From sequence record ON075799: a DNA stretch of 64,000 nt. The stretch is one strand, 5' to 3'. This DNA comes from Escherichia phage vB_EcoM_TH18. Both the position numbers and the translations under genes were made by a program. This document shows positions 1-64,000 of this stretch, piece after piece (the first letter of the stretch is position 1; each line of letters opens with the position of its first letter). The notes below the pieces were generated by a model. That model saw nothing but the letters and a program-made list of their open reading frames with translations, ran no database searches and had not been told where the DNA came from.

Positions 1-149
1 AAGGCGATGGAAAGACACAACAAGAGAACAAACAGGATGCTAAGGAACCTTTGAACAGTTCTAACAGCGATATTCCGAATATGGAATCGCCAGCACCTGA
101 GTTTGACTTCGATGACAGCATTCCTTTCTAAAAGTAACATTTGTTAATA

Positions 150-185
150 TAAAAAAGGGAGCTTTTAGCTCCCTTTTCTTTTGCT
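150..185. terminator. Hairpin (gggagcttttagctccc) flanked by A-run and T-run; candidate bidirectional intrinsic terminator
   Basis: GC-rich inverted repeat with T-run on plus strand and A-run upstream, directly 3-prime of minus-strand ORF ending at 187. Confidence 0.5.
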
Positions 186-186
186 A

Positions 187-2154
187 TCACGCCACATTAA
201 TATTAAATTTCGCCAACGGCGATGTAATGTCACCTTTACTGGTTGTTTGAACATATGCAACACCAAATAAAACCGTACCCGCAGCATATCCGTATTGTTT
301 TACTTGATCTGCGTGGGTAAATGTGTAACTATTAGTGGTCAATGTTTGTTGAGATATAACATCCCCTGTCAGGACATCAAAGTTAACAAGGGAGAACTTG
401 TTATAATCTCTGGTATCCCATGACAAAAGAATGTCTTGGTTAGCTTGTCTTACTGCCTTTCCTCCACTAGGAACTTTCATATCCACCCAAGCAGGAGGTG
501 TGCTCGACAAGTCTTCCATGTTAGCCAAGGATATCGCAGCATTCTTATAAATTGTTGGTCGGTACTGTATTCTTAAACCATTACCTGCCCCAGAAACAAC
601 ATAATTGCCATAGTCTTCAGCACCATCAACCCAAGAGCCAATTATAACGTCGCCATTGGAATCTGCCACCAACTGTTGTTGAATATTTCTATAACGATAC
701 CACTCAACACCACCTACCTCAACACTACCATCAAAGCATCTACCAAGAGTCTGCAATACAATCTTGGCTTCTGGGTTTGCAATAGCAGAACGGATATTAT
801 CAAAGATTGCGGTCATAGCAGACTGAAAACGAGCATCATCGCTATGTTTCCCTTCTTCTTTTGCTGCTGCCACCATAGCATCTTGCTCTCCTAACGACCA
901 GAAAACAGCCTTAATTTTATCCTTATAAGGTTTAACCTTCGCAAGGAATTGTGTTAGACATGGACCTGCTGTGGAGGAACTAACGTCATACCAGTAATTT
1001 GTGGCTGGCCCTGTAGAGGAGTTTGCCTGTGCTTCTGCACAAGATGCAATGAATGTGGCATTTATTGGTAATACCTCTGCTGGGTAAAACCCTTTGTGAA
1101 GAGCATACTCATTACGTGCTACGGTTGCACTTTGGCTTGTTTTGTCCCTACCGGAAAAAGAATTAAAATGCGCTGCTGCGTTATCGCCGCCAGCAAAAAC
1201 AAGCACCTCTTTAACAAAAGAGTCGTCAACAGTAACATTATTATTAAAAGCTATAGGTATTGTTTCTGGATTTGATCCTTTGATGTGCACAATAAGATAT
1301 GTAGGGGCAAATCCAAAGATAGGGACTGACTCTGTAACATCAAAGAATACAAATGTGTCTTTGGTTTTCTTACTCCACACAACCTCCATCCCCTCAGAGT
1401 CATAAACCTCTACGGTATAAATATCATCCGAGGAGGGAAATTGAACATCCCACGCTATCTTAATGTCACCATAGCTGTTGGCTACAGCAGTAGGATTTGT
1501 AAGTGCTGGAGCTATATCTACATATACATCGGTAAGTGTCGTTACTATCACATCTCTATAGGTTCCTTTCATACCACAATGCCCGACACCTCTACCAGCA
1601 CATGTAATGATACCACTAGGAGCCAGACTTAATACATCAGGTGTTTCAGAAACTGCGGTGACATAAAAATCATCATCCTCCATAACTTCTGCTGGAGAGA
1701 TGTTAAAGCCAATCATATTCCTATTCGGATTGCCTGGGTCAAAAGACGGGTCGCCTTTATAGACAAACCAGAATCTATCTCCAACACTTCTACTGCCTAT
1801 AGGATCAACATCAATGCGTAATGTGTCAACATGACCATTGATTTGTGCTGTCAAGGTCTTTTCTTCATCTCCTTTACCCGTCTTTGCAGACATTGTAATG
1901 ATAAAATCACCATCTTCAAGAAAAGATACTAACCCTGTAGGGTCAACAGATACAATCGTCGGTTTGTCTGGTGTAAACGTTATATCATGCAAGTCTGCAC
2001 CTTCCGGCACAACAGACCATATTAATTGTGCTTTGCCTCCTTTAAGACACGTACCGAGGGAGGTTAAGGAAACGGAGTTGGCTAGAGGGTTATTGGAAAT
2101 AATGATATAAAAACAAGGAATTGGATACATTACTCCTCCTAAAACAAAGGCCAC
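187..2154 (-). CDS. Tail fiber / tailspike-like protein (655 aa)
   Basis: Long ORF at distal end of tail-fiber gene block; beta-rich composition; no domain confidently recognised. Confidence 0.45.
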   Translation of the reverse strand: MAFVLGGVMYPIPCFYIIISNNPLANSVSLTSLGTCLKGGKAQLIWSVVPEGADLHDITFTPDKPTIVSVDPTGLVSFLEDGDFIITMSAKTGKGDEEKTLTAQINGHVDTLRIDVDPIGSRSVGDRFWFVYKGDPSFDPGNPNRNMIGFNISPAEVMEDDDFYVTAVSETPDVLSLAPSGIITCAGRGVGHCGMKGTYRDVIVTTLTDVYVDIAPALTNPTAVANSYGDIKIAWDVQFPSSDDIYTVEVYDSEGMEVVWSKKTKDTFVFFDVTESVPIFGFAPTYLIVHIKGSNPETIPIAFNNNVTVDDSFVKEVLVFAGGDNAAAHFNSFSGRDKTSQSATVARNEYALHKGFYPAEVLPINATFIASCAEAQANSSTGPATNYWYDVSSSTAGPCLTQFLAKVKPYKDKIKAVFWSLGEQDAMVAAAKEEGKHSDDARFQSAMTAIFDNIRSAIANPEAKIVLQTLGRCFDGSVEVGGVEWYRYRNIQQQLVADSNGDVIIGSWVDGAEDYGNYVVSGAGNGLRIQYRPTIYKNAAISLANMEDLSSTPPAWVDMKVPSGGKAVRQANQDILLSWDTRDYNKFSLVNFDVLTGDVISQQTLTTNSYTFTHADQVKQYGYAAGTVLFGVAYVQTTSKGDITSPLAKFNINVA

Positions 2155-2170
2155 AACTGTGGCCTTTTAT
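2140..2170 (-). terminator. Hairpin ggccacaactgtggcc between two fiber genes
   Basis: Perfect 6-bp GC stem with flanking A/T runs in 17-nt intergenic gap. Confidence 0.4.
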
Positions 2171-2171
2171 A

Positions 2172-3926
2172 TTATGGTTGTGGTCTGCGGACAATAACAG
2201 TGTCAACAACCCCATCTTCAACACCATTAAATGTCAATTGAAGGATGGTAACTGAATTTGCTGCTGTATTAACAGTTTCACTGTTAAGGACAACATAATT
2301 AGGATCCAGAGTTATACTGTGTCCACCTGTGGCATCCTGCGTCAGATAAATCATAGCGGAGAAAGGTTGTTGTGGGTCAGGCCATGCTCCGATTGTCAGA
2401 TTCTTATTCACTGTGACATTATAAATGTTGGATGTGCCACTTGGTGTCCATGTTGCCGTTGGGTCGCCAACTTCTTCCGATTGTAAAGTTAGGAAACCCA
2501 CATTGGTGGAAGAAAGTTGTGTCTGACCGTTAACAAATAACTGATTTGTCGTTACACTATTTTGGGAAGAGAGAGATGCTACGTTAACATTCTGACCTGT
2601 TAAATCAATCGTAATACCGGATACAGTTCCCTTGACAATCAAATTGTTTACTGTCGTTGTGCCAGAAGATCTATTTAAGACTACATCACCATCAGAGACA
2701 ATTTTACCAAGGTTAGAAGTTCCGTTAACCGTCAGATCACCGTCTACAGATCCGTCGCCAGTCGCAGTGAATCCCTCCCCCAAAGTTAATAGCCCTGTGA
2801 CATTACCAGTTGTAGAGGAGAAATCTTTGAGGCTGGCTTGCCCATTAACAACAAGGTTGTTAGTAACTTCTAAGCTCTCACATGTTGTACTGTTGAGATT
2901 GGTATTACCATTGACTTGTAAATCACCACCTACAGTAACCCCTTGTGCCGTTGTTACAGAATTAGGCGAGATATCTTCCCCATTGACAGAAAAAGAAAGT
3001 CCTGTTACAGTACCTGTAATCTTTAAGTTTTCAAGCTCTGTCATCCCAGAAACTTTAAGACGAGCTTCAGAGGGGTCTTTTTTAGAGTTGCCTGTAATAT
3101 AAACATAGTCGAAGGTATTATTACCAAGACCTGTGAAAGACATTGTTGTATTGTCTGCTACTGGCACACCGTTTATAATGATGTCTGTATGTAGCTGATG
3201 TGTCTGCGCTGAGTATGCTTCAAGCCTTGTTTTTATAAACGTCGGGTTAGAATCATCACTGTAGGCAAAAGATAAACTTGAATTATCTTTTGTTAAGATA
3301 AGATTCTGGAATTTTCCTGTTTGATTGTCAGCGTTAACAGGCCCATTAAATGTTGATACACCGCCAACAGAAAGCGTATTAAGACTCGCTAAACCTGTTA
3401 CAGTAAGATCCGCGAATGTACCATTTCCACCCGCAATCCCAGCTAAAGCAGTAGCAATAGCTCTAGTAACGAATTGTGTTGTTGCTAGTGTTGTGCTGTT
3501 ACTATCTGCTGATGGTGTTGGTGCTTGAGGGTTCCCTGTAAAGATAGGACTGTCAATAGGCGCAAATAGTTGCGACATAGATTCTGAATCGTTGTATAAT
3601 CTCCAGTTAACATTGTTGATCGGGTTAGAAGGCAACACCACCGGAGAGCTTTCAGTTGCACCGGGGGCATACCACCATTGGACACCTCTTTCCCCTGTAT
3701 AAGCATACAACTGATTAAATACTGTTGCCTGTTGCCCAGCAACCCACGGCAGTGGAGGTGTTTTAAAGAATAAATTGTCAAAAAATGCTTTTCTGACTGT
3801 AGGTATCAGACTACCATCCTCTGTAACTACAGTTTCAGTTGCTGTTCCATTGACAATTTTATGAAGGCGTTCAGAATCTTCTACAACCTGATCTACCGCC
3901 TGTTCAAATTTAGTCATGTCCGCCAC
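2172..3926 (-). CDS. Tail fiber protein (584 aa) with SPIFTGNPQAPTP motif
   Basis: Motif DSPIFTGNPQAPTP is a recurrent tail-fiber motif (recognised from memory); Asn/Thr/Gly/Val-rich repetitive C-terminal part. Confidence 0.6.
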   Translation of the reverse strand: MADMTKFEQAVDQVVEDSERLHKIVNGTATETVVTEDGSLIPTVRKAFFDNLFFKTPPLPWVAGQQATVFNQLYAYTGERGVQWWYAPGATESSPVVLPSNPINNVNWRLYNDSESMSQLFAPIDSPIFTGNPQAPTPSADSNSTTLATTQFVTRAIATALAGIAGGNGTFADLTVTGLASLNTLSVGGVSTFNGPVNADNQTGKFQNLILTKDNSSLSFAYSDDSNPTFIKTRLEAYSAQTHQLHTDIIINGVPVADNTTMSFTGLGNNTFDYVYITGNSKKDPSEARLKVSGMTELENLKITGTVTGLSFSVNGEDISPNSVTTAQGVTVGGDLQVNGNTNLNSTTCESLEVTNNLVVNGQASLKDFSSTTGNVTGLLTLGEGFTATGDGSVDGDLTVNGTSNLGKIVSDGDVVLNRSSGTTTVNNLIVKGTVSGITIDLTGQNVNVASLSSQNSVTTNQLFVNGQTQLSSTNVGFLTLQSEEVGDPTATWTPSGTSNIYNVTVNKNLTIGAWPDPQQPFSAMIYLTQDATGGHSITLDPNYVVLNSETVNTAANSVTILQLTFNGVEDGVVDTVIVRRPQP

Positions 3927-3936
3927 AAGAATCTCC

Positions 3937-4200
3937 TTATTGGTCTGACTCTTCTCTACGTTGTGATTCTACACCCCAGCGTAGGGATATTAACTTACTT
4001 ATTAACTGTGGAGCAGCCACTGTGGGGGCATACACCCACATATACCACTCCGTTAATGTGCCTTTGAAACCCCAATCTAAAAAAACTGCTGTCATTGCAG
4101 CTAATCCGATATTACTCCAAAATTTAGTGTGGGAGGCCTTTTCTGGATTTACTGGGGATCTGACAAGATCTTTTAAAAATTTCAATATTGATTTTAGCAT
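3937..4200 (-). CDS. Small hypothetical protein, possibly membrane-associated (87 aa)
   Basis: ORF tightly packed between fiber gene and membrane-protein gene; hydrophobic central segment. Confidence 0.3.
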   Translation of the reverse strand: MLKSILKFLKDLVRSPVNPEKASHTKFWSNIGLAAMTAVFLDWGFKGTLTEWYMWVYAPTVAAPQLISKLISLRWGVESQRREESDQ

Positions 4201-4215
4201 AATACATTAGAATCC

Positions 4216-4689
4216 TCAATAATTTACTCCAGGAACAATTCTGGCTATAATTATGAAACCAACAACAACAGAAGTCTCAAGCAATTCTTTTATTGTACCG
4301 CTTTTGTATGCGGCGCATAATAAAAGAACTTCCATAAATGTTGGATATGATGAATTTATCGTGAAGCCTAATGCGTTTGGTAAAATAAATGGGAACTGCA
4401 TAACTAAAATTTGGCAAAACAGAACAGGAAGAGATAGTACAAGCATTAGCTTTTTTCTCCATCCTGTCAAAACACATGCAGTAAAGAAAATCAGAGATAT
4501 ATCAAGGAACCAACAGAAAGTTAGGTAGAGTGACAAGTCAAATGCGTAGATATGGTAACAGAACCACCAGTATAATATATTCTCTGACACGATATGAACC
4601 ATGCCAAATACTGACATGGCTCGGATCCCCTTATCATTATCAAGAAGTAGCACTGCAAAGCATATAAAGTACAGTGCAGAACTTATCAT
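4216..4689 (-). CDS. Multi-pass integral membrane protein (157 aa)
   Basis: Several hydrophobic helices in translation; overlaps upstream ORF by 4 nt (operon coupling). Confidence 0.35.
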   Translation of the reverse strand: MISSALYFICFAVLLLDNDKGIRAMSVFGMVHIVSENILYWWFCYHIYAFDLSLYLTFCWFLDISLIFFTACVLTGWRKKLMLVLSLPVLFCQILVMQFPFILPNALGFTINSSYPTFMEVLLLCAAYKSGTIKELLETSVVVGFIIIARIVPGVNY

Positions 4690-5000
4690 TTCATTTGGCT
4701 CTCTATAAGAATTTTAAGTTGATCTATAAGATCAACTCTCAAACTGCTCACATCCTCTTTTAAATCTTTTCTAAAATCTGAAACATCGTCGCGGACAGCT
4801 TTCAGCTTTTTATCAAGAATCTCATCAAGTTTCTCTTTAGTGACCATCTCTGCCTTAATTCTTATGATGTCCCTATCAAGTTCATCAAGACGTTGTTGTG
4901 TCTTTTTATAGTCTGAGTATGTTAACTTCAGAACACCAACTAAGAAAAACGTCAATACGCCCCATACGGCTTTTAAGATAGCAAATAGGTCAATAGACAT
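4686..5000 (-). CDS. N-terminal transmembrane helix plus coiled-coil protein (104 aa)
   Basis: Hydrophobic N-terminus followed by charged heptad-like region. Confidence 0.35.
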   Translation of the reverse strand: MSIDLFAILKAVWGVLTFFLVGVLKLTYSDYKKTQQRLDELDRDIIRIKAEMVTKEKLDEILDKKLKAVRDDVSDFRKDLKEDVSSLRVDLIDQLKILIESQMK

Positions 5001-5011
5001 TCTTTAGCTCC

Positions 5012-5596
5012 TTAATCAACAGATGGTCTTAGAGGCCACTCTATGTTTGGGGCATCCTCTGTTTTAATGCTTAGTATTTCACAACGATACATCTTCAGTT
5101 TCTTAAGCGTGTCCTCCATGTGTTTCGGTAGTTTTTTACCTGTTACCTGTTCATAGTCCCCATATGTTTGGATATATTGACTTGCCCAAGCAATTTCCTT
5201 ATCCTTGCGGAGTTTTGCTTCCTGTATAGATCGAAAATAGGTATAAGCAAATTCTCCATCTTTAAATGCCACGTCACCGAGGTCATACTCAATGCCTTTA
5301 GGCAAATTTTCTACCGAAACAACGGCTATTTTCCATCCGCTGAAAGGAGTACACCCATCAAAACCTTCATAGCAAACGCAGCAAACCCTATCGTCGAGGT
5401 CCAGCGAAAGAAAGGCATATTTTCCCGGATCTATTTGGGAGTTCAATTCTTCTGCTATTTCATAATAGTCTTTCCCCGTGGATTCTTCGTAGAAAAAAGG
5501 GGCGAAAGGGTTAACTTCCAACAATCTTTTCGTGGCTCCTGTTGCATTATCAGGGAGGGGAGAATAAGGGAAAAATGGTCCAAATATTTTGTTCAT
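5012..5596 (-). CDS. Hypothetical protein (194 aa)
   Basis: ORF in tail fiber block, same strand, short intergenic gaps. Confidence 0.4.
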   Translation of the reverse strand: MNKIFGPFFPYSPLPDNATGATKRLLEVNPFAPFFYEESTGKDYYEIAEELNSQIDPGKYAFLSLDLDDRVCCVCYEGFDGCTPFSGWKIAVVSVENLPKGIEYDLGDVAFKDGEFAYTYFRSIQEAKLRKDKEIAWASQYIQTYGDYEQVTGKKLPKHMEDTLKKLKMYRCEILSIKTEDAPNIEWPLRPSVD

Positions 5597-5613
5597 GCAA
5601 CTCTCCTGAATGA

Positions 5614-6708
5614 TTACACTCTACTTACGTTGTGCCAGACACCATTAACTTGTTTCTGGATGTATGCATAGTAAACCCCACCAATGTTGTCTGCTGAGTT
5701 TTTACCAACATCTTGAGGATAGATACCTGTCATAACTGCACCCGCTGGCGCTTGCCAGTTCCAAGATATTTCGTTACCACCGGGCCAGTACCATGTGTTA
5801 CCTGTTAATCTAACATCTTGAACACCACCTGTTTGGATATTGACATTGCCGTTACCATCTGCACCAACACCATTAACAGATCTTACGATATTTCTCCCAG
5901 CAACTGTAGCAGAGTTATTATTTACAATTAGTGCATTTACGTTTGCTGTCCCATTAACTCTTGCAGATGGTGTTGTTAATGAGCTTGTTGCTACAACAGT
6001 CTGACCTTGAATTTGTCCTGTAGCCGTCAAAGAGGATGTTCTTGTTGTGGTGAATGTTGCATTTGTGCCATTAACATTTGTTCCTTGTACAGTGCCTGTG
6101 GCAACAACATTTCCTGTTACTTTACACAAAGCCGCTGAGGAGCTAATAGCATTAAGCTCCATCATAGTAAACATCCCAGAGTTACCTGAAGGAGAGAATC
6201 GGAAACGTATAGAATCTACACCGTTTGTCCCTGCTGTTCCTGGATTATCTCCAAGAACAAAATCCCAGTACGTCCAGTCAGAAGCTGGATTCGTAGTTGT
6301 GATATACGCAGTATCTGTTTCAGAAGGTTGAAAATTCAATCTCGGCAATGACAAAGCTCCTGTCATTGTATCTCCCGTTACATTCACGTAACGGTTGTCG
6401 GCTTCTGATCTACTCCACACATCAAGGTTGATTCTGGATGTTTCCTTGTCAGCTAAATCAGACAGATTTTCACTTCTTCTTAAAAATCTTGTATCTAATT
6501 CAGGTATCTGATCTCCTGTAACATATTTTATCCAACTTGTCATCATATAAAGAACATAGTTAAATTCTTCACAAGCTGGTTTTTCTCCCATATCCCAACC
6601 TTTTAACCAAAGATCGTCAATAGGTCTTATTTTATTCTCCCCATGAGTATTAGGGAGAATCACATCTCCCGCTGCCCAAATCTCGATTGGTATACTTGGT
6701 ATAGCCAT
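5614..6708 (-). CDS. Tail fiber protein (364 aa)
   Basis: Gly/Thr/Asn/Val-rich repetitive central region typical of fibrous beta-structure. Confidence 0.5.
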   Translation of the reverse strand: MAIPSIPIEIWAAGDVILPNTHGENKIRPIDDLWLKGWDMGEKPACEEFNYVLYMMTSWIKYVTGDQIPELDTRFLRRSENLSDLADKETSRINLDVWSRSEADNRYVNVTGDTMTGALSLPRLNFQPSETDTAYITTTNPASDWTYWDFVLGDNPGTAGTNGVDSIRFRFSPSGNSGMFTMMELNAISSSAALCKVTGNVVATGTVQGTNVNGTNATFTTTRTSSLTATGQIQGQTVVATSSLTTPSARVNGTANVNALIVNNNSATVAGRNIVRSVNGVGADGNGNVNIQTGGVQDVRLTGNTWYWPGGNEISWNWQAPAGAVMTGIYPQDVGKNSADNIGGVYYAYIQKQVNGVWHNVSRV

Positions 6709-6723
6709 AAAAGTATCTCCTTC

Positions 6724-8787
6724 TTAAACTTCTGGTGGGGTATCTTTTAAATACCCTTTCAATGCTGTATGCCCCATATGAAAGACTGCGGATTGAGAGT
6801 TGTGCACTGTTATAGAATCATGCATTACTTGTGGATACGCCCATATGTATTGATAAATATCTGGAAACTTAAACTCATTAAGAACAATGTTCCCTATAAT
6901 CATTTTCCAAAGATATTCTCTATAATTAGAATTAGGGTCAAATCCGTATAATGGTGCTAGCCCTTCGTCTGGAACAAATCCTGCCAGATAATGTATCTTA
7001 TCTTCTTTAAATTTTAAGACATCTCGCGGAATGGTGATGGCCTGGAATGATTTTTCCATTTTTCCTTGAAGTAACCAGTCATAGCACTCGGAGCAATAGA
7101 AATCAAAATTCTCAGGTGTATAACTACCACTAGGGAAATTTATCTTTTCCATAATACCATTACCAATAATGGATGGTAAGAACGGTAAAAGTGTTATTTT
7201 TGCATTAGGATAAGATTTTTTAAGATCAGCACCGAATTTTACCACTCGCTCTCCTAGACACTGTCTTAGAAAATCTACATACTCATCATAGGGCGTTCCG
7301 GTCTTAAAGTCATAAATTGTTCCCATGTCTTGAGCATACAATCCAGTCTCTTCATTAAAACGCGCTTTTGTAGTATAATCATACACACAAGGTAAATTTG
7401 TAGCAGTATTATACCACCACCAAGGTTCCCCTATCTGAATGATAACAACCTGGTTAACTTGTTCGCATGTGGCTGCTATTTTATTTATTACACTTTGGAT
7501 ATATTGCATACCCTCGTTAATATTAGGTGATAATACCCAACTTGGTGGTGTGTATCCTGTTTCAGCTAATGCATCATTCCAGTCGTGCTGAACCCACTCT
7601 GGAGGACAAACTGTACTCATCAACTCAAAACTAATAGAATTGATAACCTTATAACCATTTGCTCGTGTCAGTGCGAAATAGTTATTCATCCATTGTAGGG
7701 TTGCATTATTGACAGGGACATCTTTGTTCAGTTTCCATGCGGAGCTTTCCCAAGAGAACTCGTAATAATGCGACATACCATTATAGTGATTTATCATATC
7801 TCTATAACCGAGTTTTAAGCAGTTATCCACCACTCTCTCCGGTGTAAGATTATACATATCATCATAAGATGTACACATGCGTATATCATGAGCAGGAATT
7901 GTCAAATTATTAACTCTCATCATTGTATAGCCTGTATCAGGCTCTTTAAGAGTTATTTTCAACATAAGATTCTGATTTTCTTTAGGGACAATATCTTCTC
8001 CTTCTGCATACTTCTCAGATATCATAGAAAAGAAAAACTGATCCACTTGAGAGGTATCCACTGCCACGTCCACATCAGGACCAGATTTTAAATTTGAAAA
8101 ATCAAGTTTGATTGTGGCCCTTTTATAATCCTCGCTGATATCTTCAGCATAAGCGTACAGAGGGATATAATGGGTTGCCCCATCTAAAAGTTTAAGAGTT
8201 AATGTTGGGGTCAATTTCTCATTATTGAAATCAGGCATTCCGTCGCCCAACTCTATATCGAACCACAGTTTAGCGTTTCGAAGGTCTGTGTGATCTTGAA
8301 AAGAGATCCCTTTATGATCATACTTATCTTTTGTGCTCCAAATAACCCCTGCCAGACCACTGACAGTTCTATTAGTCATATAAGCTGTAAGTATATTACC
8401 ATTAGATATTATAGAGCAACTTTCTGTGGGTTGAGAATCAATTGTCCAATATTTAGGTAGAAACATTTTCTCTTCTTTTGTTCCCCATCCCAACTCAGAC
8501 ATGTCCTCCTTGGTGCTAATAACACATCTGGAAGCCAGCCTGTCTAGCCTTGCACCAAAAGACGGGTTACTCATTTTTAAAGTAAATTCCCTTGGTAATG
8601 AGTTTTTAGGATGTTGTTTTATCTCCACAGGTATTTGTACAGACTTTTCCCCTTTAGGAATTGTTGCCGTACCTACCTTGGGTGTGTAATCTCTTCCAGC
8701 AATAGCTGTGTTTGATATTGTTTCATAGTCAAAGCTAACAGCTACAGAGTCATCTTCTCTTCTGGCTGTGAAAATAGCCTCTGCCAT
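6724..8787 (-). CDS. Large tail fiber / baseplate-associated protein (687 aa)
   Basis: Position between baseplate genes and distal fibers; no specific motif recognised. Confidence 0.45.
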   Translation of the reverse strand: MAEAIFTARREDDSVAVSFDYETISNTAIAGRDYTPKVGTATIPKGEKSVQIPVEIKQHPKNSLPREFTLKMSNPSFGARLDRLASRCVISTKEDMSELGWGTKEEKMFLPKYWTIDSQPTESCSIISNGNILTAYMTNRTVSGLAGVIWSTKDKYDHKGISFQDHTDLRNAKLWFDIELGDGMPDFNNEKLTPTLTLKLLDGATHYIPLYAYAEDISEDYKRATIKLDFSNLKSGPDVDVAVDTSQVDQFFFSMISEKYAEGEDIVPKENQNLMLKITLKEPDTGYTMMRVNNLTIPAHDIRMCTSYDDMYNLTPERVVDNCLKLGYRDMINHYNGMSHYYEFSWESSAWKLNKDVPVNNATLQWMNNYFALTRANGYKVINSISFELMSTVCPPEWVQHDWNDALAETGYTPPSWVLSPNINEGMQYIQSVINKIAATCEQVNQVVIIQIGEPWWWYNTATNLPCVYDYTTKARFNEETGLYAQDMGTIYDFKTGTPYDEYVDFLRQCLGERVVKFGADLKKSYPNAKITLLPFLPSIIGNGIMEKINFPSGSYTPENFDFYCSECYDWLLQGKMEKSFQAITIPRDVLKFKEDKIHYLAGFVPDEGLAPLYGFDPNSNYREYLWKMIIGNIVLNEFKFPDIYQYIWAYPQVMHDSITVHNSQSAVFHMGHTALKGYLKDTPPEV

Positions 8788-8799
8788 ATGTGGTCTCCT

Positions 8800-9477
8800 C
8801 TACTCTGTTGCATCTACAGAAATATTGTCAACATAAATAAGGATGTCATCCGATGTTCTTGGTGGATCCGGTACGTAAACTAGATGGGCTAAACCACCAT
8901 CACCAGTTCTTGATTTCTCTGTCACAGATCCGAATCCAAGTGCATGTTTGTCATTCTTAAAACCAAACGCTAAACCCACAGACTCTGTTAGTCTAAGATG
9001 CGTTGGTAACGGTAATAGGTCAAGTATCTCATCTATCGCTGCTGCTAAGTCGAAACAGCTTTTTGATACGTTTACGTCAAAGCGATAATTATCCCCTTTG
9101 TATGTTGTAAAATTTCCAGTACCAAACAGTTGATTTAATGTCTCAATAAATTCTGGTCTTGTACCGTGTCTTGCAGATCCAGCAGCCAAGATCATTATTA
9201 TTGCCCGATAAGTGGCATCATCAAGTCCATTTCTCTCAATACCAACTTGATTGCCTATCTCATCAAGATTCAGCCCTGCGGCATTCCTTAATAATCTTCC
9301 TTCTGATAGCTTTACAAGCATCTCATCAATAGCTTTCAATCTTTCAAGGTATATTGTCAGAAATTTTACAAGATTCTTTTTCTCTTTCAGAAAATCACCA
9401 GGGAGATAATCAATACCTCCCTCAACGAAATCTGGCAGTGTGTGTATATGATTTACATCTTTCAAATAGTCTGCCAT
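8800..9477 (-). CDS. Baseplate protein, P2 gpI / Mu gp48-like by position (225 aa)
   Basis: Immediately downstream of baseplate J-like gene in conserved order. Confidence 0.4.
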   Translation of the reverse strand: MADYLKDVNHIHTLPDFVEGGIDYLPGDFLKEKKNLVKFLTIYLERLKAIDEMLVKLSEGRLLRNAAGLNLDEIGNQVGIERNGLDDATYRAIIMILAAGSARHGTRPEFIETLNQLFGTGNFTTYKGDNYRFDVNVSKSCFDLAAAIDEILDLLPLPTHLRLTESVGLAFGFKNDKHALGFGSVTEKSRTGDGGLAHLVYVPDPPRTSDDILIYVDNISVDATE

Positions 9478-9487
9478 AATAATATCC

Positions 9488-10981
9488 TTAAAGAACTTGC
9501 TGGAAAGTTATGTCATTTAACTCCACAGCGAAAACTTCTGTCATAGTAGCAACAATATCGTTATTAGTATACGTACTGTCTGGCTCACCTTTGTTTTTGA
9601 CATCTACAAAAAGTTGAGTAAATCTACCTGATGAGATGGAAGACCCTACAGCAGAAACAAGTTGGATATTGTATAATGTATCTGCAATACTAAGTGGATC
9701 AACAACAGCTTTAAGGGAATCCCTGATCGTGTTCTGTTCTGTAAGGGATAGTAATTTACCTTTATACCTGACACGAATTTCAAGTTGCCTTACTTTTGCC
9801 TTGCTATGATAAATTCTTTCTACTTGGTCATCCTCTGTAGTCACATCATAGAATACATCCCCATAAGTGGCATTAGAGAGTGCTATAGTATTATAAAGCG
9901 CCTTACTAATATCTTCTGTAGCTCCACCATAAACTACTGTCTCAAACTTATACGCTGGGACACCGTACTCGTTTGTCACACCAGTATTGTTGGAGAAAAT
10001 TTTAACCTTACTTACACCCGGCACATTTAAAACAGCAGAAACAATCGCAGGTCGTGTTGCGGCAGCGCCTGCTGATGTAGTGTTTGAAGCCCTCAACTTA
10101 TATTCGGTATCCGTCTCAACATCTGTACCATCACTAAATGCTTCCCTGTTCGTCAAGCTAACAAAACCACTTGGTGTTGGGCTTATGTTGGTAACTGTCT
10201 CTGCTTCTCTAGATATCTCCCCAGCTTCAACAGCGATAACATCCATGGTTATTGTTCTTTGACCAAGTAGAGGTGATGTTCTAAAGTCCACAGGGGCATT
10301 AAGACCAATCATTTTCTTATTTTGATCATAACCTATAAACATACTTCCTGAAGAAGATTCGATGAAGATCTTATCTTCGTTCAGATAAGTTGTATTATCG
10401 ACTATAAACTCTTTCATAGCCATCATAAAAGAGTTTAATTCGGTGCTGTTTGGGGTTTTGTTTTTCAGAGATAGGTTCAGTGTCTTTGTTGTCCCATCAT
10501 TCTGGTTAACTATCTGAATGATGTAGTTACCAAGAACCCAATCTTGATTAGTTATCTGCTGCGCTATGATATTACCAGCAACGGCGGTATCTTCTGTTAA
10601 CACAAAATTTCCACCGTCAATACTGTATGTTGCGGCATCATAAATCATATTATACGGCACTGTGTTATTAATTACCATTTGAACAGTACCGGACCCTTTG
10701 GTTTTTCCTCTACGGAATATCCCACGACGACCAAGAATCTCGTCAAGATATATACCTTCTGCCCCTGCTAGTGTTTGTGCTGCATAAATAGATGCAGCCA
10801 AAAGAATTAATTGATATTCCCTTTCGTTGAAAATAGTAGTGATCTTATCAACAACGGAGTTAGTTTGGGTGTTAAAGTTTTCACCAAAAGCTCTAATAAG
10901 GGATTGCTTAGTATCTGTTATCAAGTCATCAAGGGACGGAATTGAAAAACCGTAGTCATTTAATCCAAATTGAGCAGCCAC
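9488..10981 (-). CDS. Baseplate J-like wedge protein (497 aa)
   Basis: Size and position in TMP-hub-spike-wedge-J-I-fiber order. Confidence 0.5.
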   Translation of the reverse strand: MAAQFGLNDYGFSIPSLDDLITDTKQSLIRAFGENFNTQTNSVVDKITTIFNEREYQLILLAASIYAAQTLAGAEGIYLDEILGRRGIFRRGKTKGSGTVQMVINNTVPYNMIYDAATYSIDGGNFVLTEDTAVAGNIIAQQITNQDWVLGNYIIQIVNQNDGTTKTLNLSLKNKTPNSTELNSFMMAMKEFIVDNTTYLNEDKIFIESSSGSMFIGYDQNKKMIGLNAPVDFRTSPLLGQRTITMDVIAVEAGEISREAETVTNISPTPSGFVSLTNREAFSDGTDVETDTEYKLRASNTTSAGAAATRPAIVSAVLNVPGVSKVKIFSNNTGVTNEYGVPAYKFETVVYGGATEDISKALYNTIALSNATYGDVFYDVTTEDDQVERIYHSKAKVRQLEIRVRYKGKLLSLTEQNTIRDSLKAVVDPLSIADTLYNIQLVSAVGSSISSGRFTQLFVDVKNKGEPDSTYTNNDIVATMTEVFAVELNDITFQQVL

Positions 10982-11039
10982 GATTATGCCTCCTCTTGTA
11001 AATTATTATAAGATGTGGTTATTTTACCACAATATGTCT

Positions 11040-11080
11040 TAATTATAAATAGTAAACACAAATAAAGGGGCATAAGCCCC
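11040..11080 (-). terminator. Hairpin ggggcataagcccc with T-run on minus strand
   Basis: GC stem-loop followed by U-rich tract in minus orientation, just 3-prime of ORF ending 11087. Confidence 0.45.
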
Positions 11081-11086
11081 TTTCCA

Positions 11087-11614
11087 TTATTCATTAGTTG
11101 CCCACTTATTCCACCAAGTTGCGTCGCCTGTACGAGGCAAACGGAAATTGATGAGATAATAGAGTTTGTTAGCCCAAAGTATCCAGCCATCATCATCGCA
11201 AAGGATTGTTGTCCCTGCATCAGCTTCTGGATAATAATACTCATCCTGCCCTATAAAGGCAATCCTAACAACCTCTTGTTCTTTGGTTGTCACTTCAAAA
11301 TATGCTTGATAGCTTCTTGTCCCTGAGTCCATTGTGGAATGAAAATAAGTTATTTCCAAAACGTCCGGTTCCTGCCTCGTCACCTCTTTTATCTTATTAT
11401 CAAGTACAGTCTTCATAACCTTCTTGCTAATATATGTTCGATATGGAAATCCGAATGTCTCATCGAAATACCAGTCTCCTTGCCAGACATTAAACCTTAG
11501 CCACAAACGTTGACGAAGACTAACTTGGTTTGATTCTATCAGTTTAAGACCTTCTGAGACATCGAGATCCCCAGTAACAGGATCCATTAATAAATCAGAA
11601 TAGAGAGTTGCCAT
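11087..11614 (-). CDS. Baseplate assembly protein (175 aa), gp25/W-like by position
   Basis: Position preceding J-like gene; Trp/Tyr-rich. Confidence 0.4.
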   Translation of the reverse strand: MATLYSDLLMDPVTGDLDVSEGLKLIESNQVSLRQRLWLRFNVWQGDWYFDETFGFPYRTYISKKVMKTVLDNKIKEVTRQEPDVLEITYFHSTMDSGTRSYQAYFEVTTKEQEVVRIAFIGQDEYYYPEADAGTTILCDDDGWILWANKLYYLINFRLPRTGDATWWNKWATNE

Positions 11615-11623
11615 TTACACTCC

Positions 11624-12325
11624 TTATTTGTTAGGGACATTTGTGTCACTTTCACCAGATGGGTCTGTCCAAACATAGTGATGTGTGTGTCTTGTAAACC
11701 AGTCGTAGAAATCATTTAGATTCACACCTCTAGCTGTCACAATATTCCCATCTGGTGTCACCTTCGCCCCATTCATCTCTATATTCCCATCGGGCTTCGC
11801 TGTCAATGTCGCAGACCCGTTGGTAAAAGACATTTTGCCATCTTTATCAACAGTAAATGTTCCCACTGGGCCTTTTAATACAAAATCCCCTTCAGGGGCA
11901 AGAGAGAAATGAACTTGATCGTTCCATAATTCCACATTGTTTGGGTCGATAACCATTGCATTCCCATCACTGTGAACACCAATGATTGACCACCCAGGAA
12001 ATAAACCGTGTGTCGTTAAGTCATTAGCATCTGACTCATTTCTCTCTGAAAAAGATAACCCGACAATATCACCTGGTTTAACAGGCAATGTAAGTCTTGC
12101 CTTACCGCCGTTTGCGCTTGGCATCGAAAGCGGCACATCGAAAACAGCAGGATATGCATCTACTGTTCCGTCATCGAAATTAGTGGATGCTAAAGGTTGT
12201 ACAGTTGCTGAGGGTATGCTATAATCAACCTCAACAACCTTCGCCCTTAATCCTGTATGGATGTCTCTAGCTTGTCTCGCAAACCACTGATTCAATGCTG
12301 CGTCCATTCTTTGAATTGCTGCCAT
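11624..12325 (-). CDS. Baseplate spike/central protein candidate (233 aa)
   Basis: Position between hub and wedge genes. Confidence 0.4.
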   Translation of the reverse strand: MAAIQRMDAALNQWFARQARDIHTGLRAKVVEVDYSIPSATVQPLASTNFDDGTVDAYPAVFDVPLSMPSANGGKARLTLPVKPGDIVGLSFSERNESDANDLTTHGLFPGWSIIGVHSDGNAMVIDPNNVELWNDQVHFSLAPEGDFVLKGPVGTFTVDKDGKMSFTNGSATLTAKPDGNIEMNGAKVTPDGNIVTARGVNLNDFYDWFTRHTHHYVWTDPSGESDTNVPNK

Positions 12326-13323
12326 TATTCCTCCACAACACCACCACGGGCTTCAGCAAGGCCAATTTCGGAAATCCAATCTCCACCTTCAAGTTGCCCT
12401 TTGTGTGTCAAATATACTACTTTATAAAAACCTGTATATTTATGACTCTTCAAATAAATTGTGCTCTCAGGAATAATTGCCCCATTAAGCTCTGTGGTCA
12501 CAACCAGCCCAGCGTCCTCTTTTATTCTTGCTCTACTTGGTCTTGTATCCGTGCCAGGTTTAGGTTTCCTTTTTTTCTTTTTGCTTTCTTTCTCAAGTCT
12601 TCTTTTAGCAGGTTCTGGATTCTGTGGGGTTGGAGAATCATGCATCCCAGATTCTGCGCTTATTTCAAAAACAGCGTTCTTAAATCTTTTACCTTGGGTT
12701 GTCCAGTACACAGCGCCGTCTTGGACACTAAATGTGGAACCTGTATTTCTAGCTAATCTCTCAAGATTATTAGCAGCATTCCCTGTGAATGCCATTGATT
12801 GTTGTAGAGTCTTATTCCCGAATTTAACAACTTTTCCGATAGGTAATTTTAAATCGGAAATTAAATCATTAAGGACAGTGTCTAAAGGTGTTCCTTTTTT
12901 ATATGATCTTGCTGTTTTAGCAGTCATAATATTTGTGGTTGCATCACCAAGGATCATTTTTGTTTGGCGAGTATTTCCATCCCATTTATCCTGAACAAAC
13001 TCTACTGTCCCAGAGAATAACATTTGGTTTTCACCATCAAACCCAGCCTCCAACACTATGGCTATAGATTCTCTCTGGTTGGCATCTAAATAGCTAACTG
13101 TTTCATCACTCAAATTGTAAATTGTTACGTAACCTTTGTTAGGGTCTTTTGAGTTGTCTTTTTTAACTTCAAATTCTATATTTGCAGAACCGTACTCATT
13201 ACTTACAACATAAGCATCCTTATTATTCCGATTTGTATAATCTGAAATATTTGTCGGCTTCTCTCCAATATATACTGGTTTACCTATTGTTAGTTTGTAT
13301 GTTCTTGTTCTATAAGATGGCAT
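12325..13323 (-). CDS. Baseplate hub protein candidate (332 aa)
   Basis: Position after tape-measure-proximal genes; Lys-rich basic segment. Confidence 0.4.
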   Translation of the reverse strand: MPSYRTRTYKLTIGKPVYIGEKPTNISDYTNRNNKDAYVVSNEYGSANIEFEVKKDNSKDPNKGYVTIYNLSDETVSYLDANQRESIAIVLEAGFDGENQMLFSGTVEFVQDKWDGNTRQTKMILGDATTNIMTAKTARSYKKGTPLDTVLNDLISDLKLPIGKVVKFGNKTLQQSMAFTGNAANNLERLARNTGSTFSVQDGAVYWTTQGKRFKNAVFEISAESGMHDSPTPQNPEPAKRRLEKESKKKKRKPKPGTDTRPSRARIKEDAGLVVTTELNGAIIPESTIYLKSHKYTGFYKVVYLTHKGQLEGGDWISEIGLAEARGGVVEE

Positions 13324-13328
13324 AATTA

Positions 13329-13679
13329 TTACTCCTCACCTGTTAACTCCTCATCAGGAGATGAATAAAGAAGTTGGAGATCTGCAAGAAATCCGATATT
13401 GTACCTTCCGACACGTTTTGTAGACTGTTTAAAAGAAAAGACCCTTAATTGCCCAGACGGAATATTTTCAAGATACTTGAAAGGCTCGAAGATATCAAAT
13501 ATAGTTGTCAACTTAAAAGAAATTGTTGGTGTTGCTCCAACATCACCAAAATATACCAACCAAGATTCATCTCTCTCATTCCATTGAAATCTAATCTCGT
13601 ATGTTTGGCTGTCCAAGACAACTCTCATTGTTTGATCAGCAAAACCATCTATATCCCACACAAAAGTTATTTTGGACAT
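13329..13679 (-). CDS. Small tail/baseplate assembly protein (116 aa)
   Basis: Compact ORF in baseplate block. Confidence 0.35.
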   Translation of the reverse strand: MSKITFVWDIDGFADQTMRVVLDSQTYEIRFQWNERDESWLVYFGDVGATPTISFKLTTIFDIFEPFKYLENIPSGQLRVFSFKQSTKRVGRYNIGFLADLQLLYSSPDEELTGEE

Positions 13680-13701
13680 ATGTATTCTCCTGTTTGCAAA
13701 A

Positions 13702-14553
13702 TTATTTCATAGGATTACCATCCAAATCCTTCCATTGGCCTGTTGTAGGATTGTATGTACCTGCTTTGCGTAACACTGTCGCACCATCCCAATGCATATC
13801 TTTAGCCATTTGTGCATACGCATCTTTTGTCCAAGGACCATTAAAAATACTTTTATGCACCATGATATCAACTTCTTGTTGTGTAGCAGATGACTGGACA
13901 GCGCCTTTTTGTTTTGTTTTACCTGATTTTTTAGGATCTGTGTAGATAGTAGCTAAAACAGTCTTTCCTAATGTGAATGTACGGAACTCTGTGAACTCTA
14001 ATTGAAAAACTAATGCCGCACCATCTGAATTGCTACGAGATGCCTCCATTGAAGTAAGGATGTAATTATCTAAGATTCTATCCTCTGTCACAAGGGTTAC
14101 AATTTGTCGTTGATCTATGAGACGCTCAAGCACTTCCAGAGCTTTTTCTGGTCTTTTTGAGGCAGCGGGGTTCTGATTATCGGTGTCTTTATCTATATAA
14201 TTAAACTGAATAATTGAAAGTGGTGATGAGCTAACCCTCGCACTAAAAGAGAATTTCCCATCTTCTATTACACCGTGGTCACTGAACTTAACCCTATCTT
14301 CAACTGCATACGAAGTTTTATCCACAGTTCTTGTATAGGAGTGTTCTTCAACAACATCAAAAATTATAGCTAAATCATCTGTATAATTTTTATCTTTCAG
14401 TTCAATATTACGCCCACCATAATTCAAGCCACTTGCGAAAAGTGTATACTTAATGCCGGAACTTGTTTCCTGTGCACTACTCACCTTTCTTTCGACATTT
14501 GCTGTGGCTTTCCCTTGCTGTGGTTTTGACTGGTTATTGGAAACTGAAGCCAT
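13702..14553 (-). CDS. Tail protein immediately distal to tape measure (283 aa)
   Basis: Position only. Confidence 0.4.
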   Translation of the reverse strand: MASVSNNQSKPQQGKATANVERKVSSAQETSSGIKYTLFASGLNYGGRNIELKDKNYTDDLAIIFDVVEEHSYTRTVDKTSYAVEDRVKFSDHGVIEDGKFSFSARVSSSPLSIIQFNYIDKDTDNQNPAASKRPEKALEVLERLIDQRQIVTLVTEDRILDNYILTSMEASRSNSDGAALVFQLEFTEFRTFTLGKTVLATIYTDPKKSGKTKQKGAVQSSATQQEVDIMVHKSIFNGPWTKDAYAQMAKDMHWDGATVLRKAGTYNPTTGQWKDLDGNPMK

Positions 14554-14597
14554 AGAAACCTCACTTGTTATTGTATGATTTTATCATAAATATTTTA

Positions 14598-14627
14598 TTA
14601 AAACAACAAAAAGGGGCAAAAGCCCCT
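14598..14627 (-). terminator. Hairpin ggggcaaaagcccc with U-run on minus strand after tape measure gene
   Basis: GC stem-loop plus T-run in minus orientation directly after stop of 14633..17017. Confidence 0.5.
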
Positions 14628-14632
14628 TCAAA

Positions 14633-17017
14633 TTATTGAGGGACAGCGAGAATAAGATTAATGTTATCCATGTTAGCTGTCTCTATTTGCTGATCAATCA
14701 TATTACGCAATTCTCCAGCATCTATTTTAATTGTTATTTCACCACTGACAGGCTCGGTAGGAATAACCATAGGAGCTACAGTTTGACCTGTAGCAGATCC
14801 GCCAGGCATTAGATTATGGGATTGAAGATAGTTGGCTTTATCCTGCATATGCCCAGCCCATAAACTATCCCACCATTGAGAAAGGCCGCCTGAAATACTC
14901 CTGTTCTTAACAAAATCTTCCTGCATTGATTTTGTAGGTATTTGGTCAGAACTTGGTTCTTCGGAGTCATCAACATCCAAACCTGTTGCTGCTATAGCGG
15001 CTGTTGCTAACAAACCGATCCAACCTTTCCCGCGTCTCAGGAATTTTGGTATTCTTGGTTTTCTTGGATTTTTAGGTTTATCACCTCCAGAGCCGTCACC
15101 ATCACCAAAGATATCCTTCAATACTTTCAATGTTCCAGTTATTCCAGCAATTTTAGCCAAGATTCTGAATACTCTAACCAAGGAAGCCGCGAAGAATAGA
15201 GCACCGAGACCCCAACCTATCCAGTTAGTCGCTTTTTGGAATGTCTCACTCTCTTTTACCCACTGTGGTATAGAATTTTTTATTGCCAGGTTGATAAACA
15301 GAAGTGTATCTACCACCGTTAGGGATATATCCTTAAACCCCTGTATAAATCTTGCAACAAATTCCCCTAAATTAGTGGCTAACTCTCCATTGGTATCCAA
15401 TACGTCAGCTAGGGTATTAAACGTTTTAGTTAATTCATCCCCAAATCCACTTTCAAATATCTTATTTTGAAAGTTCATCCACGTTTGTTGTAAACGCTGC
15501 ATAGCAACACGGTTGCTTTCTTGTGCCTTGGTAAGTGCACCACCTTTTCTTGCGGCCTCGGCATAATACTTAGCGACCAAAGGAAGAATTTCTGAAGCCT
15601 TTAGCTCTCCCTTCTTCATCATATCCATTAATTTTGCAATGTCTATAGATGAATCATTGAATGCTTCTTGTGTGGCTTTAAGGAATACATTAAGAGAACC
15701 TGGAATACCTTCGGAAAGTTGTGATTTTAACTCCTCAGCCATGATCTGACCTTTACCCATCATTTGTTGGATAGCGGTAATACCACGCTGGTATTTTACA
15801 GGATCAACCTGAAGTGCAGTAGCATATTCTGAGAAACCTTTGAATAGTTCGTCATTTTGCGCCTTGCTCAAAACACCATTAGCAGATATAGCCATTTGGG
15901 TATAACCTTGGGCGGCTGTTTTTAAATCCAAACCCAATCTGTAAGATTGCTCCCGAACAAACTGCATTCTTTTCGCAGCTTCTTCTGAATCATCAGAAAC
16001 CATTAACATGGTAGCTTCCATGCCTTGAAAGAATTGCCCTGTTTTCACAACACTCGCGGCAGCATTAAAAGCGCCATAAGCAGCAGAGACACTAATTAAT
16101 GTGCTACGAAGGTTTTTCAACCCTTGGTCAAGAGATAGTGTATTTGCCTTAGCTTTGCGGAGTCCTGTTTCCATTGCTGCCAATTCAGCACGGAAATTAG
16201 AAGCTCTCATAGTCTGGCTTTGCATAAATCTCTTTTCCAGATCATCATAACCTTTAATTTTAGATCTGAAATCGTCACCATACTTAGCACGAAGTCTTAC
16301 AGCAGCGTTAGCAATTGTTGATTGTTTTGCAGCCTTTATCCTTTCTGCTCTTAACGCTTCTCTTTCTTTCTTTTTATTGGCATCTTTTTCTGCCTTAATC
16401 TCATCCGCTGTTTTTTCTTTCGGGATAGATTTATGATAGCGTTCCATAGCAGAGTTCTGAGCAGCCACAAGACTTGGATCGTGACGACTATTAGGATCCC
16501 CAACAATACCAGAGGCCGATCCTGAAGACCTTCTTGCTGCAAGTTCTTGCTGTAATCTTGCTTGACGGGCAGCAGATATTTCTGGATTTGTCCCATATCC
16601 AGAACCTGTTTTTTCCATCTGCTTCAACTTTGATTTTAATGCATTATATTCTTTTTGTTCTTCAGGTGTTCTTCTGTTTGTTAGTCTGGCTACTGCTTGC
16701 TTTCTTCTCGCACTCTCAACTTTAGCTATTTGTTCACGAGCACGAGCTTCCTTTTTTGCCATTGCAATAGCATGTGCTGTAGATTTTGCTTGCTCTGCAC
16801 GTTCAGTTTGGTGTAATCTTTTAGCTACAAGACGAGCCTCTTGCGCGGAACGTTTATAAATTGCTGCCGGATTACTTTTATTAGAAGTGAAAGCTCTGTT
16901 AGTCTTTTCCCATTCACTTTTCAGGGATTTTATAGCTTTCATTGCACGACCGTAACTGGTGCGGTCTACAGACCACTCGACAGTATTTACGGTTTTAGTT
17001 ACTATGATATTCGCCAT
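14633..17017 (-). CDS. Tail tape measure protein (794 aa)
   Basis: Long Ala/Lys/Gln/Glu-rich predicted coiled coil; hydrophobic segment near C-terminal third; located after tube and chaperone genes. Confidence 0.8.
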   Translation of the reverse strand: MANIIVTKTVNTVEWSVDRTSYGRAMKAIKSLKSEWEKTNRAFTSNKSNPAAIYKRSAQEARLVAKRLHQTERAEQAKSTAHAIAMAKKEARAREQIAKVESARRKQAVARLTNRRTPEEQKEYNALKSKLKQMEKTGSGYGTNPEISAARQARLQQELAARRSSGSASGIVGDPNSRHDPSLVAAQNSAMERYHKSIPKEKTADEIKAEKDANKKKEREALRAERIKAAKQSTIANAAVRLRAKYGDDFRSKIKGYDDLEKRFMQSQTMRASNFRAELAAMETGLRKAKANTLSLDQGLKNLRSTLISVSAAYGAFNAAASVVKTGQFFQGMEATMLMVSDDSEEAAKRMQFVREQSYRLGLDLKTAAQGYTQMAISANGVLSKAQNDELFKGFSEYATALQVDPVKYQRGITAIQQMMGKGQIMAEELKSQLSEGIPGSLNVFLKATQEAFNDSSIDIAKLMDMMKKGELKASEILPLVAKYYAEAARKGGALTKAQESNRVAMQRLQQTWMNFQNKIFESGFGDELTKTFNTLADVLDTNGELATNLGEFVARFIQGFKDISLTVVDTLLFINLAIKNSIPQWVKESETFQKATNWIGWGLGALFFAASLVRVFRILAKIAGITGTLKVLKDIFGDGDGSGGDKPKNPRKPRIPKFLRRGKGWIGLLATAAIAATGLDVDDSEEPSSDQIPTKSMQEDFVKNRSISGGLSQWWDSLWAGHMQDKANYLQSHNLMPGGSATGQTVAPMVIPTEPVSGEITIKIDAGELRNMIDQQIETANMDNINLILAVPQ

Positions 17018-17068
17018 AGATTTTCCTCAATAAAAAAGCCAGGTTCCGAGAAGGAACCTGGCTTGAGA

Positions 17069-17311
17069 TTAACCTCTTCTACCTCGGCGCGACCTATTTG
17101 CAGCGGCGGCAGCATTGGCTGCACTTTGTTCCTCTCTCTCCTGTACGTCTTGGATAAACTCTTCAATATCAAGATATTCGTTCAGTTTAAGCAGGTAGGC
17201 CATGTCAGCAGACTCAAGTGAGGAATAAGACTCACCTTTAAAACTCTTCAGAGCACGACACCACAAATAATCGAACCAAGTCAATGAGCTATTTTTTCTT
17301 GCATAATTCAT
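17069..17311 (-). CDS. Tail assembly chaperone, downstream frame (80 aa)
   Basis: Small acidic ORF between chaperone ORF and tape measure; reading frame is -1 relative to 17347..17880. Confidence 0.35.
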   Translation of the reverse strand: MNYARKNSSLTWFDYLWCRALKSFKGESYSSLESADMAYLLKLNEYLDIEEFIQDVQEREEQSAANAAAAANRSRRGRRG

Positions 17312-17346
17312 AGCTCTCAGGACAACTTTCGAAATATTAGACGGTG

Positions 17347-17880
17347 TTACTCCGCTTCCTCTGCCTGATCCATCGTGTTCAGTTGATGGGTCTGACCCAG
17401 GCGTCCCAGAAGATCCTGAAGGTTTGCGAAACCGTCTTTCGTGAAAAAACAGCCGTAGTTAACCTCCAGCACTTTTGCCACGAGTTTGATAAGGTCCATC
17501 ATCTTCCCTTGGAAAATATCATCAATGTCTACCTTACCTGCCATACCATCAACAGACACATCGTCCAGAATTAGCGCAAAAAGTTCTTCAATATTATCTT
17601 GCTCCATCTGGTCAAACAGGTATAATACTGCTGTTGGGATAGCATCAGAAAGATTCTGCCCACCAGACATAAGTGCTCCAGAAATGGATGCCATTGGAAC
17701 AGCAATATAACGTCCTATCTTAGGAATATTTTTAAATGCTTTTGTTGGGGACCAATGTGTAATAACAAAGTTGTGACCCGCCAAGTCAATTTCAGTTGTT
17801 TGTCTGATTTTCATGCACGCTCCTGCGTCTTTAGAAGTTGAACTATCCTTACGTGTATAAAGGCCACATCCATGTGGCAC
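17347..17880 (-). CDS. Tail assembly chaperone (up to 177 aa; true start may be the internal Met near 17814)
   Basis: Canonical position between tube and tape measure; acidic C-terminus. Confidence 0.45.
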   Translation of the reverse strand: MPHGCGLYTRKDSSTSKDAGACMKIRQTTEIDLAGHNFVITHWSPTKAFKNIPKIGRYIAVPMASISGALMSGGQNLSDAIPTAVLYLFDQMEQDNIEELFALILDDVSVDGMAGKVDIDDIFQGKMMDLIKLVAKVLEVNYGCFFTKDGFANLQDLLGRLGQTHQLNTMDQAEEAE

Positions 17881-17889
17881 ACGAAATTA

Positions 17890-18363
17890 TTAAACGATAC
17901 CGGAAAGTCCAGCGAGGCCAAAGCCAACAGAGGACAGAGTATCAGGACTCAACCAAGCATCCAGAATACCAATTTCCCAGTCCATCTGACCAACTTCCGT
18001 TCCATAAGTCAGATCAGGCTGTTTCTGAATCCATCCAATTGTACTCAAACCCATACCTTGAGAACCTTCCAGAAGAACAGGGAAGAAAATAAGGCCAGTT
18101 ACGGATGCTTGTTTTTGCCAGTTTGCTAAATTACCATTCCATGATGCTGTATTCTGAAGAGAAACCGTCATAACACCAGATTGGTTACGGGACAGTGCAG
18201 CAGATAGCTCACCATCAACCCCCATGTGGGGGTTGATATTGTCTTCGTTACGTGACACAACAATTTTCGTGTCCGCTGCGAATCCTGTTACTCTTTGAGT
18301 CATCAGGTACAGTTTTACTTTTTTAGGGTCATATGCATACGGCGTTAGAATAGCTGTATTCAT
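17890..18363 (-). CDS. Tail tube protein (157 aa)
   Basis: Immediately downstream of sheath gene with 3-nt gap; size typical. Confidence 0.65.
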   Translation of the reverse strand: MNTAILTPYAYDPKKVKLYLMTQRVTGFAADTKIVVSRNEDNINPHMGVDGELSAALSRNQSGVMTVSLQNTASWNGNLANWQKQASVTGLIFFPVLLEGSQGMGLSTIGWIQKQPDLTYGTEVGQMDWEIGILDAWLSPDTLSSVGFGLAGLSGIV

Positions 18364-18366
18364 TTA

Positions 18367-19779
18367 TTACACTCCTGCTGTTACTGTCTGTGCGTTACCA
18401 GAATTTGAACCTGTTTTGTCCAGCATGACAGTCATACGGATCTTGACAAAATGTAGCGGTGTGTTGTATACCAGTTCCACTTTCACGTTGTTAAGTGTAC
18501 GTGCTGCCAGATCGTTAGTAGGTATGCTTCCACGCAGAGGGATTGTGATTACAGGGTCGAAGAAGACCTTGTTAACCTCATCATAACCTGTTAAAATAGC
18601 CCCGTTAGAAATACCTACGTTGATAGGGTTATTCATGATGACAGACTTCAGATTAGGAAGGTCATCATCGCTCATTTTAACAGACAGCCCCATGTTGGAT
18701 CTGCGAGACATATATCCGAAAACACTTTCTTCGGTGCGGAACTTAAGCCAGTGACCAAATCTCACAACATCTACATAATTACCAGAAGCGCACTTACCTT
18801 CATAGAAGGAGCCTACACCATTAATCATGCGGTAGAAGTTAAGATTCTTACCCCAGATTGTCATGCGGTCAGTGGCACTCAAGGTAGGTGCAATAACTCC
18901 GTCCATAGTCTTCAGGTGAATAGAATCCCCGTAAGAAGGATCGTTAGATGCCATTGCCCCGATAATTCCTCCTTCTGGGTAGGCGCTGTCTGCCAGCGGA
19001 TCGTACATACCAATAGATGTGTCGTATTGCAGAGCTTTCAGTTCATCTGCAATAGAGTCACTATCGGCAGTTTTAGATTTTTCATCAGCAGTTGAGTAAA
19101 CATGCATCTTGTAATTTGCAGCGGCGAATGCGGCGGCACTTAAGATAGATGTTTTTGTATGTGACTCAGTACTGACAAAATACCAGTTCTCATTTGCGGT
19201 CATAACCTGCGGAAGAACAGAAGAAACTGTCTCATCGGAGGTATTGGTGATGACCATATTTCCGCTATCTTTACCAACACTAAACTTGCCACTGTCTTTT
19301 GGGGCAATTGTTACTTTAGCTTCGCTTGCTGTTGCCGTAAGTACAGTCTTCAGCGTTGTATCCGCATTAATAGCGTCAGCCAGAGATGTGGCGATTGCAG
19401 AAGGCTCTGAAGATACATTTACATTGACAAGTATGCTCTTTTGATAAGCCCCTGTCACAAAGTTTAGAGCTACAGGTGTTTCTGGGTCTGTATTTGTCTG
19501 GTCTGTAAAATCCACAACCGTATTGGTGAAGCCTTGGCGACCAATCATCAAATATTGTGGACGGAATGTTCCAGAAAATGCCTTAGATGCATAATTATAT
19601 GCAGGTGTTCCAACAGCAAATCCATCATCAACTAATTGACTAAGTTCGGTATAAGCACGAACTCTTTCTGGGAAGACATTATGGATCGCAAGGAACAGTG
19701 GGGTTTCAAACCCTTTTGTGTCGATTGGTTGAGTACCAAGTGTGACTGTTACATCAACCACCTTGTCATTATAAGCCAT
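18367..19779 (-). CDS. Contractile tail sheath protein (470 aa)
   Basis: Size, position before tube gene, high-expression codon bias. Confidence 0.8.
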   Translation of the reverse strand: MAYNDKVVDVTVTLGTQPIDTKGFETPLFLAIHNVFPERVRAYTELSQLVDDGFAVGTPAYNYASKAFSGTFRPQYLMIGRQGFTNTVVDFTDQTNTDPETPVALNFVTGAYQKSILVNVNVSSEPSAIATSLADAINADTTLKTVLTATASEAKVTIAPKDSGKFSVGKDSGNMVITNTSDETVSSVLPQVMTANENWYFVSTESHTKTSILSAAAFAAANYKMHVYSTADEKSKTADSDSIADELKALQYDTSIGMYDPLADSAYPEGGIIGAMASNDPSYGDSIHLKTMDGVIAPTLSATDRMTIWGKNLNFYRMINGVGSFYEGKCASGNYVDVVRFGHWLKFRTEESVFGYMSRRSNMGLSVKMSDDDLPNLKSVIMNNPINVGISNGAILTGYDEVNKVFFDPVITIPLRGSIPTNDLAARTLNNVKVELVYNTPLHFVKIRMTVMLDKTGSNSGNAQTVTAGV

Positions 19780-19905
19780 CGATTTCCTCTTTTATTTCTG
19801 TACGTACAGTTATTGACCAGCACTTATTTGTGCTGTGTTATGGGTTATTTCCCCACATCGTGATCACCAATAAGCCAGTGCTTATCAATAACCAAAATAT
19901 TTCTT

Positions 19906-20436
19906 TTAATCCTCTCTCGGAAAATGATATGAAAGTTGCGCATTGAGGGTTTCCAAATCTTCGAAAACTCCAGTGTCTGTTTCTGCAAAGCAAACATTAA
20001 AAGTTATCAGCACTACAGCCCGAGTTTCATATTTTTGGACATTCAAAGGAACTCTCAACCGAGATATTGTTGAAGAGGAGGAATATGCAAAAGGTGAATT
20101 AGTTGGGAAATACTTATCGTATATAAAAGGTAAGTTCATAGCCTGTAGAATACGACTTAGGGCATTTGGTGCTTTACCACGATAAGCAGTCAATGTATAT
20201 ACAACTTCATAGTTATGGACTGTCATCGCTCGACCATCATCAGTAAATCCATCGTCTGATTGCCAGTCAAGCTGATCTACAGCAGTGAGGTCCACTAGAA
20301 TAAACTCACCATCAACTTTAGGTATTTCATCTTCCCCTGCCAGCACGACTTTCCTACCAGTAACTTCTTTACAAAAAGAACCTATTGTTTTCGTCAAGGC
20401 ATCGAAGATTTCATCTGTACTGATAAAATCAGTCAT
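19906..20436 (-). CDS. Head-tail joining / tail completion protein (176 aa)
   Basis: Block of four small co-directional ORFs between head module and sheath. Confidence 0.4.
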   Translation of the reverse strand: MTDFISTDEIFDALTKTIGSFCKEVTGRKVVLAGEDEIPKVDGEFILVDLTAVDQLDWQSDDGFTDDGRAMTVHNYEVVYTLTAYRGKAPNALSRILQAMNLPFIYDKYFPTNSPFAYSSSSTISRLRVPLNVQKYETRAVVLITFNVCFAETDTGVFEDLETLNAQLSYHFPRED

Positions 20437-20870
20437 TAAATACCTCCGTTTGTTCCTTCTGGTATTGCCACCACATAGGCTCTGAACCTAGAGACACCTG
20501 TGGTCTGATACAAATCAGATTTAATAACTGTGAACCACTCCATCTCACCACGAGAGTTCATTAATAGGATCTGATCAGCCATGTTATCAGATCCTTCTAC
20601 TGGGCCTTTTAACATCACAGATGAATACACTGTAAAGGAATCATACTGTCTGCCACCTTCAGGAACTAATTGGGACGTGTAATCCCTAGCTGCTTTACCA
20701 CTAATAGGTTGAACAACACATTCAGGTACATCAAATTCAACATACTCAATATCCAACCCACCATTTTCAAATGGGTTATCTAAGTCTGTCTTTTTGAACT
20801 GTCTGTGTCTACCTTTCATGGTGACTCTGGGTATCAATTTGTTCTTTCCTATAAGTTTGTATCCCGCCAT
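20436..20870 (-). CDS. Head-tail joining protein (144 aa)
   Basis: As above; start overlaps stop of upstream ORF. Confidence 0.4.
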   Translation of the reverse strand: MAGYKLIGKNKLIPRVTMKGRHRQFKKTDLDNPFENGGLDIEYVEFDVPECVVQPISGKAARDYTSQLVPEGGRQYDSFTVYSSVMLKGPVEGSDNMADQILLMNSRGEMEWFTVIKSDLYQTTGVSRFRAYVVAIPEGTNGGI

Positions 20871-20873
20871 AAT

Positions 20874-21350
20874 TTACGCCCCTGAACCTCTTCTGTTCGA
20901 AATTTTATAAGTCGTGGAATCTCTTAAATCCCCATAGTGATACATAGCTGCACTAAAACCTTTGACATCTGCCCATGCATCTGATACAGTATTATGAGGG
21001 AAAAGCCCAGAGTCTATTACAAACTTAATTTTTTCAGCACCTGCTTTACCAATTTTTTTCAGCATTGGGGTTGGATTATTACTTCCAGATACTAACGTGC
21101 CGAATAACTCCTTCTGTAATTTCTCCAAATCCTTTTGAAAGGACACAGCCGCGCTAGTTATGAATGTACGGGCTGGAAGATTATTCCAGCCTTGTTCATG
21201 GATAGCTGCCAGAGTTGCAGTATTCAGTCCTGAATAGTGTGGGTCATCATAATAACCATAAGAGACTTGTTTTTTATCAAGTTGCTGTACAGAATTATAA
21301 AAATTCTCCACAGCACTTAAATCTTGATGAGATTTAAATTTTGTTCTCAT
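20874..21350 (-). CDS. Head-tail joining protein (158 aa)
   Basis: As above. Confidence 0.4.
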   Translation of the reverse strand: MRTKFKSHQDLSAVENFYNSVQQLDKKQVSYGYYDDPHYSGLNTATLAAIHEQGWNNLPARTFITSAAVSFQKDLEKLQKELFGTLVSGSNNPTPMLKKIGKAGAEKIKFVIDSGLFPHNTVSDAWADVKGFSAAMYHYGDLRDSTTYKISNRRGSGA

Positions 21351-21415
21351 GAGAACTCCCGTTAAGGTATTTTACCACATTATTCAAGCAAAATCAATAA
21401 TTAGGAATACGATTG

Positions 21416-21934
21416 TCAATAATACCTGTGTTTTGGGTATCTCCGAGGAATACCGGGGACTCCTGTTTGAGGAACTATACCAGAAACATCAAACGGGCTT
21501 CTGGAGTTTGGATTGTTCTTGACACGCCAAAACTCATCCTGCCGCACACCACCCACAATAATCAAACCAGAGACACCATTCAGACAACTATTGACGTAAT
21601 CAGGGTTTTGCAGTAGCCAGTCCAGAAAATCTTTCCAGTTCTGGTATGACGAGCCACCTTTCACCTGTATTGTCTCATCACCTATCTTTTCCAATCTTTC
21701 TGTGATGGATGCCTCACCAGAATTTATCTCTTGAAGAATTAACCATCTTAACACAGCTACCATTGTGTTATAGACCACTTTCCACATATCGCAGGGCGTA
21801 GATGATGGATTAGGCCAGTTTGCTCTTTTTTTCTCCATCTCAAGGAATGCCATAATAACTTCATCAGGTAATGTCTCTGGGGATATTGACCCGAGCAGGA
21901 GCCTGATGTAATCAACAATTTCTTGGTCTGTCAT
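21416..21934 (-). CDS. Head-tail connector/adaptor candidate (172 aa)
   Basis: As above. Confidence 0.4.
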   Translation of the reverse strand: MTDQEIVDYIRLLLGSISPETLPDEVIMAFLEMEKKRANWPNPSSTPCDMWKVVYNTMVAVLRWLILQEINSGEASITERLEKIGDETIQVKGGSSYQNWKDFLDWLLQNPDYVNSCLNGVSGLIIVGGVRQDEFWRVKNNPNSRSPFDVSGIVPQTGVPGIPRRYPKHRYY

Positions 21935-22006
21935 CTAACTCTCCATTCTATGTTACTTGTTAGTAACTATATTATCACAAAATACAATTTTTGTCATTAA
22001 AAACGC

Positions 22007-22035
22007 TTGACACGAAAAATTCCACAGGTAAGATA
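22007..22035 (+). promoter_or_regulatory. Sigma70-like promoter (TTGACA, 17-nt spacer, AAGATA) for plus-strand moron
   Basis: Consensus -35 hexamer at 22007-22012 with weaker -10, about 25 nt upstream of SD GGAGGA and ATG at 22062. Confidence 0.4.
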
Positions 22036-22061
22036 AGTACAACAATTGCTATGGAGGATTT

Positions 22062-22466
22062 ATGAAAAATATTTTAAAAATTACAATTGGCCTGTGCGTC
22101 TGTGCTGTTATTGCAGCGGGAACTCTCCAATATGTGAAAAAGAACCCAGACATTAATGATTATAAATCTGTCGAGGCAAGTTGGTTGTCGCCAGAAGAAA
22201 AAGATGAGGCAATCAGCCGTATTGTGCAATTATCTTGCGATAAAAGATTCAGAGAAGCATTTAAGCCAGACGTTATTGTTGTGTCATCAGGCTTTGAAGG
22301 CAGGATCGCAGAGCAAGCGGAAGCATATCAATATTTTGATGATGTCGCAATTATCTCAGGAAAACAATCTTACACTGGAAAATACATCTGTACTTTTTAC
22401 AAAGATGGGCGTGAACCGTATATTAATGCAAACTTGAATAAGGGAGTACAAGAACTCCTAAAATAA
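22062..22466 (+). CDS. Secreted or lipoprotein-like protein (134 aa), opposite-strand insert in late module
   Basis: N-terminal signal-peptide-like hydrophobic segment (MKNILKITIGLCVCAVIAAG); own promoter, SD and terminator; only plus-strand gene within about 37 kb of minus-strand genes. Confidence 0.6.
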   Translation: MKNILKITIGLCVCAVIAAGTLQYVKKNPDINDYKSVEASWLSPEEKDEAISRIVQLSCDKRFREAFKPDVIVVSSGFEGRIAEQAEAYQYFDDVAIISGKQSYTGKYICTFYKDGREPYINANLNKGVQELLK

Positions 22467-22492
22467 AAGACCCCGAAGGGTCTTTTTATTAC
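22467..22492. terminator. Bidirectional intrinsic terminator (aagaccccgaagggtcttttt)
   Basis: Perfect GC-rich hairpin flanked by A-run and T-run, between convergent genes. Confidence 0.7.
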
Positions 22493-22746
22493 GACATAAT
22501 ACCAGCGGCTTTCAACTTGGCAAGCAAAGCATTAAAATCACTTACCAACGTAGAGACATCTGAAGCCATAGAATCTGCTTGTGTTTGTGCTTTCTTAACA
22601 CCTCCTAATGCCGATTCCGTAGCCGCTGGAAGAACATAGCTATCTGAGCCTCCAGCAACAATATCTTCGATTTTCACAGATTTTCCAGTTTTTATATCAA
22701 TAAGGCTTGATGCATATACTTTACCAGCCACACCTGTAGTTGCCAT
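22489..22746 (-). CDS. Small fiber-like protein (85 aa) sharing N-terminus with the 416-aa fiber protein
   Basis: N-terminal MATTGVAGKVYASSLIDIKTGK resembles MTATTGVGGLIYGRALVDQKTGK of 25110..26360. Confidence 0.45.
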   Translation of the reverse strand: MATTGVAGKVYASSLIDIKTGKSVKIEDIVAGGSDSYVLPAATESALGGVKKAQTQADSMASDVSTLVSDFNALLAKLKAAGIMS

Positions 22747-22756
22747 AATTATCCCC

Positions 22757-24547
22757 TTAGTTGTTTAGATAAGAATATTGCAAGAAATATTTAAATTCGT
22801 GGACTTGTTCGTCCGCTCCTGCAATAGGAATGATTCCATTAAGTCCTGATAAACCGTCTCCACGAAGAAGTTTAGTTATTACCTTCGTCTTAGGATCAAT
22901 GGTATGCGTAGGGACTGTTGGTAAAATAAGCCATACAGCCACTGTAGGTTGCCCTGATCCGACAACACTTGGATATTCTGCATAGATATCATAATCAAGA
23001 TACGTACCGTCTTCCGTACAAGGTATCTCTGTCAAACGAACATCCACCATAACATCTGTGCTGCCAGCAGGTGATCTGTTCAAATAAACTGTTGTTTTCA
23101 AATATATAGAAGACCCTGATCTTCCTGCTGCGTTTTTCGCTGAAGGTATGTCACTATAATTGAAAGAGAAATTCCCAGATGTTGCTGACAACCTCATAGT
23201 CGGCTGAGGAGAAAATGGGATATTAAAGCTCGCTTGTTGACTTGAATCATCTGTCATTGTAAAAGTTAGTGTAACCTGTTGTGCACTATCTATTTCTTTA
23301 ACAACAGCATTAACAGATTTTATTGTTTGTCCATCAGCACCTTTAGGAATACCTAAGTTAAGAACTTGTGAAGGGGAATCACCAGTTATTGATGCGGTCG
23401 CCTGTTGCCCACTTTGCAAAGAGGAAACTGTGCCGATAGATAGTGAATAGGTGGCAGAACTTCCTCCAAGGTCTACCCAAGAAACAGGGGTACTAGGGTC
23501 TGAGCCTCTAATTGTATACTTAACACTACCATCCGCGCCATAAAACAAGATCAACTTACTTGCCGTTGCTGAAGTTTTATCGTTTTGCCAATTATCTAGC
23601 CATATTATTTCAAATACGCCAGAGTTTGCTGGGGATTGTATATGGGCATAATACCTCCCCGGCATGGTCTGATTGGCAAGAGAAGCGATCTCATCAATGT
23701 TTAGCAACGATAAGGTGACACCATCACTCGCTGCCATACCGTACCCAAAACTTCCCGGTATGGCAGCAACACCAGCCGTGCGATCATGAATATTCGCTTG
23801 TTTGGCAGTTAACAAATCATACCACACTGCTGGGTCACTTAGATTGTTACCACGGATCGTATATTTCATATGACCGTCTTTACCAAAAAAGAGAACCAGC
23901 TTTGTTGCTGTCTGGCTTGTTTTGTCACCCCAGCCATTATCCAGCCAGATAATTTCTGTTATTCCTGTCATTTCCTCCGATTTTGTGGTGAAAGTATAAT
24001 ACCTTCCCGGATGTAAGTTATGGGCAGAACGCGCAACATCACCAAGACTGTTAGCAATAAGTGAAGTTCCTCCAGGATTTGTCATTCCGTAGCCGAAAGC
24101 GCCAGGCAAAGCTGCAACACCAGGTGCAGAATCATAAAGCCATTCTTGCACTTTGGTAGGAGCAACATACAACCCCTCTTCTCCTTCAGAGGTTATATTT
24201 GTTAAAGCGTTTCCTTCTTTAGGAGAAATCGGAATATTTATTTCAGGTGCTGTTACATATAATGCTCCTTGCTTCAACTCCAGCAGGTTATTTGCAGCAG
24301 GACTCACCTTAACAGCTAACCCATTATCTCCAGCTTGGAGAGCATTATTTTCATCTTCTGCCACCACAACAACACCTTTAAGAGGTGTAGCTTCTCCCCC
24401 ATCACCTAATAATTTAAGCGTGAGGGTATCTTCCGTATGCAACTTAAATTTATCTCCGAGTGTACCGCCAGAAGTATCTATACTATAACCGTTAGGTAAG
24501 ATAACTTCAGCATTTACAACTTTATCTTTATAATCCATAACTACCAC
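22757..24547 (-). CDS. Fiber-like protein with internal tandem domain duplication (596 aa)
   Basis: Two consecutive ~90-aa repeats (…PGAFGYGM…PGRYY…EIIWLDN…KYTIRG…); same domain present once in 25110..26360. Confidence 0.5.
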   Translation of the reverse strand: MVVMDYKDKVVNAEVILPNGYSIDTSGGTLGDKFKLHTEDTLTLKLLGDGGEATPLKGVVVVAEDENNALQAGDNGLAVKVSPAANNLLELKQGALYVTAPEINIPISPKEGNALTNITSEGEEGLYVAPTKVQEWLYDSAPGVAALPGAFGYGMTNPGGTSLIANSLGDVARSAHNLHPGRYYTFTTKSEEMTGITEIIWLDNGWGDKTSQTATKLVLFFGKDGHMKYTIRGNNLSDPAVWYDLLTAKQANIHDRTAGVAAIPGSFGYGMAASDGVTLSLLNIDEIASLANQTMPGRYYAHIQSPANSGVFEIIWLDNWQNDKTSATASKLILFYGADGSVKYTIRGSDPSTPVSWVDLGGSSATYSLSIGTVSSLQSGQQATASITGDSPSQVLNLGIPKGADGQTIKSVNAVVKEIDSAQQVTLTFTMTDDSSQQASFNIPFSPQPTMRLSATSGNFSFNYSDIPSAKNAAGRSGSSIYLKTTVYLNRSPAGSTDVMVDVRLTEIPCTEDGTYLDYDIYAEYPSVVGSGQPTVAVWLILPTVPTHTIDPKTKVITKLLRGDGLSGLNGIIPIAGADEQVHEFKYFLQYSYLNN

Positions 24548-25113
24548 CCAACTTTTATCCTTTGTAATTCCTCAACTGTAGAGGCTGAAAGCACTTGGTC
24601 TTTCATTTCTCGTTGCTTAGTGTATATTGAATCATTCTTAGTTGCCAACTCGGAAGACATAGCTACAACAAAATTTTCAAATTCAGAACTACTCATCTCA
24701 ACAGGTTTGTTATCAGCATCTCTCCAAATCACAGCTTGTTTAGCCGGAGATGCTTTTTGTGCTAATAATACTGGATAAATACGACATAAGGTTGCATTAT
24801 CAACATCATACCTTGCACCATTATAAGAAACAATAGTCGTAGAGCTTTCTTCCAGTTTTCTCCACTCTTTTATTTCTGATAACATCTGTTGCTTTAATGC
24901 CTCGATAAATTGAGGGTTTGCTGTATACGGGGCAATCTCTCCAAAACTACCAGATTGTAAGGAATCCCAAACTGCTTTCCCAGTTTCACTATAGTCGTTG
25001 CTAGAAGCGGTGTATGGGAGATAATCAGAAAAACCATTAAAAAGTACCAGACAATCAACGTCACCATTAAGAAGATATTGTGGAGACTTAATATCTTTAA
25101 TATCCAGCATCAT
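24541..25113 (-). CDS. Hypothetical protein (190 aa)
   Basis: ORF overlapping neighbours by a few nt. Confidence 0.4.
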   Translation of the reverse strand: MMLDIKDIKSPQYLLNGDVDCLVLFNGFSDYLPYTASSNDYSETGKAVWDSLQSGSFGEIAPYTANPQFIEALKQQMLSEIKEWRKLEESSTTIVSYNGARYDVDNATLCRIYPVLLAQKASPAKQAVIWRDADNKPVEMSSSEFENFVVAMSSELATKNDSIYTKQREMKDQVLSASTVEELQRIKVGW

Positions 25114-26360
25114 GCGATCCTCATAAAAAGACCAATATAACCTGTATCAGTACCATTTTTATTGCTTGGTGAACCGGATAAGGCTATAAACGTACCTCGC
25201 TGTGTTTCAGTACTGTGTGTAACAGAAACTGGCGTACTTTGAAATGCACCTGTTGTGGAAACCTTACTATAAAGAGTTATACAGCCTATGCGGGAACCTG
25301 GGATGGTCTGACCACGAACAAGTTTTCTGTTTGAATCAGTGTTCGAAGCGCCAAGATACACTCCCAACATCACCCCTCCAACATCAGGACTTCCCCATGT
25401 GTTTCCTACGGTTGATTGTAAATAGGAGAATTGTCCTTTTATATTTACCCAATCACCATCAGCAAAACTGGTTAGTAAGCGATAATAATACAATTCACCA
25501 TTTATGCCATAAAAATAGGCATGTTTACTATTTTTTGCTGCTTGCTCTGCATTCTCTGCTGGATATGGTGACAATACCTCAACCATACCTTTAAAAGTAA
25601 TCCCTTCAATAATACGTGTGTCACCTGAAGATAAATCTTGGTGAACAAGGTAACGACCAGGTTGTGCACTTCTCAACCAAGAAACCCATTCCTCTGGCCC
25701 ATTCTTCTCTTGAAAAACAACTTCTTTCTCGGCAGGGATAAACGCCCCAAAACCAAATGCCCCTGGTAAAGATACTACCCCATCTGTGGCATCATAGATA
25801 TCGTTTTGTACACCTTTTGTGGCAGCGGTTTTTATACCCAAGTAATCAAGAACCCCAGTTTTTGAATCTTGCCCTATGATAACTCGACCAACAGCAGAGA
25901 GATTTGCCAAAGCCATTACGTTTTTATCACTGAAATAAGCTAATTTATTTCCAGCAGTAATCAATCCTGACAAAGATGTCAGTATTTCACTCAACGGTTG
26001 TTTACCAGCAAGAGCGTTAGTGATTGTTGTTGCAAAGTTCGGGTCATCGCCTAATGCCTTCGCTAATTCATTGAGAGTATCTAATGTTTCAGGCGCTGAG
26101 TCAGCCAATTTTGCAATTAAACCCTTCACATATTCTACATTAGCTATTTCCTTTCCAATAGCATCATCCAACGGTGTTGGTGCTTGAGGGTTCCCTGTAA
26201 AGATAGGACTGTCTAAAGGAGCTTTGGATGCAATAAGATCCGTTATATCTTCTGGAATATTCCCACCACCCAACTCATCAAAATTTATTTTCTTTCCTGT
26301 TTTCTGGTCAACCAATGCACGACCATAAATTAAACCACCAACACCTGTTGTTGCTGTCAT
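25110..26360 (-). CDS. Fiber protein with SPIFTGNPQAPTP motif (416 aa)
   Basis: Same motif and identical 41-bp nucleotide stretch as tail fiber gene 2172..3926; shares C-terminal domain with 22757..24547. Confidence 0.55.
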   Translation of the reverse strand: MTATTGVGGLIYGRALVDQKTGKKINFDELGGGNIPEDITDLIASKAPLDSPIFTGNPQAPTPLDDAIGKEIANVEYVKGLIAKLADSAPETLDTLNELAKALGDDPNFATTITNALAGKQPLSEILTSLSGLITAGNKLAYFSDKNVMALANLSAVGRVIIGQDSKTGVLDYLGIKTAATKGVQNDIYDATDGVVSLPGAFGFGAFIPAEKEVVFQEKNGPEEWVSWLRSAQPGRYLVHQDLSSGDTRIIEGITFKGMVEVLSPYPAENAEQAAKNSKHAYFYGINGELYYYRLLTSFADGDWVNIKGQFSYLQSTVGNTWGSPDVGGVMLGVYLGASNTDSNRKLVRGQTIPGSRIGCITLYSKVSTTGAFQSTPVSVTHSTETQRGTFIALSGSPSNKNGTDTGYIGLFMRIA

Positions 26361-26389
26361 TGCTTAACTCCTTGAAAAAAAAAAACATT

Positions 26390-26899
26390 TTATGATGCTT
26401 CTAATTCAGATTTAAGATCAGCAATCATCTTTTCAAAGGATTTGTTTTTAGTTAGTGTAACACCTTTAGAAAGTGCAAACTCAACTAATCTATCTTTACT
26501 ACCTTTTTTATCAGCTTCATCATTCAGAGACATTGCTTCCTCTAAAATCAGATCAATAGATAGATTTTCTTTATCAGCCTTTTTATCTTGCACTTCTACA
26601 ATCTTGGCATCAACTACCTTACCCAAGTTTTTCGGACTAGGGATATCTTTGTTGAAGAACACGATATAAGATCCCATACGAATAGTAGAGTGCTGTGCAT
26701 CAACATCTAAACCAGACAGCTCTGCAAGAGCAGTGAAAAACTCAACAGTGTTTCTGAATGCTTTGTGTTGTGTTCCCACACATAAACCGTTCAAAGGTAG
26801 TCTTGCTGAGACCGCTGCATTTAATTGCGGGGCGTATGCACCAAAAAACTTAAATAATTCCACCTTATTAGGGAAAATACGATAATTTTGATTCGCCAT
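26390..26899 (-). CDS. Hypothetical protein (169 aa)
   Basis: ORF downstream of major capsid gene. Confidence 0.4.
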   Translation of the reverse strand: MANQNYRIFPNKVELFKFFGAYAPQLNAAVSARLPLNGLCVGTQHKAFRNTVEFFTALAELSGLDVDAQHSTIRMGSYIVFFNKDIPSPKNLGKVVDAKIVEVQDKKADKENLSIDLILEEAMSLNDEADKKGSKDRLVEFALSKGVTLTKNKSFEKMIADLKSELEAS

Positions 26900-27030
26900 A
26901 AAATCTCCTTTTATTCCTTAGTAAAAACCACTTCACACCACAGGATAAGCGGCTATTATTAAGGCCGGAATGTGAAAAAAGGGGAGGTGATAATTCACCT
27001 CCCCTCATTAGAGGTAGCATTTAAGCTATC

Positions 27031-28044
27031 TTATTCGAAAGTACCAGTAGAACGTACAACCAGTTCAGGACGGGTGTTAACCGTCAAGAAGGAAGTTTCA
27101 GATTCAACTTTCTCTTCACGCAGATATGCAGAAGATTTGTACCACAGATACAGTTCTTCAGCTACAGTGTTTGCTTCACGAGCATCATCTGCCGGAGCAT
27201 AATGGATCTGGAACATATCATCAATACCTTGCGGCAGGATGTATGCTTCACCATCTGGGATATATCCAGAGATGTCTTCAATGTAGGTTACGTTCTTGTG
27301 AACAAACATACGGTTGTTGGCATTCTCAGAACCCATACCCAGACGACGACGCAGCGGCTCTTGGGTAGAAGAATAATACTGGTATGCATTCATGATCAGC
27401 GGATGGGCGATCAGAGCAGAGAACCATTTACGAGAAGCCAGAACAATGATATTGTAGTTATTACCGTTATCACCTGCATTGTCGATGATGTATGCGCGAG
27501 CGTCTTTCTCAATCAGGTCAGACGGGTCAACCGCAACATCTGTGAAGTTGATATTGGCAGTGTGCTGGGTAACTCCCCACTCAGTAAAGTAGTTGTACTG
27601 TGCGGTAGGATCTTGTGGAGACCATGATTTACCCATGATTGCCTGAACCATTGCTTTTTCTTTCAGTTGTTCATGAGAAACGCGAATACGCTTAACTACG
27701 CGAGCAACTACGTCTTCAACAGTTCTAGGAGCGTCCGTAGTGAAGTATTTACGGAAGTTCTGAACATCTGCCGCAGTGATCTGACGATCCAGAGGGAAGA
27801 ACGGAATGTTGAAGTTCTTGATTTGGGCTTTTTCACTACCAACATAGTTACGTTCTCCACCACGACGACGTGCAGGAATATCCGCAACAATTTCGTCAAC
27901 ACGCTCAACACGAGCAATTGTGGTTTCACCATGATAAGCGGTGAACAGATCCATGTTGGTAATCAGGCGATACTGACGTGGAACAAGTTCCAGTGCTGCG
28001 CCAAGGTTTACGATTTGAAAGTCGTTAGTCTGTACTGCTGCCAT
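27031..28044 (-). CDS. Major capsid protein (337 aa)
   Basis: Position after scaffold and decoration genes; markedly different high-expression codon usage. Confidence 0.7.
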   Translation of the reverse strand: MAAVQTNDFQIVNLGAALELVPRQYRLITNMDLFTAYHGETTIARVERVDEIVADIPARRRGGERNYVGSEKAQIKNFNIPFFPLDRQITAADVQNFRKYFTTDAPRTVEDVVARVVKRIRVSHEQLKEKAMVQAIMGKSWSPQDPTAQYNYFTEWGVTQHTANINFTDVAVDPSDLIEKDARAYIIDNAGDNGNNYNIIVLASRKWFSALIAHPLIMNAYQYYSSTQEPLRRRLGMGSENANNRMFVHKNVTYIEDISGYIPDGEAYILPQGIDDMFQIHYAPADDAREANTVAEELYLWYKSSAYLREEKVESETSFLTVNTRPELVVRSTGTFE

Positions 28045-28067
28045 TTATAAATTCTCCTTGATGCAAA

Positions 28068-28490
28068 TTAGCTGATAGCCGTTACTTTAATATCTTCAGA
28101 ACCATCGTAATATTTATCGGTGATTTTCAGACCTCTTGCCTCAAGAGCTTTAATAGCAGTCTCGTCAATTCCAGTAGAACCATCAGAGAACACAATCTTG
28201 GACTTATTCAGAGTAAGGCCACGAACAGCAACAACAAAATTATATTTAGTTCCTACTTGGAACGGGGTAACAGGTTCGTATGCAGGTACAAGGTCATGGT
28301 CAACCAGAACACCATAAGCCTGAGCAGCATCACCAGATGCAGCCAGAGTACCGTCTTCTTTAACGATCATACCAGCTTTCATACCTGCTGCGTACTGAAT
28401 CTCCATTTCCTTGAAGCTATAGCCTTGGTCAGAAGAATCAACTTTACCCAGTACAATGTCAGAGTAGAAACCTTGAATTGGATTAGCCAT
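28068..28490 (-). CDS. Head decoration / minor capsid protein candidate (140 aa)
   Basis: Position between scaffold and capsid; high-expression codon usage. Confidence 0.45.
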   Translation of the reverse strand: MANPIQGFYSDIVLGKVDSSDQGYSFKEMEIQYAAGMKAGMIVKEDGTLAASGDAAQAYGVLVDHDLVPAYEPVTPFQVGTKYNFVVAVRGLTLNKSKIVFSDGSTGIDETAIKALEARGLKITDKYYDGSEDIKVTAIS

Positions 28491-28508
28491 TTATTTAATC
28501 TCCTCGAA

Positions 28509-29510
28509 TTACGCGTTCATTGCAGCCGCTTCGCGTGCACGGGCGCGAGCTTTTTCTACGTTGGCTTTCAGAATATCTTCAGCAGACTTATTAATATCGT
28601 CTGTAGTAGCTTCAGCACCGGAACCATGTTCAGCAGTAGCAAATTCTTTTTTCACAGTTTCAACTTCTTCTTCAAGCTCTTTAATACGAGCTTGTGCTTT
28701 TTCCAGAATAGCCACCATGGGTGCATTAGCTTTCTCGATAATGAAATTAGCCAGTGCTTCATGATCAGAGTCAGCAGCGAAAGTGAAAGTTTTTGCTTTA
28801 TTCAGAGCTTCTTTCTTTTCCACTTCAACAGCAGCTTTGATAATTTCATCAGCTTTAGCAGCTTTGGCTTCAGCTTCTTCTAATTTTTTAACCAGATCCA
28901 GATATTCCTGAGATTTGGTCACATCAACATTATTAGACACTGAGGTCTCCTCTTTTTTCTTGGATTTATCAACTACAGGATTTGAACCTGCTTCTTTGAC
29001 GACCCCAGTCACCTGGAGATCTTTATCATCACCCTCTACGAAAGTGATTCCTAATTCTGCAACACCTTTTTCAAACAATTGTTGTAATTTTAACAACTCA
29101 TATTGCTTAGCGAGATCTAATTCTTTACCTTCGTGAGCAGCTTTAGCAATTGTTATTGCTTGCACGCGTTCTTCAAGAAATTCTTGATGTTGTGCATTCC
29201 ACGCCACAATAAATTCATCATCAGGGTTTTGCGCCGCATCGTATTCAAGTTCAGTTTCAAAACCAAGAAGTTTTGCCAGCAGTTCTGCATCATCATGCCA
29301 CATGTAGAAGAATCTACGCAGAAATTCTTCAAAGCTCATGGTAACAGTTACTTGCTGTAGGGCTTTGATAACGTCTTTAGTAAGCTGCTCTGGTTTAAGA
29401 TCAGACTTCATAAGAAGTGACACTGGTCTTAAATTAGCAGAATACCCTTGAAGCTCATGACACAGTGCAATACCCTTCTCCTTAATGGCTTTGGCCTTTA
29501 CAATTGTCAT
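28509..29510 (-). CDS. Scaffolding protein (333 aa)
   Basis: Highly charged Ala/Glu/Lys-rich helical sequence; upstream of capsid gene. Confidence 0.6.
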   Translation of the reverse strand: MTIVKAKAIKEKGIALCHELQGYSANLRPVSLLMKSDLKPEQLTKDVIKALQQVTVTMSFEEFLRRFFYMWHDDAELLAKLLGFETELEYDAAQNPDDEFIVAWNAQHQEFLEERVQAITIAKAAHEGKELDLAKQYELLKLQQLFEKGVAELGITFVEGDDKDLQVTGVVKEAGSNPVVDKSKKKEETSVSNNVDVTKSQEYLDLVKKLEEAEAKAAKADEIIKAAVEVEKKEALNKAKTFTFAADSDHEALANFIIEKANAPMVAILEKAQARIKELEEEVETVKKEFATAEHGSGAEATTDDINKSAEDILKANVEKARARAREAAAMNA

Positions 29511-30196
29511 TCGTCCTCTTCCTCTGTTTCATCTAGATAACCCAGACATTCGATACCGAAATCAACATCTGTTATTTCTCCTGTTGCTGTGTCCACACGC
29601 CCAGAGCACTGGATGCTTAAACCACCAACAACATTTGCTTTTTTCAAATTCCACAAATCAGGATCATTATACTTAACCTTGGCTACCCATGTTCCTGCTT
29701 TAATTATCTGTTCCGTCCCAATGACCACAACATCCAGTTCTTCTTGAATCCAAGTTTTTTCAATAGTGAATGCATCAGTCTCGCTAAGATGGAATAAATT
29801 TTCTTTCACCAAACCAGCAGCGAGTGCCTTATCGTAGGATTCTTTTGCCTTTACTATCGTTTCAGGAGACATCCACTCTCCATGGGCATCCTTAGTATTT
29901 GGCTCATAAATAACCTCATAAGAGATCATTTGTTCCGCATCTTTTTGGATATTAACTACAGATGTTTCTTTATTAAGACTCTTTTTAATATTTAGAGATA
30001 AAACTCTCTCAGAAGCCTTTTCTACAGAGATTCCTGGAGAATGGCCTGAAGCAATCAGGCCATTAGCGATATTCAGTATCTTGCTCTTTTGAACAAGAGA
30101 CAGATCAGATACTGATGAAGGAAGGTCTTTAATGCTTTTAAATTTCATTATTTCCCCATTAACAGTTATTTTAACATCGTTCTTTTTCTTTTGCAA
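29507..30196 (-). CDS. Prohead protease-like / head maturation protein (229 aa)
   Basis: Position between portal and scaffold; acidic C-terminal tail; function by position only. Confidence 0.35.
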   Translation of the reverse strand: MQKKKNDVKITVNGEIMKFKSIKDLPSSVSDLSLVQKSKILNIANGLIASGHSPGISVEKASERVLSLNIKKSLNKETSVVNIQKDAEQMISYEVIYEPNTKDAHGEWMSPETIVKAKESYDKALAAGLVKENLFHLSETDAFTIEKTWIQEELDVVVIGTEQIIKAGTWVAKVKYNDPDLWNLKKANVVGGLSIQCSGRVDTATGEITDVDFGIECLGYLDETEEEDE

Positions 30197-30217
30197 GTTA
30201 TTTCAGAAGGTTGGGTG

Positions 30218-31759
30218 TTAATTCTCTAAATTAGAAACAGAATTATCCCTCACTGTTGATATTTTTGATGTTCCGTTACCTGTTGACCCCGGAGTCATCC
30301 CATCCCCAGAACGACTTACATCCTGACCAAGAATTTGCAACAACTCCTCAAGATCCATATCTTCTGGGATTTCTTCGTCAAAACCACCAACCTCAAGAAT
30401 TTTATTAATAACTGTAGGTGTTTTAGGCAAATATCCAACAGCACCGATACGCTGAACAAATTTAGAGAATCCTTCCATATCAACTTCTTGAATAAGCCCA
30501 GGTTTTAATCTTGGCATATCTTCGTCAGATAATCTTATATCATTCAAAGCAAGAAGTTGGGGTATTAAGTTCTTATTGAACGCCTCGGTAATAATATCAA
30601 TATCTCTCTGGACAAAATGACCATGGATAGTTTGTTTTGATTCTGAAAGATTATAAGATCCCTGCCCGTCGTTACCTAAGTTAATAAACCCAGCACCAAA
30701 GCGATCAAGAATAGCCTTCTTACGAGAATTAACAAGCTCTTGAGTGCTGTATTGTTTACCTGCCCCATCTATCCCTTTGAGAGACATTTCATATTGTTTA
30801 CCACCTTGGTTATTGAGATCAGATGGTAAAATAAAGTAGGCTTGTTCTCCAGCATGTGCGTTAGCAGCATCTGCCATTAGTCCTTGCACCATAGCAGCTT
30901 CTGGTGATGTTGGGTCTATTGCTGCTTTATTAAGGATCTGGGAAGGTATTTTAAGTTCTATGATGCCACCAAGATCTTTAGATGCCCCAATAGTCTCCAA
31001 ATTTTCTATAAGGATCTTCTCTCGGAATGCCCTATAACAACCTACTAACGGTGATACCCCAGCCGGGTTGGATTCCGTACCTCCCAAACTCATTATCATC
31101 AACTTATTAACTGGAATAAAAACATCATCACCATTAGTTAATTTACGGATAATGCTTAAAGTGTCACCTAGCATTCCGTTTTGTAAATTAGAGAAAGCCA
31201 AACTGCTTTGGTTAATGCCCTTCAGCGTCTTGCCATCGGCATCAAATACCCAAGGCTTTGATCTGGAAAGACTGCACTGCGGCCTGAATGCAATTTTATC
31301 AATCGTAATATACCCAGCATACCTTGAAGTATCTGGCTCAGTACGATAAACTTTTTCAAATATCGAAAACCCATACTCATTGAACGTTGCTGCGCTTCTG
31401 GCTATATCACGCAGAGTTTGTTGATTAGCAAGATTCTTCAGTGCATACTCCACAAACTCAGCAGCTTTCTTAGATTTTCTGCTATCTCTGTTATACAAGA
31501 TTTTAAAATCATTGAATGCTTTGGTTACAAAGACATATTTTGTATCAAGGGCTGTGGAAACTGTGTGGTCTTGCTTCATGGCTTCAACAGTGGCGATGAA
31601 ATTAGGCCATCTCAACTCCTTAACTTTCATAATCTCTGATTCAGCCCTAAGTTGAGAAAGAGCACCAGAGCCTAACTCCCCAGTGCGAAGACGACTAACA
31701 GCAAGTCTCTCATTACCTGCTTTAGAAATCTCTTCTTGTTGTGCAAATCTTGTTGACAC
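30218..31759 (-). CDS. Portal protein (513 aa)
   Basis: Size and position immediately downstream of large terminase. Confidence 0.6.
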   Translation of the reverse strand: MSTRFAQQEEISKAGNERLAVSRLRTGELGSGALSQLRAESEIMKVKELRWPNFIATVEAMKQDHTVSTALDTKYVFVTKAFNDFKILYNRDSRKSKKAAEFVEYALKNLANQQTLRDIARSAATFNEYGFSIFEKVYRTEPDTSRYAGYITIDKIAFRPQCSLSRSKPWVFDADGKTLKGINQSSLAFSNLQNGMLGDTLSIIRKLTNGDDVFIPVNKLMIMSLGGTESNPAGVSPLVGCYRAFREKILIENLETIGASKDLGGIIELKIPSQILNKAAIDPTSPEAAMVQGLMADAANAHAGEQAYFILPSDLNNQGGKQYEMSLKGIDGAGKQYSTQELVNSRKKAILDRFGAGFINLGNDGQGSYNLSESKQTIHGHFVQRDIDIITEAFNKNLIPQLLALNDIRLSDEDMPRLKPGLIQEVDMEGFSKFVQRIGAVGYLPKTPTVINKILEVGGFDEEIPEDMDLEELLQILGQDVSRSGDGMTPGSTGNGTSKISTVRDNSVSNLEN

Positions 31760-31774
31760 GAATTATCCCCTCTG

Positions 31775-32560
31775 TTATATTCTTTTATACAAGGTAGGAG
31801 CTACAATTTTTGGAATAACAACAGGTTTGACTATTTCTTCTTTTTCAAGATAATTTATCCCAGAAGAAATGGCGTCGACCCAATCGTCTTTTCTTGTCGT
31901 TGTACTCCTTTCCCCATTGAACTTTTCAAGCTCTGTCATAAGGGCTTCATAAGTTTTAGGATCAAAACTATCACGAACTATTCTCACCATACCTGCTTGA
32001 GCAAGTTTTGCAAAAGGTGTAAATCTTGTTAATTTTGATTTATTGGTTGGTGTAGGATCTTTTTCTACTGTAAATCCTTCCGCTATTAGTTCACGAGAGC
32101 TTGTTAAAAATTCACTTATTCCTGCTTGTCCTGGGTCAACACTGAAAATTATGGTAACATCATCACCATCAAAATAAGCCTGTTTCTTAATGATAACATC
32201 ACGTTCCCCAGCTTTTTTACAGAATCTCCCCTGCGTTTGAGTTGAATATCTACCATCATCAAAAAATTCAGGACAATAATCACCAGACAAATAGTAAAAG
32301 CCATCATTGTCTTTACTTACCTTAACAGATGCTGTAAAGTCAGGATATCTGTTTCCAGATGTTCTTTCTGTACCTGCTTTATCATACGGACGAACAGATA
32401 CAACACCGAGAGGTAAGCAGGGAACCTCTTTTAAATAAGATCTCTGGAAATAGTTTGCCCCTTCAGGTCTTGCGTTCCAGTTTCCATGCAATAACTGGGC
32501 TTTTTCTACCTCTGGAAGACCTTCAAGGAATGCTAGATAATCTGGGTTATTCTCCAGCAT
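31775..32560 (-). CDS. terL: Terminase large subunit, exon 3 (nuclease domain; 5-prime boundary approximate)
   Basis: Open frame continues upstream of the listed Met; acidic motif KDDWVDA near C-terminus; preceded by group I intron core. Confidence 0.6.
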   Translation of the reverse strand: MLENNPDYLAFLEGLPEVEKAQLLHGNWNARPEGANYFQRSYLKEVPCLPLGVVSVRPYDKAGTERTSGNRYPDFTASVKVSKDNDGFYYLSGDYCPEFFDDGRYSTQTQGRFCKKAGERDVIIKKQAYFDGDDVTIIFSVDPGQAGISEFLTSSRELIAEGFTVEKDPTPTNKSKLTRFTPFAKLAQAGMVRIVRDSFDPKTYEALMTELEKFNGERSTTTRKDDWVDAISSGINYLEKEEIVKPVVIPKIVAPTLYKRI

Positions 32561-33575
32561 GGGAGGATTATCGAATCCTTGTATTCAAGGTTGGACGCAA
32601 CGCCAACCCCCGCACCACTACGTGCTGCTGCATGTCACCATGCAGAGTAGACTATATCACCACCCACACATAATGGGTGCTTCGCTTTTCGAACGCCATT
32701 AGCTTGCGATCTACTCCCTTGCGGGATAGTCGTTGAACTACATTACCATTCATAGTTGTTTGAGATATAGATGTAAGTTTTTCTATCTTTTATTCTTCTA
32801 ACAAGATTAAAACTAACACCCCATTTTTTAGATATCTTATTAATGCTTAGGATACCGTCTCTCAGATCTTCACATATCCCTATAACTTTGGATTCACTAA
32901 TTCTGTTGGAAGAAGGAACCATCCTGAAATTAAACTCTTTAGAAATGTCTGGGTAGACTCTCCCAGCTTTGATACTACTAACCACAGTCTGCCCAATACC
33001 AAACATCTCACTGATATCCTTTACTCTAGCACCCTGCTCAAGTAATCTGCATATCTCAAGGGCAGTGTTATCATCAAGAGGCCTGTAACTGTTTACATAA
33101 GACTTCTTAAGCCCTATTTCATGTGCGTGATGTGTGCTTTCCTTTGCAGTTGTCCACTCAAGATTCCACGCTGCGTTATTAAGTTTGTTTCCATCTAAAT
33201 GGTTCACTTGAGTTTTTGTATCAGGGCTATCATTCTCGACAAAAGCAAAAGCAATAACCCTATGGACAAGAACTTGAAACTTTTTACCATCCTCACACAA
33301 CGTTAACATTGCATAGCCAGTTTTCTTATGGACATTAGGATGTAAAAATTTGTGGGAATACAAACTATAAATTCTTCCATCATACGTCGCACAATAATGG
33401 GAATACCCTAAAAATCCTAAATTTTTCATCTCAAACATTCTCCCTACTACAGTTTCGGAAAAGTAATTATAGCTGCTGATTGCCCTTATACAAAGGGTTT
33501 CCCAGCAATTAACGAAGTTATTCGACATGCATTACTGCATGAAGCCACTATTCTTTTAATGGTTGCGGAAATGAA
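32561..33575 (-). mobile_element. Group I intron 2 carrying an HNH homing endonuclease ORF (boundaries approximate)
   Basis: Minus-strand reading shows P-like AAUUGCUGGGAAA, P5 hairpin, Q-like AAUCAGCAGC upstream of ORF, and R-like GUUCAACGACUAUC plus S-like GAUAUAGUCU downstream, giving P7 pairing GACUA/UAGUC. Confidence 0.65.
32743..33438 (-). CDS. HNH homing endonuclease (232 aa from MFEMKNLGF…)
   Basis: Typical N-terminus (KNLGFLGY…YDGRIYS) and HNH motif VNHLDGNKLNNAAWNLEW; SD AGGGAGA upstream of Met; lies inside intron between P/Q and R/S elements. Confidence 0.75.
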   Translation of the reverse strand: MFEMKNLGFLGYSHYCATYDGRIYSLYSHKFLHPNVHKKTGYAMLTLCEDGKKFQVLVHRVIAFAFVENDSPDTKTQVNHLDGNKLNNAAWNLEWTTAKESTHHAHEIGLKKSYVNSYRPLDDNTALEICRLLEQGARVKDISEMFGIGQTVVSSIKAGRVYPDISKEFNFRMVPSSNRISESKVIGICEDLRDGILSINKISKKWGVSFNLVRRIKDRKTYIYISNNYEW

Positions 33576-33914
33576 GGAAAATGAAAGCGGTTTAGGCTTT
33601 CTTTTCTCATCCTTGCCATCCCAATACTTTTCAATTAATTCTTGCTCTGAGTCACCCCAGATAAATTCTCCGTCACGTCTTATAAACCATCTAATCACCC
33701 CATCTCGTTCAGGTATAGGATATCCCTCATCGTCTAAATACCAAGAAATCAACTCCTTAATCTTATGATCTGGATCAGGGTTACAAGAGATAACCATCCT
33801 GCTCGGATATTTAGAGTTTGAACGTAGACGAGATATCAGATAATCTATCTGTGACCATGTGAATTGTGTTCCCTCATCAAAGCCGATGAAGGTATACTGC
33901 AACTTATTGTCCCC
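33572..33914 (-). CDS. terL: Terminase large subunit, exon 2 (Walker B region; boundaries approximate)
   Basis: Hydrophobic stretch ending in FIGFDEGT (Walker B-like), then ISCNP (coupling-motif-like); no ATG start; flanked by intron cores. Confidence 0.6.
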
Positions 33915-34141
33915 TCAGTTCGCTACACTGAGGCGGTGTGCCAAGACACCCGCCACATGTTTCCATGTGGAACAGACTATATCTTCCATCCTTGGCGTGC
34001 CGTTTGGATCACCAATCGCTTGTGATTCTACTCTCCTACACTCATCGGAGATAGTCGTTACACCCAGATTTTATATTTCCATATTCTGTGGCACGGTATT
34101 TTCCCATAGGGAGTTCCACCGTTATAGGCACGAAGGGCAAG
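33903..34141 (-). mobile_element. Group I intron 1, ORF-less (boundaries approximate)
   Basis: Minus-strand reading contains R-like GUGUAACGACUAUC and S-like AAGAUAUAGUCU (near-consensus), several hairpins, no ORF; separates Walker A and Walker B coding segments. Confidence 0.6.
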
Positions 34142-35512
34142 CTATTCACCCTGATGATCTAATTTGTTATTCTCATACTCCATGTGTCTCCACAACACCT
34201 TTGCCCCAGATGGGAAAATTGCTTCCAGAGCTTTCTCCCTGAACTTCGGCTTCCATTCCTTATCGAGTTGCAAATAAATACTTTTTGCTGTATCAAAAAG
34301 CCCACCTGCACCTGTCAATTGAGGTGTTGTCCTACGAAACATTATACATGCTGTCTGCGGGTCATCGACATAAGCAAGCGGCATCAATTGTAGGAGATAT
34401 GATTTTCCACTATTCCCAGTGACAACCACACAATCTTCTAGTCTGGTAACAAAGAAACCTGTTTGTGTTACAAAGCAGTATTTAAACCCATCCGTAGGTA
34501 TAAACTCTTTAAACTCAGCTTTTCTGTCTTTATTAGCCAGTGACCTTAATCCTTTTCCTCTAGCCATAATATTAACAGTATAACTGTCCTTTCCACTTCT
34601 TGTATCATGGTTTATGGTGGTATTATAACCAAGAGAAGATCCTACAAACTGAACAAAATCAGCGTTCATCTTATGGACAGTAAAATATCTACCTGTAAAG
34701 CTGTTATGTGTTTTACCGCCATATGGCTTACAAAAAGAACCATCCCAATGAAAAATCTCATCAAGTATTATCTCCAGTTGTTCATTTGAACACTGATAGT
34801 ATTTCTCTGTAAATTTTTTATCAGGATATTTAGGCCATACAATAACCTCGTACTGTTCCCCAGTGGTATATCTTTCACTGGGTTTTGATCCTCTATCTTC
34901 ATATCTTAATCCAAACTTTTTACAAAGTTCGATTAAGCGGTCATATTTACGCTTTTTAGCAAAGCGCATCTGTGTATAATTATCTTTCCCTTCTTTAACA
35001 ACTCTCCCATCAGCCATGACAGCAACCTGAAGCCGTAATTCCCCTTCTGTCATGTCTATCCCAGGACCATCATAGTTAAATGTAGTTATGAACTTACCTG
35101 TCCAACCTTTTTTAACAGAGTTGTTATGTCTTTCTGCCACTTCAGAAAAAGAAAGTGTTCTTGGCTGTGATTTATAGTCTGGTTTATAAATCACAGTATG
35201 TTCGTCAGATAGCTCTTGACAAATGCCATTACCTTCTATTCTTGTAAGTTTTTCGCAAGGGAGTTTAACAAACTCTAAAGGGGGGATAAATTTAGCCTCC
35301 CCAGTGGCTTTGTCATATTGCAGAATGTCCTGCCCTGACCATTCTGATATCTTAATCCAGCCAGATGGTGTCAACACCTCGTGGTCTTTAGACAAACACC
35401 CGGCGGCCCCACCAATTATTAGAATTTGGGCTTTACTCTCCAAAATCATTTTTTGCTTAGGACTGGCAGGTCCAAATACTTTACTCAAAAGACCTCCATA
35501 TTTTCTATTCAT
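34142..35512 (-). CDS. terL: Terminase large subunit, exon 1 (N-terminal ATPase segment including in-frame intein)
   Basis: N-extein ends IIGGAAG; C-extein resumes SGKSYLL, restoring Walker A GGAAGSGKS. Confidence 0.7.
   Translation of the reverse strand: MNRKYGGLLSKVFGPASPKQKMILESKAQILIIGGAAGCLSKDHEVLTPSGWIKISEWSGQDILQYDKATGEAKFIPPLEFVKLPCEKLTRIEGNGICQELSDEHTVIYKPDYKSQPRTLSFSEVAERHNNSVKKGWTGKFITTFNYDGPGIDMTEGELRLQVAVMADGRVVKEGKDNYTQMRFAKKRKYDRLIELCKKFGLRYEDRGSKPSERYTTGEQYEVIVWPKYPDKKFTEKYYQCSNEQLEIILDEIFHWDGSFCKPYGGKTHNSFTGRYFTVHKMNADFVQFVGSSLGYNTTINHDTRSGKDSYTVNIMARGKGLRSLANKDRKAEFKEFIPTDGFKYCFVTQTGFFVTRLEDCVVVTGNSGKSYLLQLMPLAYVDDPQTACIMFRRTTPQLTGAGGLFDTAKSIYLQLDKEWKPKFREKALEAIFPSGAKVLWRHMEYENNKLDHQGE
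34412..35398 (-). mobile_element. Intein (about 329 aa) inserted in the terminase Walker A P-loop
   Basis: Begins CLSKDHEVLTPSGWIKISEW (intein block A-like), ends …VVTGN followed by Ser; size suggests nested endonuclease, with weak LAGLIDADG-like segments (AVMADGRV, ILDEIFHWDGS). Confidence 0.65.
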
Positions 35513-35583
35513 ACCATAGAGGGTAGTTTACCACGAATAACGATAAAAATAAAGCCCTTATCATTAAATAAGGGCATTGTCAA

Positions 35584-35877
35584 CTATTTATCTGAAGTAA
35601 ATATTGTCTTTACATACTGTTGTAGCGTTCTTAATTTCATACGATCTTCAGCAGCCTTAATGTTGTTTTTCTTGATCACCTCTATAGCATCCGCATTACT
35701 AAGACCACCTGGCAATTTTTCAGGTTCTTTCGGTGGTATCATAGCTTCAGCGGGTGGTCTTGCTAAGATATCGCTTATTATGATCTCTTTTGCAACAGGA
35801 ACAACTCTCTCAGGCGGTGAAGTGCACCCTGTTAACATCAATAATAGAAAAGGAACCATGATGACACACTTTTTCAT
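35584..35877 (-). CDS. o-spanin-like outer-membrane lipoprotein (97 aa)
   Basis: Signal peptide with lipobox-like LTGC, Pro-rich mature part; starts 4 nt inside upstream i-spanin-like gene. Confidence 0.55.
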   Translation of the reverse strand: MKKCVIMVPFLLLMLTGCTSPPERVVPVAKEIIISDILARPPAEAMIPPKEPEKLPGGLSNADAIEVIKKNNIKAAEDRMKLRTLQQYVKTIFTSDK

Positions 35878-36275
35878 TTCACCCCCAGACTATCGTTATA
35901 AATATCAACAAACTGGTTATCTAGGCAAACCTGTTTTCCTGCTTGTGTTTTGCTATAACTTTTAACCTTTTTATCAAGGTCTTCTTTCAGTTGGTTATTA
36001 ATTTCTCTCTCTTTCACCAACATGGTTGACAACTCATCGATCTTATCCTGCTGTTGTTTTTTAAAAGCGTTGTTGTGATCTCTAACTTGCTGGTTAATCC
36101 TCTCCCATTTAAGGTCAGTATCGCTGACACCTGCGTTGTAGGATGATGTTAACTGGTCATTATACCAATGCTTTATCTCCACAACACCCCAAACGAGCAT
36201 CACACAACACAAAACGACACCTATCTGTTTTATGTTCTTAGAAAAGAAAGTTAACAGCGTTTTAAACCATATCAT
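35874..36275 (-). CDS. i-spanin-like protein (133 aa)
   Basis: N-terminal transmembrane helix followed by charged coiled-coil region. Confidence 0.5.
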   Translation of the reverse strand: MIWFKTLLTFFSKNIKQIGVVLCCVMLVWGVVEIKHWYNDQLTSSYNAGVSDTDLKWERINQQVRDHNNAFKKQQQDKIDELSTMLVKEREINNQLKEDLDKKVKSYSKTQAGKQVCLDNQFVDIYNDSLGVK

Positions 36276-37609
36276 GATATATCACCATCACACTCAATAA
36301 TATTTTCAATCTTCAACGTTGTTTTTCTGTTTTCAGAAATACACAGACTATTAAAATTGCTAATATCGTACTGGATCTTAGATGTATCGCTTACAGAAAC
36401 CTCTAACAGAACTGCTCCAGGCTGATATATTGTAAACCCATAACTATCTCCCTCCCCGTTCTCACACAGAATTTTGTACTCTCCTCTTGCCTCCGCTTCA
36501 TCAACATAAAGTCTGAGAGTTGGAAAATTATTTGCTATATCTTCTTTGTGAAGCCCAACATGATGTTTATCTTTTGTTGGCATCATGAGATAGAAAACTT
36601 CCGCAGGACAAACTCCATATAGTTTTGTAAAATATTTCCTACCTGTTGCTTTTCTTAATCTTTGGAAAATACTGAACATATTAACTTTAGATACATCATT
36701 AAACGGCAACGGTTGCACAGGGGTAACATTTTTGTCTACCTGCTGGCAACAAGATTCTAATCTGTCTAGGAACTCAACCAAAGAATCAAGTGAAAACTGT
36801 TTTGTCTCATCAAAGATATCTGACAGTTTCATTCCGTACATCCCGCTAAGATGTGACTTTGCCGATTCCCAACTTTCTATCTGAAGGCTGGCAATAGCCA
36901 TAGCCAGTTTCATTGTCTCTTTTTTCGAAATTGTATAGCCACGAGATTTGTATTTTTCAGATCTCAAAAGTGATATAATCGGGTATTCAGTCTTATGATT
37001 TACAACTAAGACTCTTTGAGCAATATGTTTTAAGAAATTGCTATCAAATTCCCACACACCATCCTTGAAGTTAAAAGCGCCCATGTTGATTGTAAAATCA
37101 ACTTTGCTAAAGATATCTTCTGTTGTTTTGAACACATCCACAGCAACACACTGTAATACAGGATCCTGCCCAAAGTACAGCGTTACGCTCTTATCTGTCA
37201 CACCAACTCTGGTAAGATTTGGGAGATCATCTTCTTCAAGATGAAAATTTTCACATCTGGACAAAGGGTCTGTGAAACATAAATGCGTATCCTGCCCATT
37301 ATCAAGGTTATAAAAATACCTAAAAGTTCTTTTTTGATTTTCCCATCCGTTTGTCTGTGCGGTTAAATCATACTTTCCACTTAAAAGATTTTTATCCATC
37401 ATGTACGCAATGAATATCTCAAGATTTTCCCAAGATGGGAAATACAAATCAAGATCGTTGACTTTACTATTAGAGAACAAAGAGGTTATTGCCCCGCCAG
37501 CTATCTTAACATCCAGCTTCGACAATAAATCATAAACACCTTTTGGTATAAAAGAGCACAAAATGTCGTACTCTCTTTGAAAATCTTCTTTTTTGAAAAC
37601 ATGCAACAT
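36272..37609 (-). CDS. Pol-beta-superfamily nucleotidyltransferase-motif protein (about 445 aa from MLHVFKK…)
   Basis: Motif GGAITSLFSNSKVNDLDLY has the same G-G-x12-D-x-D spacing as the CCA-adding enzyme head-domain signature GGAVRD…DRD. Confidence 0.5.
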   Translation of the reverse strand: MLHVFKKEDFQREYDILCSFIPKGVYDLLSKLDVKIAGGAITSLFSNSKVNDLDLYFPSWENLEIFIAYMMDKNLLSGKYDLTAQTNGWENQKRTFRYFYNLDNGQDTHLCFTDPLSRCENFHLEEDDLPNLTRVGVTDKSVTLYFGQDPVLQCVAVDVFKTTEDIFSKVDFTINMGAFNFKDGVWEFDSNFLKHIAQRVLVVNHKTEYPIISLLRSEKYKSRGYTISKKETMKLAMAIASLQIESWESAKSHLSGMYGMKLSDIFDETKQFSLDSLVEFLDRLESCCQQVDKNVTPVQPLPFNDVSKVNMFSIFQRLRKATGRKYFTKLYGVCPAEVFYLMMPTKDKHHVGLHKEDIANNFPTLRLYVDEAEARGEYKILCENGEGDSYGFTIYQPGAVLLEVSVSDTSKIQYDISNFNSLCISENRKTTLKIENIIECDGDIS

Positions 37610-37814
37610 CTTAGCTATCCTTAAGTACAAAACAAGATGCGTAGAGACTAGCACATAAAGAAAAACCCCGCAAGAGGCGGGGTTAGGCATAGGAGAGGAG
37701 ATTGATTGGATTATTATTATAGTTATTTGAGAAAAGTGGCGAAGGAACCTTTACATGTCGAGAGTGTCTTACCGTTTACTCAGCCACGACCCTCCTTAGT
37801 GTCCACTTTAATTC

Positions 37815-37893
37815 TGGTTGCGAGTATTGGAATCGAACCTGCAATCTTCAGGGTATGAACCTAACATGGTAAATCCATTTCCACCAATCTGCA
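37815..37893 (-). tRNA. tRNA-like element, degenerate (possible anticodon CAU); likely pseudo-tRNA
   Basis: T-loop-like GGUUCGAUUCC and D-arm found, but acceptor and T stems pair poorly in hand fold. Confidence 0.25.
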
Positions 37894-37899
37894 ATAATT

Positions 37900-37975
37900 T
37901 GGTGTGACGGACAGGATTCGAACCTGTGACCACCTAGTCTTCAGCAAGGCACTCTACCAACTGAGTTACCGTCAC
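37900..37975 (-). tRNA. tRNA-Phe (anticodon GAA)
   Basis: Hand-folded cloverleaf: acceptor GUGACGG/CCGUCAC, T-arm ACAGG-UUCGAAU-CCUGU, anticodon loop CUGAAGA, CCA encoded. Confidence 0.75.
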
Positions 37976-37980
37976 ATAAT

Positions 37981-38057
37981 TGGTGGGCGATGAGGGACTC
38001 GAACCCCCAAAATTCAGGTTCTAAGCCTGACATGTATACCAATTCCATCAATCGCCC
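37981..38057 (-). tRNA. tRNA with anticodon UAG (Leu by anticodon) but class I architecture
   Basis: Acceptor GGGCGAU/AUCGCCC, anticodon arm UCAGG-CUUAGAA-CCUGA, 5-nt variable loop, A73, CCA encoded. Confidence 0.6.
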
Positions 38058-38305
38058 ATCTATATTAACAGTTATGGTTTTCCACGATACACAGAAATAG
38101 TTTTCCCATTAGCATTGATAACATAAGCGGTCTGATCCTCAGACAAAAACACTTTTTGATCAATGCCGGAAATAGCTATAGACTTTTGATGAGCACAATA
38201 CCCAACAATTTTCCCACAAAAAATTTGTTCATCATTTGGAGAGACGACTTTAACTGTTAACATGGTATCCTCTGTACATTTCTGCTTTGATATGTTTATG
38301 TTTGT

Positions 38306-38383
38306 TGGTCTGTCCGGTTGGATTTGAACCAACGACCTGGTCATCCCAAGTGACCCGCGCTACCCAAGCTGCGCTACGGACAG
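38306..38383 (-). tRNA. tRNA-Pro (anticodon UGG)
   Basis: Acceptor CUGUCCG/CGGACAG, anticodon loop CUUGGGA, T-arm GUUGG-UUCAAAU-CCAAC. Confidence 0.75.
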
Positions 38384-38467
38384 AGAAATGTAGATTTTAA
38401 TTGTCCCAGAATCTACTAACTGGTATCGCTGGCTAGGTGATATCTGTGACTTGATTAAGTCAAGAAT

Positions 38468-38559
38468 TGGCGGTTCCTGAAGGATTCGAACCTTCGGTGG
38501 GGAGATTCATTCCCAACGGCTTAACAGGCCGTCACCATCGACCACTCGGTCAAAGAACC
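38468..38559 (-). tRNA. Class II (long variable arm) tRNA with anticodon GUU (Asn by anticodon)
   Basis: 92 nt; acceptor GGUUCUU/AGGAACC, D-arm with CCGAGUGG, anticodon arm ACGGC-CUGUUAA-GCCGU, 20-nt variable arm, T-arm GAAGG-UUCGAAU-CCUUC, G73, CCA. Confidence 0.6.
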
Positions 38560-38568
38560 TGAATATTT

Positions 38569-38645
38569 TGGTGGATCTGGTTGGGGTCGAACCAACAATC
38601 TCTCGATTAAAAGTCGAGTGACTTAAACCATTTGGCTACAAATCC
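38569..38645 (-). tRNA. tRNA-Lys (anticodon UUU)
   Basis: Acceptor GGAUUUG/CAGAUCC, anticodon arm CUCGA-CUUUUAA-UCGAG. Confidence 0.75.
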
Positions 38646-38878
38646 GTTAAATTATCTTTAAAATAGCTAATTACTCGCACATAATTAGCTATACGCAACA
38701 ACTCTCCAAGGAGAGCACACTAATGATCGATTACGATTATATGACTAAATTTAGACCATCATAAGTGTTTGGCTTACGCCAGTAAAGAGCGGACTGCTCT
38801 GGGGTATCGGTAAGATGGTTGCAGCCATCTACCGAAAAATCACACCAAGCAACTAAACAAGCTACATTAAAGATAACT

Positions 38879-38967
38879 TGGAGGAGGCTGACAGAATCGA
38901 ACTGTCACCATATCTCTACAGCGGGACTGGGTTCAAACCAGCTTGTGCACCATGCACCCCAGCCTCC
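38879..38967 (-). tRNA. tRNA-Ser (anticodon UGA), class II
   Basis: Acceptor GGAGGCU/AGCCUCC, anticodon arm GCUGG-UUUGAAC-CCAGU, long variable arm, T-arm GACAG-UUCGAUU-CUGUC. Confidence 0.7.
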
Positions 38968-39038
38968 AAAGATAGCCTCTGCCGAGGATATACACCCAAC
39001 AAAGGAGGCGCTCAGGTCAGAAGAAATCTGAGCCTTAA

Positions 39039-39132
39039 TGGAGGAAGATGCCAGACTTGAACTGGCACACCCATTTCTGGGTTACTATCTCCTTAGCAGG
39101 GAGATCCCTTACCAAATTAGGGTTAATCTTCC
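39039..39132 (-). tRNA. tRNA-Ser (anticodon GCU), class II
   Basis: Acceptor GGAAGAU/AUCUUCC, anticodon arm UCUCC-CUGCUAA-GGAGA, long variable arm, T-arm GCCAG-UUCAAGU-CUGGC. Confidence 0.7.
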
Positions 39133-39153
39133 AATACCTTAGTAATTAAAAAC

Positions 39154-39243
39154 TGGTGGAGAAGGAGAGAATCGAACTCTCAAGCCGTTTTACCAGTCAG
39201 CACATTTCCAATGTGCTTTCGTCGCCAATCGATTTGCTTCTCC
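39154..39243 (-). tRNA. tRNA-Ser (anticodon GGA), class II
   Basis: Acceptor GGAGAAG/CUUCUCC, anticodon arm GCACA-UUGGAAA-UGUGC, T-arm GAGAG-UUCGAUU-CUCUC; D-arm irregular. Confidence 0.65.
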
Positions 39244-39252
39244 GTTTTAACT

Positions 39253-39328
39253 TGGCAGGGGATGGTTGATTCGAACAACCGATCACGGGGTCAAAGCCCG
39301 TTGCATTAGGCCACTATGCTAATCCCCT
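39253..39328 (-). tRNA. tRNA-Gln (anticodon UUG)
   Basis: Acceptor AGGGGAU/AUCCCCU, D-stem GCAU/AUGC, anticodon arm ACGGG-CUUUGAC-CCCGU. Confidence 0.75.
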
Positions 39329-39331
39329 TTT

Positions 39332-39409
39332 GCACGAGAGTGAGGAATAGAACCTCTTAGTCACTGGTTTTGGAGGCCAGCCTTCACCCAGTGAAGTTAC
39401 GCTACTCTC
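39332..39409 (-). tRNA. tRNA-like remnant (probable pseudo-tRNA)
   Basis: Acceptor-like GAGAGU/ACUCUC and T-arm-like GAGG-UUCUAUU-CCUC, but no canonical anticodon arm. Confidence 0.2.
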
Positions 39410-39417
39410 ATTAAAAA

Positions 39418-39975
39418 CTATTTTCGAAAAGGACTTATGAAAAATGCCAACATCACTCTCTCTCTTGAAAAAGCTCTGTCTTCAGGAACCACACTCTTCA
39501 GTTTCCAACCGACATAAATTCGCCAGTAAAATTGTTTTCCAAACAATCTAAAAGACGGGACAAACGCGAATACACCCCACGCATTGTCATTCCACATCAA
39601 CAAATAGCCTTGTTGGTTATCCTCCACATCAGAGCTTACATGGAGGTTTCCTTTCCACTTTGTCACAGATGTGATTTCACGTCCAAGTACGTGATAGGAG
39701 AAATTGTAGGCTTTATTTCTCCACAACCAAGCAACTCGTTGTAGGTAAACACCAAAACTTCCTATTTTACGGACTTCTTCCCATCTCTCTATGTGTCCTC
39801 TATCACCGTCTATAGGATTATCATATGTCTCCATCCACCTGAAAATATAAGGCAGATGCCCTGTCTTCTCATTATAGAACGGAACAACAAAAGGAGCCAG
39901 AATAACACAGAGAACCGACATAACTGGGTCAAGAGGTGCTAACAGGATCCACGATAAATATTTTAAGTATCTCAT
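39418..39975 (-). CDS. Hypothetical membrane-associated protein (185 aa) embedded in tRNA cluster
   Basis: Hydrophobic N-terminal helix; Trp-rich. Confidence 0.35.
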   Translation of the reverse strand: MRYLKYLSWILLAPLDPVMSVLCVILAPFVVPFYNEKTGHLPYIFRWMETYDNPIDGDRGHIERWEEVRKIGSFGVYLQRVAWLWRNKAYNFSYHVLGREITSVTKWKGNLHVSSDVEDNQQGYLLMWNDNAWGVFAFVPSFRLFGKQFYWRIYVGWKLKSVVPEDRAFSRERVMLAFFISPFRK

Positions 39976-40327
39976 GCAGGATCAAGCCTAGATATAATGT
40001 ACTGGTTTAAATCTGAATATGGGAAGATACTTTCAAAGATAACCTGTTTAAATCTGAAGCCGCACAAACCGAAAAGTACCTTCTGACACTCACCAAAAGA
40101 GCAATCTTTACCAACTTTTATCACAACCGTATCGGCAATCTGCACACTTTCTATCTCTTTAGATTCATGATGCCGTACTATGATTACTTTAGAAACCATC
40201 ATACTCGTCCATATTAAAGCCTTCTACTAAAGATAGTAGATGTCTAGGGTTGGACCGCAAACGCAACCCCATGGAATTTGTTACGGTCTTCAGTTGACCC
40301 AAGCGGATTTCATTGACATCTTTTAAC

Positions 40328-40402
40328 TGGAGCATCCAGAGGGTATCGAACCCTCGACTTCAGCTTGGAAGGCTGTAGTTTTCCCAATTAAACTATGGAT
40401 GC
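40328..40402 (-). tRNA. tRNA-Gly (anticodon UCC)
   Basis: Acceptor GCAUCCA/UGGAUGC, anticodon loop CUUCCAA, T-arm GAGGG-UUCGAUA-CCCUC. Confidence 0.7.
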
Positions 40403-40407
40403 ATATT

Positions 40408-40483
40408 TGGTGGGAGTGGTAGGCTCTGCCCCTACGTCCTCTCGATTATCGGTCGAGCGATCTACTAACTGATCTACACTCCC
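40408..40483 (-). tRNA. tRNA-shaped gene, anticodon GAU (Ile by anticodon), with non-canonical D-, anticodon- and T-loops
   Basis: All four stems perfectly paired, but T-loop is GGCAGAG (no UUC), D-loop AGUUAGUA lacks GG, anticodon loop CCGAUAA has C33. Confidence 0.55.
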
Positions 40484-40551
40484 AAACTGTACTGGCCCAA
40501 CAACCACGATTGGAGGGTATCGTCACACATCAAAGCCAGTACAGTTTTAGT

Positions 40552-40641
40552 TGGTGTGCCGTGATAGAGTCGAACTACCCGAGTCCCTTTCGAGACAGGA
40601 GATTTACAGTCTCCCCCGCTACCCCTACGGTCTAACGACAC
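40552..40641 (-). tRNA. tRNA-Tyr (anticodon GUA), class II
   Basis: Acceptor GUGUCGU/ACGGCAC, anticodon arm GGAGA-CUGUAAA-UCUCC, long variable arm, A73. Confidence 0.7.
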
Positions 40642-40642
40642 A

Positions 40643-40990
40643 TTAACCTTGTTTGAATTGAACAATATCCGTCGAGAACGGTTTAGCTGCCTTAATAGGT
40701 GCTTTTTCTGAGTTATCTTTTTCGAGTAACTCTTCGTTTTCCTCATCAAAGTAATCAGAAAGCATCTGCTCACCTTTCTCAATAACATAACGAGCTATAT
40801 TTTCTCTGATATTGTCTTTTGTATTCACATTCTTCATCAAATCCCTAAGAACCTGATGAGCTTCAGGAATCATTGCAATCAGATTCGTTTTTAAATCTAG
40901 GATATTTTTCTCTAACTGAATTGCATTAGATTCCTCTTTCAGAGGACGACCTTTTCCTCTTCTACGTTTTGTAAGCTGCTTAGTAGCCAT
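40643..40990 (-). CDS. Hypothetical basic/acidic protein (115 aa from MATKQL…)
   Basis: ORF trimmed to Met downstream of a consensus sigma70 promoter; longer listed ORF would overlap tRNA-Cys. Confidence 0.4.
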   Translation of the reverse strand: MATKQLTKRRRGKGRPLKEESNAIQLEKNILDLKTNLIAMIPEAHQVLRDLMKNVNTKDNIRENIARYVIEKGEQMLSDYFDEENEELLEKDNSEKAPIKAAKPFSTDIVQFKQG

Positions 40991-41009
40991 TTTAAAACCC
41001 CACTTAATG

Positions 41010-41038
41010 ATATTATCAAATAAAAACATATCTGTCAA
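41010..41038 (-). promoter_or_regulatory. Consensus sigma70-like promoter on minus strand (TTGACA, 17-nt spacer, TAATAT)
   Basis: Minus-strand reading TTGACAgatatgtttttatttgaTAATAT, about 20 nt upstream of ATG at 40990. Confidence 0.55.
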
Positions 41039-41075
41039 GTGGTATTTTAACATATTTACCAAGAAATTGAAAGTT

Positions 41076-41152
41076 TGGAGCACGGTGTCGGACTTGAACC
41101 GACATATATCTGTTTTGCAGACAGATCCGTAACCAAATTCCAGCAACCGTGC
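41076..41152 (-). tRNA. tRNA-Cys (anticodon GCA)
   Basis: Acceptor GCACGGU/ACCGUGC, anticodon arm UCUGU-CUGCAAA-ACAGA, T-arm GUCGG-UUCAAGU-CCGAC. Confidence 0.7.
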
Positions 41153-41228
41153 AATAAGTACCCCAGGTAGAGAACCTATAGAGTGGGTCTTACGAGCCGC
41201 GCTGACGATTCTCAAGTTGGGGTTAATC

Positions 41229-41305
41229 TGGTCGAGGAGACAGGATTCGAACCTGTGACCTACGGCTTAGAAGGCCGCTGCTCTATCCAACTGAGCTACA
41301 CCCCG
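41229..41305 (-). tRNA. tRNA-Arg (anticodon UCU)
   Basis: D-arm GCUC-AGUUGGAUA-GAGC, anticodon arm GCGGC-CUUCUAA-GCCGU, T-arm ACAGG-UUCGAAU-CCUGU; acceptor has one U-U mismatch. Confidence 0.7.
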
Positions 41306-41505
41306 AAAATAAGAATGCTTTATAGTGTATGGTTACTCAACCTCACTCCAACTTCCACAGTTGGTGCTCTACGAGCATGACTACGTTTGAAATCAACGTT
41401 GCGCACCGATAGCTTTCTCACGCATTGTATGCCTCATTCCCAACAAATGCTGATCAGACATTTATATCGAATAATATAAGCTAATACACTATAAAACAAA
41501 CTTGT

Positions 41506-41602
41506 GGCTGGGTGATGGAATCGAACCACCTATGTATTCAACGGCTTCCCCGTCTATTTTCAGGATTATAAATCCTCGCCCTTGCCAAAGGGCTTACCCA
41601 GC
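41506..41602 (-). tRNA. Atypical 97-nt tRNA-like gene (possible anticodon UAU) with about 30-nt extra segment
   Basis: Canonical acceptor GCUGGGU/ACCCAGC, D-arm GCCC-UUUGGCAA-GGGC, T-arm GGUGG-UUCGAUU-CCAUC; anticodon region is a 4-bp stem with loop UUUAUAA followed by 30 extra nt; CCA not encoded. Confidence 0.35.
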
Positions 41603-41604
41603 AT

Positions 41605-41679
41605 TGGTGCTCGCAGCAGGTTTCGAACCTGCAACCCCCTGCTTACAAGGCAGGTGCTCTACCGTTGAGCTATACGAGC
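41605..41679 (-). tRNA. tRNA-Thr (anticodon UGU)
   Basis: Acceptor GCUCGUA/UGCGAGC, anticodon arm CCUGC-CUUGUAA-GCAGG, T-arm GCAGG-UUCGAAA-CCUGC. Confidence 0.75.
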
Positions 41680-42044
41680 AATAAGACATTGCTTCCGATT
41701 AACAGCCTTGAGGCTTTACAGACCATATCTTGTGAGCCATAACCTGTGCCAAGGATTTCAGATGATAAACGAAATTTTATCTTTCAAGAGTCAACTTTCA
41801 AGTTTCATCTTTTACATTTAACCATTGACCTTTATTGTATGAACTTTTACTTAGTGGAAACAACAAGGCATCTTCGTGTGCCTCGCTGCATCTATGTCCT
41901 GTATTATCCTCATACATATACGATACATGGTGGGGGATATTTAACCTCCAACCCCCAGGAGGCAAGATGATGTAAACTTCGTTAATCAAAAGCAATGTTT
42001 TAAATTTCAAAACAAAGGAACGATAATGATATTATCAGAGCCTT

Positions 42045-42692
42045 TTAGAGAGAGTGCTCAATCTCAATTTCTGTCTTAGCGTTTGACTCAGACAACGCAA
42101 AATCAACGTTAGACAAGAAATCTTCAATCTCTTCTTCAAGAGAACGAATCTTAGAAGCCAGTTCAAGAGGATCCACAACCGATGGTGTGTTCATCATTCG
42201 AATAGGAGCTTCCACAGTCTTAATCTGCTCTGCATCTGGCGCTTTATCACGTTGGATATATGGCGCTCTTGCATTTTCAAGTTTATCTTCCAGAGATTTT
42301 TCTTCTTTTGCCAGAAGAAGCTGTGCAGAAGCACGCTGTGCACAAAGTTTGTTTAACAACTCTTGTTTAAAGCAAATCGTCCGTTTGCGTTCGATTGCCT
42401 CAGCAACTGTCATAGACACATTACCAATTTTGACAATTGTCTCAGCATTAGACTTAACAATTTTTGCTTTCAGTTCATCACGCACTGCCAAGAGGTCTTG
42501 CAGACTTTGATAGTCGTTGATCGCAGATTTCTTAAAATCATCAACAGAGCCGATATAACCCGGAATCTTACAATTATTCTCAGTTCCTTTTGCAATCTTA
42601 ATACAATCAAGATTGTAGATACGCTTATTGATCTTATCTTCAATTTTAGAGATAGAAGCAAGTGCACGAGTTACGGAAATCTTAGTAGACAT
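42045..42692 (-). CDS. Hypothetical protein (215 aa)
   Basis: ORF with coiled-coil-like charged regions. Confidence 0.4.
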   Translation of the reverse strand: MSTKISVTRALASISKIEDKINKRIYNLDCIKIAKGTENNCKIPGYIGSVDDFKKSAINDYQSLQDLLAVRDELKAKIVKSNAETIVKIGNVSMTVAEAIERKRTICFKQELLNKLCAQRASAQLLLAKEEKSLEDKLENARAPYIQRDKAPDAEQIKTVEAPIRMMNTPSVVDPLELASKIRSLEEEIEDFLSNVDFALSESNAKTEIEIEHSL

Positions 42693-43033
42693 GCGATCTC
42701 TCCTATGTAAATCAGCTTTGATAAAGTAACTATCCAGAAAAACAAAAACTATGTCAAGAAAAATTTTAATCTTTTACAGCATCTTTTATAGAATCACAAA
42801 GATCTTGAACAACATCAGATGTCGGTGACAAAATCATCTCGTCGGCTGCTGCTATAGCATCTGATGCTAAATCAACAAACGGAGTTGTTACCGCAGAAGT
42901 CACTTCAACAGCCGTTATTGTTACTTCGCTTGCAATCTTAAGCAAAGATCCTATCATAATCTCAACCCTCCTGAATATCCGTGATTCCCTTTATTTAACG
43001 ACGCTGGCTCACGGTGGCACTCTCGTCAATAAA

Positions 43034-43357
43034 CTATTTTTTAGTTTTCTTACCGTTTTCTACAGAAATGCTTGTTTTCTGTTTCGCTTCTCGTTCGCGC
43101 TTTGTTTTCCCAGTGCGAATACGATATGAAGCAGAAATAACTTCACCACCAATGACACGAGACACAGATTCGTAATACATTTCAGTATTACCGTCTTCAT
43201 CTTTGCGTTTTTTCAGAACTGCTACAGTTTGCGTTTTACCACCAAGGCGCACATCGTGCGGTGCAGAATGTGTCTGCGTGGATTTTGATCCAAACTGAAA
43301 AGGTTGCTTTATCGCCTCGATAGCTGACACCTTTTTAGCAGACTGTTTCTTAGCCAT
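43034..43357 (-). CDS. Hypothetical basic protein (about 107 aa from MAKKQSAKK…)
   Basis: Lys/Arg-rich small protein. Confidence 0.4.
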   Translation of the reverse strand: MAKKQSAKKVSAIEAIKQPFQFGSKSTQTHSAPHDVRLGGKTQTVAVLKKRKDEDGNTEMYYESVSRVIGGEVISASYRIRTGKTKREREAKQKTSISVENGKKTKK

Positions 43358-43409
43358 TAAGTTTTCTCCTCCGAAAACAATAAACATAGTTTATTTCGTG
43401 TGCCACATT

Positions 43410-43486
43410 TGGTGGCCCCTGCTGGACTTGAACCAGCGACCAAGCGATTATGAGTCACCTGCTCTATCCAACTGAGCTAAGGGGCC
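43410..43486 (-). tRNA. tRNA-Met (anticodon CAU; elongator-type or lysidine-modified Ile2 not distinguishable)
   Basis: Acceptor GGCCCCU/AGGGGCC with G1-C72, anticodon loop CUCAUAA, T-arm GCUGG-UUCAAGU-CCAGC. Confidence 0.75.
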
Positions 43487-43818
43487 GAATCTCTTAATAT
43501 GAGATGATATTATCCTGTATGATCTACATTGTCAAGAGATATTTTAAAATTTTATACATCCCAGTTTTCTTCTTGATAACAACCTTCCCCGAATCCAACT
43601 TCTTTTTCAAAATCAATACCTTTTTTCATACATTCCTCACATTAACAGATATTGTTTTCAAACTCAAAACGTAAAATACGAACTCTGTCAATACACTGCT
43701 GTAATCTACAAAGCAACAACTCAACTTGTTTATGCGTCTCTTCAGTATACGTTTTGGTCATCTTGCTTTTCTCCGTGATCTTTTCATTGCAGCTTCTGCA
43801 CGTCTTTGTTTACGATTT

Positions 43819-44067
43819 TTAGATGGTTGTTCTAAGGATCCTGATAACGTACTTTGTTGTGCTAATCCCTTCGATGGGGTAGAAATAATATAATCCCCCT
43901 TCTTCACCGAACGATGCAATATATTTCCAGGATTCAATTCCAAAACCAGTTGTAGAAAAAGCGACATCATCCGCTTCTTCAAGCGCATCATCATGTGTTT
44001 TATGGAAAGACTCATGTTCTACGTACTCCCCGTTATCAGACTTAAGAACCATTTTTAATTTAAACAT
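43819..44067 (-). CDS. Hypothetical small protein (82 aa)
   Basis: Preferred over overlapping alternative-frame ORF 43758..44015 on composition. Confidence 0.3.
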   Translation of the reverse strand: MFKLKMVLKSDNGEYVEHESFHKTHDDALEEADDVAFSTTGFGIESWKYIASFGEEGGLYYFYPIEGISTTKYVIRILRTTI

Positions 44068-44135
44068 AACAAATCACCACTAATTTTATTTTTATCTTGT
44101 TATTAGATCTTATCAGTGGTGTTTATTTTTGTCAA

Positions 44136-44342
44136 TTAAACTATTCCAAAAGCCTTGACACCACGCTCGTATTCTGCTACTGCAAGCTCATGAGGAGAAA
44201 GGTCACATGAGGCATCCTTGCAAAGACCGACTTCGATGTAATGTTCTTCTAGTCCATCAAGGATATCTGGCTCCCACGCTTTTTTCATGTCTGGATGGAC
44301 TGATGCACGATTTCTATCGTACTTCGCTACGAGATTTCTCAA
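44136..44342 (-). CDS. Hypothetical small protein (68 aa)
   Basis: ORF with plausible SD. Confidence 0.35.
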   Translation of the reverse strand: MRNLVAKYDRNRASVHPDMKKAWEPDILDGLEEHYIEVGLCKDASCDLSPHELAVAEYERGVKAFGIV

Positions 44343-44395
44343 AACATTCTCCTCAAAATAAAAACCCCTCCATGTGGAGGGGAATGATTATGGTG

Positions 44396-46111
44396 TTAAA
44401 GCTGTGATAAGGCTCTTTGGCGAATTTCTTCAAGATCCTCATCCACAAGCAGCTTACCATTAACAAAAACTGTTCTAAGCTCGTTATCATGGTCAGATAC
44501 TTGGTTAATACCAAGATTATCTACCAGCTTCAACTCGCCATCATCACCACGAATAACTTTAACAAAACCTTTCGCAGATTTCTTCCCAAGATCAGTCTTA
44601 GGCTCTTTTACGACCATTACTTGTCTGCCATCAATCACAGCACCAGTAGCTTTTACAGCCATCCCAAGAGAATCACGGGTTGTATATTGCGTTGTATAAG
44701 ACCCTACACCAAACACAATGTTACTGGAAGCAAACCCTCGTTCTTCAAGGCGCTCAAAGATCTCTTTAGCACGGGAGATTGTGATAGAGTCTCCGTAGAT
44801 TAAACCAACATGGCTATCAAGAACTTTGTAACCCAAAGAGTTTACACTACCACCAAAGATTTCCCACAAGCATTGTACAGCACCCTTAACTTCCTCTTTT
44901 GTCAGATAATTTGTAAATTCATCACCTGTCAAAGATTTCCAATCTACGAGGTTGCCTTCCGAATCTCGCATCCATGAAGTGTCTCTGGACATCTCGTATA
45001 AAGTGACATATTTGCCATTTTTAAACAGCACAGCATCCATGTCACAGCACTGCCCCGTTGCCCATTCTTCCTGAGAGCACACGCGATAACCAGCAATGAT
45101 GTGCTCTGGGATCCCACTGTCAGGTCGGAAGACCAGCTTGCCATCACGAGACATAATCTCATCTTTCAGGATTTTTGCTGCCTGTGTAATGATTGCCCAA
45201 AAATCATAGCTGTCAGCGACGTATGAAGCATAACCTGATGGGAAAATCTCTGTCACATAACGCTTTAAGAACTCAACTTCAGCACGAAAACGTGCTTCAT
45301 CAAGCGGCATATCAGGATTTTCCTGCTGGATACGCTCAACAATAAAACCAATGTTCGTTGTCGCTACGCTATGCTCAGATGCGGGAATAGACCCAGCAAC
45401 AAAGCGACCTTTCATGTTGTAATAGCGATTTGCGTAAACAATCGCTGGAATTGTATCTGTGCCCATTGAGCTAATCAGTTGCCCAAATTCGCTCTGTGCT
45501 GCGTCATGTGTTCCAGCTTCACCACGGTATGCAAAACAATGGTTCTGGAAAGGAACATGATCGTTGTTATCACATGTTTTCTTTGCCCACAGTTCTGATA
45601 GTTTACGGTATTGCCAGAAAGTCGTTGCCGTGGTAATTGTCTTCCAAGTCTCCGATGAGATCACGCTCTCAAGGAAGTTCGGCAGCCAGTAAAAATCAGG
45701 ATGCGTGTTCTGAATCGTGAACATGGGAACCTGAACAGGAACAAGAGTTCCTTCAGGCAAAGCCCTAATTTCAATTGGGAGATAACCAAGGTCATGCAAT
45801 TTCTCAAAACCCCAAGTTTCAACAGCATCCTTCCCAATGCTCAAATCACAAATCTCTTTGTAATCCTGAATCGCCTTTTCTTTCGGTAAAGCGAAGAAAT
45901 TATTATTAAACATGTCGATCAGGAACCACTTGATAAATCCCTGAAGACCTGCAAACATCACACGATGGTCATCATCTGCAAAGTGTACAAAGTGTTTCAC
46001 ATTGCGTGGGGTCATGTTGTCTTGAACAAACTGTGAACGTCTATCGTACATCGAGATGTGACTTGGTTTATAAAAATCTGCGAACAGCAATGGACTTTCT
46101 TTGTGAAGCAT
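44396..46111 (-). CDS. Nicotinamide phosphoribosyltransferase-like protein (NAMPT family; possible Namat-type) (571 aa)
   Basis: Family assignment by overall recognition and size, not by a single diagnostic motif; immediately downstream of and co-oriented with PRPS-like gene. Confidence 0.6.
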   Translation of the reverse strand: MLHKESPLLFADFYKPSHISMYDRRSQFVQDNMTPRNVKHFVHFADDDHRVMFAGLQGFIKWFLIDMFNNNFFALPKEKAIQDYKEICDLSIGKDAVETWGFEKLHDLGYLPIEIRALPEGTLVPVQVPMFTIQNTHPDFYWLPNFLESVISSETWKTITTATTFWQYRKLSELWAKKTCDNNDHVPFQNHCFAYRGEAGTHDAAQSEFGQLISSMGTDTIPAIVYANRYYNMKGRFVAGSIPASEHSVATTNIGFIVERIQQENPDMPLDEARFRAEVEFLKRYVTEIFPSGYASYVADSYDFWAIITQAAKILKDEIMSRDGKLVFRPDSGIPEHIIAGYRVCSQEEWATGQCCDMDAVLFKNGKYVTLYEMSRDTSWMRDSEGNLVDWKSLTGDEFTNYLTKEEVKGAVQCLWEIFGGSVNSLGYKVLDSHVGLIYGDSITISRAKEIFERLEERGFASSNIVFGVGSYTTQYTTRDSLGMAVKATGAVIDGRQVMVVKEPKTDLGKKSAKGFVKVIRGDDGELKLVDNLGINQVSDHDNELRTVFVNGKLLVDEDLEEIRQRALSQL

Positions 46112-46174
46112 GATCTCAACCCTCCAACCTAAAAGCGTATTTTTTCACTAAAACGTATCTTTGTCAAGATGTAA

Positions 46175-46984
46175 TTAAAAATTTTCTGTCCAGTCGTAGT
46201 ACGCATAGATTTCGTCAACGCCACCGTTGAGAATAAATTCTTTCCCACGAGAGAAAATCCCATGCGTGACATACAAGATAACACGTTTAGCACCAGCAGC
46301 TTTCAAGGCTTGAGCTAAGTTTGTAAACGTAAACCCACCATCGCAGATATCATCAACAATCAGGCACATCTTCCCATCGACATCACCAAACACTGTTGTG
46401 CCTGTGATTGCCCCTGTTCCCACATCACGGATTTTACCAGCTTCAACCACAGATAGTTCCAAGGCATCAGCTACCTTCTGGGTCTTCTTGCGTGCACCTG
46501 CATCTGGAGCAACCAACACAAGCGATTCGTCCGTAAGCAGATCAAAATCAAACTTCATGTTCAAGAACAATTCAGTCTGAGAACGAATTTTCACGTTATC
46601 AAGCAGTGCTGCGGATACGTCACTGTGTGGGTCATCGACGATGACTTTGTGGAAACCCAGCGAGTTAATCATTGTGGCAAAGACTTTCACCGACAGAGCT
46701 TCACCAGGGTTCATAACTCGGTCTTGTCGAGCATACGGGATGTACGGCAGGTGTAAAACCTTTTCCACACCAACATCCAAATTGCCAAGACGATTGACTG
46801 CATCAACAAGCAACGCAAGACACATCACATCTTGGGAGTGCTTAATGCGAGCGAAGATATCCACAAAACCAATCGAACCCTTAGGGATATAGTGCATATC
46901 GATCTTCACCTGCTCCTCACCACCACTGAAGGTAAAATGGTCAACTGGAACATGCAACTTGTTCAAACTCAAACGAATATTCAT
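46175..46984 (-). CDS. Ribose-phosphate pyrophosphokinase-like protein (PRPP synthetase family; possible Adps-type) (269 aa)
   Basis: PRPS signatures PYIPYARQDR, VLVAPDAGARKK and PRPP-binding loop LIVDDICDGGFT. Confidence 0.75.
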   Translation of the reverse strand: MNIRLSLNKLHVPVDHFTFSGGEEQVKIDMHYIPKGSIGFVDIFARIKHSQDVMCLALLVDAVNRLGNLDVGVEKVLHLPYIPYARQDRVMNPGEALSVKVFATMINSLGFHKVIVDDPHSDVSAALLDNVKIRSQTELFLNMKFDFDLLTDESLVLVAPDAGARKKTQKVADALELSVVEAGKIRDVGTGAITGTTVFGDVDGKMCLIVDDICDGGFTFTNLAQALKAAGAKRVILYVTHGIFSRGKEFILNGGVDEIYAYYDWTENF

Positions 46985-47382
46985 GATTTATCTCCTCTAG
47001 CACGATTGACGATAATATAATTTCTTGGTTTCACGTTACCATCAGAATCCTGAAATCCTGATCTGACACGCCTGACATAACCAAAGCTCTCCATCCGAGA
47101 CAGAAATTCAGACACTTTGGTTCGTGAGTTTTCGTTCCACCCCAACAGACCACACAAGGATTGCTGTGACGGAAAGAATACCAGTTCCCCACCCAAGGGG
47201 TTCCGACTCTTGAAATACTCGTATCTCCACAACAAGCGTATCAGTCTTTGCAGATCGCTTGGTGATAACCGTTCATCAAAAACCCACTCTGTCGGCACAG
47301 CGATGTACGACCCAGCTTTCGGATTTACATGGAAACCCCCAACATTCGATTTCAAGGCAAACTCCGGTGTGTAATTCAACAC
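46981..47382 (-). CDS. Hypothetical protein (133 aa), first gene of the leftward unit
   Basis: ORF overlapping PRPS-like start by 4 nt. Confidence 0.4.
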   Translation of the reverse strand: MLNYTPEFALKSNVGGFHVNPKAGSYIAVPTEWVFDERLSPSDLQRLIRLLWRYEYFKSRNPLGGELVFFPSQQSLCGLLGWNENSRTKVSEFLSRMESFGYVRRVRSGFQDSDGNVKPRNYIIVNRARGDKS

Positions 47383-47451
47383 CGAGAATGCTACTCATAA
47401 CACCACACAATGTCAACCCCTCCCATATGTCCCCATTTCAGGGACATTATG

Positions 47452-47549
47452 ATCTAATATAATATATATTATATAATATAATTTAATATAATACTACGTA
47501 TTATATATATTATAATATATATATATAATTTATATAAAATACACTAAGT
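47452..47549. repeat. AT-only low-complexity (TA-rich) palindromic tract at the strand-switch region
   Basis: About 100 bp of only A/T with alternating TA runs and a central TACGTA palindrome. Confidence 0.8.
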
Positions 47550-47976
47550 CTTGAAGAATGTCAAGACTTGATTTTAAATATTTTTGTTGATATGATTCGA
47601 TTGAGTCGAATCGTATGGTTCGATGATTTCGAATCATAGAGTTCATGTTGTTTTGCCTGAAATCGTGAGTCGATGAGACTCTTCAGGCAATACGTGAGTG
47701 TGTAAGATGCTCACTGCGCTGATAGCTTGTGATCATCTAACCCTCATGAGCCATTCTGAGATAAACCCACATCAACAAACCCCACAGGTTTGTCTCTGTG
47801 TGTTAATCTCAATCATGGATTCGGGTTGTCACAAGTCACTATGTGACTCTGTGTGGGGATTTCGAATGTGTACCGGAGCATGGCGCACAGGACTGGTTCA
47901 TCTGTCCGTCTCAACTGGGGCGCGGCGGGGGTTAAGGTTTAGTTTTACGTTTTGTGTGGGTGTGGAGGAGAGTTTT

Positions 47977-48255
47977 ATGGCCTACGATGAAAATTCTATC
48001 CGGGTGCTGTCACCTGATGATATCAAACAACGATTTGACTGGGTACGCATCGGGGATTTGGTTCACGAATATAACTTACCTGTGGATTGGGTCAGACGTG
48101 GCTTTGAAGCGTGCTGGAGGTTAAACATCGAGCCTGATTATTTTATCAACAAGTACATCCTCAAGCAGGATGTTGAACCTGTACCTGATTTCGAGGTTGT
48201 TTTTAAAGAGATTGTTATGGAGTCTCGATTCAAGGATCAGGTATGCTCCAGGTAG
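47977..48255 (+). CDS. Early protein (92 aa from MAYDENS…)
   Basis: SD GGAGGAG 6 nt upstream; first plus-strand gene after AT-rich switch. Confidence 0.5.
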   Translation: MAYDENSIRVLSPDDIKQRFDWVRIGDLVHEYNLPVDWVRRGFEACWRLNIEPDYFINKYILKQDVEPVPDFEVVFKEIVMESRFKDQVCSR

Positions 48256-48373
48256 TCTCAAAAACGCACCTGTGAATCAGATTTGCAAATGTAGTCCACA
48301 GATAGGTAAAAACATCAACGCAAATCGATTCTCCGCTGGATCTACAGAGTAAATTTTCAATTTTCGGAGAAAA

Positions 48374-48748
48374 ATGATGAAACGTACCATGACAGACAAA
48401 GAGCGCGAAATTGCCCTCCAGTTAGCAAGAGAAAAAAGAGAGCAACAAAAGCGAGAATGGGCTGCGCTGGCAGAAGCGGGAAAAATACGCCAACATTTCG
48501 CTGACGCTAATCACTGGGCAAGGCTCCGTAGTCAATACGGGATTACATCTCCGTACAAATTAGCTCCGGCAGAAAGTGATCATGGCATGAAAATTCTTAG
48601 ACGAACGATCAGACTGACCGGAGGATTCGAGTGGTTCAATGAGTCTTTCGGTATGGACATCAAGCAGTTTGTCAGAATGAACCCTACGTGGTCTGCATAC
48701 GCTATTCAGGGGGTAATCCTTGAAGAGTGGGATGATTATCAGAATTGA
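48374..48748 (+). CDS. Early hypothetical protein (124 aa)
   Basis: SD GGAGA upstream. Confidence 0.5.
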   Translation: MMKRTMTDKEREIALQLAREKREQQKREWAALAEAGKIRQHFADANHWARLRSQYGITSPYKLAPAESDHGMKILRRTIRLTGGFEWFNESFGMDIKQFVRMNPTWSAYAIQGVILEEWDDYQN

Positions 48749-48841
48749 TTTTTGTTGTGTTTCTGGTAATCAACTGGTATGTTTATTACAGGGAGTGATA
48801 ACCACTCCCGTGTTACTTGTTTTATACAGGAGTATTAATAT

Positions 48842-49465
48842 ATGTCTTGGCCTTTTTTGATTTATCTTATTGATGTTCTTAGCACAGACGGGAAGTATGA
48901 AGGTTGGGGATTCTTGTTGTTTCTGTGTGTTATTGTATACATGCTGATGCGTATTCTTCCAAAGATCCTCGAAGAACCTAAGCTGGATATCTATCCAGGA
49001 CAAAACCTTGTTTTAGCACAAGACTGGTCACGATTTAAAGCCGGAGATGTTCTTGTTGTGAAGGATACTGCGGGTGGTGATGTTCTTCTTCGCCACGGGG
49101 AGGAATCACTTGGTTCTTGGGTGAGTAAGAGCATTTTACGAAAAGTGTGTAAACTTGATGAAAAACAAGGATATATCCCACAGCAAGATGCGATGGAAAC
49201 ACCGCGAAAGTTAACTGTGATTGCTATGGTTGTCTGTGTGATGGGTATTCTATACGCCAACTTCATGCCGCAGAAAGAGACTTCTTACAAGATGCTTGCT
49301 GCGTATGTTGGTCAAAACATTGTAGAATCTCCAAGGACTCAACAACTTGCGGATAGCACAATCAAGTATCTGGATGCCCAAATCAAGAAGTACACTCAAG
49401 AATTAGGTGATACTTCAGGAGTGGCGAGTAAGGATTCTAAGCCTGGTGAGAAGGTGAAAGAGTGA
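48842..49465 (+). CDS. Early membrane protein (207 aa)
   Basis: Two to three hydrophobic helices; SD AGGAG upstream. Confidence 0.5.
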   Translation: MSWPFLIYLIDVLSTDGKYEGWGFLLFLCVIVYMLMRILPKILEEPKLDIYPGQNLVLAQDWSRFKAGDVLVVKDTAGGDVLLRHGEESLGSWVSKSILRKVCKLDEKQGYIPQQDAMETPRKLTVIAMVVCVMGILYANFMPQKETSYKMLAAYVGQNIVESPRTQQLADSTIKYLDAQIKKYTQELGDTSGVASKDSKPGEKVKE

Positions 49466-49827
49466 TGGGAAAGTCATTTGAAACAAAACGAATAGCGTTG
49501 GACTTTGATGATACTTTCACGCTAGAGCCTGAGAGATGGTCACAATTTGTTGCTCTATTTGCAGCAAAGGATTCAGGTTGGTGTGTTAAATTTGTTACTT
49601 ATCGCTTCGATTCAGATGATAACTCTGATATCCAGTTTTGGGCTGAAAAACTAGGTATCGGAATAATTTATTGCAATGGTGTCCAGAAAGCACAAGTTTG
49701 TGCGGAACTTGGCTGGATCCCAGATGTGTGGATAGACGATTTTCCTGTTCTCATCCCTGTGAAACAACAACTACAGGGTATGCTTTTAGGGATAGAAAAT
49801 AACGAAGAAAAACATAATGTTAAGTAG
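49462..49827 (+). CDS. Early hypothetical protein (121 aa)
   Basis: Start overlaps upstream stop. Confidence 0.45.
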   Translation: MMGKSFETKRIALDFDDTFTLEPERWSQFVALFAAKDSGWCVKFVTYRFDSDDNSDIQFWAEKLGIGIIYCNGVQKAQVCAELGWIPDVWIDDFPVLIPVKQQLQGMLLGIENNEEKHNVK

Positions 49828-50064
49828 TTTAAGGGGGAGTGTTGAGAAGCATTGCGTATTACAAATTCAAATGTTGGGAGAAACTCTATGATTTGAGCTA
49901 CCTTATTTTTGGGAATCTCCCTGTCACTGAAGACATTAAACACAAAATGTATCTTTCATACATGAAATACCGTCTCCACGAAAGAAAGAGTGGTTGATGA
50001 GAATGTTATAATGCCCTGTAGAGAGTGTCTACAGGGCTTTAATGCTTAATCACAGGACTTACCA

Positions 50065-50895
50065 ATGACAAGTATTTTACACACGACAGGTATTTTACCA
50101 CACTATCAGAAGGAATATTCTTTCCCTGATTTATCTGGGGATATGTTGCAAATATACGACAAAGTGCAAGGCGAAGTGTCGGAGCTACAATTTAGTTCAG
50201 ACCCTGATGATGAGCAAGAGTTTGATAAACAGATTTGTCGTGTAGAAAACGAGCTTATAGAGCTACAATCATTAGCCAAATCAACAGATATCGAAGACTT
50301 AAGGCGACACGTTGAGAATCTTGAAAATTTAGTGTTCGGGCTTTCGCAAGCTATTATAAACATTGGTGAAATTGCTAAAATTGCCTCTGACAAGTTGCCA
50401 GACAACACAGAAGATATTGAAGAAGCGTTGCAGAATATCTGCTATGAAGGAAGTTCTGCTCTCGGTTGTGAATGTAATCTAGGAAATGCTCTTGAAGAGC
50501 GTGGGTGGAACCTGTTCCAAAAAACTTTTGTTTATCGTGTTATTGGTGGTGAGTTTCCTCGGCTCATACAACTTAATGCCCTTTTTGGAAACAGCCAGGG
50601 TGATAATATTGCATTAGGTATTGATGGCTGGTTCTGTTTAAGAGGTAAAGAATTAGCATTTTGTTGTGGCGATGATGTGTTAATTCTCAATGCTTATAAA
50701 CCAGGTGTTGAAATAACAACAAAATTAAATGGTAAGTCCACTAAATTTCACACCAGAGAGTTGGAAGATATTTTCATGGACATATTTGATCCTACAGAAG
50801 ACGAAATTCTTATGTATGAAATGACCAGTGGAAAAAGATATGATATTTTGTCGTGGAGAAATATTTTTGGCAAGAAGAGAAAGCCTGTAGCGTGA
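50065..50895 (+). CDS. Early hypothetical protein (276 aa)
   Basis: Long ORF followed by hairpin ccctgtga…tcacaggg. Confidence 0.5.
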   Translation: MTSILHTTGILPHYQKEYSFPDLSGDMLQIYDKVQGEVSELQFSSDPDDEQEFDKQICRVENELIELQSLAKSTDIEDLRRHVENLENLVFGLSQAIINIGEIAKIASDKLPDNTEDIEEALQNICYEGSSALGCECNLGNALEERGWNLFQKTFVYRVIGGEFPRLIQLNALFGNSQGDNIALGIDGWFCLRGKELAFCCGDDVLILNAYKPGVEITTKLNGKSTKFHTRELEDIFMDIFDPTEDEILMYEMTSGKRYDILSWRNIFGKKRKPVA

Positions 50896-51158
50896 TATTT
50901 TATCACTGATATTTGTTTTCCCTGTGATATTTTTGTCACAGGGAAAGTTTCAATAGTGGATATTTTCTTGATACTTTAAATTCCTACCAGAAATTTAAAT
51001 TCTGTAAATTTAGAAAACTATTACTTATAGGCGTTTCGACACAATTTTGTTATGAAAGCCTTGTTTTTATATAAAAACCTGTTTTAGCATGGGTGGTAGG
51101 ATCACACTCCATACTACCTTTATTCCTACAGATGAGCATCTCCATGTTCGAAAACTCG

Positions 51159-51340
51159 GTTCTCGATCGAAAATTCATTTTCCAGATCGTATTTGCTCCT
51201 TACGGAGAAAATTTTTTAGGGCTACAAGTTTCAGTTCTCGATCGGTTTTTCGATTTCAAAATCGTATTTGTTTTTTCTTGCGAAATTTTTCGCACGCTCA
51301 GTTCTCGATCGAGTTTTCAAAATCGAAATCGTATTTGCTC
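51159..51340. repeat. Three tandem direct repeats (about 67-75 bp), each containing GTTCTCGATCG and AATCGTATTTG
   Basis: Repeat units begin at 51159, 51234 and 51301; each includes a GATC site; no ORF. Confidence 0.8.
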
Positions 51341-51742
51341 TATAGTGCGAAAAAATTTTTATGGGTATCATAATTCTATCACACACTTAAACGCAAAGCA
51401 ACATAAAAATTTTTGTTGAATGATAATCATTCTCATTTGCAGAATGACAGGTAGGATCAGTGTCTTATCCTCCCCCGTTGACCATCGTCGCCGTAGTTTG
51501 AAGTTTATAGCCGTTCTCGGCTTATCTCTTTGTTAGAGATAGATTACCATAATTGATAAAGAAAGCAAGCGTTAATTGTAATCTTTACGTTTCTTTACAA
51601 ATTTATTTTAGACAAACTACCGGCGATCGACCTTCCAACCAGCGCCCTGGTATGTTAGCCCCGCCTTTACGCCGTGGGGATGGCGTTGCCTCTTCTGTAT
51701 GTTAGGCATTATAAGCCCAATCCCTGGGCTTGTCAAACATTT

Positions 51743-52006
51743 TTATTTATTTTCTTGCCAGGTTAGGACACCTAACCAGAAATGGCAATCACCTTTCGCC
51801 CATTGTGGTATATTGCTTTCTTTCCCACCTTCCCGCGCCCAGGAATAACCGCCCGTGTAACTTTGTAATTGATAACTATCCTCGACCTTATAATCTGACA
51901 GGTTGAGAACTGTTTCTACCTTTAAGCCTGTTGCGCTCGCTACCTGGTGGATAGTTCCCCCTTGCCAGCCTAACGCGTGCATAAGGTGCATTGTGGTAGT
52001 GGTCAT
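51743..52006 (-). CDS. Hypothetical small protein (87 aa), lone minus-strand gene in early region
   Basis: ORF divergent from 52186 gene. Confidence 0.4.
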   Translation of the reverse strand: MTTTTMHLMHALGWQGGTIHQVASATGLKVETVLNLSDYKVEDSYQLQSYTGGYSWAREGGKESNIPQWAKGDCHFWLGVLTWQENK

Positions 52007-52102
52007 TTTTTCTATTCCTCTGTTAGTTGGTTGTCAGAATTGTATCTATAACCAACCAGGTTAGCAAGATAAATAAAAGAGAAAAATTTTTTAAAAATAC
52101 TA

Positions 52103-52131
52103 TTGACAGCTAGATAGTATAGGTCTACTAT
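52103..52131 (+). promoter_or_regulatory. Sigma70-like promoter (TTGACA, 17 nt, TACTAT)
   Basis: Consensus hexamers upstream of gene at 52186. Confidence 0.5.
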
Positions 52132-52185
52132 GTGCACATCAAGGCGATACACCGCCACCAACCAACCTAAAAGGGGTAAATCAAT

Positions 52186-52809
52186 ATGAAAACCATTGTT
52201 AACGCTGAGAATGTATCTTTCGATAAGTTGAACGACGCACAAAAAGAAAAAGCCATTGATCTTATTCGTGAGCGTGAAAGAGAAAGCGCCGATAATTTCT
52301 TTGCGGATAGTGTCATTGAAGACTATAAGAATGACATTTTACCAGAGTACGGGATCGATGACGCGGTTATCTATTGGTCAGGATTCTGGTCGCAAGGCGA
52401 CGGCGCATCTATCAGCACTGATCGCGTGGATATTGAAAAATTTTTAAGAAAAGTTAAATCTTTAACAAAATTTAGAGGTATCCGCAAACTATTTGATCTT
52501 GGTGAATATAGTCAGTTATACGCAAGCATTGAGCGGGATAATTACAGCCGCTACCATCATGAAAATACTGTTTCCGGTTACGTTGAAACTATGTATTGTG
52601 GTGATTTAACGGCAAAACAGGAAGATCTAGCCAATCAGCTTGAAAACTTGTTAACTGAAACGATCCGCGATCTGTCTTGTAAACTTTACAGAGATTTAGA
52701 ATCAGCCTATGATGACCAGTTTACAGATGAAGCCATCACCGAATCAATTGAAGCCAATGATTATCGTTTTGATATTGATGAAGATGGAGAAGTTTACGCT
52801 ATCGCTTAA
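52186..52809 (+). CDS. Early hypothetical protein (207 aa)
   Basis: SD AAAGGGGT upstream. Confidence 0.5.
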   Translation: MKTIVNAENVSFDKLNDAQKEKAIDLIRERERESADNFFADSVIEDYKNDILPEYGIDDAVIYWSGFWSQGDGASISTDRVDIEKFLRKVKSLTKFRGIRKLFDLGEYSQLYASIERDNYSRYHHENTVSGYVETMYCGDLTAKQEDLANQLENLLTETIRDLSCKLYRDLESAYDDQFTDEAITESIEANDYRFDIDEDGEVYAIA

Positions 52810-52896
52810 AAGTACTTGCATTCAGTTTTAAAATAGTATTATACTACTAAAACAGGACGGGGAACTGCTCCCCGTCACATTCAGGAGATCATCAAA

Positions 52897-53109
52897 ATGG
52901 CTAATATTCGCACCTTGTTAAAAAATGCAAAGCAAGTTTTATTTTCCGATCACGATTATTTCAATAAAGACATTACAGGCGTAAAGAATATCAAAGACGT
53001 AAAAAATGTCATGGGTATCTATTGCAATATGAAGCGAGTAGGCACATTTGGCAATAAAGTATTATATCAGGCAGGTGACTATAATTTTACTTTGACAATT
53101 ATTTCATAA
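52897..53109 (+). CDS. Early small protein (70 aa)
   Basis: SD AGGAGA upstream; preceded by hairpin gacggggaactgctccccgtc. Confidence 0.45.
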   Translation: MANIRTLLKNAKQVLFSDHDYFNKDITGVKNIKDVKNVMGIYCNMKRVGTFGNKVLYQAGDYNFTLTIIS

Positions 53110-53174
53110 AACCACTTGCAAAGTTATATAGCTCTGTTATACTACCAACATTGACAAACGAGAGGTAAATAAAA

Positions 53175-53531
53175 ATGGCAATCCAGGCAATCATGTTAGA
53201 ACTTACAGATTTCCGTAATACTGTAAAAAATTTATCTAAGAAACAGGTTGACAATATCATCAACGGATACCGTAGCAAGATTAAAGATCTTCCGCTTAAA
53301 CGCGATCAACATGCGGCTAATATGATGTTTAATGCTATGATTAAAAAGATGATCCAATGTGATCTTTCTCTGGCTTATGAATACGCTGGCGATCTCTTTG
53401 CAACGTATAACAAGCCCGTGCTAGGTATGAGCACCACGGAAGAATTACACGCCTTAAATCTGCGGCAAGATGCTTGGGATAATATGCACCGCGTTATGGT
53501 GTGGGTAGAAAGCGGTAAAATTTATCAATAA
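53175..53531 (+). CDS. Early hypothetical protein (118 aa)
   Basis: SD GAGAGGT upstream; promoter-like TTGCAA…TATACT upstream. Confidence 0.5.
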   Translation: MAIQAIMLELTDFRNTVKNLSKKQVDNIINGYRSKIKDLPLKRDQHAANMMFNAMIKKMIQCDLSLAYEYAGDLFATYNKPVLGMSTTEELHALNLRQDAWDNMHRVMVWVESGKIYQ

Positions 53532-53537
53532 AAGTAG

Positions 53538-53574
53538 TTGACTTTTAGTTATGCCGTGATAGAATACACGGCAT
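53538..53574 (+). promoter_or_regulatory. Promoter (TTGACT, 16-17 nt, TAGAAT) with -10 inside 8-bp inverted repeat ATGCCGTG/CACGGCAT
   Basis: Consensus -35 and -10 with the -10 hexamer in the loop of a perfect palindrome; duplicated at 57772-57808. Confidence 0.5.
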
Positions 53575-53607
53575 AGATAAGAGAAACTACTTATCAGAGT
53601 TTAAAAG

Positions 53608-53826
53608 ATGAAAAATATTACGGGTAAAACCGAACTATTAAAGGCGCTTTCTGTTGGTGAGTCAGCTTTATGGGTATGTGAAAAAGATCGCCTACCATCG
53701 CGAGAGATGGCCTTATTTAAGGCTTTATCTCTGAAGCTGAAAATTAAATTATCCCAAAAATTAGCGGTTGTTGCCGCACCGAGGGAAACCGCTTTCAGTG
53801 TTGTAATGGTTAAACGGTTGGAGTAG
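53608..53826 (+). CDS. Early small protein (72 aa)
   Basis: ORF downstream of palindromic promoter. Confidence 0.4.
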   Translation: MKNITGKTELLKALSVGESALWVCEKDRLPSREMALFKALSLKLKIKLSQKLAVVAAPRETAFSVVMVKRLE

Positions 53827-53912
53827 AAAAAAATTAAAAATTATCTTGACAAGCAAAACAGCAAAAATTAAACTTACACACAGTTAAACAAACAATATTG
53901 ACGAGGTAAATC

Positions 53913-54284
53913 ATGAAACAGTTAACCGCTTCCCAAAAAACAATGATCCGTGAGTATGTTTTAAATTCTCTTTCTTTTGATCTTGAATCTGATCTCAAAC
54001 AAGATCAGATTCAAGAATTAAAAAACCGCTTTGAATCTGAATACTGGTACGATAGCAACAAGAAACGCTATCAAAATGATAAAGTACAAGGCCTTAAAAA
54101 CTGGCTACAAGGCTTGCCAAGCGGTGTTGATATTGATTTCACTTATTACGATATTGAGCAACGCCTTAAGGATTTTGGAATCATCACCGACACGACCAGA
54201 GAAAGCACCATTGAAAAATATGTTTCTGAGTGGTGGGATCTAGTAGCGCCGTTTTATGTGGGTCTGATCGTAAACTTAAAATAA
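53913..54284 (+). CDS. Early hypothetical protein (123 aa)
   Basis: SD GAGGT upstream; TTGACA…TAAACT promoter-like upstream. Confidence 0.5.
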   Translation: MKQLTASQKTMIREYVLNSLSFDLESDLKQDQIQELKNRFESEYWYDSNKKRYQNDKVQGLKNWLQGLPSGVDIDFTYYDIEQRLKDFGIITDTTRESTIEKYVSEWWDLVAPFYVGLIVNLK

Positions 54285-54361
54285 TTCTTGAAAACTGTTT
54301 TAAATTGGCTTAAATTAAAGGGGTGAATTTAATCACCCCCAACATGAAAGAGGTTAATCAA

Positions 54362-54673
54362 ATGAATACTTATTTTTCTACTCGTTCACTTGCACGCATT
54401 GCAGCGAAAGAAACAGGCGGTAAAGTTTTAGACAATGGCAAAGATTCACCGATCGGTAAACGTTGGCAGGTTATCCCCGGTTATGTTGTCGAAGCCTCCC
54501 AGGATACAGCAAAACAACGCGCGGAGATGGAAAATAAACCAGTAGTTACCTTATCCATCGGCAAGCGTAGCAATGTAGCGAATAAAGCCCGTAAGGCGCT
54601 TTATTACGCCATCAATTACGCAAGAAATAATAAAACTGTACCAGTTTATCATAAGCGTTCATTTAAGAAATAA
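54362..54673 (+). CDS. Early hypothetical basic protein (103 aa from MNTYFS…)
   Basis: SD AAAGAGGT upstream of this Met; upstream hairpin ggggtgaatttaatcaccccc. Confidence 0.45.
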   Translation: MNTYFSTRSLARIAAKETGGKVLDNGKDSPIGKRWQVIPGYVVEASQDTAKQRAEMENKPVVTLSIGKRSNVANKARKALYYAINYARNNKTVPVYHKRSFKK

Positions 54674-54743
54674 TTTTTAATTAGATAAAAAAGCGCCCTA
54701 GGAAATGGGCGCTAAACAAAAACACTTAAAGAGGTAAATTATT

Positions 54744-55094
54744 ATGACTAATATTGCAGAAGCTTTTCAAAAAGCTATCGAAAATAAAAACGCTGAGTTG
54801 TCTTTAACTTCTCTGGATTTTACGGATGTGTACGGTAACACTTATTTTGTTTATGAGCTTGCTTTTACTTGTCCTGAGTTAAAAACATGGGAAACGTTGC
54901 ATAAATCTCGCGAGCTGCAATATGGTTATGGCGATCATGTTCTTCATGTTGCAATGAAAGACCTTTCAACTATCGCCGAGGTAAAATCTGAGGCCGCATA
55001 TATTACCCGTTGGGCGCATGACAACGGCTTAAAAATTAGTGTCAACAAGCGCACCAATTGCCGGAAAAAAGATTTAAAACAGTTTATCGCTTGA
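54744..55094 (+). CDS. Early hypothetical protein (116 aa)
   Basis: SD AAAGAGGTAAAT upstream. Confidence 0.5.
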
Positions 55095-55119
55095 TCCTGT
55101 TAATCATCTTGGTGGTTGT

Positions 55120-55470
55120 ATGATTCAGTTTTATATAATCATCGCGGCGCTTGCAATTTACTTAGGATTGCACAAAAAAGTATTCAGGTTAATTCTCTGG
55201 TTTTATTACGAGTACAGGATCAGAATGGTTTTCCATTATATTGAATACTCTTTCCACGGTGAGAGATACCACACAAGGAGATCCGGCCCATTAAATGATC
55301 TTGAGGGAAACGGTTTAATCTGTGAGGTTAAAAAGCGTGGCGGGAAAATTCTTTACCACAAAGAGGGCACTTTTGATTATATTGATGAGGTGATTAATTT
55401 TAGGCAACAAGCCGTAAAAGATCACGCAAGCAAAATAATCAACGGCAGCTATAAACGCAAAGCGGGGTAA
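55120..55470 (+). CDS. Early membrane-anchored protein (116 aa)
   Basis: N-terminal hydrophobic helix. Confidence 0.4.
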   Translation: MIQFYIIIAALAIYLGLHKKVFRLILWFYYEYRIRMVFHYIEYSFHGERYHTRRSGPLNDLEGNGLICEVKKRGGKILYHKEGTFDYIDEVINFRQQAVKDHASKIINGSYKRKAG

Positions 55471-55471
55471 T

Positions 55472-55654
55472 ATGCGGAATTTTGAAAAAATTGTTAAAGC
55501 TAATCGCCTGGAATACGGGGAAACAGACGAAAAACGGGAACGGGTAGGCAAACGCCACAAGCCTAAAAAGGTTCCTAAATTGTGGTGCCCTGATAAATAC
55601 GACCACAAATTAAAACAACGCATCGCTGAAAAACAGCGATTAAATGCAAGATAA
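55472..55654 (+). CDS. Early small basic protein (60 aa)
   Basis: Lys/Arg-rich; followed by terminator. Confidence 0.4.
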   Translation: MRNFEKIVKANRLEYGETDEKRERVGKRHKPKKVPKLWCPDKYDHKLKQRIAEKQRLNAR

Positions 55655-55660
55655 CAGACA

Positions 55661-55686
55661 AGGCCGGAACTATCCGGCCTTTTTAG
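55661..55686 (+). terminator. Intrinsic terminator (aaggccggaactatccggccttttt)
   Basis: GC hairpin plus T-run. Confidence 0.65.
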
Positions 55687-55873
55687 CACCTAGTAGCGCC
55701 TGTAACGATTAAAAAGGCCAACGGTGGCATGATGCACCACAAAATAAAATAGCTCGTTAGAGAGTGTTTTAGAGGCCTTAAAATCGATCCGAAAAATATC
55801 TATAAAAATGCTTGCAATGCTTTCCCGCTATCGTTATAGTGTTCCCAACAAGCAAGCAAACGAGGTAACGGCA

Positions 55874-56011
55874 ATGATTGAGATTCTTAAAAATCCTATT
55901 TTGTGTGGTATGGTTGTTTCTGTGTCACTTCCGATCGTGCTGTTAGTCGTTAGCGAAATAGATGATTTTATTTTCAATAAAAGACTTGCCAACAAGTCAA
56001 AAACAAATTAA
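55874..56011 (+). CDS. Small hydrophobic peptide (45 aa)
   Basis: SD GAGGT upstream; single predicted transmembrane helix; promoter-like TTGCAA…TATAGT upstream. Confidence 0.35.
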   Translation: MIEILKNPILCGMVVSVSLPIVLLVVSEIDDFIFNKRLANKSKTN

Positions 56012-56048
56012 TATAGTACCAACATACTAACTAGCGAGGTGATTTAAT

Positions 56049-56267
56049 ATGTTTGGTTTTATTGTTCTATCTTGTTCTCTTTCTGTTACTGCTGCAAAGG
56101 TAGAATGTAACTACACTGTAAAAGAGACTTTTAATGATGAAAAGTCTTGCAATGTATACGAAAATAATTATAAACTAGGAGACGGGGAGCAGTTCGGGAT
56201 CTGTGATGAATTAAAGGACGGTATCAAGAAAGGCGATAAGCGCCCGATCTTGGTCCTGAAAAAATAA
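56049..56267 (+). CDS. Early small secreted protein (72 aa)
   Basis: N-terminal signal-peptide-like segment; SD GAGGTGA upstream. Confidence 0.45.
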   Translation: MFGFIVLSCSLSVTAAKVECNYTVKETFNDEKSCNVYENNYKLGDGEQFGICDELKDGIKKGDKRPILVLKK

Positions 56268-56308
56268 TTTTTCTAATCATGTTGATCAATTTTTAAGAGG
56301 TGAATAAA

Positions 56309-56596
56309 ATGTTTGAAGTTTTCGCGGGTATGTGTTTTTATACAGCTTTGGCAATTCGTCAGTGTGATGATTATATCGTTGAATCATACGATGATCAGCT
56401 GACTTGCGAAATAGTCGCTAATGACTACGGCAAAAAAGATCGCTGGATTAATCCGGCTTGCATACCATCCCCAGAGGTAGAAGCCATGCCGGAAGGGGAA
56501 GAGGTATCAGATCCAGTTGTGGCGGTATCCTCCTTTTTCGTTGACAACCTGGACGCCCAAGAATTGATCGACATGTATGTAAAAAATCAAAAATAA
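56309..56596 (+). CDS. Early hypothetical acidic protein (95 aa from MFEVFAG…)
   Basis: SD AAGAGGTGA upstream of this Met. Confidence 0.45.
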   Translation: MFEVFAGMCFYTALAIRQCDDYIVESYDDQLTCEIVANDYGKKDRWINPACIPSPEVEAMPEGEEVSDPVVAVSSFFVDNLDAQELIDMYVKNQK

Positions 56597-56599
56597 CGC

Positions 56600-56635
56600 T
56601 TGACGTTGATTTGTGCCGCTTTATAATAGGCGGCA
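56600..56635 (+). promoter_or_regulatory. Promoter (TTGACG, 16-17 nt, TATAAT) with -10 inside inverted repeat TGCCGC/GCGGCA
   Basis: Consensus hexamers; palindrome arms flank the -10. Confidence 0.5.
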
Positions 56636-56686
56636 TAGGCAAGCGAAAGCGGATATAAATCTTAAACAAGTTAAGAGAGGTAAATC

Positions 56687-57007
56687 ATGGAACAAGCGAA
56701 TAAATTTTTCTTTCTGGCTGGGATCGTGGATAATGTGAAATGTGATTTCAAGCGTGAAAATGATAAGACGTTACTCACTTTCTGCGATATGCTTGATCAT
56801 GAGAATGCCGACACGTTACGAATCGAGATCCGCACGATAACCAATATCGACAATTTAAGCCGTTTAATTTATAAATCTCATTCTATAGCCTACAACCTGG
56901 AAACATCAACAAGCTGCCTCCAACAAGGAGAGAGCTTGCCCATTCTAAATAGTGCCGATGTATTTGGCGCGGTTGTTGCAATTGTAAATGATGTTTTTTC
57001 TCGTTGA
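56687..57007 (+). CDS. Early hypothetical protein (106 aa)
   Basis: SD AGAGAGGT upstream. Confidence 0.5.
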   Translation: MEQANKFFFLAGIVDNVKCDFKRENDKTLLTFCDMLDHENADTLRIEIRTITNIDNLSRLIYKSHSIAYNLETSTSCLQQGESLPILNSADVFGAVVAIVNDVFSR

Positions 57008-57223
57008 TTGGTGTTAATATTATGTTAGAGAATATTGTGTTCTTGTGTGGTGTCGTTCTTGCTGTTGTGGTTGGCCTCCTGGCGACGATGGCGAATATTG
57101 TGATCTCAAACAACCTGGCAGGGTAAAAATTTTTAAAAATAGTATTGACATACTTGCGGCATATGGTATTATTTACCACATGAAGGGGCAAGATTGACTT
57201 GCCTCACTAACGAAAGGTAAATA

Positions 57224-57493
57224 ATGATGAACATTTCTAAAACTACTTTTAACTTTGCTAAAAAGCGCGGTATTGAGCTTGAGCTGATCGAAGCGGATGA
57301 TCGCTTGGTCCTGGCTTTTTATGAGGCTAAAAATGAATGTGAATGGATGTTCTCTTATAATGTTAATCATGATTGCCTAACATGGCGCGGCAATATCTAT
57401 CTTTCAAACGAAGTAAAAGAGGAGTTACCCGCCACGATCACGACTGAGAAAAAACTACGTGAGGTTATTGATTTCATCTCTAAAAATATCTAA
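57224..57493 (+). CDS. Early hypothetical protein (89 aa)
   Basis: SD AAAGGT upstream; promoter-like TTGACA upstream at about 57144. Confidence 0.45.
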   Translation: MMNISKTTFNFAKKRGIELELIEADDRLVLAFYEAKNECEWMFSYNVNHDCLTWRGNIYLSNEVKEELPATITTEKKLREVIDFISKNI

Positions 57494-57540
57494 GATTACA
57501 TGAAAAGGGGCGAAAGCCCCTACCGAAGAAGGTAATAAAA

Positions 57541-57765
57541 ATGGATAAAGTAACAAAGATTGAGCATGAGGTAATTGACTTGGCACGGGCCAACAAGCCA
57601 TTTGATAAGATTTATTCTAAGGAGAATAAAGAGATCTTGAAAGACCTAACGCAAGGTCAAAAAGATGGCTTGCGCCGCTTATATCGTGAGGCGTATGACT
57701 ATTTTCGTTGGTGGGAAATAGAAGAGGCTAACGCGAAAATAGAAGGCCTAGAAAATTTAGTATAA
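57541..57765 (+). CDS. Early small protein (74 aa)
   Basis: SD AAGGT upstream. Confidence 0.45.
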   Translation: MDKVTKIEHEVIDLARANKPFDKIYSKENKEILKDLTQGQKDGLRRLYREAYDYFRWWEIEEANAKIEGLENLV

Positions 57766-57771
57766 AAGTAG

Positions 57772-57808
57772 TTGACTTTTAGTTATGCCGTGATAGAATG
57801 CACGGCAT
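57772..57808 (+). promoter_or_regulatory. Second copy of palindrome-embedded promoter (TTGACT…ATGCCGTGATAGAATGCACGGCAT)
   Basis: Near-identical to 53538-53574 (one mismatch in the loop). Confidence 0.5.
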
Positions 57809-57860
57809 AGATAAGAGAGACGGCACAAGCCATTGATTAAACTTAAAGAGGTAAATTATT

Positions 57861-58262
57861 ATGAATACTTACAAAACTGTTTTTAATTTCGACAATTTCA
57901 AAGCTATCTGCGACGACCAGATCGGCAAGTGCCGTAAAGAAAAAGGATTCTATAAATCTTATAAGTTGATTGCGGTTGTTGATGAAGAGATCACCGAAGT
58001 GGCAACGCTCAACCTGTACCACACTAACGCTACTAATTACGCTTGCTTATGGATGCACTGGGCCAATATTAAAGGTTGGGATCATGGCTATGTTGGCGGG
58101 AAAGCAAGCGGATACGGTTACAACAGGGAGGAGGCCGCGATCCATGTCGCAGCTAATAAACTCGGTATCACTGGCAACTGGTTTAACGGTGAACAATTGT
58201 TAGATGCAATGGCACGTAATTTTGATATGAAAGGCGCGAAGGTTATCTGCTGCAACGCGTGA
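57861..58262 (+). CDS. Early hypothetical protein (133 aa)
   Basis: SD AAAGAGGTAAAT upstream; followed by perfect palindrome agcggggaatattccccgct. Confidence 0.5.
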   Translation: MNTYKTVFNFDNFKAICDDQIGKCRKEKGFYKSYKLIAVVDEEITEVATLNLYHTNATNYACLWMHWANIKGWDHGYVGGKASGYGYNREEAAIHVAANKLGITGNWFNGEQLLDAMARNFDMKGAKVICCNA

Positions 58263-58309
58263 TCACTCAATAGCGGGGAATATTCCCCGCTTATAGATAG
58301 GGCATAATC

Positions 58310-58768
58310 ATGATTTACGATCTTAAATATTACGACGAATTGAGTATTGCAGCACAATTAACCGCCCGTGTCAATATTATAGCAGACCTGGAAAATCACC
58401 ATAGAAAGCGCATAGTCCAGACTATAGCCAGTTTTAAAAATGATCCTCATAAAGTGATTAATGACACGAAGCACATTCAACGCCTCATAAACGGCGCAAA
58501 GACGCTTTATAGTGTACGTCATTACGGGGATGATTACCTTATAAAGTTTATTCGTGATAATCGTTTGATCTTTACCCCTGGTGGTAGCTATATAACCTAT
58601 AGCGACGGCTTTATGATGATTATTGGAGGTAAGGAATACACCCCCACGGCCTCACAACAAAAAGCATTGAGAGAGCTTTATATAGCCATTAATGAGCGTG
58701 GTCAATCATATCATGATTGGTTATATAGAATGCACCACAAAATAAAAATTTTTATGATTCCCGCTTGA
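58310..58768 (+). CDS. Early hypothetical protein (152 aa)
   Basis: ORF. Confidence 0.45.
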   Translation: MIYDLKYYDELSIAAQLTARVNIIADLENHHRKRIVQTIASFKNDPHKVINDTKHIQRLINGAKTLYSVRHYGDDYLIKFIRDNRLIFTPGGSYITYSDGFMMIIGGKEYTPTASQQKALRELYIAINERGQSYHDWLYRMHHKIKIFMIPA

Positions 58769-58793
58769 CACCTACATAAAAACGCCTTATTAT
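58765..58793 (+). promoter_or_regulatory. Sigma70-like promoter (TTGACA, 17 nt, TATTAT)
   Basis: Consensus hexamers followed by shared TATTATCTATCT element and 5-prime UTR hairpin ggcggggagcggttccccgcc. Confidence 0.5.
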
Positions 58794-58846
58794 CTATCTC
58801 ATAAGGCGGGGAGCGGTTCCCCGCCACACTTAAGAGGTAAATAATC

Positions 58847-59236
58847 ATGCGTAACCTGGTTCATGTTTCCAACGTTGAAAAATTCCAATCTTTACAGGCT
58901 ATCGTAAACGATACAGCGCCTTTTATCGTTAAAGGCTTGATTGCCAGAATGCAACAGAAAAAACCTGAAATCTGGGCTAATTATTGCCTTGATAATGATG
59001 ATCAGGCTGCCGCTTTCATGGTTGGCGAACTGCTGGGAAGTGTAGGGAACATGCTACCGGAAAACATCGCAGAAGAGATCACCTACCGTTATAATATGGC
59101 GATAACTTATCAGGAAGTCGCACAATTTAACCTGATGGATGACGACGAACAACAGGATCAGGAAATTTTCTGGGAGTATGCCGACCGCCAAGCCGTTTTT
59201 GATGAGCGGTTAGAGATGTACTATAACGAATGGTAA
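58847..59236 (+). CDS. Early acidic protein (129 aa)
   Basis: SD AAGAGGTAAAT upstream. Confidence 0.5.
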   Translation: MRNLVHVSNVEKFQSLQAIVNDTAPFIVKGLIARMQQKKPEIWANYCLDNDDQAAAFMVGELLGSVGNMLPENIAEEITYRYNMAITYQEVAQFNLMDDDEQQDQEIFWEYADRQAVFDERLEMYYNEW

Positions 59237-59239
59237 TAA

Positions 59240-59270
59240 ACAGGCCGCTAATATGCGGCCTTTAATTTTT
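59240..59270 (+). terminator. Intrinsic terminator (aggccgctaatatgcggcctttaattttt)
   Basis: GC hairpin plus T-rich tract. Confidence 0.6.
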
Positions 59271-59868
59271 CTATTGACAATATCGCACTAACCTTTAAAA
59301 TGTTCTTTGTTAAGTATCTTTAAAGGTGTAACATGTTCCAATCAATCATTGATATTCTATCAGTCGCTAATAACGTGATGAACGTAATTACAATGATTAA
59401 ACTTGTTGCGTGGTTTGTTTCCGGGGATTATCGCTATATTAAATGGCGCAAGCCAACCATAAAAGACGTAGTGAAGATCTCATTTGAAGCAATGACAGAA
59501 TATTATCTATAACGATTATTTTTTGTTGACATCCAAAAGATTTTTCAATACCATTGATCACATAAGGGCGGCAATGATGCTGCCCACAACTGAAAGAGAA
59601 ATCACCATGGCGCTTAAAAAACTAACAAGTAATACACGTTGGGATGAAATCGGCGGGGAAGTATACATTTTTACCCGTAAACCAGGTGACCAAAAATGAT
59701 CAAAGGCTTTTACTTGCCACCCTGCAACCATAGACCTGATAAAAAGGGAAGGTTTACGCGAAGCAGTAGCAAGAAGTTTACTGATCCCTTATAAAAAATA
59801 GTTTGAAATTAATTTCACTATTGATAAAATATTATATAAAACTTTAACCTAAAAAGGGGTAAATTAAT

Positions 59869-60069
59869 ATGAAACGTTTTACTTATGGTGTGGTTGATGG
59901 TTATGTATCTAACCGTTTTTACAATACCGAGCGTGGTGCTAAAAATGCGGCTACCCGTGAACATGGCAATAGTGTAAATTTACAAGTTGGCTATATTAGC
60001 AAAATTAGCGGTATGTTTATTCCGGTTGCTCAACGCGGCATGTATTGCATAAACTGGATGCCAATGTAA
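59869..60069 (+). CDS. Early small protein (66 aa)
   Basis: SD AAAGGGGT upstream. Confidence 0.45.
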   Translation: MKRFTYGVVDGYVSNRFYNTERGAKNAATREHGNSVNLQVGYISKISGMFIPVAQRGMYCINWMPM

Positions 60070-60084
60070 AAAGGAGTAATAAAA

Positions 60085-60276
60085 ATGGATGTATCACAAG
60101 TTAGAAAGGTATTAGCAGCGTTACGCTATCACAATCATAGCAAGGTGAAGAATGATCCTGATTATGTTGATTCAAGTCTGGAGGAAGACACCTTGCAAGC
60201 TATAAGCCATATGCAGGAATTGCTTAAGCGTATGACAGAGAAGAACAGATCTGACTATATAGGTGACGAGATCTAA
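60085..60276 (+). CDS. Early small acidic protein (63 aa)
   Basis: SD AAGGAG upstream. Confidence 0.45.
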   Translation: MDVSQVRKVLAALRYHNHSKVKNDPDYVDSSLEEDTLQAISHMQELLKRMTEKNRSDYIGDEI

Positions 60277-60294
60277 TCTTTACAATCTCGCCTA

Positions 60295-60323
60295 TTGACA
60301 CCGGATCACGCTTACATTATTAT
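60295..60323 (+). promoter_or_regulatory. Sigma70-like promoter (TTGACA, 17 nt, TATTAT)
   Basis: Consensus hexamers; same TATTATCTATCT element as the 58765 promoter. Confidence 0.5.
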
Positions 60324-60372
60324 CTATCTTGTAGGGCAAGCAATACCGCAAGCCCACAAAGAGGACAATAAA

Positions 60373-60741
60373 ATGAGCAAATCAGCAATTAAAGCACTTG
60401 AAAAAGCGCAAAAAGTGATCGCTACTTCCACCACTGGCGCAAGTATTAATCTGATCGCTTACTTGGAAGATGAAACTATCCGTAAAAATTGGCGTAATAC
60501 TGATTTGCTGGCTTGCTTATTGATTAATAGTGTTGCTAATGCTTTCCAGTGTGAAACAGCCGAGAGCCTGGAAGAAAACTTGTTTGACAATATGGATCAA
60601 GCCATTGAAACCTATATCCAATCAAATCTGGATAGCTGGAACAGTAAAACATGGCCCGACAGCTTACGCGATACAACTGACCAACTGATCCGCCTTGCGG
60701 TGATGGTTGAACGCGATAACGTTTACAGCCGCACAAAGTAA
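60373..60741 (+). CDS. Early hypothetical protein (122 aa from MSKSAIKAL…)
   Basis: SD AAAGAGGA upstream of this Met; followed by terminator. Confidence 0.5.
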   Translation: MSKSAIKALEKAQKVIATSTTGASINLIAYLEDETIRKNWRNTDLLACLLINSVANAFQCETAESLEENLFDNMDQAIETYIQSNLDSWNSKTWPDSLRDTTDQLIRLAVMVERDNVYSRTK

Positions 60742-60772
60742 GATAGTACAAAGGGCGCTTAATGCGCCCTTT
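60742..60772 (+). terminator. Intrinsic terminator (aagggcgcttaatgcgccctttcttttt)
   Basis: GC hairpin plus T-run; last plus-strand signal before the repeat-rich region. Confidence 0.7.
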
Positions 60773-60779
60773 CTTTTTG

Positions 60780-62600
60780 CCCTAACAAACATGATAAGTT
60801 TTATCTATCAAAACACCACACAGAAAGAAAGTGAATAAAACGCGGTATCGAGCTAAACGAGGGTGGGCAATACAACGGCAAGGCTAAACAATTAAGGCTG
60901 TTATAACGCGATTTAGGCCGCTTAAAATCGATCCCCACCACAAACAACACCCACAAAATGACCAAAACGACACAACATGACTTAAATGATAACCATTCCC
61001 AACAACATAAGCATTTTTATGCAATTTGAGTGAATATCTATTTAAATGATAATGACTCTCAACAACAAACTAACACGACCGAAGCGATTCAATCGCCTAC
61101 CACAAAATTAATCACTTGTAAAGAGTAATTTGAAAAAAGCTGCGTAGGTGGCGCGACCGTAGGGAGCGACACAATAACGCAGTAGTAGCCCCTCACCCCT
61201 CCTTCCAGTCGCCCCCGGTATCGGGGCAGCGTTATTGTGTCGCTAAGCGACAACGCGTTAACAATTTTGCAAGATTTTATTAATACTTTAACTGTTATAA
61301 TTTTATTGCAAAATTGTTAACCTACTGCGTTATTGTGTCACGTAGTGATTAGTTACATATGTAACTAACAGCTATCACTGCAAAATTGTGTCACGTAGTG
61401 ATTAGCTGAGAATCAGCTAACCCGTAAAACGGGCTAAATTGTGTCCGGTACGGATGAGATAATCTCTCATTAATCCCCGATTATTACGCAGTAAATCACC
61501 ATGAATCACCTGTTTTTAACCCTGTTATTGTGTTCTTGCCCAGGGATAACCGCTTACTATGCGGTTAAATGCTGTATAGTCGCTACGCGATTAAGCGCGA
61601 TGCGCTTAACCTGCAAAGCAGGCTTCTAAGTGCCTGAAATGCCAGATCAATTTGGTCACTGCGTGATCATGATTGCGACAATAATTTGCTTATGATTTGC
61701 TATTTATTTGTTTGTAGTTGGTTATAGTTGTTATGGTTTGTTTGTTAATAGTTGCTATAATTTTGCTTTATTTGATTTTATTTGTTAAACACCCTTTTAT
61801 CATTCCTCTTACATTTTCGCAATATTTATTTTTGTTATCGTTTTCCCTCATTTCATTTCGTTATTGAAAACAAGAATTATTATCAATGCGCCTTAACAGG
61901 CTGACAGGTCTGTTAGTGGGCTAGCTCTCTGTGTGGTTATGTGTCGGCTGTTATTGTTAGCTTGCTTATTGTTGTGTGGTGTATGTACCAGTTAACTAGT
62001 ACATTGTGTGGTGCGCATAACGTGTATTATGTTAAATCGCTAAGCCCACAAATCAGGTGACTTGTCAATAACAATAAGTGCTGTGTGCGGTAGGTCTGAC
62101 CTATCAGTGTGCCCCTTTGTTGTGTGGTGCTTCCAATGGCTGGTCTGCCTGCTGTCTGTGCTGCGTCAGGAATCGAGGGGACTCGATCGCAATAGCTGTA
62201 AGATATTTTGTAAAGATTCGTAGTTTTTCTTGACACCCACAATCGTCTGCCTAACCCTTCAGAGATAAATACTTCAGAGATTTATCTGGGCTTTTTACCC
62301 TTCAGGTATAGAGACGTGTGTTTTATCCCTCACTTCTGAGATAAAGCCGTAGATATTTTCACTCTTCACATCATGTGCAAGTTAATACATGTATGTCTTT
62401 ACAGACGGGGTGGGGTAACAATCAGGAAGTGGTCTGGCAGTGATAACGCACTGGATAAAAGCTCTGTGTGGATTGTCGATGATATTTGTGTGTGTGGGAA
62501 ATGCTGATAGGCAAGAGATAAGACACTTGTCTCCGGCAGGGGTGGGGTGTGGAAAAGAAATGGGCCTGTCCGACCCATTGTGTTACAGAGATGAAACGCC
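60780..62600. other. About 1.8-kb repeat-rich non-coding region (nested inverted repeats, direct repeats, GT-rich tract, TTGTGTGGTG motif family)
   Basis: No ORF with SD; 15-bp inverted repeat GCGACACAATAACGC/GCGTTATTGTGTCGC; 16-bp inverted repeat GTTAACAATTTTGCAA/TTGCAAAATTGTTAAC; direct repeat ATTGTGTCACGTAGTGATTAG x2; perfect palindrome AGTTACATATGTAACT. Confidence 0.7.
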
Positions 62601-62604
62601 TATC

Positions 62605-62856
62605 TCACCATTGACCAGGTAAGCCAATATCAAGGCCAAATTCGTGACATTCATCCCAGTCAAGACTTTGATTCCAGTTTGTAACTGTTTGCTCTGTGTG
62701 GTGGGTGTGTGATGCTCTCTGTGACTGCTTGGGCATCTTTTTTGTCTGGGATTTCCCGAAGAGAGGTGTGTTGTCATTAAGTCTTCCGGCAGCCTTTTCA
62801 CCCTTTTTGACTTGTCTCCCACGGGCATTCCACTGCTCCAGTGTCCTGTAACACAT
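62605..62856 (-). CDS. Hypothetical small basic protein (83 aa)
   Basis: SD AGGAGA 8 nt upstream of ATG on minus strand. Confidence 0.4.
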   Translation of the reverse strand: MCYRTLEQWNARGRQVKKGEKAAGRLNDNTPLFGKSQTKKMPKQSQRASHTHHTEQTVTNWNQSLDWDECHEFGLDIGLPGQW

Positions 62857-63247
62857 AAAATGATTCTCCTGTAATATCTGGTGTGGGAATGATAGTGGAG
62901 AATGTCAGTCGTGTCAAGTAGGTTGCTCAGAGGCGCTATTATAAAAATTTTTTGGTGGCTTTCTGGGGCTTGTTGTGGGACTGTAAACAAGCTGTGGAGC
63001 CAGATGTGACGGGGCTTTCAGCCATGTTGTGTGTTGATAGCAAATAAGGATAAAATAATCAATATAAATGCGGATAAATGTTGTTTTATTGCGGTTGTGT
63101 GACTAGTGTGTCAATTCTTGATAGGCTATGTCTTGTACATATTTTGTACAATTGTGTGGTGTGTGGAGTTTGGGTGGCAATTCCCCAGACGGGGTAGGGT
63201 AGGTTATGGTGGGGAGCAGGGGCATGGTTAGCCCCATATGATCAGGG

Positions 63248-63565
63248 TTATGCGTCTGTTTGTTTGAACTGGTCTTTTGAACGTATTATATAGCTGCATC
63301 CGTATTTTCTTAGCCAGACAAGTTCCCATGGACTATCACTCAGGTTCTTCCTGTTTATCTCTTTTAGCTGGGCAACCGCATCGTCCCATGATGTGACTTC
63401 GAGATAACCGATAAGACAGTCCTCTCCAAAATCTCCGTAATCAAATGTGCATCTGACCTTGGCGATAAACTCTGTTTGTGGGCTTGTTGGTTTTACAAAA
63501 GCCCGGTGAAAGATTTGTTCTGTGCAGTGCTCATTAACCCATCTGATTTGTGTGGTCATAATCAC
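63248..63565 (-). CDS. Hypothetical protein (105 aa)
   Basis: ORF, co-oriented with downstream genes. Confidence 0.4.
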   Translation of the reverse strand: MIMTTQIRWVNEHCTEQIFHRAFVKPTSPQTEFIAKVRCTFDYGDFGEDCLIGYLEVTSWDDAVAQLKEINRKNLSDSPWELVWLRKYGCSYIIRSKDQFKQTDA

Positions 63566-63568
63566 CCC

Positions 63569-63772
63569 TCATCGTATAATTTCGCCTCGGAAAACTGTCT
63601 CTTGCTCCTGAAGATGCCTTGTCATGTAGTCTTTGATCCGATCATCAACCCATTTAATACGTTCTGGGTTGGTGTGGCAATTAGCGTTGGTACTTTCCAA
63701 CCAGTAAGCCGCCTGGTCCGTGGCGAATGGAAAATTCAATGGACGACCCGCAGCTACGAATTGTGCTTGCAT
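63569..63772 (-). CDS. Hypothetical protein (67 aa from first Met; frame may extend upstream)
   Basis: ORF adjacent to 63248..63565. Confidence 0.3.
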   Translation of the reverse strand: MQAQFVAAGRPLNFPFATDQAAYWLESTNANCHTNPERIKWVDDRIKDYMTRHLQEQETVFRGEIIR

Positions 63773-64000
63773 CTCCCGAAGTAAGTTATCCCTTTCTCGC
63801 CATGACCAGCGCCATTCTGCATAAGCCTTCAGATTGTTTTTCAGGCCTGTCTGTGTTGAAAACTTATACCCTAAATATTTGTCAGGGTCATTAAGCCATT
63901 TCTGGTAAGCCGTGTAAAACTCATACAGTTTTTCACTTGAAACTTTTATCTTTGTTGCCTGTGTGGGTGGCAGAGGCAGATATCTCCAGTGTGTTGGTTC

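Follow-up and report, generated by a model that had tools for sequence, protein, structure and literature searches.

In phage lambda, the replication origin consists of four dyad-symmetric iterons bound by the O protein, an AT-rich region and then a palindrome, and the C-terminal domain of O recruits P-DnaB. In the primary origin of T7 and in oriF and oriG of T4, a promoter is followed by an AT-rich unwinding element and an R-loop provides the primer. The lambdoid PR/OR units comprise tandem dyad operators overlapping a promoter, while oriS of herpes simplex virus is an AT-centred palindromic origin located between divergent promoters and duplicated in inverted repeats. To our knowledge, characterised members of the RepA_N family come almost exclusively from plasmids of Firmicutes and from the PLE satellite of Vibrio. 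Phages of the Vequintavirinae are widely isolated for phage therapy and biocontrol, and we know of no replication origin or early regulatory circuit that has been mapped for this subfamily. [quoted passage not shown]

The locus considered here lies in a window of 64,000 nucleotides, which is the whole stretch of DNA analysed, and provides the Vequintavirinae with concrete candidates for an origin, an initiator and an early operator. The best explanation is a doubled cassette in which an early promoter/operator is combined with an iteron-type origin. The element in the window would represent the right-hand two thirds of this ~550-bp non-coding control cassette, its left side truncated by an assembly join, and the genome would contain two copies of the cassette, in inverted orientation on either side of a 54-kb early/replication segment. 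Taken as a whole, this explanation has about an even chance of being correct. The features on which it draws are:

46981-47382, minus strand: small winged-helix (wHTH) gene, phrog_8453, first of the minus-strand block (PHROG, AlphaFold2)
47388-47416, minus strand: predicted sigma-70 promoter of the wHTH gene, TTGACA-17-TAGCAT (consensus scan, 10/12)
47427-47447, no strand: dyad 1, ATGTCCC-CATTTCA-GGGACAT (DNA fold z=-3.1)
47447/47448, no strand: artificial scaffold join (both sides identical to the ends of OK136180.1/OK136181.1)
47448-47545, no strand: AT-rich tract, the part kept in Scaffold2 (composition, duplex stability)
47536-47564, minus strand: predicted promoter P(left), TTGACA-17-TATTTT (consensus scan, 10/12)
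47546-47569, no strand: 9-10-bp hairpin/palindrome, AAGTCTTGA-AGAATG-TCAAGACTT (DNA fold -6.9 kcal/mol, z=-3.2)
47568-47596, plus strand: predicted promoter P(right), TTGATT-17-TATGAT with a TG extended -10 (consensus scan, 9/12 plus TG)
47594-47635, no strand: two tandem 19-bp palindromic operator candidates, the TTCGA palindromes (fold z=-4.2, conservation)
47603-47976, plus strand: structured leader with four strong hairpins (RNA fold)
47977-48255, plus strand: first gene of a small-gene early block, 92 aa, phrog_18265 (RBS GGAGGAG at 47965-47971)

Scaffold join and proposed inverted repeat

Window positions 1-47447 match the end of OK136180.1 (Scaffold1 of Escherichia phage 18-1-2, classified as Avunavirus, Vequintavirinae) and positions 47448-64000 match the start of OK136181.1 (Scaffold2 of the same phage), both with 0 mismatches. 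Relative to the window, Av-05 contains 106 extra bp precisely at 47447/47448, where the gap placement is unambiguous, and the sequence of 24-2-1 beyond 47447 is the same as this extra sequence. The ~106 bp lost at the join, which are likewise present in two ENA scaffolds, comprise a second dyad, GATC sites, GTTAGT repeats and further AT-rich DNA. A 30-mer spanning the junction has 0 matches in IMG/VR, which is consistent with an artificial join. The initial annotation had drawn the left boundary of its feature at 47452, and the join falls 4 bases ahead of it; as two scaffolds are concatenated at 47447/47448, neither this left edge nor its closeness to the minus-strand genes is real, both being artefacts of the join. 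Silent joins of this kind, here 4 nt from the feature, are possible in windows cut from multi-scaffold assemblies. The cumulative GC-skew minimum at 47-48 kb was set aside as a sign of an origin, since it tracks gene orientation and the scaffold order in the window is arbitrary.

The position of the element exactly at a switch from minus- to plus-strand genes holds in the window and in Av-05, an assembly of 36-nt reads, but a metagenome scaffold of 137.9 kb has a different gene block opposite the wHTH gene, and so do other genera, judged by synteny. In JZOQ, OVXI and ENA contigs the cassette is joined to a metallophosphoesterase/RNA-ligase block, and the cassette is hence found upstream of two different operons. 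Scaffold1_1 of 24-2-1 has 107 identical nt at both of its ends in inverted orientation, as does Scaffold2_1, and the scaffold ends of 18-1-2 display the same pattern of inverted shared ends, with the stretch 47742-47864 (R) of the leader seen inverted at the far end of Scaffold2. Six Logan contigs encoding a homologue of the early gene (91% identical) all begin at one position inside the leader. The element, which appears unique to the strand switch in the window, is thus better viewed as one collapsed copy of an inverted-repeat pair, a model based on assembly topology rather than on reads. Were the cassette also an origin, its doubling would yield a pair of inverted origins and possibly two isomers of the genome, a situation known from herpesviruses and chloroplasts. 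Gene order near the cassette is not to be trusted in the public short-read assemblies of this phage group that were examined, since all of them break in, collapse or arbitrarily join the cassette repeat. In IMG/VR the TTCGA cassette is found in Av-05 only, with one metagenome match (OVXI, the left flank of which has no match in phage records), and it is absent from GTDB genomes.

AT-rich tract, predicted promoters and operator candidates

Positions 47444-47543 are 93% A+T. Two uninterrupted A/T runs within them, 47499-47541 (43 bp) and 47455-47493 (39 bp), exceed all others in the window, of which the longest measures 19 bp. The tract had been described as about 100 bp composed only of A/T and as palindromic. 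Seven G/C bases (C47454, C47494, C47497, G47498, C47542, C47544 and G47548) occur within 47452-47549, and no palindromy above that expected from composition is observed, with 34 of 200 shuffled sequences folding equally well (z=-0.95). The suggested ease of melting is borne out by calculation, the tract forming the weakest duplex in the 64 kb (nearest-neighbour free energy, 100 bp, z=6.6). It is built of short degenerate units with a central TACGTA (TRF periods of 2, 5, 9 and 29), and both its unit content and its length differ between sequences, from 94 bp in the window to ~130 bp in Av-05, ~190 bp in ENA scaffold_96 and ~45-90 bp in OVXI. The tract is a candidate DNA-unwinding element and would form the upstream region of both predicted promoters.

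The hairpin reported to follow the tract is indeed located at 47546-47569 and is invariant in six independent sequences. According to the consensus scan it contains the -35 box (TTGACA) of the leftward promoter and directly adjoins that of the rightward one, and it is best read as the back-to-back -35 boxes of divergent sigma-70 promoters, for which consensus-matching hexamers occur upstream of genes on both strands at a spacing of 17 bp, within the 16-18 bp expected. An analogous back-to-back layout is found in PVP-SE1 (GTCAA-CTC-TTGAC) and KB57 (GTCAA-CAC-TTGAC). The predicted P(left) points through the AT tract to the dyads and, beyond them, the wHTH gene, and counterparts facing the wHTH gene can be read by eye in PVP-SE1 (TTGACA-17-CATACT) and KB57 (TTGACA-17-GATAAT). 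Initiation from P(right) is expected near 47603, and this promoter is invariant in six sequences except for one spacer base. No other good plus-strand promoter was found by the consensus scan before the first six genes (47977-50895). The proposal of a divergent promoter/operator hub is thereby supported at the level of prediction, by the back-to-back -35 boxes and by operator-like palindromes.

These palindromes lie in a region made up of two 23-bp direct repeats (47591-47613 and 47614-47636). The first 7+5+7 palindrome, GATTCGA-TTGAG-TCGAATC, occupies 47594-47612 and the second, GGTTCGA-TGATT-TCGAATC, 47617-47635; their centres are 23 bp apart and one half-site is common to both. What had been taken as a 47-bp near-palindrome is therefore real in its TTCGA-rich symmetry (z=-4.2) but consists of two adjacent palindromes, with only 10 of the 47 bases self-matching in register. 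The exact pattern TTCGA-N5-TCGAA occurs twice in the 64 kb, both times at this site. Both palindromes are dyad-symmetric sites over the core promoter and start site, spanning -10 to ~+33 of the predicted P(right), and are 100% conserved in 18-1-2, Av-05, JZOQ, OVXI and two ENA scaffolds, while identity in the genes on either side is 93-95%. Across the six sequences, few single-base differences occur in the stretch that starts at the end of the AT tract nearest the promoter and takes in the hairpin, the promoter and the palindromes. Relatives outside Avunavirus lack the TTCGA palindromes. The palindromes are best read as a tandem pair of operators that overlap the -10 box and the start site of P(right). 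Matches to the half-site GGTTCGAATC at 37.8-41.6 kb were discarded as further operators, as these are tRNA T-arms.

P(right) would feed a structured leader, of which ~260 nt belong to the cassette; the leader lies within the repeated cassette up to 47864, while 47865-47976 is specific to the early-gene operon. The whole leader folds with z=-4.5 and its single hairpins with z=-2.8 to -5.9. Rfam covariance models yielded no match in 47300-48100 at E<=1, and the whole-window Rfam gathering scan returned the tRNAs at 37.9-43.5 kb and nothing else. A tRNA-like element, considered on account of the resemblance of TTCGAAT to a T-loop, was rejected, as ARAGORN finds no tRNA at the cassette and there is no Rfam match. 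In the window arrangement, the gene at 47977-48255 heads the early block fed by the cassette.

Winged-helix gene, dyads and candidate origin

Secondary PHROG matches of the wHTH family are exclusively to replication initiators or loaders, including phrog_270 (matched by six of eight members), phrog_186 (five of eight, best E 1.5e-6), phrog_428, phrog_8102 and phrog_678, and one member weakly matches an O-like PHROG. A single-sequence word-index search retrieved one homologue of the wHTH protein and a profile search 49, all single-domain. The AlphaFold2 model derived from a 49-sequence alignment (pLDDT 84.8), which replaced a single-sequence model with pLDDT 49, has a DnaD-NTD-like winged helix with an N-terminal beta-hairpin and a long helix. 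The protein thus models as a RepA_N/DnaD-NTD-like initiator DNA-binding domain. It is a stand-alone domain of ~125-133 aa without a C-terminal recruitment domain. Pfam RepA_N (PF06970) was not matched by the window protein at E<=1 or by eight family members at E<=0.1, sequence and profile searches of the PDB gave nothing significant and NCBIfam nothing useful. Alignment of the family proteins suggests that the true start of the gene is probably the TTG at 47355, after CCGGAG.

The TTGACA of the predicted wHTH promoter is found at the same position in PVP-SE1, KB57, Hena1 and W70; this promoter lies outside the repeated cassette and is unique to the wHTH-side copy. Scaffold1 ends on the final base of dyad 1. 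This dyad and a second one, lost in the scaffold gap, form a pair of semi-palindromic direct repeats resembling iterons. The second dyad, ATGTCCCC-GTTT-TGGGGACA, is present in Av-05, 24-2-1, 19-1-2 and ENA scaffolds, and the distance between the two is ~26 bp in Av-05, 24-2-1 and the ENA scaffolds, only one surviving in the window. Between genera the dyad is kept while its arms change (TATTCC..GGGAATA in PVP-SE1 and KB57, TATGCC..GGGCATA in W70), and a third half-site occurs at the RBS in PVP-SE1, KB57 and Hena1. The wHTH -35 begins 7-10 bp downstream of the dyads. Both GTTAGTATTGT and the first dyad are invariant across five genera, the wHTH proteins of which are 35-64% identical.

The earlier suggestion of an unwinding element and possible origin gains support from the neighbouring gene, which models as an initiator domain, and from the semi-palindromic repeats predicted beside the AT tract. 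These RepA_N-style repeats are placed between the wHTH gene and the tract, and the adjacent DNA has the composition and instability of an unwinding element (93% AT, weakest duplex, z=6.6). Both GTGTCCCC-AAAAC-GGGGACAT here and TATTCC-TTTTT-GGGAATA in PVP-SE1 fit the description of RepA_N iterons (PMC7145576). The dyads number two, as against the usual three or more iterons. No DnaA boxes (TTWTNCACA) occur in 47383-47976, and the nine found in the window are at chance level. In or next to the tract, GATC occurs at 47451 only, with another at 47731 in the leader, and the missing 106 bp contain three more GATC sites in Av-05. Read by eye, PVP-SE1, KB57 and W70 contain three to seven AAGATC(T/A)T sites, and GATCTTATGTTTT agrees with the GATC-initiated 13-mer GATCTnTTnTTTT at 10 of 11 positions, the motif being of low complexity within AT-rich DNA. 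The extension of these observations to an iteron origin with a stand-alone RepA_N-NTD-like protein in the non-rV5 Vequintavirinae generally, with the cassette doubled and inverted in Avunavirus around the 54-kb segment, is speculative and rather unlikely.

A recent transposon screen reported no insertions in the strand-switch intergenic region of the Vequintavirinae phage Bas54 (bioRxiv 10.1101/2025.11.20.689424). Such a region fits an essential cis-element, but it was not adopted as a homologue of the cassette, the wHTH family being absent from rV5-like phages.

Alternative readings and comparison with known systems

Read from the wHTH gene, the cassette would comprise two dyads, the GATC sites and GTTAGT repeats, the hypervariable AT tract, the back-to-back -35 palindrome, P(right) under the two TTCGA palindromes and the ~260-nt leader. 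To judge from the consensus match, early transcription would be started at P(right) by the host RNA polymerase, and a dimeric sequence-specific DNA-binding protein on both TTCGA palindromes would shut this promoter; such repressor-type occupancy is suggested by the position of the palindromes, their shared half-sites and their invariance. The AT tract may serve as the unwinding element of an iteron-type origin, with the RepA_N/DnaD-NTD-like neighbour protein binding the dyads beside it, and P(left), reading into the tract, may help to open it. The fold of the wHTH protein, the repeat architecture and the duplex instability point to these origin steps.

A purely transcriptional role is possible, albeit on the unlikely side: the locus would be a divergent early promoter/operator hub, the wHTH protein an autoregulator or early regulator binding the dyads beside its own -35, and the AT tract an UP element, curved DNA, a nucleoid-protein target or a slippage-prone spacer. 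This would accommodate the predicted promoters and operator-like palindromes, the many sigma-70 early promoters near the cassette, the freely varying length of the AT tract and the weak Pfam matches of the wHTH protein to Crp, TrmB, ArsR and MarR HTH domains, while dyads near the wHTH -35 and a third half-site at the RBS in relatives form a typical autoregulation layout. In OVXI, where the copy would be a promoter cassette following a terminator, the AT tract is far shorter and is not accompanied by dyads, so that a promoter cassette lacking the origin-like half can occur. It is, however, replication initiators rather than regulators that best match the wHTH protein in structure and in PHROG, the GTTAGT/dyad block is conserved across genera beyond the needs of a promoter, and an AT tract of 94-190 bp far exceeds an UP element. 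Action at the RNA level, with the hairpin at 47546-47569 as a bidirectional intrinsic terminator and the TTCGA palindromes as 5' stem-loops of the leader RNA, is improbable. On either strand the hairpin is picked up, together with a T-rich tail, by a terminator scan, one copy of the cassette comes after the final late-operon gene, the leader as a whole is strongly structured and, in RNA starting from 47603, the second palindrome forms a 10-bp stem (-16.2 kcal/mol, z=-3.4). Only three of the 9-10 pairs in the hairpin stem are G-C, however, which falls short of an intrinsic terminator, and the hairpin lies between divergent gene starts in one copy and behind a much better terminator in OVXI. Furthermore, transcripts from the predicted P(right) start site would not include the left arm of the first palindrome, which lies upstream, so this palindrome cannot pair in RNA, the identical half-site in both palindromes is not needed by RNA stems and no Rfam family is matched.

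The inverted-repeat topology could also be explained if the cassettes served mainly as a recombination substrate for flipping the 54-kb segment, with the palindromes as crossover or resolvase sites, and the flanks do differ, being arranged one way in Av-05 and 18-1-2 and the other way in ENA scaffold_96, JZOQ and OVXI. This is very improbable, given that alternative joins arise in assemblers at any collapsed repeat, that other genera carry this design of promoter and dyads in one copy and that a non-systematic look noted no recombinase beside the repeats. Least credible, and close to negligible, is a physical genome end or packaging site, or an assembly artefact without biology. At least 12 contigs or scaffolds break in 47447-47867 (from 18-1-2, 19-1-2, 24-2-1, JZOQ and JZNW, six from Logan, and ENA scaffold_183). 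The break points vary, however (47447, 47486, 47754, 47814, 47827 and others), and sit at repeat boundaries, all four scaffold ends of 24-2-1 carry exactly 107 nt of repeat, and the cassette is contiguous in Av-05, ENA scaffold_96 and OVXI. Headful packaging of circularly permuted genomes is described for related Certrevirus phages (PMC7344957), and in view of this and of the lack of a fixed shared terminus a physical genome end was rejected.

Under the preferred reading, that of a doubled early promoter/operator and iteron-type origin cassette, parallels can be drawn with several known systems. The likeness to herpes simplex oriS, which also has an AT-rich core between divergent promoters in a unit doubled as an inverted repeat bounding a segment able to take two orientations, is one of analogy only, as the proteins, scale and host domain are unrelated. 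As in the T7 and T4 origins, a promoter faces easily unwound DNA, the predicted P(left) pointing straight into the least stable stretch of the region. Those origins, however, employ phage-specific or middle-mode promoters and no iteron-binding initiator. The TTCGA palindromes resemble the lambdoid PR/OR units in that two adjacent 19-bp palindromes with a shared half-site would lie over a sigma-70 -10 and start site and two operons would be controlled, but here the two units point inward around a 54-kb segment and, in contrast to lambdoid phages, the relatives are strictly lytic as far as known (PMC11370258). The order of elements is the same as in the lambda ori, and in both the DNA-binding domain of the initiator, here a candidate, is a winged helix, although the lambda repeats are inside the O gene and those here are intergenic and number two. 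The RepA_N iteron origins (RepA of Staphylococcus aureus pSK41/pTZ2162 and RepA with its ori in the Vibrio cholerae PLE) differ in that the protein here lacks a Pfam RepA_N match, is ~125-133 aa without a C-terminal domain and is accompanied by only two dyads, in a large lytic phage of enterobacteria. Nevertheless, the semi-palindromic repeats, here candidate binding sites, converge on an A/T run in both (PMC7145576), and the candidate sites adjoin an initiator-like gene and AT-rich DNA.

Scaffold join and proposed inverted repeat

The region shows 95% identity to Escherichia phage Av-05 and 100% identity to the 18-1-2, 19-1-2 and 24-2-1 scaffolds, all of genus Avunavirus, subfamily Vequintavirinae. 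By direct comparison, the last 47,447 nt of OK136180.1 (18-1-2 Scaffold1) correspond to window positions 1-47447 and the first 16,553 nt of OK136181.1 (Scaffold2) to 47448-64000, with no mismatches in either, and the window thus represents two separate GenBank scaffolds (both of assembly GCA_020795355.1) placed head to tail. The join, 47447|47448, sits 4 nt ahead of the initially annotated AT tract, hairpin and TTCGA region (47452-47640). Features across it, including the strand switch and the GC-skew minimum, hang on how the scaffolds were ordered and oriented, which is arbitrary. Exactly at this point Av-05 carries 106 extra bp, with unambiguous gap placement, and the same extra sequence continues past 47447 in the 24-2-1 scaffold ending with the same gene, in 19-1-2 and in two ENA metagenome scaffolds. 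The missing stretch contributes a second dyad (ATGTCCCC-GTTT-TGGGGACA) and a further copy of AATATAATACTACGTATTATA, together with three GATC sites and two GTTAGT/ACTAAC repeats. The junction-spanning 30-mer of the window is absent from IMG/VR. The locus as initially described depends in part on an artificial join; its sequence features are real and non-random.

An identical 107 nt, the dyad/GTTAGT element (X), is found, inverted, at both ends of 24-2-1 Scaffold1_1, and another identical 107 nt, from the end of the leader downstream of the rightward promoter (R), at both ends of Scaffold2_1, also inverted. Similarly, inverted X (1-99) opens 18-1-2 Scaffold1 and inverted R closes Scaffold2, with the 124-nt leader segment R (window 47742-47864) recurring inverted at OK136181.1 54312-54435. 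Such scaffold ends are what an assembly graph yields for two unique arcs, of 79 kb and 54 kb, set apart by two inverted copies of one repeat. The repeat spans ~47421-47864 together with the 106 bp absent from the window, and the recurrences of X and R indicate a ~550-bp inverted-repeat pair bounding the 54-kb arc. The AT tract, hairpin, TTCGA region and R are joined to either flank in independent contigs. A 92-aa early gene follows this cassette in 18-1-2 and Av-05, the latter assembled from 36-nt reads that are unable to decide the flank arrangement. In ENA scaffold_96 (137,934 bp), the metagenome contig OVXI01000030 and JZOQ01000111, the cassette instead precedes a block with a 149-aa gene at its head and then metallophosphoesterase, RNA ligase and SIR2 genes. 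Six Logan contigs with an early-gene homologue (91% identical) all start at the same leader position. In PVP-SE1, KB57 and Hena1 the winged-helix (wHTH) gene left of the tract is divergent from the metallophosphoesterase/RNA-ligase block, which makes the ENA arrangement ancestral and the window adjacency an arbitrary choice. In other genera the region occurs in single copy. Relatives package by a headful mechanism and have circularly permuted genomes (PMC7344957), so the contig breaks are not physical ends.

Av-05 (NC_025830.1, 120.9 kb) is without the last 1.4 kb of 18-1-2 Scaffold2. At Av-05 102,760-102,870, the end of a tail-protein gene, similarity to 18-1-2 ends inside the first dyad (47427-47447), which suggests that the repeat was collapsed or wrongly joined in this Avunavirus reference genome. 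In the last 260 nt of OVXI01000030.1 the promoter, TTCGA region and leader come after the end of a gene and a strong rho-independent terminator (CCGGATGAAAACTT..AAGTTTTCATCCGG TTTGTTTATT). The dyads are absent from this copy and its AT tract is short, and its left flank has no match among phage records.

AT tract, predicted promoters and candidate operators

The A+T content is 93% at 47444-47543, and no AT-only run elsewhere in the window is as long as the two found in this tract (39 and 43 bp vs 19 bp for the next longest). The initial annotation described it as AT-only and palindromic, but seven G/C residues occur within 47452-47549 and 34 of 200 shuffles fold equally well (z=-0.95), so that the seeming palindromy is that of any TA-rich sequence. 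Degenerate periods of 2, 5, 9 and 29 were detected (TRF). Nowhere in the 64 kb is the duplex less stable than in this tract (z=6.6). Significant folds are given by the hairpin at 47546-47569 (z=-3.2) and by the TTCGA region (z=-4.2); the latter comprises two 23-bp direct repeats, each with one 7+5+7 palindrome, rather than one 47-bp palindrome. The hairpin is itself composed of back-to-back -35-like boxes.

47564-47536, minus strand: predicted promoter P(left), TTGACA-17-TATTTT, reading into the AT tract
47568-47596, plus strand: predicted promoter P(right), TTGATT-17-TATGAT with TG extended -10, reading rightward
47594-47612: palindrome 1, 7+5+7
47617-47635: palindrome 2, 7+5+7

This GTCAA-N3-TTGAC design recurs in PVP-SE1 and KB57, flanked on both sides by good -10 boxes. 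With the rightward start predicted near 47603, palindrome 1 would straddle the -10 and start and palindrome 2 would cover ~+15 to +33. Within the window, exact TTCGA-N5-TCGAA occurs only at these palindromes, and all other TTCGA half-site matches in its tRNA-cluster part are tRNA GGTTCGAATCC T-arms. The leader (47603-47976, shared between cassette copies up to 47864) contains four strong hairpins (z=-4.5 for the whole, -2.8 to -5.9 individually) and has no match in Rfam. Three features make RNA stems the less favoured reading of the palindromes: a common half-site, G(A/G)TTCGA; the location of palindrome 1's left arm upstream of the predicted start; and the position of the unit before two different operons. 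They point instead to two tandem operator candidates for a sequence-specific dimeric DNA-binding protein.

Alignment of six independent cassette copies revealed few single-base differences across the promoter-proximal end of the AT tract, hairpin, promoter and TTCGA palindromes, with 93-95% identity in the flanking genes. The remaining upstream AT tract is hypervariable: its length (94 bp here, ~130 in Av-05, ~190 in ENA scaffold_96, less in OVXI) and its unit content both differ. Nucleotide-level conservation across genera covers the block ATAAGTTAGTTTAA-TGAT-AGTTAGTATTGT and the first dyad; the dyad arms change from genus to genus, the dyad itself being retained, and the wHTH proteins are only 35-64% identical. 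In the homologous intergenic regions upstream of the wHTH gene, PVP-SE1, KB57, Hena1 and W70 carry three to seven AAGATC(T/A)T sites, as well as stretches rich in T that resemble oriC 13-mers, for example GATCTTATGTTTTATTGTTTT; these phages encode their own Dam-type methylase. TA-rich repeats replace most of this content in Avunavirus.

Gene context

46981-47382, minus strand: winged-helix gene (133 aa), left of the AT tract
37815-43486, minus strand: 16-tRNA cluster (ARAGORN)
51147-51217, 51222-51292 and 51289-51359: three direct repeats of ~71 nt
51736-51708, minus strand: perfect consensus promoter TTGACA-17-TATAAT

Leftward on the minus strand, the wHTH gene is followed by PRPP synthetase and NAMPT genes, then small genes and the tRNAs (Rfam backs 12 of the 16, plus one extra at 40411-40483), then the terminase and structural genes. 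Rightward, dozens of plus-strand small genes with many strong sigma-70 promoters form a typical early region. The proposed late/early switch is roughly right, except that the minus-strand block is not late over its first 10 kb. The wHTH start is uncertain: a GTG equivalent to 47406 (141 aa) is the annotated start in Av-05 and the ENA scaffolds. A TAG interrupts this frame in the present phage, and the predicted -10 ends at 47388; alignment with relatives suggests a probable TTG start at 47355 after CCGGAG. The terminase large subunit (~31.8-35.5 kb) is annotated in three pieces with an HNH homing endonuclease gene between, and may reflect an intron or intein, or fragmented annotation. The early block includes an 850-bp non-coding gap (50896-51742), into which the consensus promoter fires and which holds the ~71-nt repeats, each with TTCTCGATCG, ATCGTATTTG and a small hairpin plus T/A run. 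Their motif ATCGTAT recurs between the two TTCGA palindromes, and they could represent an RNA array or a further binding-site cluster.

A candidate origin within a composite cassette

All 49 members of the wHTH family are small phage proteins, its secondary PHROG matches are only to replication initiators and DnaD-like loaders, and the AlphaFold2 model from the 49-sequence alignment is confident (pLDDT 84.8). The layout is that of a classical origin: a gene resembling an initiator, dyads resembling iterons, and the region's least stable DNA with a predicted promoter reading into it. Counting against an origin are the presence of two dyads only, the absence of DnaA boxes when these were looked for, and weak Foldseek support; the protein also has neither a match to Pfam RepA_N nor a C-terminal domain. 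The dyads, just upstream of the wHTH gene's own -35, would serve plain wHTH autoregulation equally well. A transposon screen of Bas54 (Vequintavirinae) recovered no insertions in the strand-switch intergenic region (10.1101/2025.11.20.689424); since the wHTH family is absent from rV5-like phages, homology of that region to this locus is not established.

The locus is best accounted for by a composite control cassette that occurs as an inverted-repeat pair. One part would be, with moderate support from prediction, an early sigma-70 promoter pair with tandem operator; the other, the adjoining AT-rich tract, would plausibly be where a probable RepA_N-like iteron origin unwinds. The main value of the locus is a concrete origin and initiator candidate for the Vequintavirinae, and it also warns about public assemblies of this phage group. 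RepA_N iterons are described as semi-palindromic direct repeats, with inverted arms that meet at a poly-A tract (PMC7145576), a description matched by the dyads beside the wHTH gene, both here (GTGTCCCC-AAAAC-GGGGACAT) and in PVP-SE1 (TATTCC-TTTTT-GGGAATA). The elements of the cassette belong to kinds already known.

Follow-up and report, generated by a model that had tools for sequence, protein, structure and literature searches.

An iteron-like repeat array in a conserved non-coding island of Avunavirus and related phages, and a pseudoknotted RNA encoded beside it

Iterated sites in known origins, centromeres and packaging regions

The origin of phage lambda contains four 19-bp iterons bound by the O protein together with an A/T-rich stretch, and further iteron-type origins are found in P1 (oriR) and in the plasmids R6K, pSC101 and F (oriS). 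Transcription-primed origins form a second class: the primary origin of T7 lies downstream of the phi1.1A/B promoters, T4 ori(uvsY) and ori(34) combine a promoter with a downstream unwinding element at which an R-loop forms, and ColE1 provides the RNA II/RNA I pair. Iterated sites also occur in partition and packaging regions; F plasmid sopC consists of twelve 43-bp tandem units, each with a 7-bp inverted repeat, P1 pac contains seven GATC-containing hexamers, and at SPP1 pac the small terminase subunit binds phased sites on bent DNA. The rV5-like, PVP-SE1-like and phi92-like phages find wide application in therapy and biocontrol, and we know of no replication origin, packaging signal or early regulatory circuit established for them. 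A search of the literature, in which genome papers were incompletely covered, returned nothing relevant on an origin, repeat array, Fur box or non-coding RNA in these phages, and to the extent searched, the island, the repeats, the Fur-like boxes and the RNA presented below have not been described previously.

We analysed a 64,000-nt stretch of phage DNA (the window). It has 100% identity to Escherichia phage 18-1-2 and 95% to Av-05, two members of Avunavirus (Vequintavirinae). Structural genes, portal and terminase occupy the minus strand up to 37.7 kb, followed by a tRNA cluster (37.8-43.5 kb), NAD-salvage genes (up to 47.4 kb) and a block of small plus-strand genes that extends from 47.7 kb to about 62 kb. 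A promoter scan of the window revealed that strong plus-strand sigma-70-type promoters are concentrated at 52.1-60.3 kb, so that the repeat array, at 51147-51360, lies at the left edge of an early block dense in promoters.

The array is best described as an iteron-like cis-acting array in a composite control island. It shares with iteron origins the tandem, helically phased direct repeats (three units, 75 and 67 bp apart) beside bent A/T-rich DNA that would be easily unwound, a specificity that appears to co-evolve with the replicon, predicted promoter transcription across the region and, in this lineage, the clustering of GATC sites that is also seen in P1 and oriC. Unlike classical iterons of about 17-22 bp, however, its units measure 67-75 bp, i.e., they are three to four times longer, carry two conserved cores and are present in three copies only; moreover, no adjoining initiator gene was recognised, the GATC sites are not conserved between lineages, and no DnaA box (TTATNCACA, at most one mismatch) occurs in 50896-51742, the window as a whole holding 72 such matches versus 88 expected. 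Because unit size and DnaA box fail to agree and no Rep gene was recognised, we did not file the array as an iteron origin. Functionally it appears to resemble the iteron origins, and in unit length the sopC-type centromeres, with which it shares long tandem units with an internal dyad; unlike for sopC, no partition genes were seen near it. The GATC clustering in this lineage is reminiscent of P1 pac, but a distance of 13 kb separates the array from the terminase gene, and sister lineages have boxes without GATC. The likeness to transcription-primed origins consists of a consensus early promoter directed into a G+C-rich structured segment, the RNA of which would be G-rich, followed by DNA of 70-80% A/T, and of convergent promoters that could yield sense and antisense RNAs as in ColE1. 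In contrast to those origins, the island transcript would be a discrete pseudoknotted RNA supported by covariation, also found alone in Aeromonas phages, and the repeats are located 250-550 bp further downstream.

Three phased units in a conserved gene-free island

The initial annotation had reported three tandem direct repeats, and these proved to be real, with starts at 51159, 51234 and 51301. Every unit contains GTTCTCGATCG (box A), 16 nt and then ATCGTATTTG (box B), that is, two conserved cores of 11 and 10 nt. Unit 1 (51147-51221) comprises box A at 51159-51169, a T-tract core, box B at 51186-51195 and an A4T6 tract at 51208-51217; unit 2 (51222-51288) has its boxes at 51234-51244 and 51261-51270 and an A3T5 tract at 51283-51290; in unit 3 (51289-51360), box A (51301-51311) forms the near-palindrome TCTCGATCGAG, and box B (51328-51337) is followed by an A6T5 tract (51350-51360). 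A repeat search returned a single family with three copies (51147-51217, 51222-51292 and 51289-51359) of 65-73% identity, which are too diverged for Tandem Repeats Finder, by which the array was not detected. The pattern TTCTCGATC-N15-35-ATCGTATTT matches three times in the window and not once in 100 shuffles, and GTTCTCGATCG with at most one mismatch occurs in the window at these three places only. No additional copy of the array was found in the 64-kb window or in the following 38 kb of the same phage (102 kb in total); the apparent "2 places" returned by searches for array copies are, we infer, off-register self-matches. Likewise, the island has no match among 5,426 E. coli genomes.

The repeats had also been singled out for their GATC sites. 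The cluster as such exists, since five sites fall within 51095-51307 (213 bp), the highest GATC density in the 64 kb, and GATC is not depleted genome-wide (253 sites versus 229 expected). As a hallmark of the array it is not supported, however: sister lineages that keep the array have boxes without GATC (ACTTGAGRGG, TTATTTAAAG, GGTCGTAGGA), including those of Hena1, A73 and phi92.

The absence of genes around the repeats was borne out as well. The island of about 0.85 kb (50896-51742) is enclosed by a plus-strand ORF (50065-50895) and a minus-strand ORF (51743-52006), and no gene is annotated in it in 18-1-2 or Av-05. It is syntenic across Vequintavirinae and Stephanstirmvirinae, being present in Seunavirus (PVP-SE1, 4MG), Mydovirus (KB57, Mydo), Certrevirus (CR3, phiTE), Henunavirus (Hena1) and Avunavirus, in Serratia phage Kashira, A73-like coliphages and several uncultivated contigs, and in Stephanstirmvirinae (phi92, tuntematon) and Phapecoctavirus. 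Between genera the repeat and island DNA is about 75% identical, as compared with 18-40% for the adjacent upstream protein; thus, the non-coding DNA is under stronger constraint than this protein.

In most lineages, three boxes occupy the equivalent position, and it is the box sequence that varies: TCTCGATCG in Avuna-, Seuna-, Mydo- and Certrevirus and in Kashira, ACTTGAGRGG in Hena1 and A73, TTATTTAAAG in phi92 and Phapecoctavirus, TCTCGATAG in lineage L024, and GGTCGTAGGATTTTTT in L036 and L046. The spacing is 75/67, 76/67, 74/66, 78/63, 76/69, 68/75 or 67/77 bp, so that the first and third boxes are 141-145 bp apart (142-143 bp where only two boxes are recognisable), and the tandem, helically phased geometry is kept in at least nine lineages. 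A T-tract core (GTTTTTC-like) is common to the lineages, and an AnTn tract ends the unit in most of them; in phiTE the units are partly degenerate. Given that phages of one host, E. coli, use three box types (TCTCGATCG, ACTTGAGRGG and TTATTTAAAG), a host factor is unlikely to be the reader of the boxes. A phage protein that co-evolves with its sites on a constant scaffold would be expected to leave just this combination of fixed spacing and changing box sequence, and it would be the simplest account of the reader.

The array is one of several elements of the island. At its left edge, four GATATTT motifs start at 50894, 50908, 50926 and 50959 (span 50894-50965). Two to four copies of GATATTT(G) directly follow the upstream stop codon in most Vequintavirinae lineages and are found at the same position in a Stephanstirmvirinae-like contig (L035); only one, degenerate copy is present in Kashira, and phi92 lacks the motif. 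The third motif lies in the loop of a hairpin (ccctgtga/tcacaggg, 50920-50943), which had been proposed as one border of the island and is indeed stable (-20.4 kcal/mol, z = -7); since its U-run precedes the stem, it is not a classical terminator. The second border, a terminator-like hairpin noted near 51,711, also exists (51713-51731) but constitutes the spacer of a perfect minus-strand sigma-70 promoter. An A/T-rich stretch at 50960-51080 (68-80% AT), which contains phased A/T tracts and a 16-bp palindrome, GTTTTTATATAAAAAC (51063-51078), is a candidate for easily bent or unwound DNA, although an AT content of about 80% is also reached at 51400 and 51580 and is a generic feature of a genome that is 60% AT.

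To the right of the array, a promoter-like site on the plus strand (51405-51445) consists of an A5T5 tract (51405-51414), a -35 element TTGAAT (51416-51421), an 18-nt spacer and a -10 element CAGAAT (51440-51445). Its spacer region is the palindrome AATGATAATCATTCTCATT (51419-51437). The Fur box is described as the 19-bp consensus GATAATGATAATCATTATC or as overlapping 7-1-7 repeats. On each strand the palindrome agrees with the 19-bp box at 15 of 19 positions, the offset being the usual 6 bp; it is among the top Fur-box matches of the window, where an unrelated site at 57356 also reaches 15 of 19. As in Fur-regulated promoters, the box covers the -35/-10 region, as a sequence match only; here it belongs to the non-coding island of a lytic phage. 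One to five Fur-like boxes occur at the same place in nearly all enterobacterial lineages, with up to five in phi92, whereas L036 and L046 have the half-sites AATGATA and TATCATT at a distance of 8 rather than 5 bp, and no box occurs in L024. Given this half-site spacing and the absence from L024, the Fur-like boxes may be read not by Fur (for binding models, see PMC2189734) but by a phage protein with a similar site. The promoter-like site has the same build as the early promoters of the family, i.e., AAAA..TGTTGA, N19 and a -10 element (PMC7344957).

Further to the right, a terminator-like hairpin with a T-rich tail (AGCCGTTCTCGGCT, plus strand, 51509-51531), found in Avunavirus only, could end a plus-strand transcript of about 75-80 nt from the Fur-box promoter. 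A C-rich conserved segment separates that promoter from a predicted sigma-70-like promoter on the minus strand, P2(-) (51541-51568; -35 TTGCTT 51568-51563, 16-nt spacer, -10 TAATCT 51546-51541), which is directed leftwards to the Fur-like operator and the repeats and is convergent with the plus-strand promoter. The corresponding positions in KB57, CR3, PVP-SE1 and phi92 read TTGCAA/TTGATC/TTGCTT, N16-17, TATATT/TATTAT/TATTCT, suggesting that P2(-) is a conserved minus-strand promoter. Two direct TCTTTAC repeats (51582-51598) are 10 bp, or one helical turn, apart, and the pair is conserved as two copies of TCTTTACAA in most lineages; the non-coding region of rV5 has about nine (C)TGTTTAC(A/G) iterons. 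Finally, the minus-strand promoter of the RNA discussed below (51708-51736; TTGACA, 17 nt, TATAAT, with the hairpin at 51713-51731 as its spacer and an A-rich upstream element) is the single perfect consensus promoter in the 64 kb and is kept in every lineage.

As for the flanking genes, the plus-strand ORF of 276 aa (phrog_12959) has no known function; it stands upstream of the island by synteny in most Vequintavirinae and evolves fast, with 18-40% identity between genera. As a candidate initiator its product found no support: it has no Rep family match in Pfam or PHROGs and no solved relative, Pfam and PDB profiles gave only coiled-coil matches, which we regard as noise, and a word-index search retrieved only close relatives. 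The minus-strand ORF of 87 aa (phrog_19316), the only leftward gene of the block, encodes a helix-turn-helix-like motif, LGWQGGTIHQVASATGLKVETVLNL, which is identical in lineages with different boxes; hence, this protein cannot be the specificity determinant.

Candidate functions of the array

The behaviour of the repeats appears to agree with the iterated protein-binding DNA sites proposed in the initial annotation, set in a conserved, gene-free island that is rich in promoters and A/T tracts at the edge of the early region. We propose that the units are helically phased DNA-level sites, or long iterons, for a sequence-specific protein that would be encoded by the phage. Each unit would combine a partly palindromic, lineage-specific box A, a T-tract core, box B (A[T/A]CGTATT) and an AnTn bending tract, and three such units about 75 and 67 bp apart could be wrapped into a single nucleoprotein complex of roughly 142 bp. 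The array would then be one module of a conserved 0.85-kb cis-acting control island, and the complex may mark the region where phage replication is initiated, with two minus-strand promoters and a Fur-box-controlled plus-strand promoter transcribing into or across the array and possibly providing transcriptional activation or priming, in the way known from the T7, T4 or lambda origins. Of the functions considered, a replication initiation region ranks first, as a tentative assignment to which we give somewhat less than an even chance. It draws on the further iterated motifs of the island (four GATATTT and two TCTTTAC), its A/T-rich phased tracts, the densest GATC cluster of the window and the strong conserved promoters that would fire inward. 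GC skew, suggested initially as a check, did not point to the island: its turning point, at about 47.5 kb, coincides with the switch in gene orientation, and as the skew tracks gene orientation, by which it is confounded, we discarded it as an origin marker.

Related phages lend the origin reading indirect support. The 2.6-kb non-coding region of rV5 contains three CCTGAAGAG-GGTTTCAT boxes followed by degenerate Fur-like palindromes, which have GTTGAATGAGAAT in common with the island. To our knowledge, the use of a host metal regulator in a virulent phage's own non-coding control region is unusual, and if Fur binds the Fur-like boxes, such a regulator would be wired into the control region described here. 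In the rV5-like phage Bas54, an intergenic region of about 2 kb is reported to have accepted zero transposon insertions (preprint 10.1101/2025.11.20.689424), which fits an element that is essential in cis, and this insertion-free region probably corresponds to the rV5 non-coding region. If the array is an origin and these regions are equivalent, the intolerance of Bas54 to insertions would be explained. An origin would also offer a handle for engineering and for replication studies, and the conserved cis-acting island is already defined by precise mutable elements, namely the boxes, the GATATTT iterons, the Fur-like operator, the minus-strand promoters and the RNA. Taken jointly, these elements could form an undescribed iron-sensing centre of replication and early control common to rV5-like and phi92-like lytic phages: the three-site platform of about 142 bp with its lineage-specific boxes would be the origin, host Fur operators would gate the convergent promoter pair, coupled to a new class of pseudoknotted early RNA, and how fast a virulent phage initiates DNA replication would depend, via Fur, on the iron status of the host. 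As a whole, we regard this joint reading as rather unlikely.

Possible, though doubtful, is a role of the array in transcriptional control alone. Its units would then be operator or enhancer sites through which a phage regulator switches the Fur-box promoter, P2(-) and the RNA promoter, so as to time the non-coding RNA or the early-to-middle transition, with no part in replication. The array indeed precedes the plus-strand promoter by 55-270 bp and is downstream of P2(-), in an island that borders the promoter-dense early block (52.1-60.3 kb) and adjoins a small gene with a helix-turn-helix-like motif; moreover, an UP-like AnTn tract precedes each unit, and box B takes the form TAnnnT in many units (TATTTT, TATTCT, TAATCT, TATTAT). 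However, 20 nt separate box A from the -10-like part of box B downstream of it, a spacing unfit for sigma-70, the motif occurs nowhere else in the 102 kb and hence is not a general promoter class, and a downstream gene is absent on both strands. The insertion intolerance of Bas54, if its region is homologous, would also suggest more than fine-tuning. Promoters within the units were rejected: for sigma-70, the hexamers are 20-25 nt apart and the promoter scan finds none there, and for ECF, sigma-32 and T4 late-type promoters, motifs and spacing do not fit, as judged by eye only.

Returning to DNA-level sites with a role in the phage cycle, we consider it unlikely that the array is instead a packaging (pac) site, at which the small terminase subunit would occupy several phased sites on bent DNA. 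Intrinsic bends at phased sites and about 142 bp of wrapped DNA would suit such a function, as would a recognition sequence specific to the lineage, the GATC cluster of this lineage and an apparently essential role in cis. The large terminase subunit gene, however, is located at 34.1-37.7 kb, and the array is neither in nor beside it, which together with the GATC-free boxes of Hena1, A73 and phi92 differs from P1-type pac. The records of some GenBank relatives start or end within the island, but the two ends inspected are at different positions (that of LTH01 between TCTTTAC and the RNA, that of EC152 inside unit 1, with 8 nt missing) and look like assembly breaks; record starts were accordingly dropped as a guide to a genome end or pac site.

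Quite improbable is a sopC-like, centromere-like array, or a decoy that titrates a DNA-binding protein of the host or of a defence system. The long tandem units do contain internal dyads (TCTCGATCGAGA; TCTCGAT...ATCGAGA in some units), and the nearby Fur-like boxes, numerous in phi92, could titrate a host protein too. Nevertheless, there are just three copies, the neighbouring genes examined include none that is ParA- or ParB-like, and lineage-specific boxes within one host argue against a host target.

The origin, control, packaging and centromere readings all take the repeats as DNA, and the pattern of change within the units supports this. Within a unit, the sole recurrent complementarity is between CGAT (box A) and ATCG (box B). 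In many units the latter has become AACG and box A shows no compensating change; in addition, the dyads of the 16-nt core vary between units, and unit lengths of 67, 74 and 66 bp shift the units into different reading frames. The uncompensated changes and shifting frames place the constraint on the duplex DNA, and the repeats most probably act as DNA.

A function of the repeats at the RNA level, whether as small RNAs in tandem or as repeats that are processed, in the manner of a ToxI-like type III antitoxin or a pseudo-ToxI decoy, is consequently very improbable. The idea has a precedent, since phiTE, a relative, possesses an RNA decoy of tandem repeats, pseudo-ToxI (PMC3475682); the array could be transcribed from P2(-) or by read-through from the RNA promoter, and individual units contain small hairpins. 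The escape locus of phiTE, however, is at 106,714-106,772 and its island homologue at about 38,965-39,840, the units are 67-75 nt rather than about 36 nt long and show no resemblance to ToxI, and the window contains no ToxN-like ORF; mimicry of a type III antitoxin was therefore rejected. RNA hairpins within units were rejected as well, because the potential pairing of box A with box B is broken without compensation, no RNA-type covariation is present and no hairpin is kept between units or lineages. Over the repeats, Rfam (E up to 10) gave no significant match, all hits being chance-like and far below their gathering scores (e.g., TYMV_upPK, 19 versus 38 bits).

A protein-coding gene can barely be credited: plus-strand open frames of 78-124 aa do span the array in six of eight lineages examined, including the mechanical ORFs of 94 aa (51089-51373) and 108 aa (51093-51419) here, and genes are annotated there in GenBank relatives, such as PVP-SE1 gp202 and Mydo gp054 (probably spurious calls), but the reading frames are not conserved, unit 3 does not share the frame of units 1 and 2, in KB57 (Mydovirus) the 74/66 spacing gives each unit its own frame, plus-strand ORFs of 50 aa or more across the array are missing in 4MG and limited to one of 64 aa in Kashira, conservation is tracked by DNA motifs and not by a frame, and two overlapping open frames are typical of composition rather than of coding.

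A pseudoknotted RNA beside the array

The most solid new result, obtained as a by-product of the repeat analysis, is a pseudoknotted early RNA. A non-coding RNA locus had initially been named as the alternative to an origin; for the repeats, with their uncompensated changes, this does not hold, but it does for the neighbouring segment 51605-51701, a G+C-rich conserved stretch where covariation supports a structured RNA gene of about 95 nt, probably on the minus strand. Read from 5' to 3', the RNA comprises a short leader, an H-type pseudoknot, CUAAC, a bulged hairpin that varies in length and sequence, and an invariant tail, AAGGUnrAUCGCCGGUAG. One pseudoknot stem is CGCC/GGCG, with the variants GGAC/GUCU and GCC/GGC, and the other is CCCC/GGGG, with the variants CCAA/UUGG, CCAG/CUGG, CCAU/AUGG and CUCC/GGGG. 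The structure is supported by 19-23 sequences from about 15 lineages, in which two-sided changes affect nine of 15 pairs, as compared with 3.0 in shuffled alignments (none of 500 reached the observed value), and 90% of the cells pair versus 27-46% when the partners are slid.

A covariance model built on this structure identified one copy in the window (51605-51693, 100.8 bits) and scored a non-significant 8.2 bits on rV5. In Rfam, only tRNAs exceeded the threshold in the window, nothing was found over 51605-51701 at E values up to 10, and the RNA has no overlapping match in three other lineages either. We regard the RNA, which occurs in at least three phage groups, as a candidate for a new family.

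The RNA is likely, though not certainly, read from the minus strand. This orientation is favoured by the conservation of its promoter, by loops that suit a classical pseudoknot (L1 of 1-2 nt and L3 of 6-7 nt), by GNRA loops (GAAA, GCAA) in two lineages and by a U-G wobble in 4MG, whereas a few G-U pairs would favour the plus strand. Two of the Aeromonas-phage sequences carry a 30-nt insertion within L3. In the Aeromonas phages 2L372D, 2L372X, 4L372D and 4L372XY, the RNA is kept alone between ORFs, with its own promoter and no repeats; thus, the RNA and the repeat array are separable modules.

Repeat units and other iterated motifs

Three unit types could be identified across genera in the array of 70-bp repeats, and their order is rotated between the window (51147-51360) and the sister genera Mydovirus (KB57, L005 1500-1725) and Seunavirus (PVP-SE1, L004 1490-1715). 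Unit 1 of the window resembles unit 3 of KB57, unit 2 resembles unit 1 of both KB57 and PVP-SE1, and unit 3 resembles unit 2. This rotation suggests that unequal crossing-over has taken place in an array that is held at three copies.

Further iterated motifs surround the array. GATATTT occurs four times at 50894-50965, the first copy beginning within the upstream gene's stop codon, and two to four copies of GATATTT(G) are found at the same position in most Vequintavirinae lineages and in a Stephanstirmvirinae-like contig (L035), regardless of the box type (the lineage-specific box A sequence) of the 70-bp repeats. Kashira has a single degenerate copy, and phi92 has no GATATTT at the corresponding position. 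This motif looks like a second set of binding sites, conserved more widely than the 70-bp repeats. The 10-mer GGTAGGATCA, present at 51095-51104 and 51450-51459, brackets the array together with the Fur-like box; its second copy (51450-51459) is not retained in Av-05. Two copies of TCTTTAC, 10 bp apart (51582-51598), lie between a minus-strand promoter-like site, P2(-), and a conserved structured RNA.

We also compared the island with the 2.6-kb gene-free region of rV5 (104,014-106,617; L015 44014-46617), which is probably the counterpart of the ~2-kb region reported to tolerate no insertion in the rV5-like phage Bas54 (preprint 10.1101/2025.11.20.689424). Three CCTGAAGAG-GGTTTCAT boxes occur in the rV5 region, along with degenerate Fur-like palindromes in which GTTGAATGAGAAT is shared with the TH18 island. 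The region also carries approximately nine (C)TGTTTAC(A/G) iterons (L015 45460-45640).

Promoter-like sites, Fur-box-like palindromes and a structured RNA

A plus-strand promoter-like site (51416-51445) and P2(-) (51541-51568) are convergent and ~85 nt apart. Short transcripts from this pair would be fully complementary and would span a conserved C-rich segment, for which a long-range stem is possible in CR3 and Hena1, with the compensatory change ATAGCGGG/CCCGCTAT vs ATAGCAGG/CCTGC..TAT. Within 51405-51445, the spacer of the plus-strand site is occupied by a Fur-box-like palindrome. Such palindromes, agreeing with the Fur box consensus at 15-16 of 19 positions, occur in one to five copies in nearly all enterobacterial lineages, with five in phi92 (L010 1290-1420) and three in CR3 (L008 1650-1750). 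In the lineages L036 and L046 the same half-sites are separated by 8 bp rather than the 5 bp seen elsewhere, while L024 has no Fur-box-like palindrome.

The conserved early RNA of ~95 nt (51605-51701, -), preceded by its own promoter (51708-51736, -), folds into an H-type pseudoknot and a bulged hairpin and ends in an invariant 3' tail, as supported by covariation. Rfam has no family for it, and the same RNA is found, there without repeats, in the Aeromonas phages 2L372D, 2L372X, 4L372D and 4L372XY. We regard it as a candidate new RNA family.

Island borders and database records

The sole leftward gene of the block, an 87-aa ORF (51743-52006, -), encodes a helix-turn-helix-like motif (LGWQGGTVHQVAxATGLxVxTVLxL) that is near-identical in phi92, tuntematon, Kashira, A73 and phiTE; Seuna- and Mydoviruses have an unrelated 60-aa ORF in its place. 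In some lineages, HNH endonuclease genes or other insertions directly adjoin or lie within the island (L004 650-1237, PVP-SE1 gp204; L011 296-862, Hena1; upstream part of L024), and its edge seems to be a hot spot where mobile endonuclease genes insert.

Two 'complete genome' records, those of Enterobacter phage EC152 (PP681140; L018/L019) and LTH01 (PP430345; L016/L017), are both opened within the island. The former breaks inside repeat unit 1 and lacks 8 nt (TACTCGAT) relative to its close relative L025, and in the latter the break exactly separates the TCTTTAC region from the RNA. Both are probably assembly breaks. The 146-kb 'Campylobacter phage' records MG065639, MG065656, MG065645 and MG065689 match E. 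coli phages of the phi92/Phapecoctavirus type at 85-89% identity over the island and equal them in genome size; the host labels of these records look doubtful.

In the tRNA cluster of the window, a tRNA at 40411-40483 (-) was called by Rfam (53 bits) and is absent from the ARAGORN output, and several ARAGORN tRNAs are missing from the Rfam table; the cluster (37.8-43.5 kb) contains at least 17 tRNA genes.

Follow-up and report, generated by a model that had tools for sequence, protein, structure and literature searches.

A gene-free gap between convergent operons

Between positions 60773 and 62558 of the window, which here means the whole stretch of 64,000 nucleotides from Escherichia phage vB_EcoM_TH18 (record ON075799) that was analyzed, there is no credible gene. 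The gap sits between two convergent intrinsic terminators (Table 1). The left terminator, whose hairpin is kept in the Phapecoctavirus phages ESCO5 and WPEC1, ends a rightward operon of small, early-type ORFs, while the right one closes a leftward operon whose final gene, at 62605 to 62856, encodes a product matching phrog_25175. The genes that flank the gap are small ORFs without assigned function (phrog_15368 and phrog_25175), and on both sides the small-ORF operons are transcribed toward the gap, the same layout as is found around the direct terminal repeats (DTRs) of phages Gotham and KPP-1. An earlier note on this DNA had stated that no convincing ORF occurs until 62856; the gap is indeed free of genes, but it is bounded by the terminators, and the next gene is the one at 62605 to 62856 on the minus strand.

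The window belongs to the genus Avunavirus of the subfamily Vequintavirinae, and the region matches Avunavirus scaffolds at 100% identity. The three records with 100% identity are partial scaffolds, and the related phage Av-05 was deposited as circular. Identity to Av-05 across the region is about 80 to 90%, varying with the search mode, and the same 1.9 kb is unannotated in that phage. A hidden gene was considered for the gap and rejected. The longest ORF in the region is at most 71 amino acids, the ORFs are not conserved, and the indels that separate the gap from its counterpart in Av-05 (53, 53, 22, 13, 29, 14, and 17 nt) are not multiples of three and are therefore not codon-like; a protein gene spanning the region, which the earlier note had named as evidence against its view, was not found. 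A tRNA was likewise rejected, as ARAGORN places 16 tRNAs elsewhere (37.8 to 43.5 kb) and none in the gap.

The load of inverted and direct repeats in the gap is far above that of any other part of the window. The region has 15 inverted-repeat 14-mers within 200 nt, where equal-sized tiles of the window average 0.61 (maximum, 10), and 8 direct 14-mer repeats, where the tiles average 0.03 (maximum, 1). The description of a repeat-dense, non-coding region of about 1.8 kb was thereby borne out, with every named feature in its place and a density exceeding chance.

Table 1. Features in and around the gene-free gap (positions are those of the window)
Feature	Position	Strand	Basis
Intrinsic terminator, left gap edge	60750-60772	+	9-bp stem with 6 GC pairs, then CTTTTTG
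Module A, C/A-rich conserved non-coding module	60780-61140		Sequence comparison
Element e2, carrying the left arm of the long-range inverted repeat	61146-61187		Conserved block across phages
Nested inverted repeats	61165-61339		Repeat search, single-strand folding
Hairpin array	61324-61644		Repeat families at 53 + 53 nt spacing; fold energy
Predicted direct terminal repeat, 607 bp	61645-62251		Homology to Gotham and KPP-1 DTR boundary columns
T-rich low-complexity tract	61680-61870		GC 0.32-0.35, AT skew -0.32 to -0.41
TGTGTGGTG family cluster (61930, 61973, 62005, 62121)	61930-62129	+	Motif search
Element e1, TGTGGTGCGCATAACGTGTATTATGTTAAAT, DTR core	62007-62037	+	Cross-genus identity
Conserved right-end DTR block, GATATTTTGTAAAGATTCGTA..TTGACA..GTCTGCC	62202-62251		Cross-genus alignment
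Right spacer	62252-62558		Repeat search, alignment
Intrinsic terminator, right gap edge	62559-62579	-	8-bp stem, then TCTTTTCC on minus strand

Repeats and conserved blocks

Module A, at the left of the gap, is 88 to 95% identical to Av-05, above several flanking stretches, and is alignable to Phapecoctavirus ESCO5 and WPEC1 and to Justusliebigvirus BME3, all of which lie outside the subfamily. It holds CACCACACA (60814 to 60822), the reverse complement of the GT motif treated below, and Fur-box-like direct repeats, TTAAATGATAA..CAACAACA, at 60982 to 61007 and 61042 to 61067, with a spacing of 60 nt. A search for a consensus RNA fold of module A found none, and the module was rejected as an sRNA for want of such a structure. 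A host origin was also rejected, as 5,426 E. coli genomes yielded no match.

Element e2 is recognizable in Mydovirus (KPP-1, Mydo, and KB57), Seunavirus (SalP219 and GAP31), and UPEC06-like phages. It leads into a nest of inverted repeats (IRs), in which a perfect 18-bp IR (61168-61185/61322-61339; loop, 136 nt) encloses two IRs of 16 bp. The first of these had been described as a 15-bp repeat, GCGACACAATAACGC (61166) and GCGTTATTGTGTCGC (61229); it is present, but its length is 16 bp (61165-61180/61229-61244), and its left arm additionally pairs with 61322-61339 in the 18-bp IR. The GC hairpin said to lie inside it, CCCCGGTATCGGGG, is found at 61213-61226. The second, GTTAACAATTTTGCAA (61257) and TTGCAAAATTGTTAAC (61306), was correctly reported as 16 bp, with arms at 61257-61272 and 61306-61321 around a 33-nt A/T-rich loop. 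As single-stranded DNA, 61165-61339 folds with -49.5 kcal/mol (z = -7.1). Every lineage checked (8 or more) has a perfect IR of 16 to 21 bp at the homologous position, and although 9 of the 16 positions of its core vary among lineages, every change is matched in the partner arm. Gene conversion alone could explain such perfect maintenance.

The hairpin array begins with three 53-nt units (starting at 61324, 61377, and about 61433), each consisting of ATTGTGT, a small hairpin, and a second, variable hairpin. The stem of the first hairpin differs among units (TCAC/GTGA versus TCCG/CGGA) with pairing kept, and five or six more small hairpins follow the units. Both previously noticed copies of ATTGTGTCACGTAGTGATTAG are exact, at 61332 and 61385, and the perfect palindrome AGTTACATATGTAACT was found at 61351, where it forms part (61351-61366) of the second variable hairpin of a unit. 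Folding of the array yields -54.8 kcal/mol (z = -6.5). We consider the array genus-specific and labile, because two 53-nt indels separate it from that of Av-05 and identity there is only 0.36 to 0.73. A CRISPR-like mini-array (26-nt repeat plus 27-nt spacer) was rejected, since the hairpins differ between units and there was no CRISPR-DR hit.

Folds of this kind could belong to a structured non-coding RNA locus, whose transcripts, carrying the long and the small hairpins, would serve as regulatory or anti-defense RNAs. The fold potential is very strong by the z values given above, the changes in the long IR are fully compensated across genera, and the stems of the 53-nt units differ yet stay paired. 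However, stems of 18 to 21 perfect base pairs with variable loops of 70 to 255 nt look more like DNA inverted repeats than typical RNA helices, and the best-conserved part of the gap, module A, is the one without a consensus fold. The region lies directly downstream of two terminators, and no credible sigma-70 promoter reads into it, the sole calls being 9/12 matches at background frequency. In an Rfam search to E = 1, the sole match in the window was a chance miRNA-like one, mir-19, on the 16-bp hairpin, scoring 28.5 bits where the gathering score is 50, and nothing reached the gathering score in the gaps of five relatives with a library that includes CRISPR-repeat families. We therefore regard an RNA locus as very unlikely.

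The TGTGTGGTG motif family had been credited with at least five copies. The clustered family is real, but the exact motif occurs only four times in 60780-62600, at 60814 on the minus strand and at 61973, 62005, and 62121 on the plus strand, with one-mismatch copies at 60936 and 61930. Further exact copies stand just outside the region at 62695 and 63153, and of the 8 exact copies found in all 64 kb, 6 are packed into 2.4 kb. Element e1 begins within the copy at 62005. The motif is common only to the window and Av-05; it is missing from the Phapecoctavirus and Justusliebigvirus gaps, and the Gotham terminus has shorter TGTGTGG/CCACACA copies in the same orientation. A genome-wide signal was rejected, as the early block has its two exact copies inside tiny hydrophobic ORFs, where they are codon coincidences. 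Chi-like protection was rejected as well, because the motif is not GCTGGTGG and in the unique flanks its orientation does not suit RecBCD entry from the ends, an argument that rests on the known polarity of Chi. Nor are the copies taken as DnaA boxes, matching TTATCCACA at only 6/9 positions.

The predicted genome ends

Comparison with related phage genomes, a check proposed in the earlier note, identified the gap as the homologue, by position and by sequence, of the DTR-carrying gap of Gotham and KPP-1. The Gotham DTR of 459 bp was determined from sequencing reads (PMC7471380); it is a repeat_region in GenBank, and its two copies were confirmed to be identical. The KPP-1 DTR of 514 bp (116316-116829) was established by coverage and PhageTerm (PMC9862379), and terminal redundancies of 458 bp are reported for EdH4 and HdK5 (PMC6563267). 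The Gotham segment forms the exact start or end of at least six independent Vequintavirus records. Small-ORF clusters converge on the gap in Gotham, KPP-1, SalP219, Mydo, and GAP31. The window gene at 60085-60276 and window positions 62008-62040 have counterparts, with the same relative orientation, in the Gotham coding sequence at 2602-2793 and inside the Gotham DTR, respectively. Ends of other records were uninformative as termini: those of SalP219 are a 127-nt assembler overlap, the first 342 nt of the BME3 record are repeated three times, and IMG/VR contig ends fall off the boundaries.

The start and end columns of the Gotham and KPP-1 DTRs coincide in alignments of five and of eight phages. 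At these columns the window reads TGCCA followed by GATCAATTT on the left and GTCTGCC followed by TAACCCTTCAGA on the right, and by this homology we infer a DTR of 61645-62251, with ...GAAATGCCA outside and GATCAATTTGG inside its predicted left boundary and ...CAATCGTCTGCC inside and TAACCCTTCAG outside its predicted right boundary. Conservation at the left boundary in the window is only moderate. The predicted repeat exceeds those of the relatives because of a T-rich insertion, a tract of short TTTG/TAGTTG-type repeats within its left part. This tract, placed at about 61,680-61,860 by the earlier note, is present, but is described here as T-rich rather than GT-rich. It was not found in other genera and is partly deleted in Av-05 (5-, 29-, and 8-nt gaps), and we take it for that reason to be an Avunavirus-specific expansion. 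Together with this tract, the TGTGTGGTG family and the ATTGTGTC/53-nt units are additions specific to Avunavirus.

Element e1, by contrast with these additions, is 31/31 identical in Cronobacter phage GAP31, Salmonella phage SPLA5a, and Enterobacter phage EC152, and it lies inside the DTRs of Gotham (positions 170-200; 28/31 identical) and KPP-1 (116529-116559). In Mydo- and Seunavirus-type contigs, the boundary motifs stand at a fixed distance from e1, 274 nt to the left and 213 to 215 nt to the right. Unrelated metagenomic contigs carry e1 in three copies, beside paired DnaA boxes and upstream of a small-ORF operon, and in two contigs (L021 and L031) perfect paired DnaA boxes flank it. Because such boxes adjoin e1 in unrelated contigs, the element may be a promoter or origin-type element rather than a terminase signal. 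The promoter scan called no sigma-70 promoter at e1; its candidate -10 (TATTAT) has lost A-11 in Mydoviruses (TTTTAT), and conservation does not extend to the -35.

At the right end of the predicted repeat, GATATTTTGTAAAGAT and GTC(C/T)G(C/T)C followed by T across the boundary are kept in six genera, and all six have a further copy of GATATTT some 100 nt beyond the right boundary (62352 in the window). The right spacer contains three copies of (A/T)C(C/A)CTTC(A/T)G(A/G)(G/T)ATA.. (62254, 62297, and 62330), together with GATATTTT (62352), TGTGTGG (62465 and 62491), and a G-rich motif, GGGGTGGGG (62407 and 62539). The TAAC.C.TCAGA directly past the right boundary and the G-rich motifs recur in other genera.

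Several of these elements bear on a possible replication origin, in which the ATTGTGTC repeats would act as iterons, the A/T-rich loop (61273-61305) or the T-rich tract would unwind, and bidirectional forks would leave the gap. Five ATTGTGTC copies on the same strand, two of them at a 53-nt spacing (about 5 helical turns), and the A/T-rich tracts are consistent with this, as are the DnaA boxes flanking e1 in the two contigs and a local minimum of cumulative GC skew at about 61400-61700, from which the GT-rich strand points away on both sides. However, the skew is local (about 1.5 kb on each side) and not replichore-wide, and the supposed iterons duplicate the right arm of the conserved IR, differ in number between the two Avunaviruses, and are missing from other genera. 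The region has one DnaA box (TTWTNCACA), at 62548, out of 9 in the whole 64 kb, with no clustering, and no replication-initiator gene adjoins the gap. The flanking operons read into the gap and would thus run head-on into outgoing forks, and a pure A/T tract at a divergent junction (47440-47545) would be equally good for unwinding. An origin is therefore unlikely as the explanation of the gap. A terminus and an origin could nevertheless coexist, as with the secondary origins near the T7 ends.

The gap might instead be a mere spacer or insulator that only separates the convergent operons, with C-rich, G-poor transcripts favoring Rho termination and with repeats that are slippage debris. RNA entering the gap from either side would be C/A-rich, as the GC skew is -0.22 in module A and +0.13 to +0.24 (plus strand) farther right, and the hairpin array and T-rich tract change fast by indels. 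Yet blocks of 27 to 42 nt are kept across genera whose surrounding DNA no longer aligns, the IR is perfectly maintained, and module A, with the conservation given above, is common to other subfamilies. A spacer without further function is in our view highly improbable.

We consider it probable, at roughly 75%, that this phage is of the short-DTR type and that the gap is its genome-terminus and packaging region. Homology to the mapped termini is seen in position, boundaries, core, and terminase. The C-terminal (nuclease) part of TerL (31775-32560 of the window) is 85% identical to that of Klebsiella phage NDO71, which has element e2 in common with the KPP-1 group, and 74% identical to that of rV5 and of other phages of the genus Vequintavirus. 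The physical ends in this phage are predicted from that homology, and the roles given below to single elements are putative. A terminus in such a gap is expected for this phage group and was previously unmapped for Avunavirus. Of the three options in the earlier note, the packaging site or genome terminus is well supported by the comparison, an origin has little in its favor, and a structured RNA has no positive support.

On a circular or concatemeric map, both physical ends of the virion DNA would meet in the gap. The linear genome would most likely start at 61645 and end at 62251 after one full turn, with the 607 bp present at both ends. The two small-ORF operons would read toward these ends and stop at the flanking terminators, and the protein-free DNA between them would be given over to cis elements. 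The large terminase, whose gene lies in the window, would recognize the concatemer junction and make its cuts at both conserved boundary sequences, and the one copy of the terminal repeat present at the junction would need to be duplicated. Element e1 and the conserved right-end block would be the best candidates for recognition signals, and the long-range IR for an intermediate base-paired as a hairpin or cruciform, such as has been proposed for T7 concatemer processing; a "hairpin end" intermediate in that process was reportedly described in 1990 by Chung, Nardone and Hinkle in J Mol Biol 216:939 (cited in PMC4925675).

A farther-reaching proposal, which we put forward tentatively and consider rather doubtful, is that the Vequintavirinae terminus carries a conserved cis apparatus of three parts: fixed cut motifs at the two boundaries, an invariant 27- to 31-nt core (e1) within the repeat, and the perfectly pairing long-range IR just outside it. 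The terminal repeat would be regenerated via a hairpin or cruciform intermediate, and e1 would be a transcription or replication start that licenses packaging, as has been suggested for phiOR in T7. If the proposal is true, the occurrence of e1 beside paired DnaA boxes in unrelated contigs would point to a widespread, undescribed module in which host-factor binding is coupled to end processing.

Correct ends are needed for annotating, orienting, and engineering these phages. Cocktails for the biocontrol and therapy of E. coli and Salmonella make use of rV5-like phages, and Av-05 and its relatives now stand in the databases as circular records or as partial scaffolds. It is acknowledged that little is understood of how terminases produce exact short terminal repeats (PMC13595956). 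Boundaries that are alignable across the subfamily, an invariant core, and a covarying IR are concrete targets for mutagenesis, which would let T7-style models be tested in a second, unrelated phage group.

Comparison with known terminal regions

Gotham (MT682716; Vequintavirus, rV5-like) is of the same subfamily and likewise has a gene-free gap, of 2 to 2.5 kb, between convergent small-ORF operons. It shares alignable DTR boundaries, e1, a perfect long-range IR outside the left boundary, and the TerL nuclease similarity given above. The remaining DNA is unalignable, the predicted repeat of the window is about 150 bp longer through the T-rich tract, and the TGTGTGGTG family and 53-nt ATTGTGTC units are in the window but not in Gotham. 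The ends of Gotham are measured, whereas those of the window are predicted.

KPP-1, a Mydovirus, has the same boundary columns, with e1 inside the repeat and e2 and the IR outside it (about 490 nt in KPP-1). The right-end block is kept as GATATTTTGTAAAGAT..TTGAC..GTCCGTC followed by T across the boundary, and the TerL of NDO71, a related Klebsiella phage, is 85% identical to that of the window. KPP-1 differs in genus and host, has a single right arm where the window has a repeated array, and carries Fur-box-like GAATGATTCTCATT motifs in place of the T-rich tract.

Among the Stephanstirmvirinae, Phapecoctavirus WPEC1 and Justusliebigvirus BME3 share module A in the form of the terminator plus about 300 nt. 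A DTR of 342 bp has been reported for BME3 (PMC12210895). In WPEC1, which has identical 328-bp ends, module A lies about 870 nt from the DTR, and the order of operon end, module A, spacer, and DTR is similar. Elements e1 and e2, the IR, and the boundary motifs were not found in the terminus gaps of Stephanstirmvirinae. Unlike in the window, the far-side operon of ESCO5 and BME3 is transcribed away from the gap, so the operons there are not convergent.

Resemblance to T5 raises the possibility of an injection stop or host anchor, at which the repeats would retain the entering DNA and so confine expression to the segment that comes in first. We know of no two-step injection in Vequintavirinae, and we regard this function as extremely improbable. 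An 83-nt piece of module A (60841-60923) is 77% identical to "Repeat Region 1" in the untranslated regions of T5-like terminal repeats, and repeats are spaced at about five helical turns in both (52 nt in T5 and 53 nt in the window). Davison proposed that membrane-bound DnaA holds the DNA at the T5 iss (bioRxiv 10.1101/866236), but Repeat Region 1 is in Davison's view not the iss, and there is no match to Repeat Region 3/iss. The homologous piece lies outside the predicted DTR of the window, the defining paired DnaA boxes of T5 were not found in the region, and the predicted repeat comprises about 0.6 kb without genes, against about 10 kb with pre-early genes.

The T7/T3 concatemer junction has no sequence homology to the gap, belongs to a 40-kb podovirus rather than a myovirus of about 121 kb, and has a phage RNA polymerase promoter of the phiOR type that is lacking here. 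In outline, however, the predicted terminus would be similar: exact short end repeats would be cut by terminase from concatemers, a single junction copy would need duplication, and repeats and an IR adjoin the terminal repeat. The IR of the window, a candidate for a T7-type hairpin with fully compensated changes, sits outside the predicted left boundary, at a distance of about 300 nt.

A gene-free gap between convergent operons

Three partial scaffolds, of Escherichia phages 18-1-2, 19-1-2, and 24-2-1, match the stretch at 100% identity. Av-05, of the genus Avunavirus in the subfamily Vequintavirinae, shows ∼80 to 90% identity, varying with search mode, and in its record the corresponding 1.9 kb is unannotated. 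No credible gene was found in window 60773-62558, the longest open reading frame (ORF) being at most 71 amino acids, and the two terminators that bound this gap are convergent. The indels that separate the gap from Av-05 measure 53, 53, 29, 22, 17, 14, and 13 nt, indicating that it is non-coding. The earlier note had described the region as non-coding, which these ORF lengths and indels bear out, and all of the features it listed were found in place. Conservation against Av-05 is patchy. The last early gene (60373-60741; 122 amino acids; phrog_15368) is not in Av-05; its product shows 88 to 94% protein identity to Phapecoctavirus genes, and in phiEco32-like phages and some Klebsiella siphoviruses remoter homologues adjoin the ends of the records. 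This looks like recent exchange of a gene with a tendency to lie near genome ends.

Features of the gap and its borders, in window coordinates
Feature	Coordinates	Strand	Remarks
Intrinsic terminator	60750-60772	+	Closes rightward small-ORF operon; left border of gap
Module A	60780-61140		C/A-rich, non-coding
Av-05 comparison	60800-61300		88-95% identity
e2	61146-61187		Bears left arm of long-range inverted repeat
Av-05 comparison	61300-61600		36-73% identity
Predicted direct terminal repeat (DTR)	61645-62251		607 bp
Av-05 comparison	61800-62300		77-95% identity
e1	62007-62037		31/31 nt identical in Cronobacter, Salmonella, and Enterobacter phages
Right-end block			GATATTTTGTAAAGAT..TTGAC..GTC(C/T)G(C/T)C, boundary, TAAC.C.TCAGA
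Av-05 comparison	62300-62400		38% identity
Intrinsic terminator	62559-62579	-	Closes leftward operon (last gene 62605-62856); right border of gap

Repeat density in the region far exceeds background, with 15 inverted-repeat and 8 direct-repeat 14-mers against means of 0.61 and 0.03 in equal-sized tiles of the window. The GT-type motif TGTGTGGTG occurs in four exact copies within 60780-62600 and two more directly to the right; six of the eight exact copies in the whole 64 kb sit inside 2.4 kb. The GT-rich motifs have a strand polarity directed away from the predicted repeat on both flanks. The full-length TGTGTGGTG motif, the T-rich tract at 61680-61870, and the 53-nt units, each made up of ATTGTGT and two variable hairpins, are restricted to the two Avunaviruses compared or differ between them. 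Stray GTGTGGTG/TGTGTGG matches in the early block are explained by tiny hydrophobic ORFs (MLENIVFLCGVVLAVVVGLLATMANIV... and MIEILKNPILCGMVVSVSLPIVLL...) in gaps there, at 57023-57127 and 55875-55990. Folded as single strands, 61140-61345 and 61320-61640 give z-scores of -7.1 and -6.5. A structured non-coding RNA locus, one of the options in the earlier note, is nonetheless very unlikely, as the region has no Rfam match, promoter, or consensus fold.

Module A is common to Phapecoctavirus and Justusliebigvirus, where it likewise lies between operon end and terminal repeat; both ends of WPEC1 are identical over 328 bp. Neither a consensus RNA fold for the module nor a match in E. coli genomes was found. 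Over 83 nt, the module matches Repeat Region 1 in the terminal repeats of T5-like phages. A T5-like injection stop is nevertheless a very improbable reading of the gap, which lacks both paired DnaA boxes and a long repeat bearing genes. Fur-box-like palindromes (AATGATAATCATTATC) occur at 51419-51437 (the top match, AATGATAATCATTCTC at 51419), 60985-61000, and 61045-61060, and all eight window matches with at most three mismatches fall in 51.4-61.1 kb. The two sites inside module A are kept in ESCO5, WPEC1, and BME3, and similar boxes lie within the DTRs of KPP-1, Mydo, SalP219, and GAP31.

Measured terminal repeats and the predicted ends

Packaged Vequintavirinae DNA carries short exact terminal repeats, of 459 bp in Gotham (PMC7471380), 458 bp in EdH4 and HdK5 (PMC6563267), and 514 bp in KPP-1 (116316-116829, by coverage and PhageTerm; PMC9862379). 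The Gotham segment is the exact record start or end in at least six independent Vequintavirus records. Two matches, both in the same relative orientation, make the window collinear with Gotham: gene 60085-60276 pairs with Gotham CDS 2602-2793, and 62008-62040 with a segment interior to the Gotham repeat. In a gap alignment in window orientation, the independently published Gotham and KPP-1 repeats have a common start column and a common end column. These map to window 61645 (...GAAATGCCA before, GATCAATTTGG after) and 62251 (...CAATCGTCTGCC before, TAACCCTTCAG after), and the DTR is therefore predicted there. Among the public records, those of SalP219 and BME3 contain artefacts: the SalP219 ends overlap by exactly 127 nt, resembling an assembler k-mer overlap, and in BME3 the first 342 nt are present three times and the first 788 nt are repeated near the record end.

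The nuclease part of the large terminase shows 85% identity to that of Klebsiella phage NDO71 and 74% to that of rV5, which supports a short-DTR packaging mode. The terminase gene is seemingly split across 31775-35512, with residues 379-621 encoded in 31775-32560, residues ∼141-262 found C-terminally in ORF 34142-35512 (which is PhoH-like in its N-terminal part), and an HNH endonuclease ORF at 32743-33528. This suggests an intron, an intein, or a homing-endonuclease insertion. Homology to measured short-DTR termini in position, boundaries, core, and terminase supports the earlier note's option that the gap is a genome terminus or packaging site, with predicted ends.

Conserved blocks and the question of an origin

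Four blocks are kept across genera where the flanking DNA does not align: e1 (the core of the predicted DTR), the right-end block, a left-boundary block, and e2. They contradict a plain spacer, which we consider highly improbable. The e1 core is interior to both measured repeats (Gotham and KPP-1) and lies a constant 274 nt and 213 to 215 nt from the boundary motifs in Mydo- and Seunavirus-type contigs. A second GATATTT copy lies ∼100 nt beyond the right boundary. The octamer GATATTTT flanks that predicted boundary at 62202 and 62352, and five same-strand copies lie in the early block (50767-50966; spacing 75, 52, 32, and 33 nt). On the right-hand side of the predicted DTR, the plus strand carries G-rich motifs (GGGGTGGGG and GGGGTAGGG..GGGG..GGGG) at 62407-62415, 62539-62547, and 63186-63230, the last of which could fold into a G-quadruplex; other genera have comparable G-runs on the same terminus side.

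The long-range inverted repeat is perfect in all lineages examined (arms of 16 to 21 bp, loops of 71 to 255 nt), even though 9 of 16 core positions differ among lineages, each matched in the partner arm. Between Avunavirus and Vequintavirus, 6 of 18 positions have changed, the partner arm always matching. In the window, besides the pairing given in the earlier note, the left arm (61165-61185) is perfectly complementary over 18 bp to 61322-61339, and two more hairpins lie inside this inverted repeat.

Three e1-like copies, one inverted, were found in unrelated IMG/VR contigs (L031 3480-3680, minus strand; L021 1240-1320). Perfect paired DnaA boxes (TGTGGATAAgcTGTGGATAA) flank them, and the surrounding non-coding gap of 1.6 kb, rich in GT and in repeats, lies upstream of a small-ORF operon. 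Given these occurrences, the function of e1 may be in transcription or replication instead of terminase binding. A replication origin in the gap, also offered in the earlier note, would fit the phased repeats, the A/T-rich stretches, and a local GC-skew minimum; however, the region has only one DnaA box and no adjacent initiator gene, transcription runs convergently into it, and its "iterons" are confined to the genus, making an origin unlikely. An alternative origin candidate lies at 47440-47545: ∼100 nt of pure A/T (taatataatatatattatataatataattt...) in the 316-nt gap that separates a divergent minus-strand block (gene starting at 47382) from the plus-strand early block (starting at 47698). 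This A/T tract could serve as a divergent promoter hub or DNA-unwinding element.

Packaging and comparison with known termini

According to a 2026 review (PMC13595956), how DTRs are generated is not yet well understood. With the gap as genome terminus, terminase would cut concatemers at the predicted sites 61644/61645 and 62251/62252, and the repeat copy at the junction would be duplicated, e1 and the right-end block being candidate recognition signals. The inverted repeat might give a base-paired intermediate, by analogy with the hairpin end reportedly proposed for T7 by Chung et al. in 1990. The Gotham repeat lies midway in a ∼2.5-kb gene-free gap with convergent small-ORF operons on either side, a layout found also in KPP-1, SalP219, Mydo, and GAP31, whereas in Erwinia phage pEp_SNUABM_01 the gap that surrounds e1 is comparable but is bordered on both flanks by genes annotated on the same strand. 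The predicted terminus is of an ordinary kind for the subfamily, in a genus previously without such annotation; it is newly mapped for that genus and includes some undescribed conserved anatomy.
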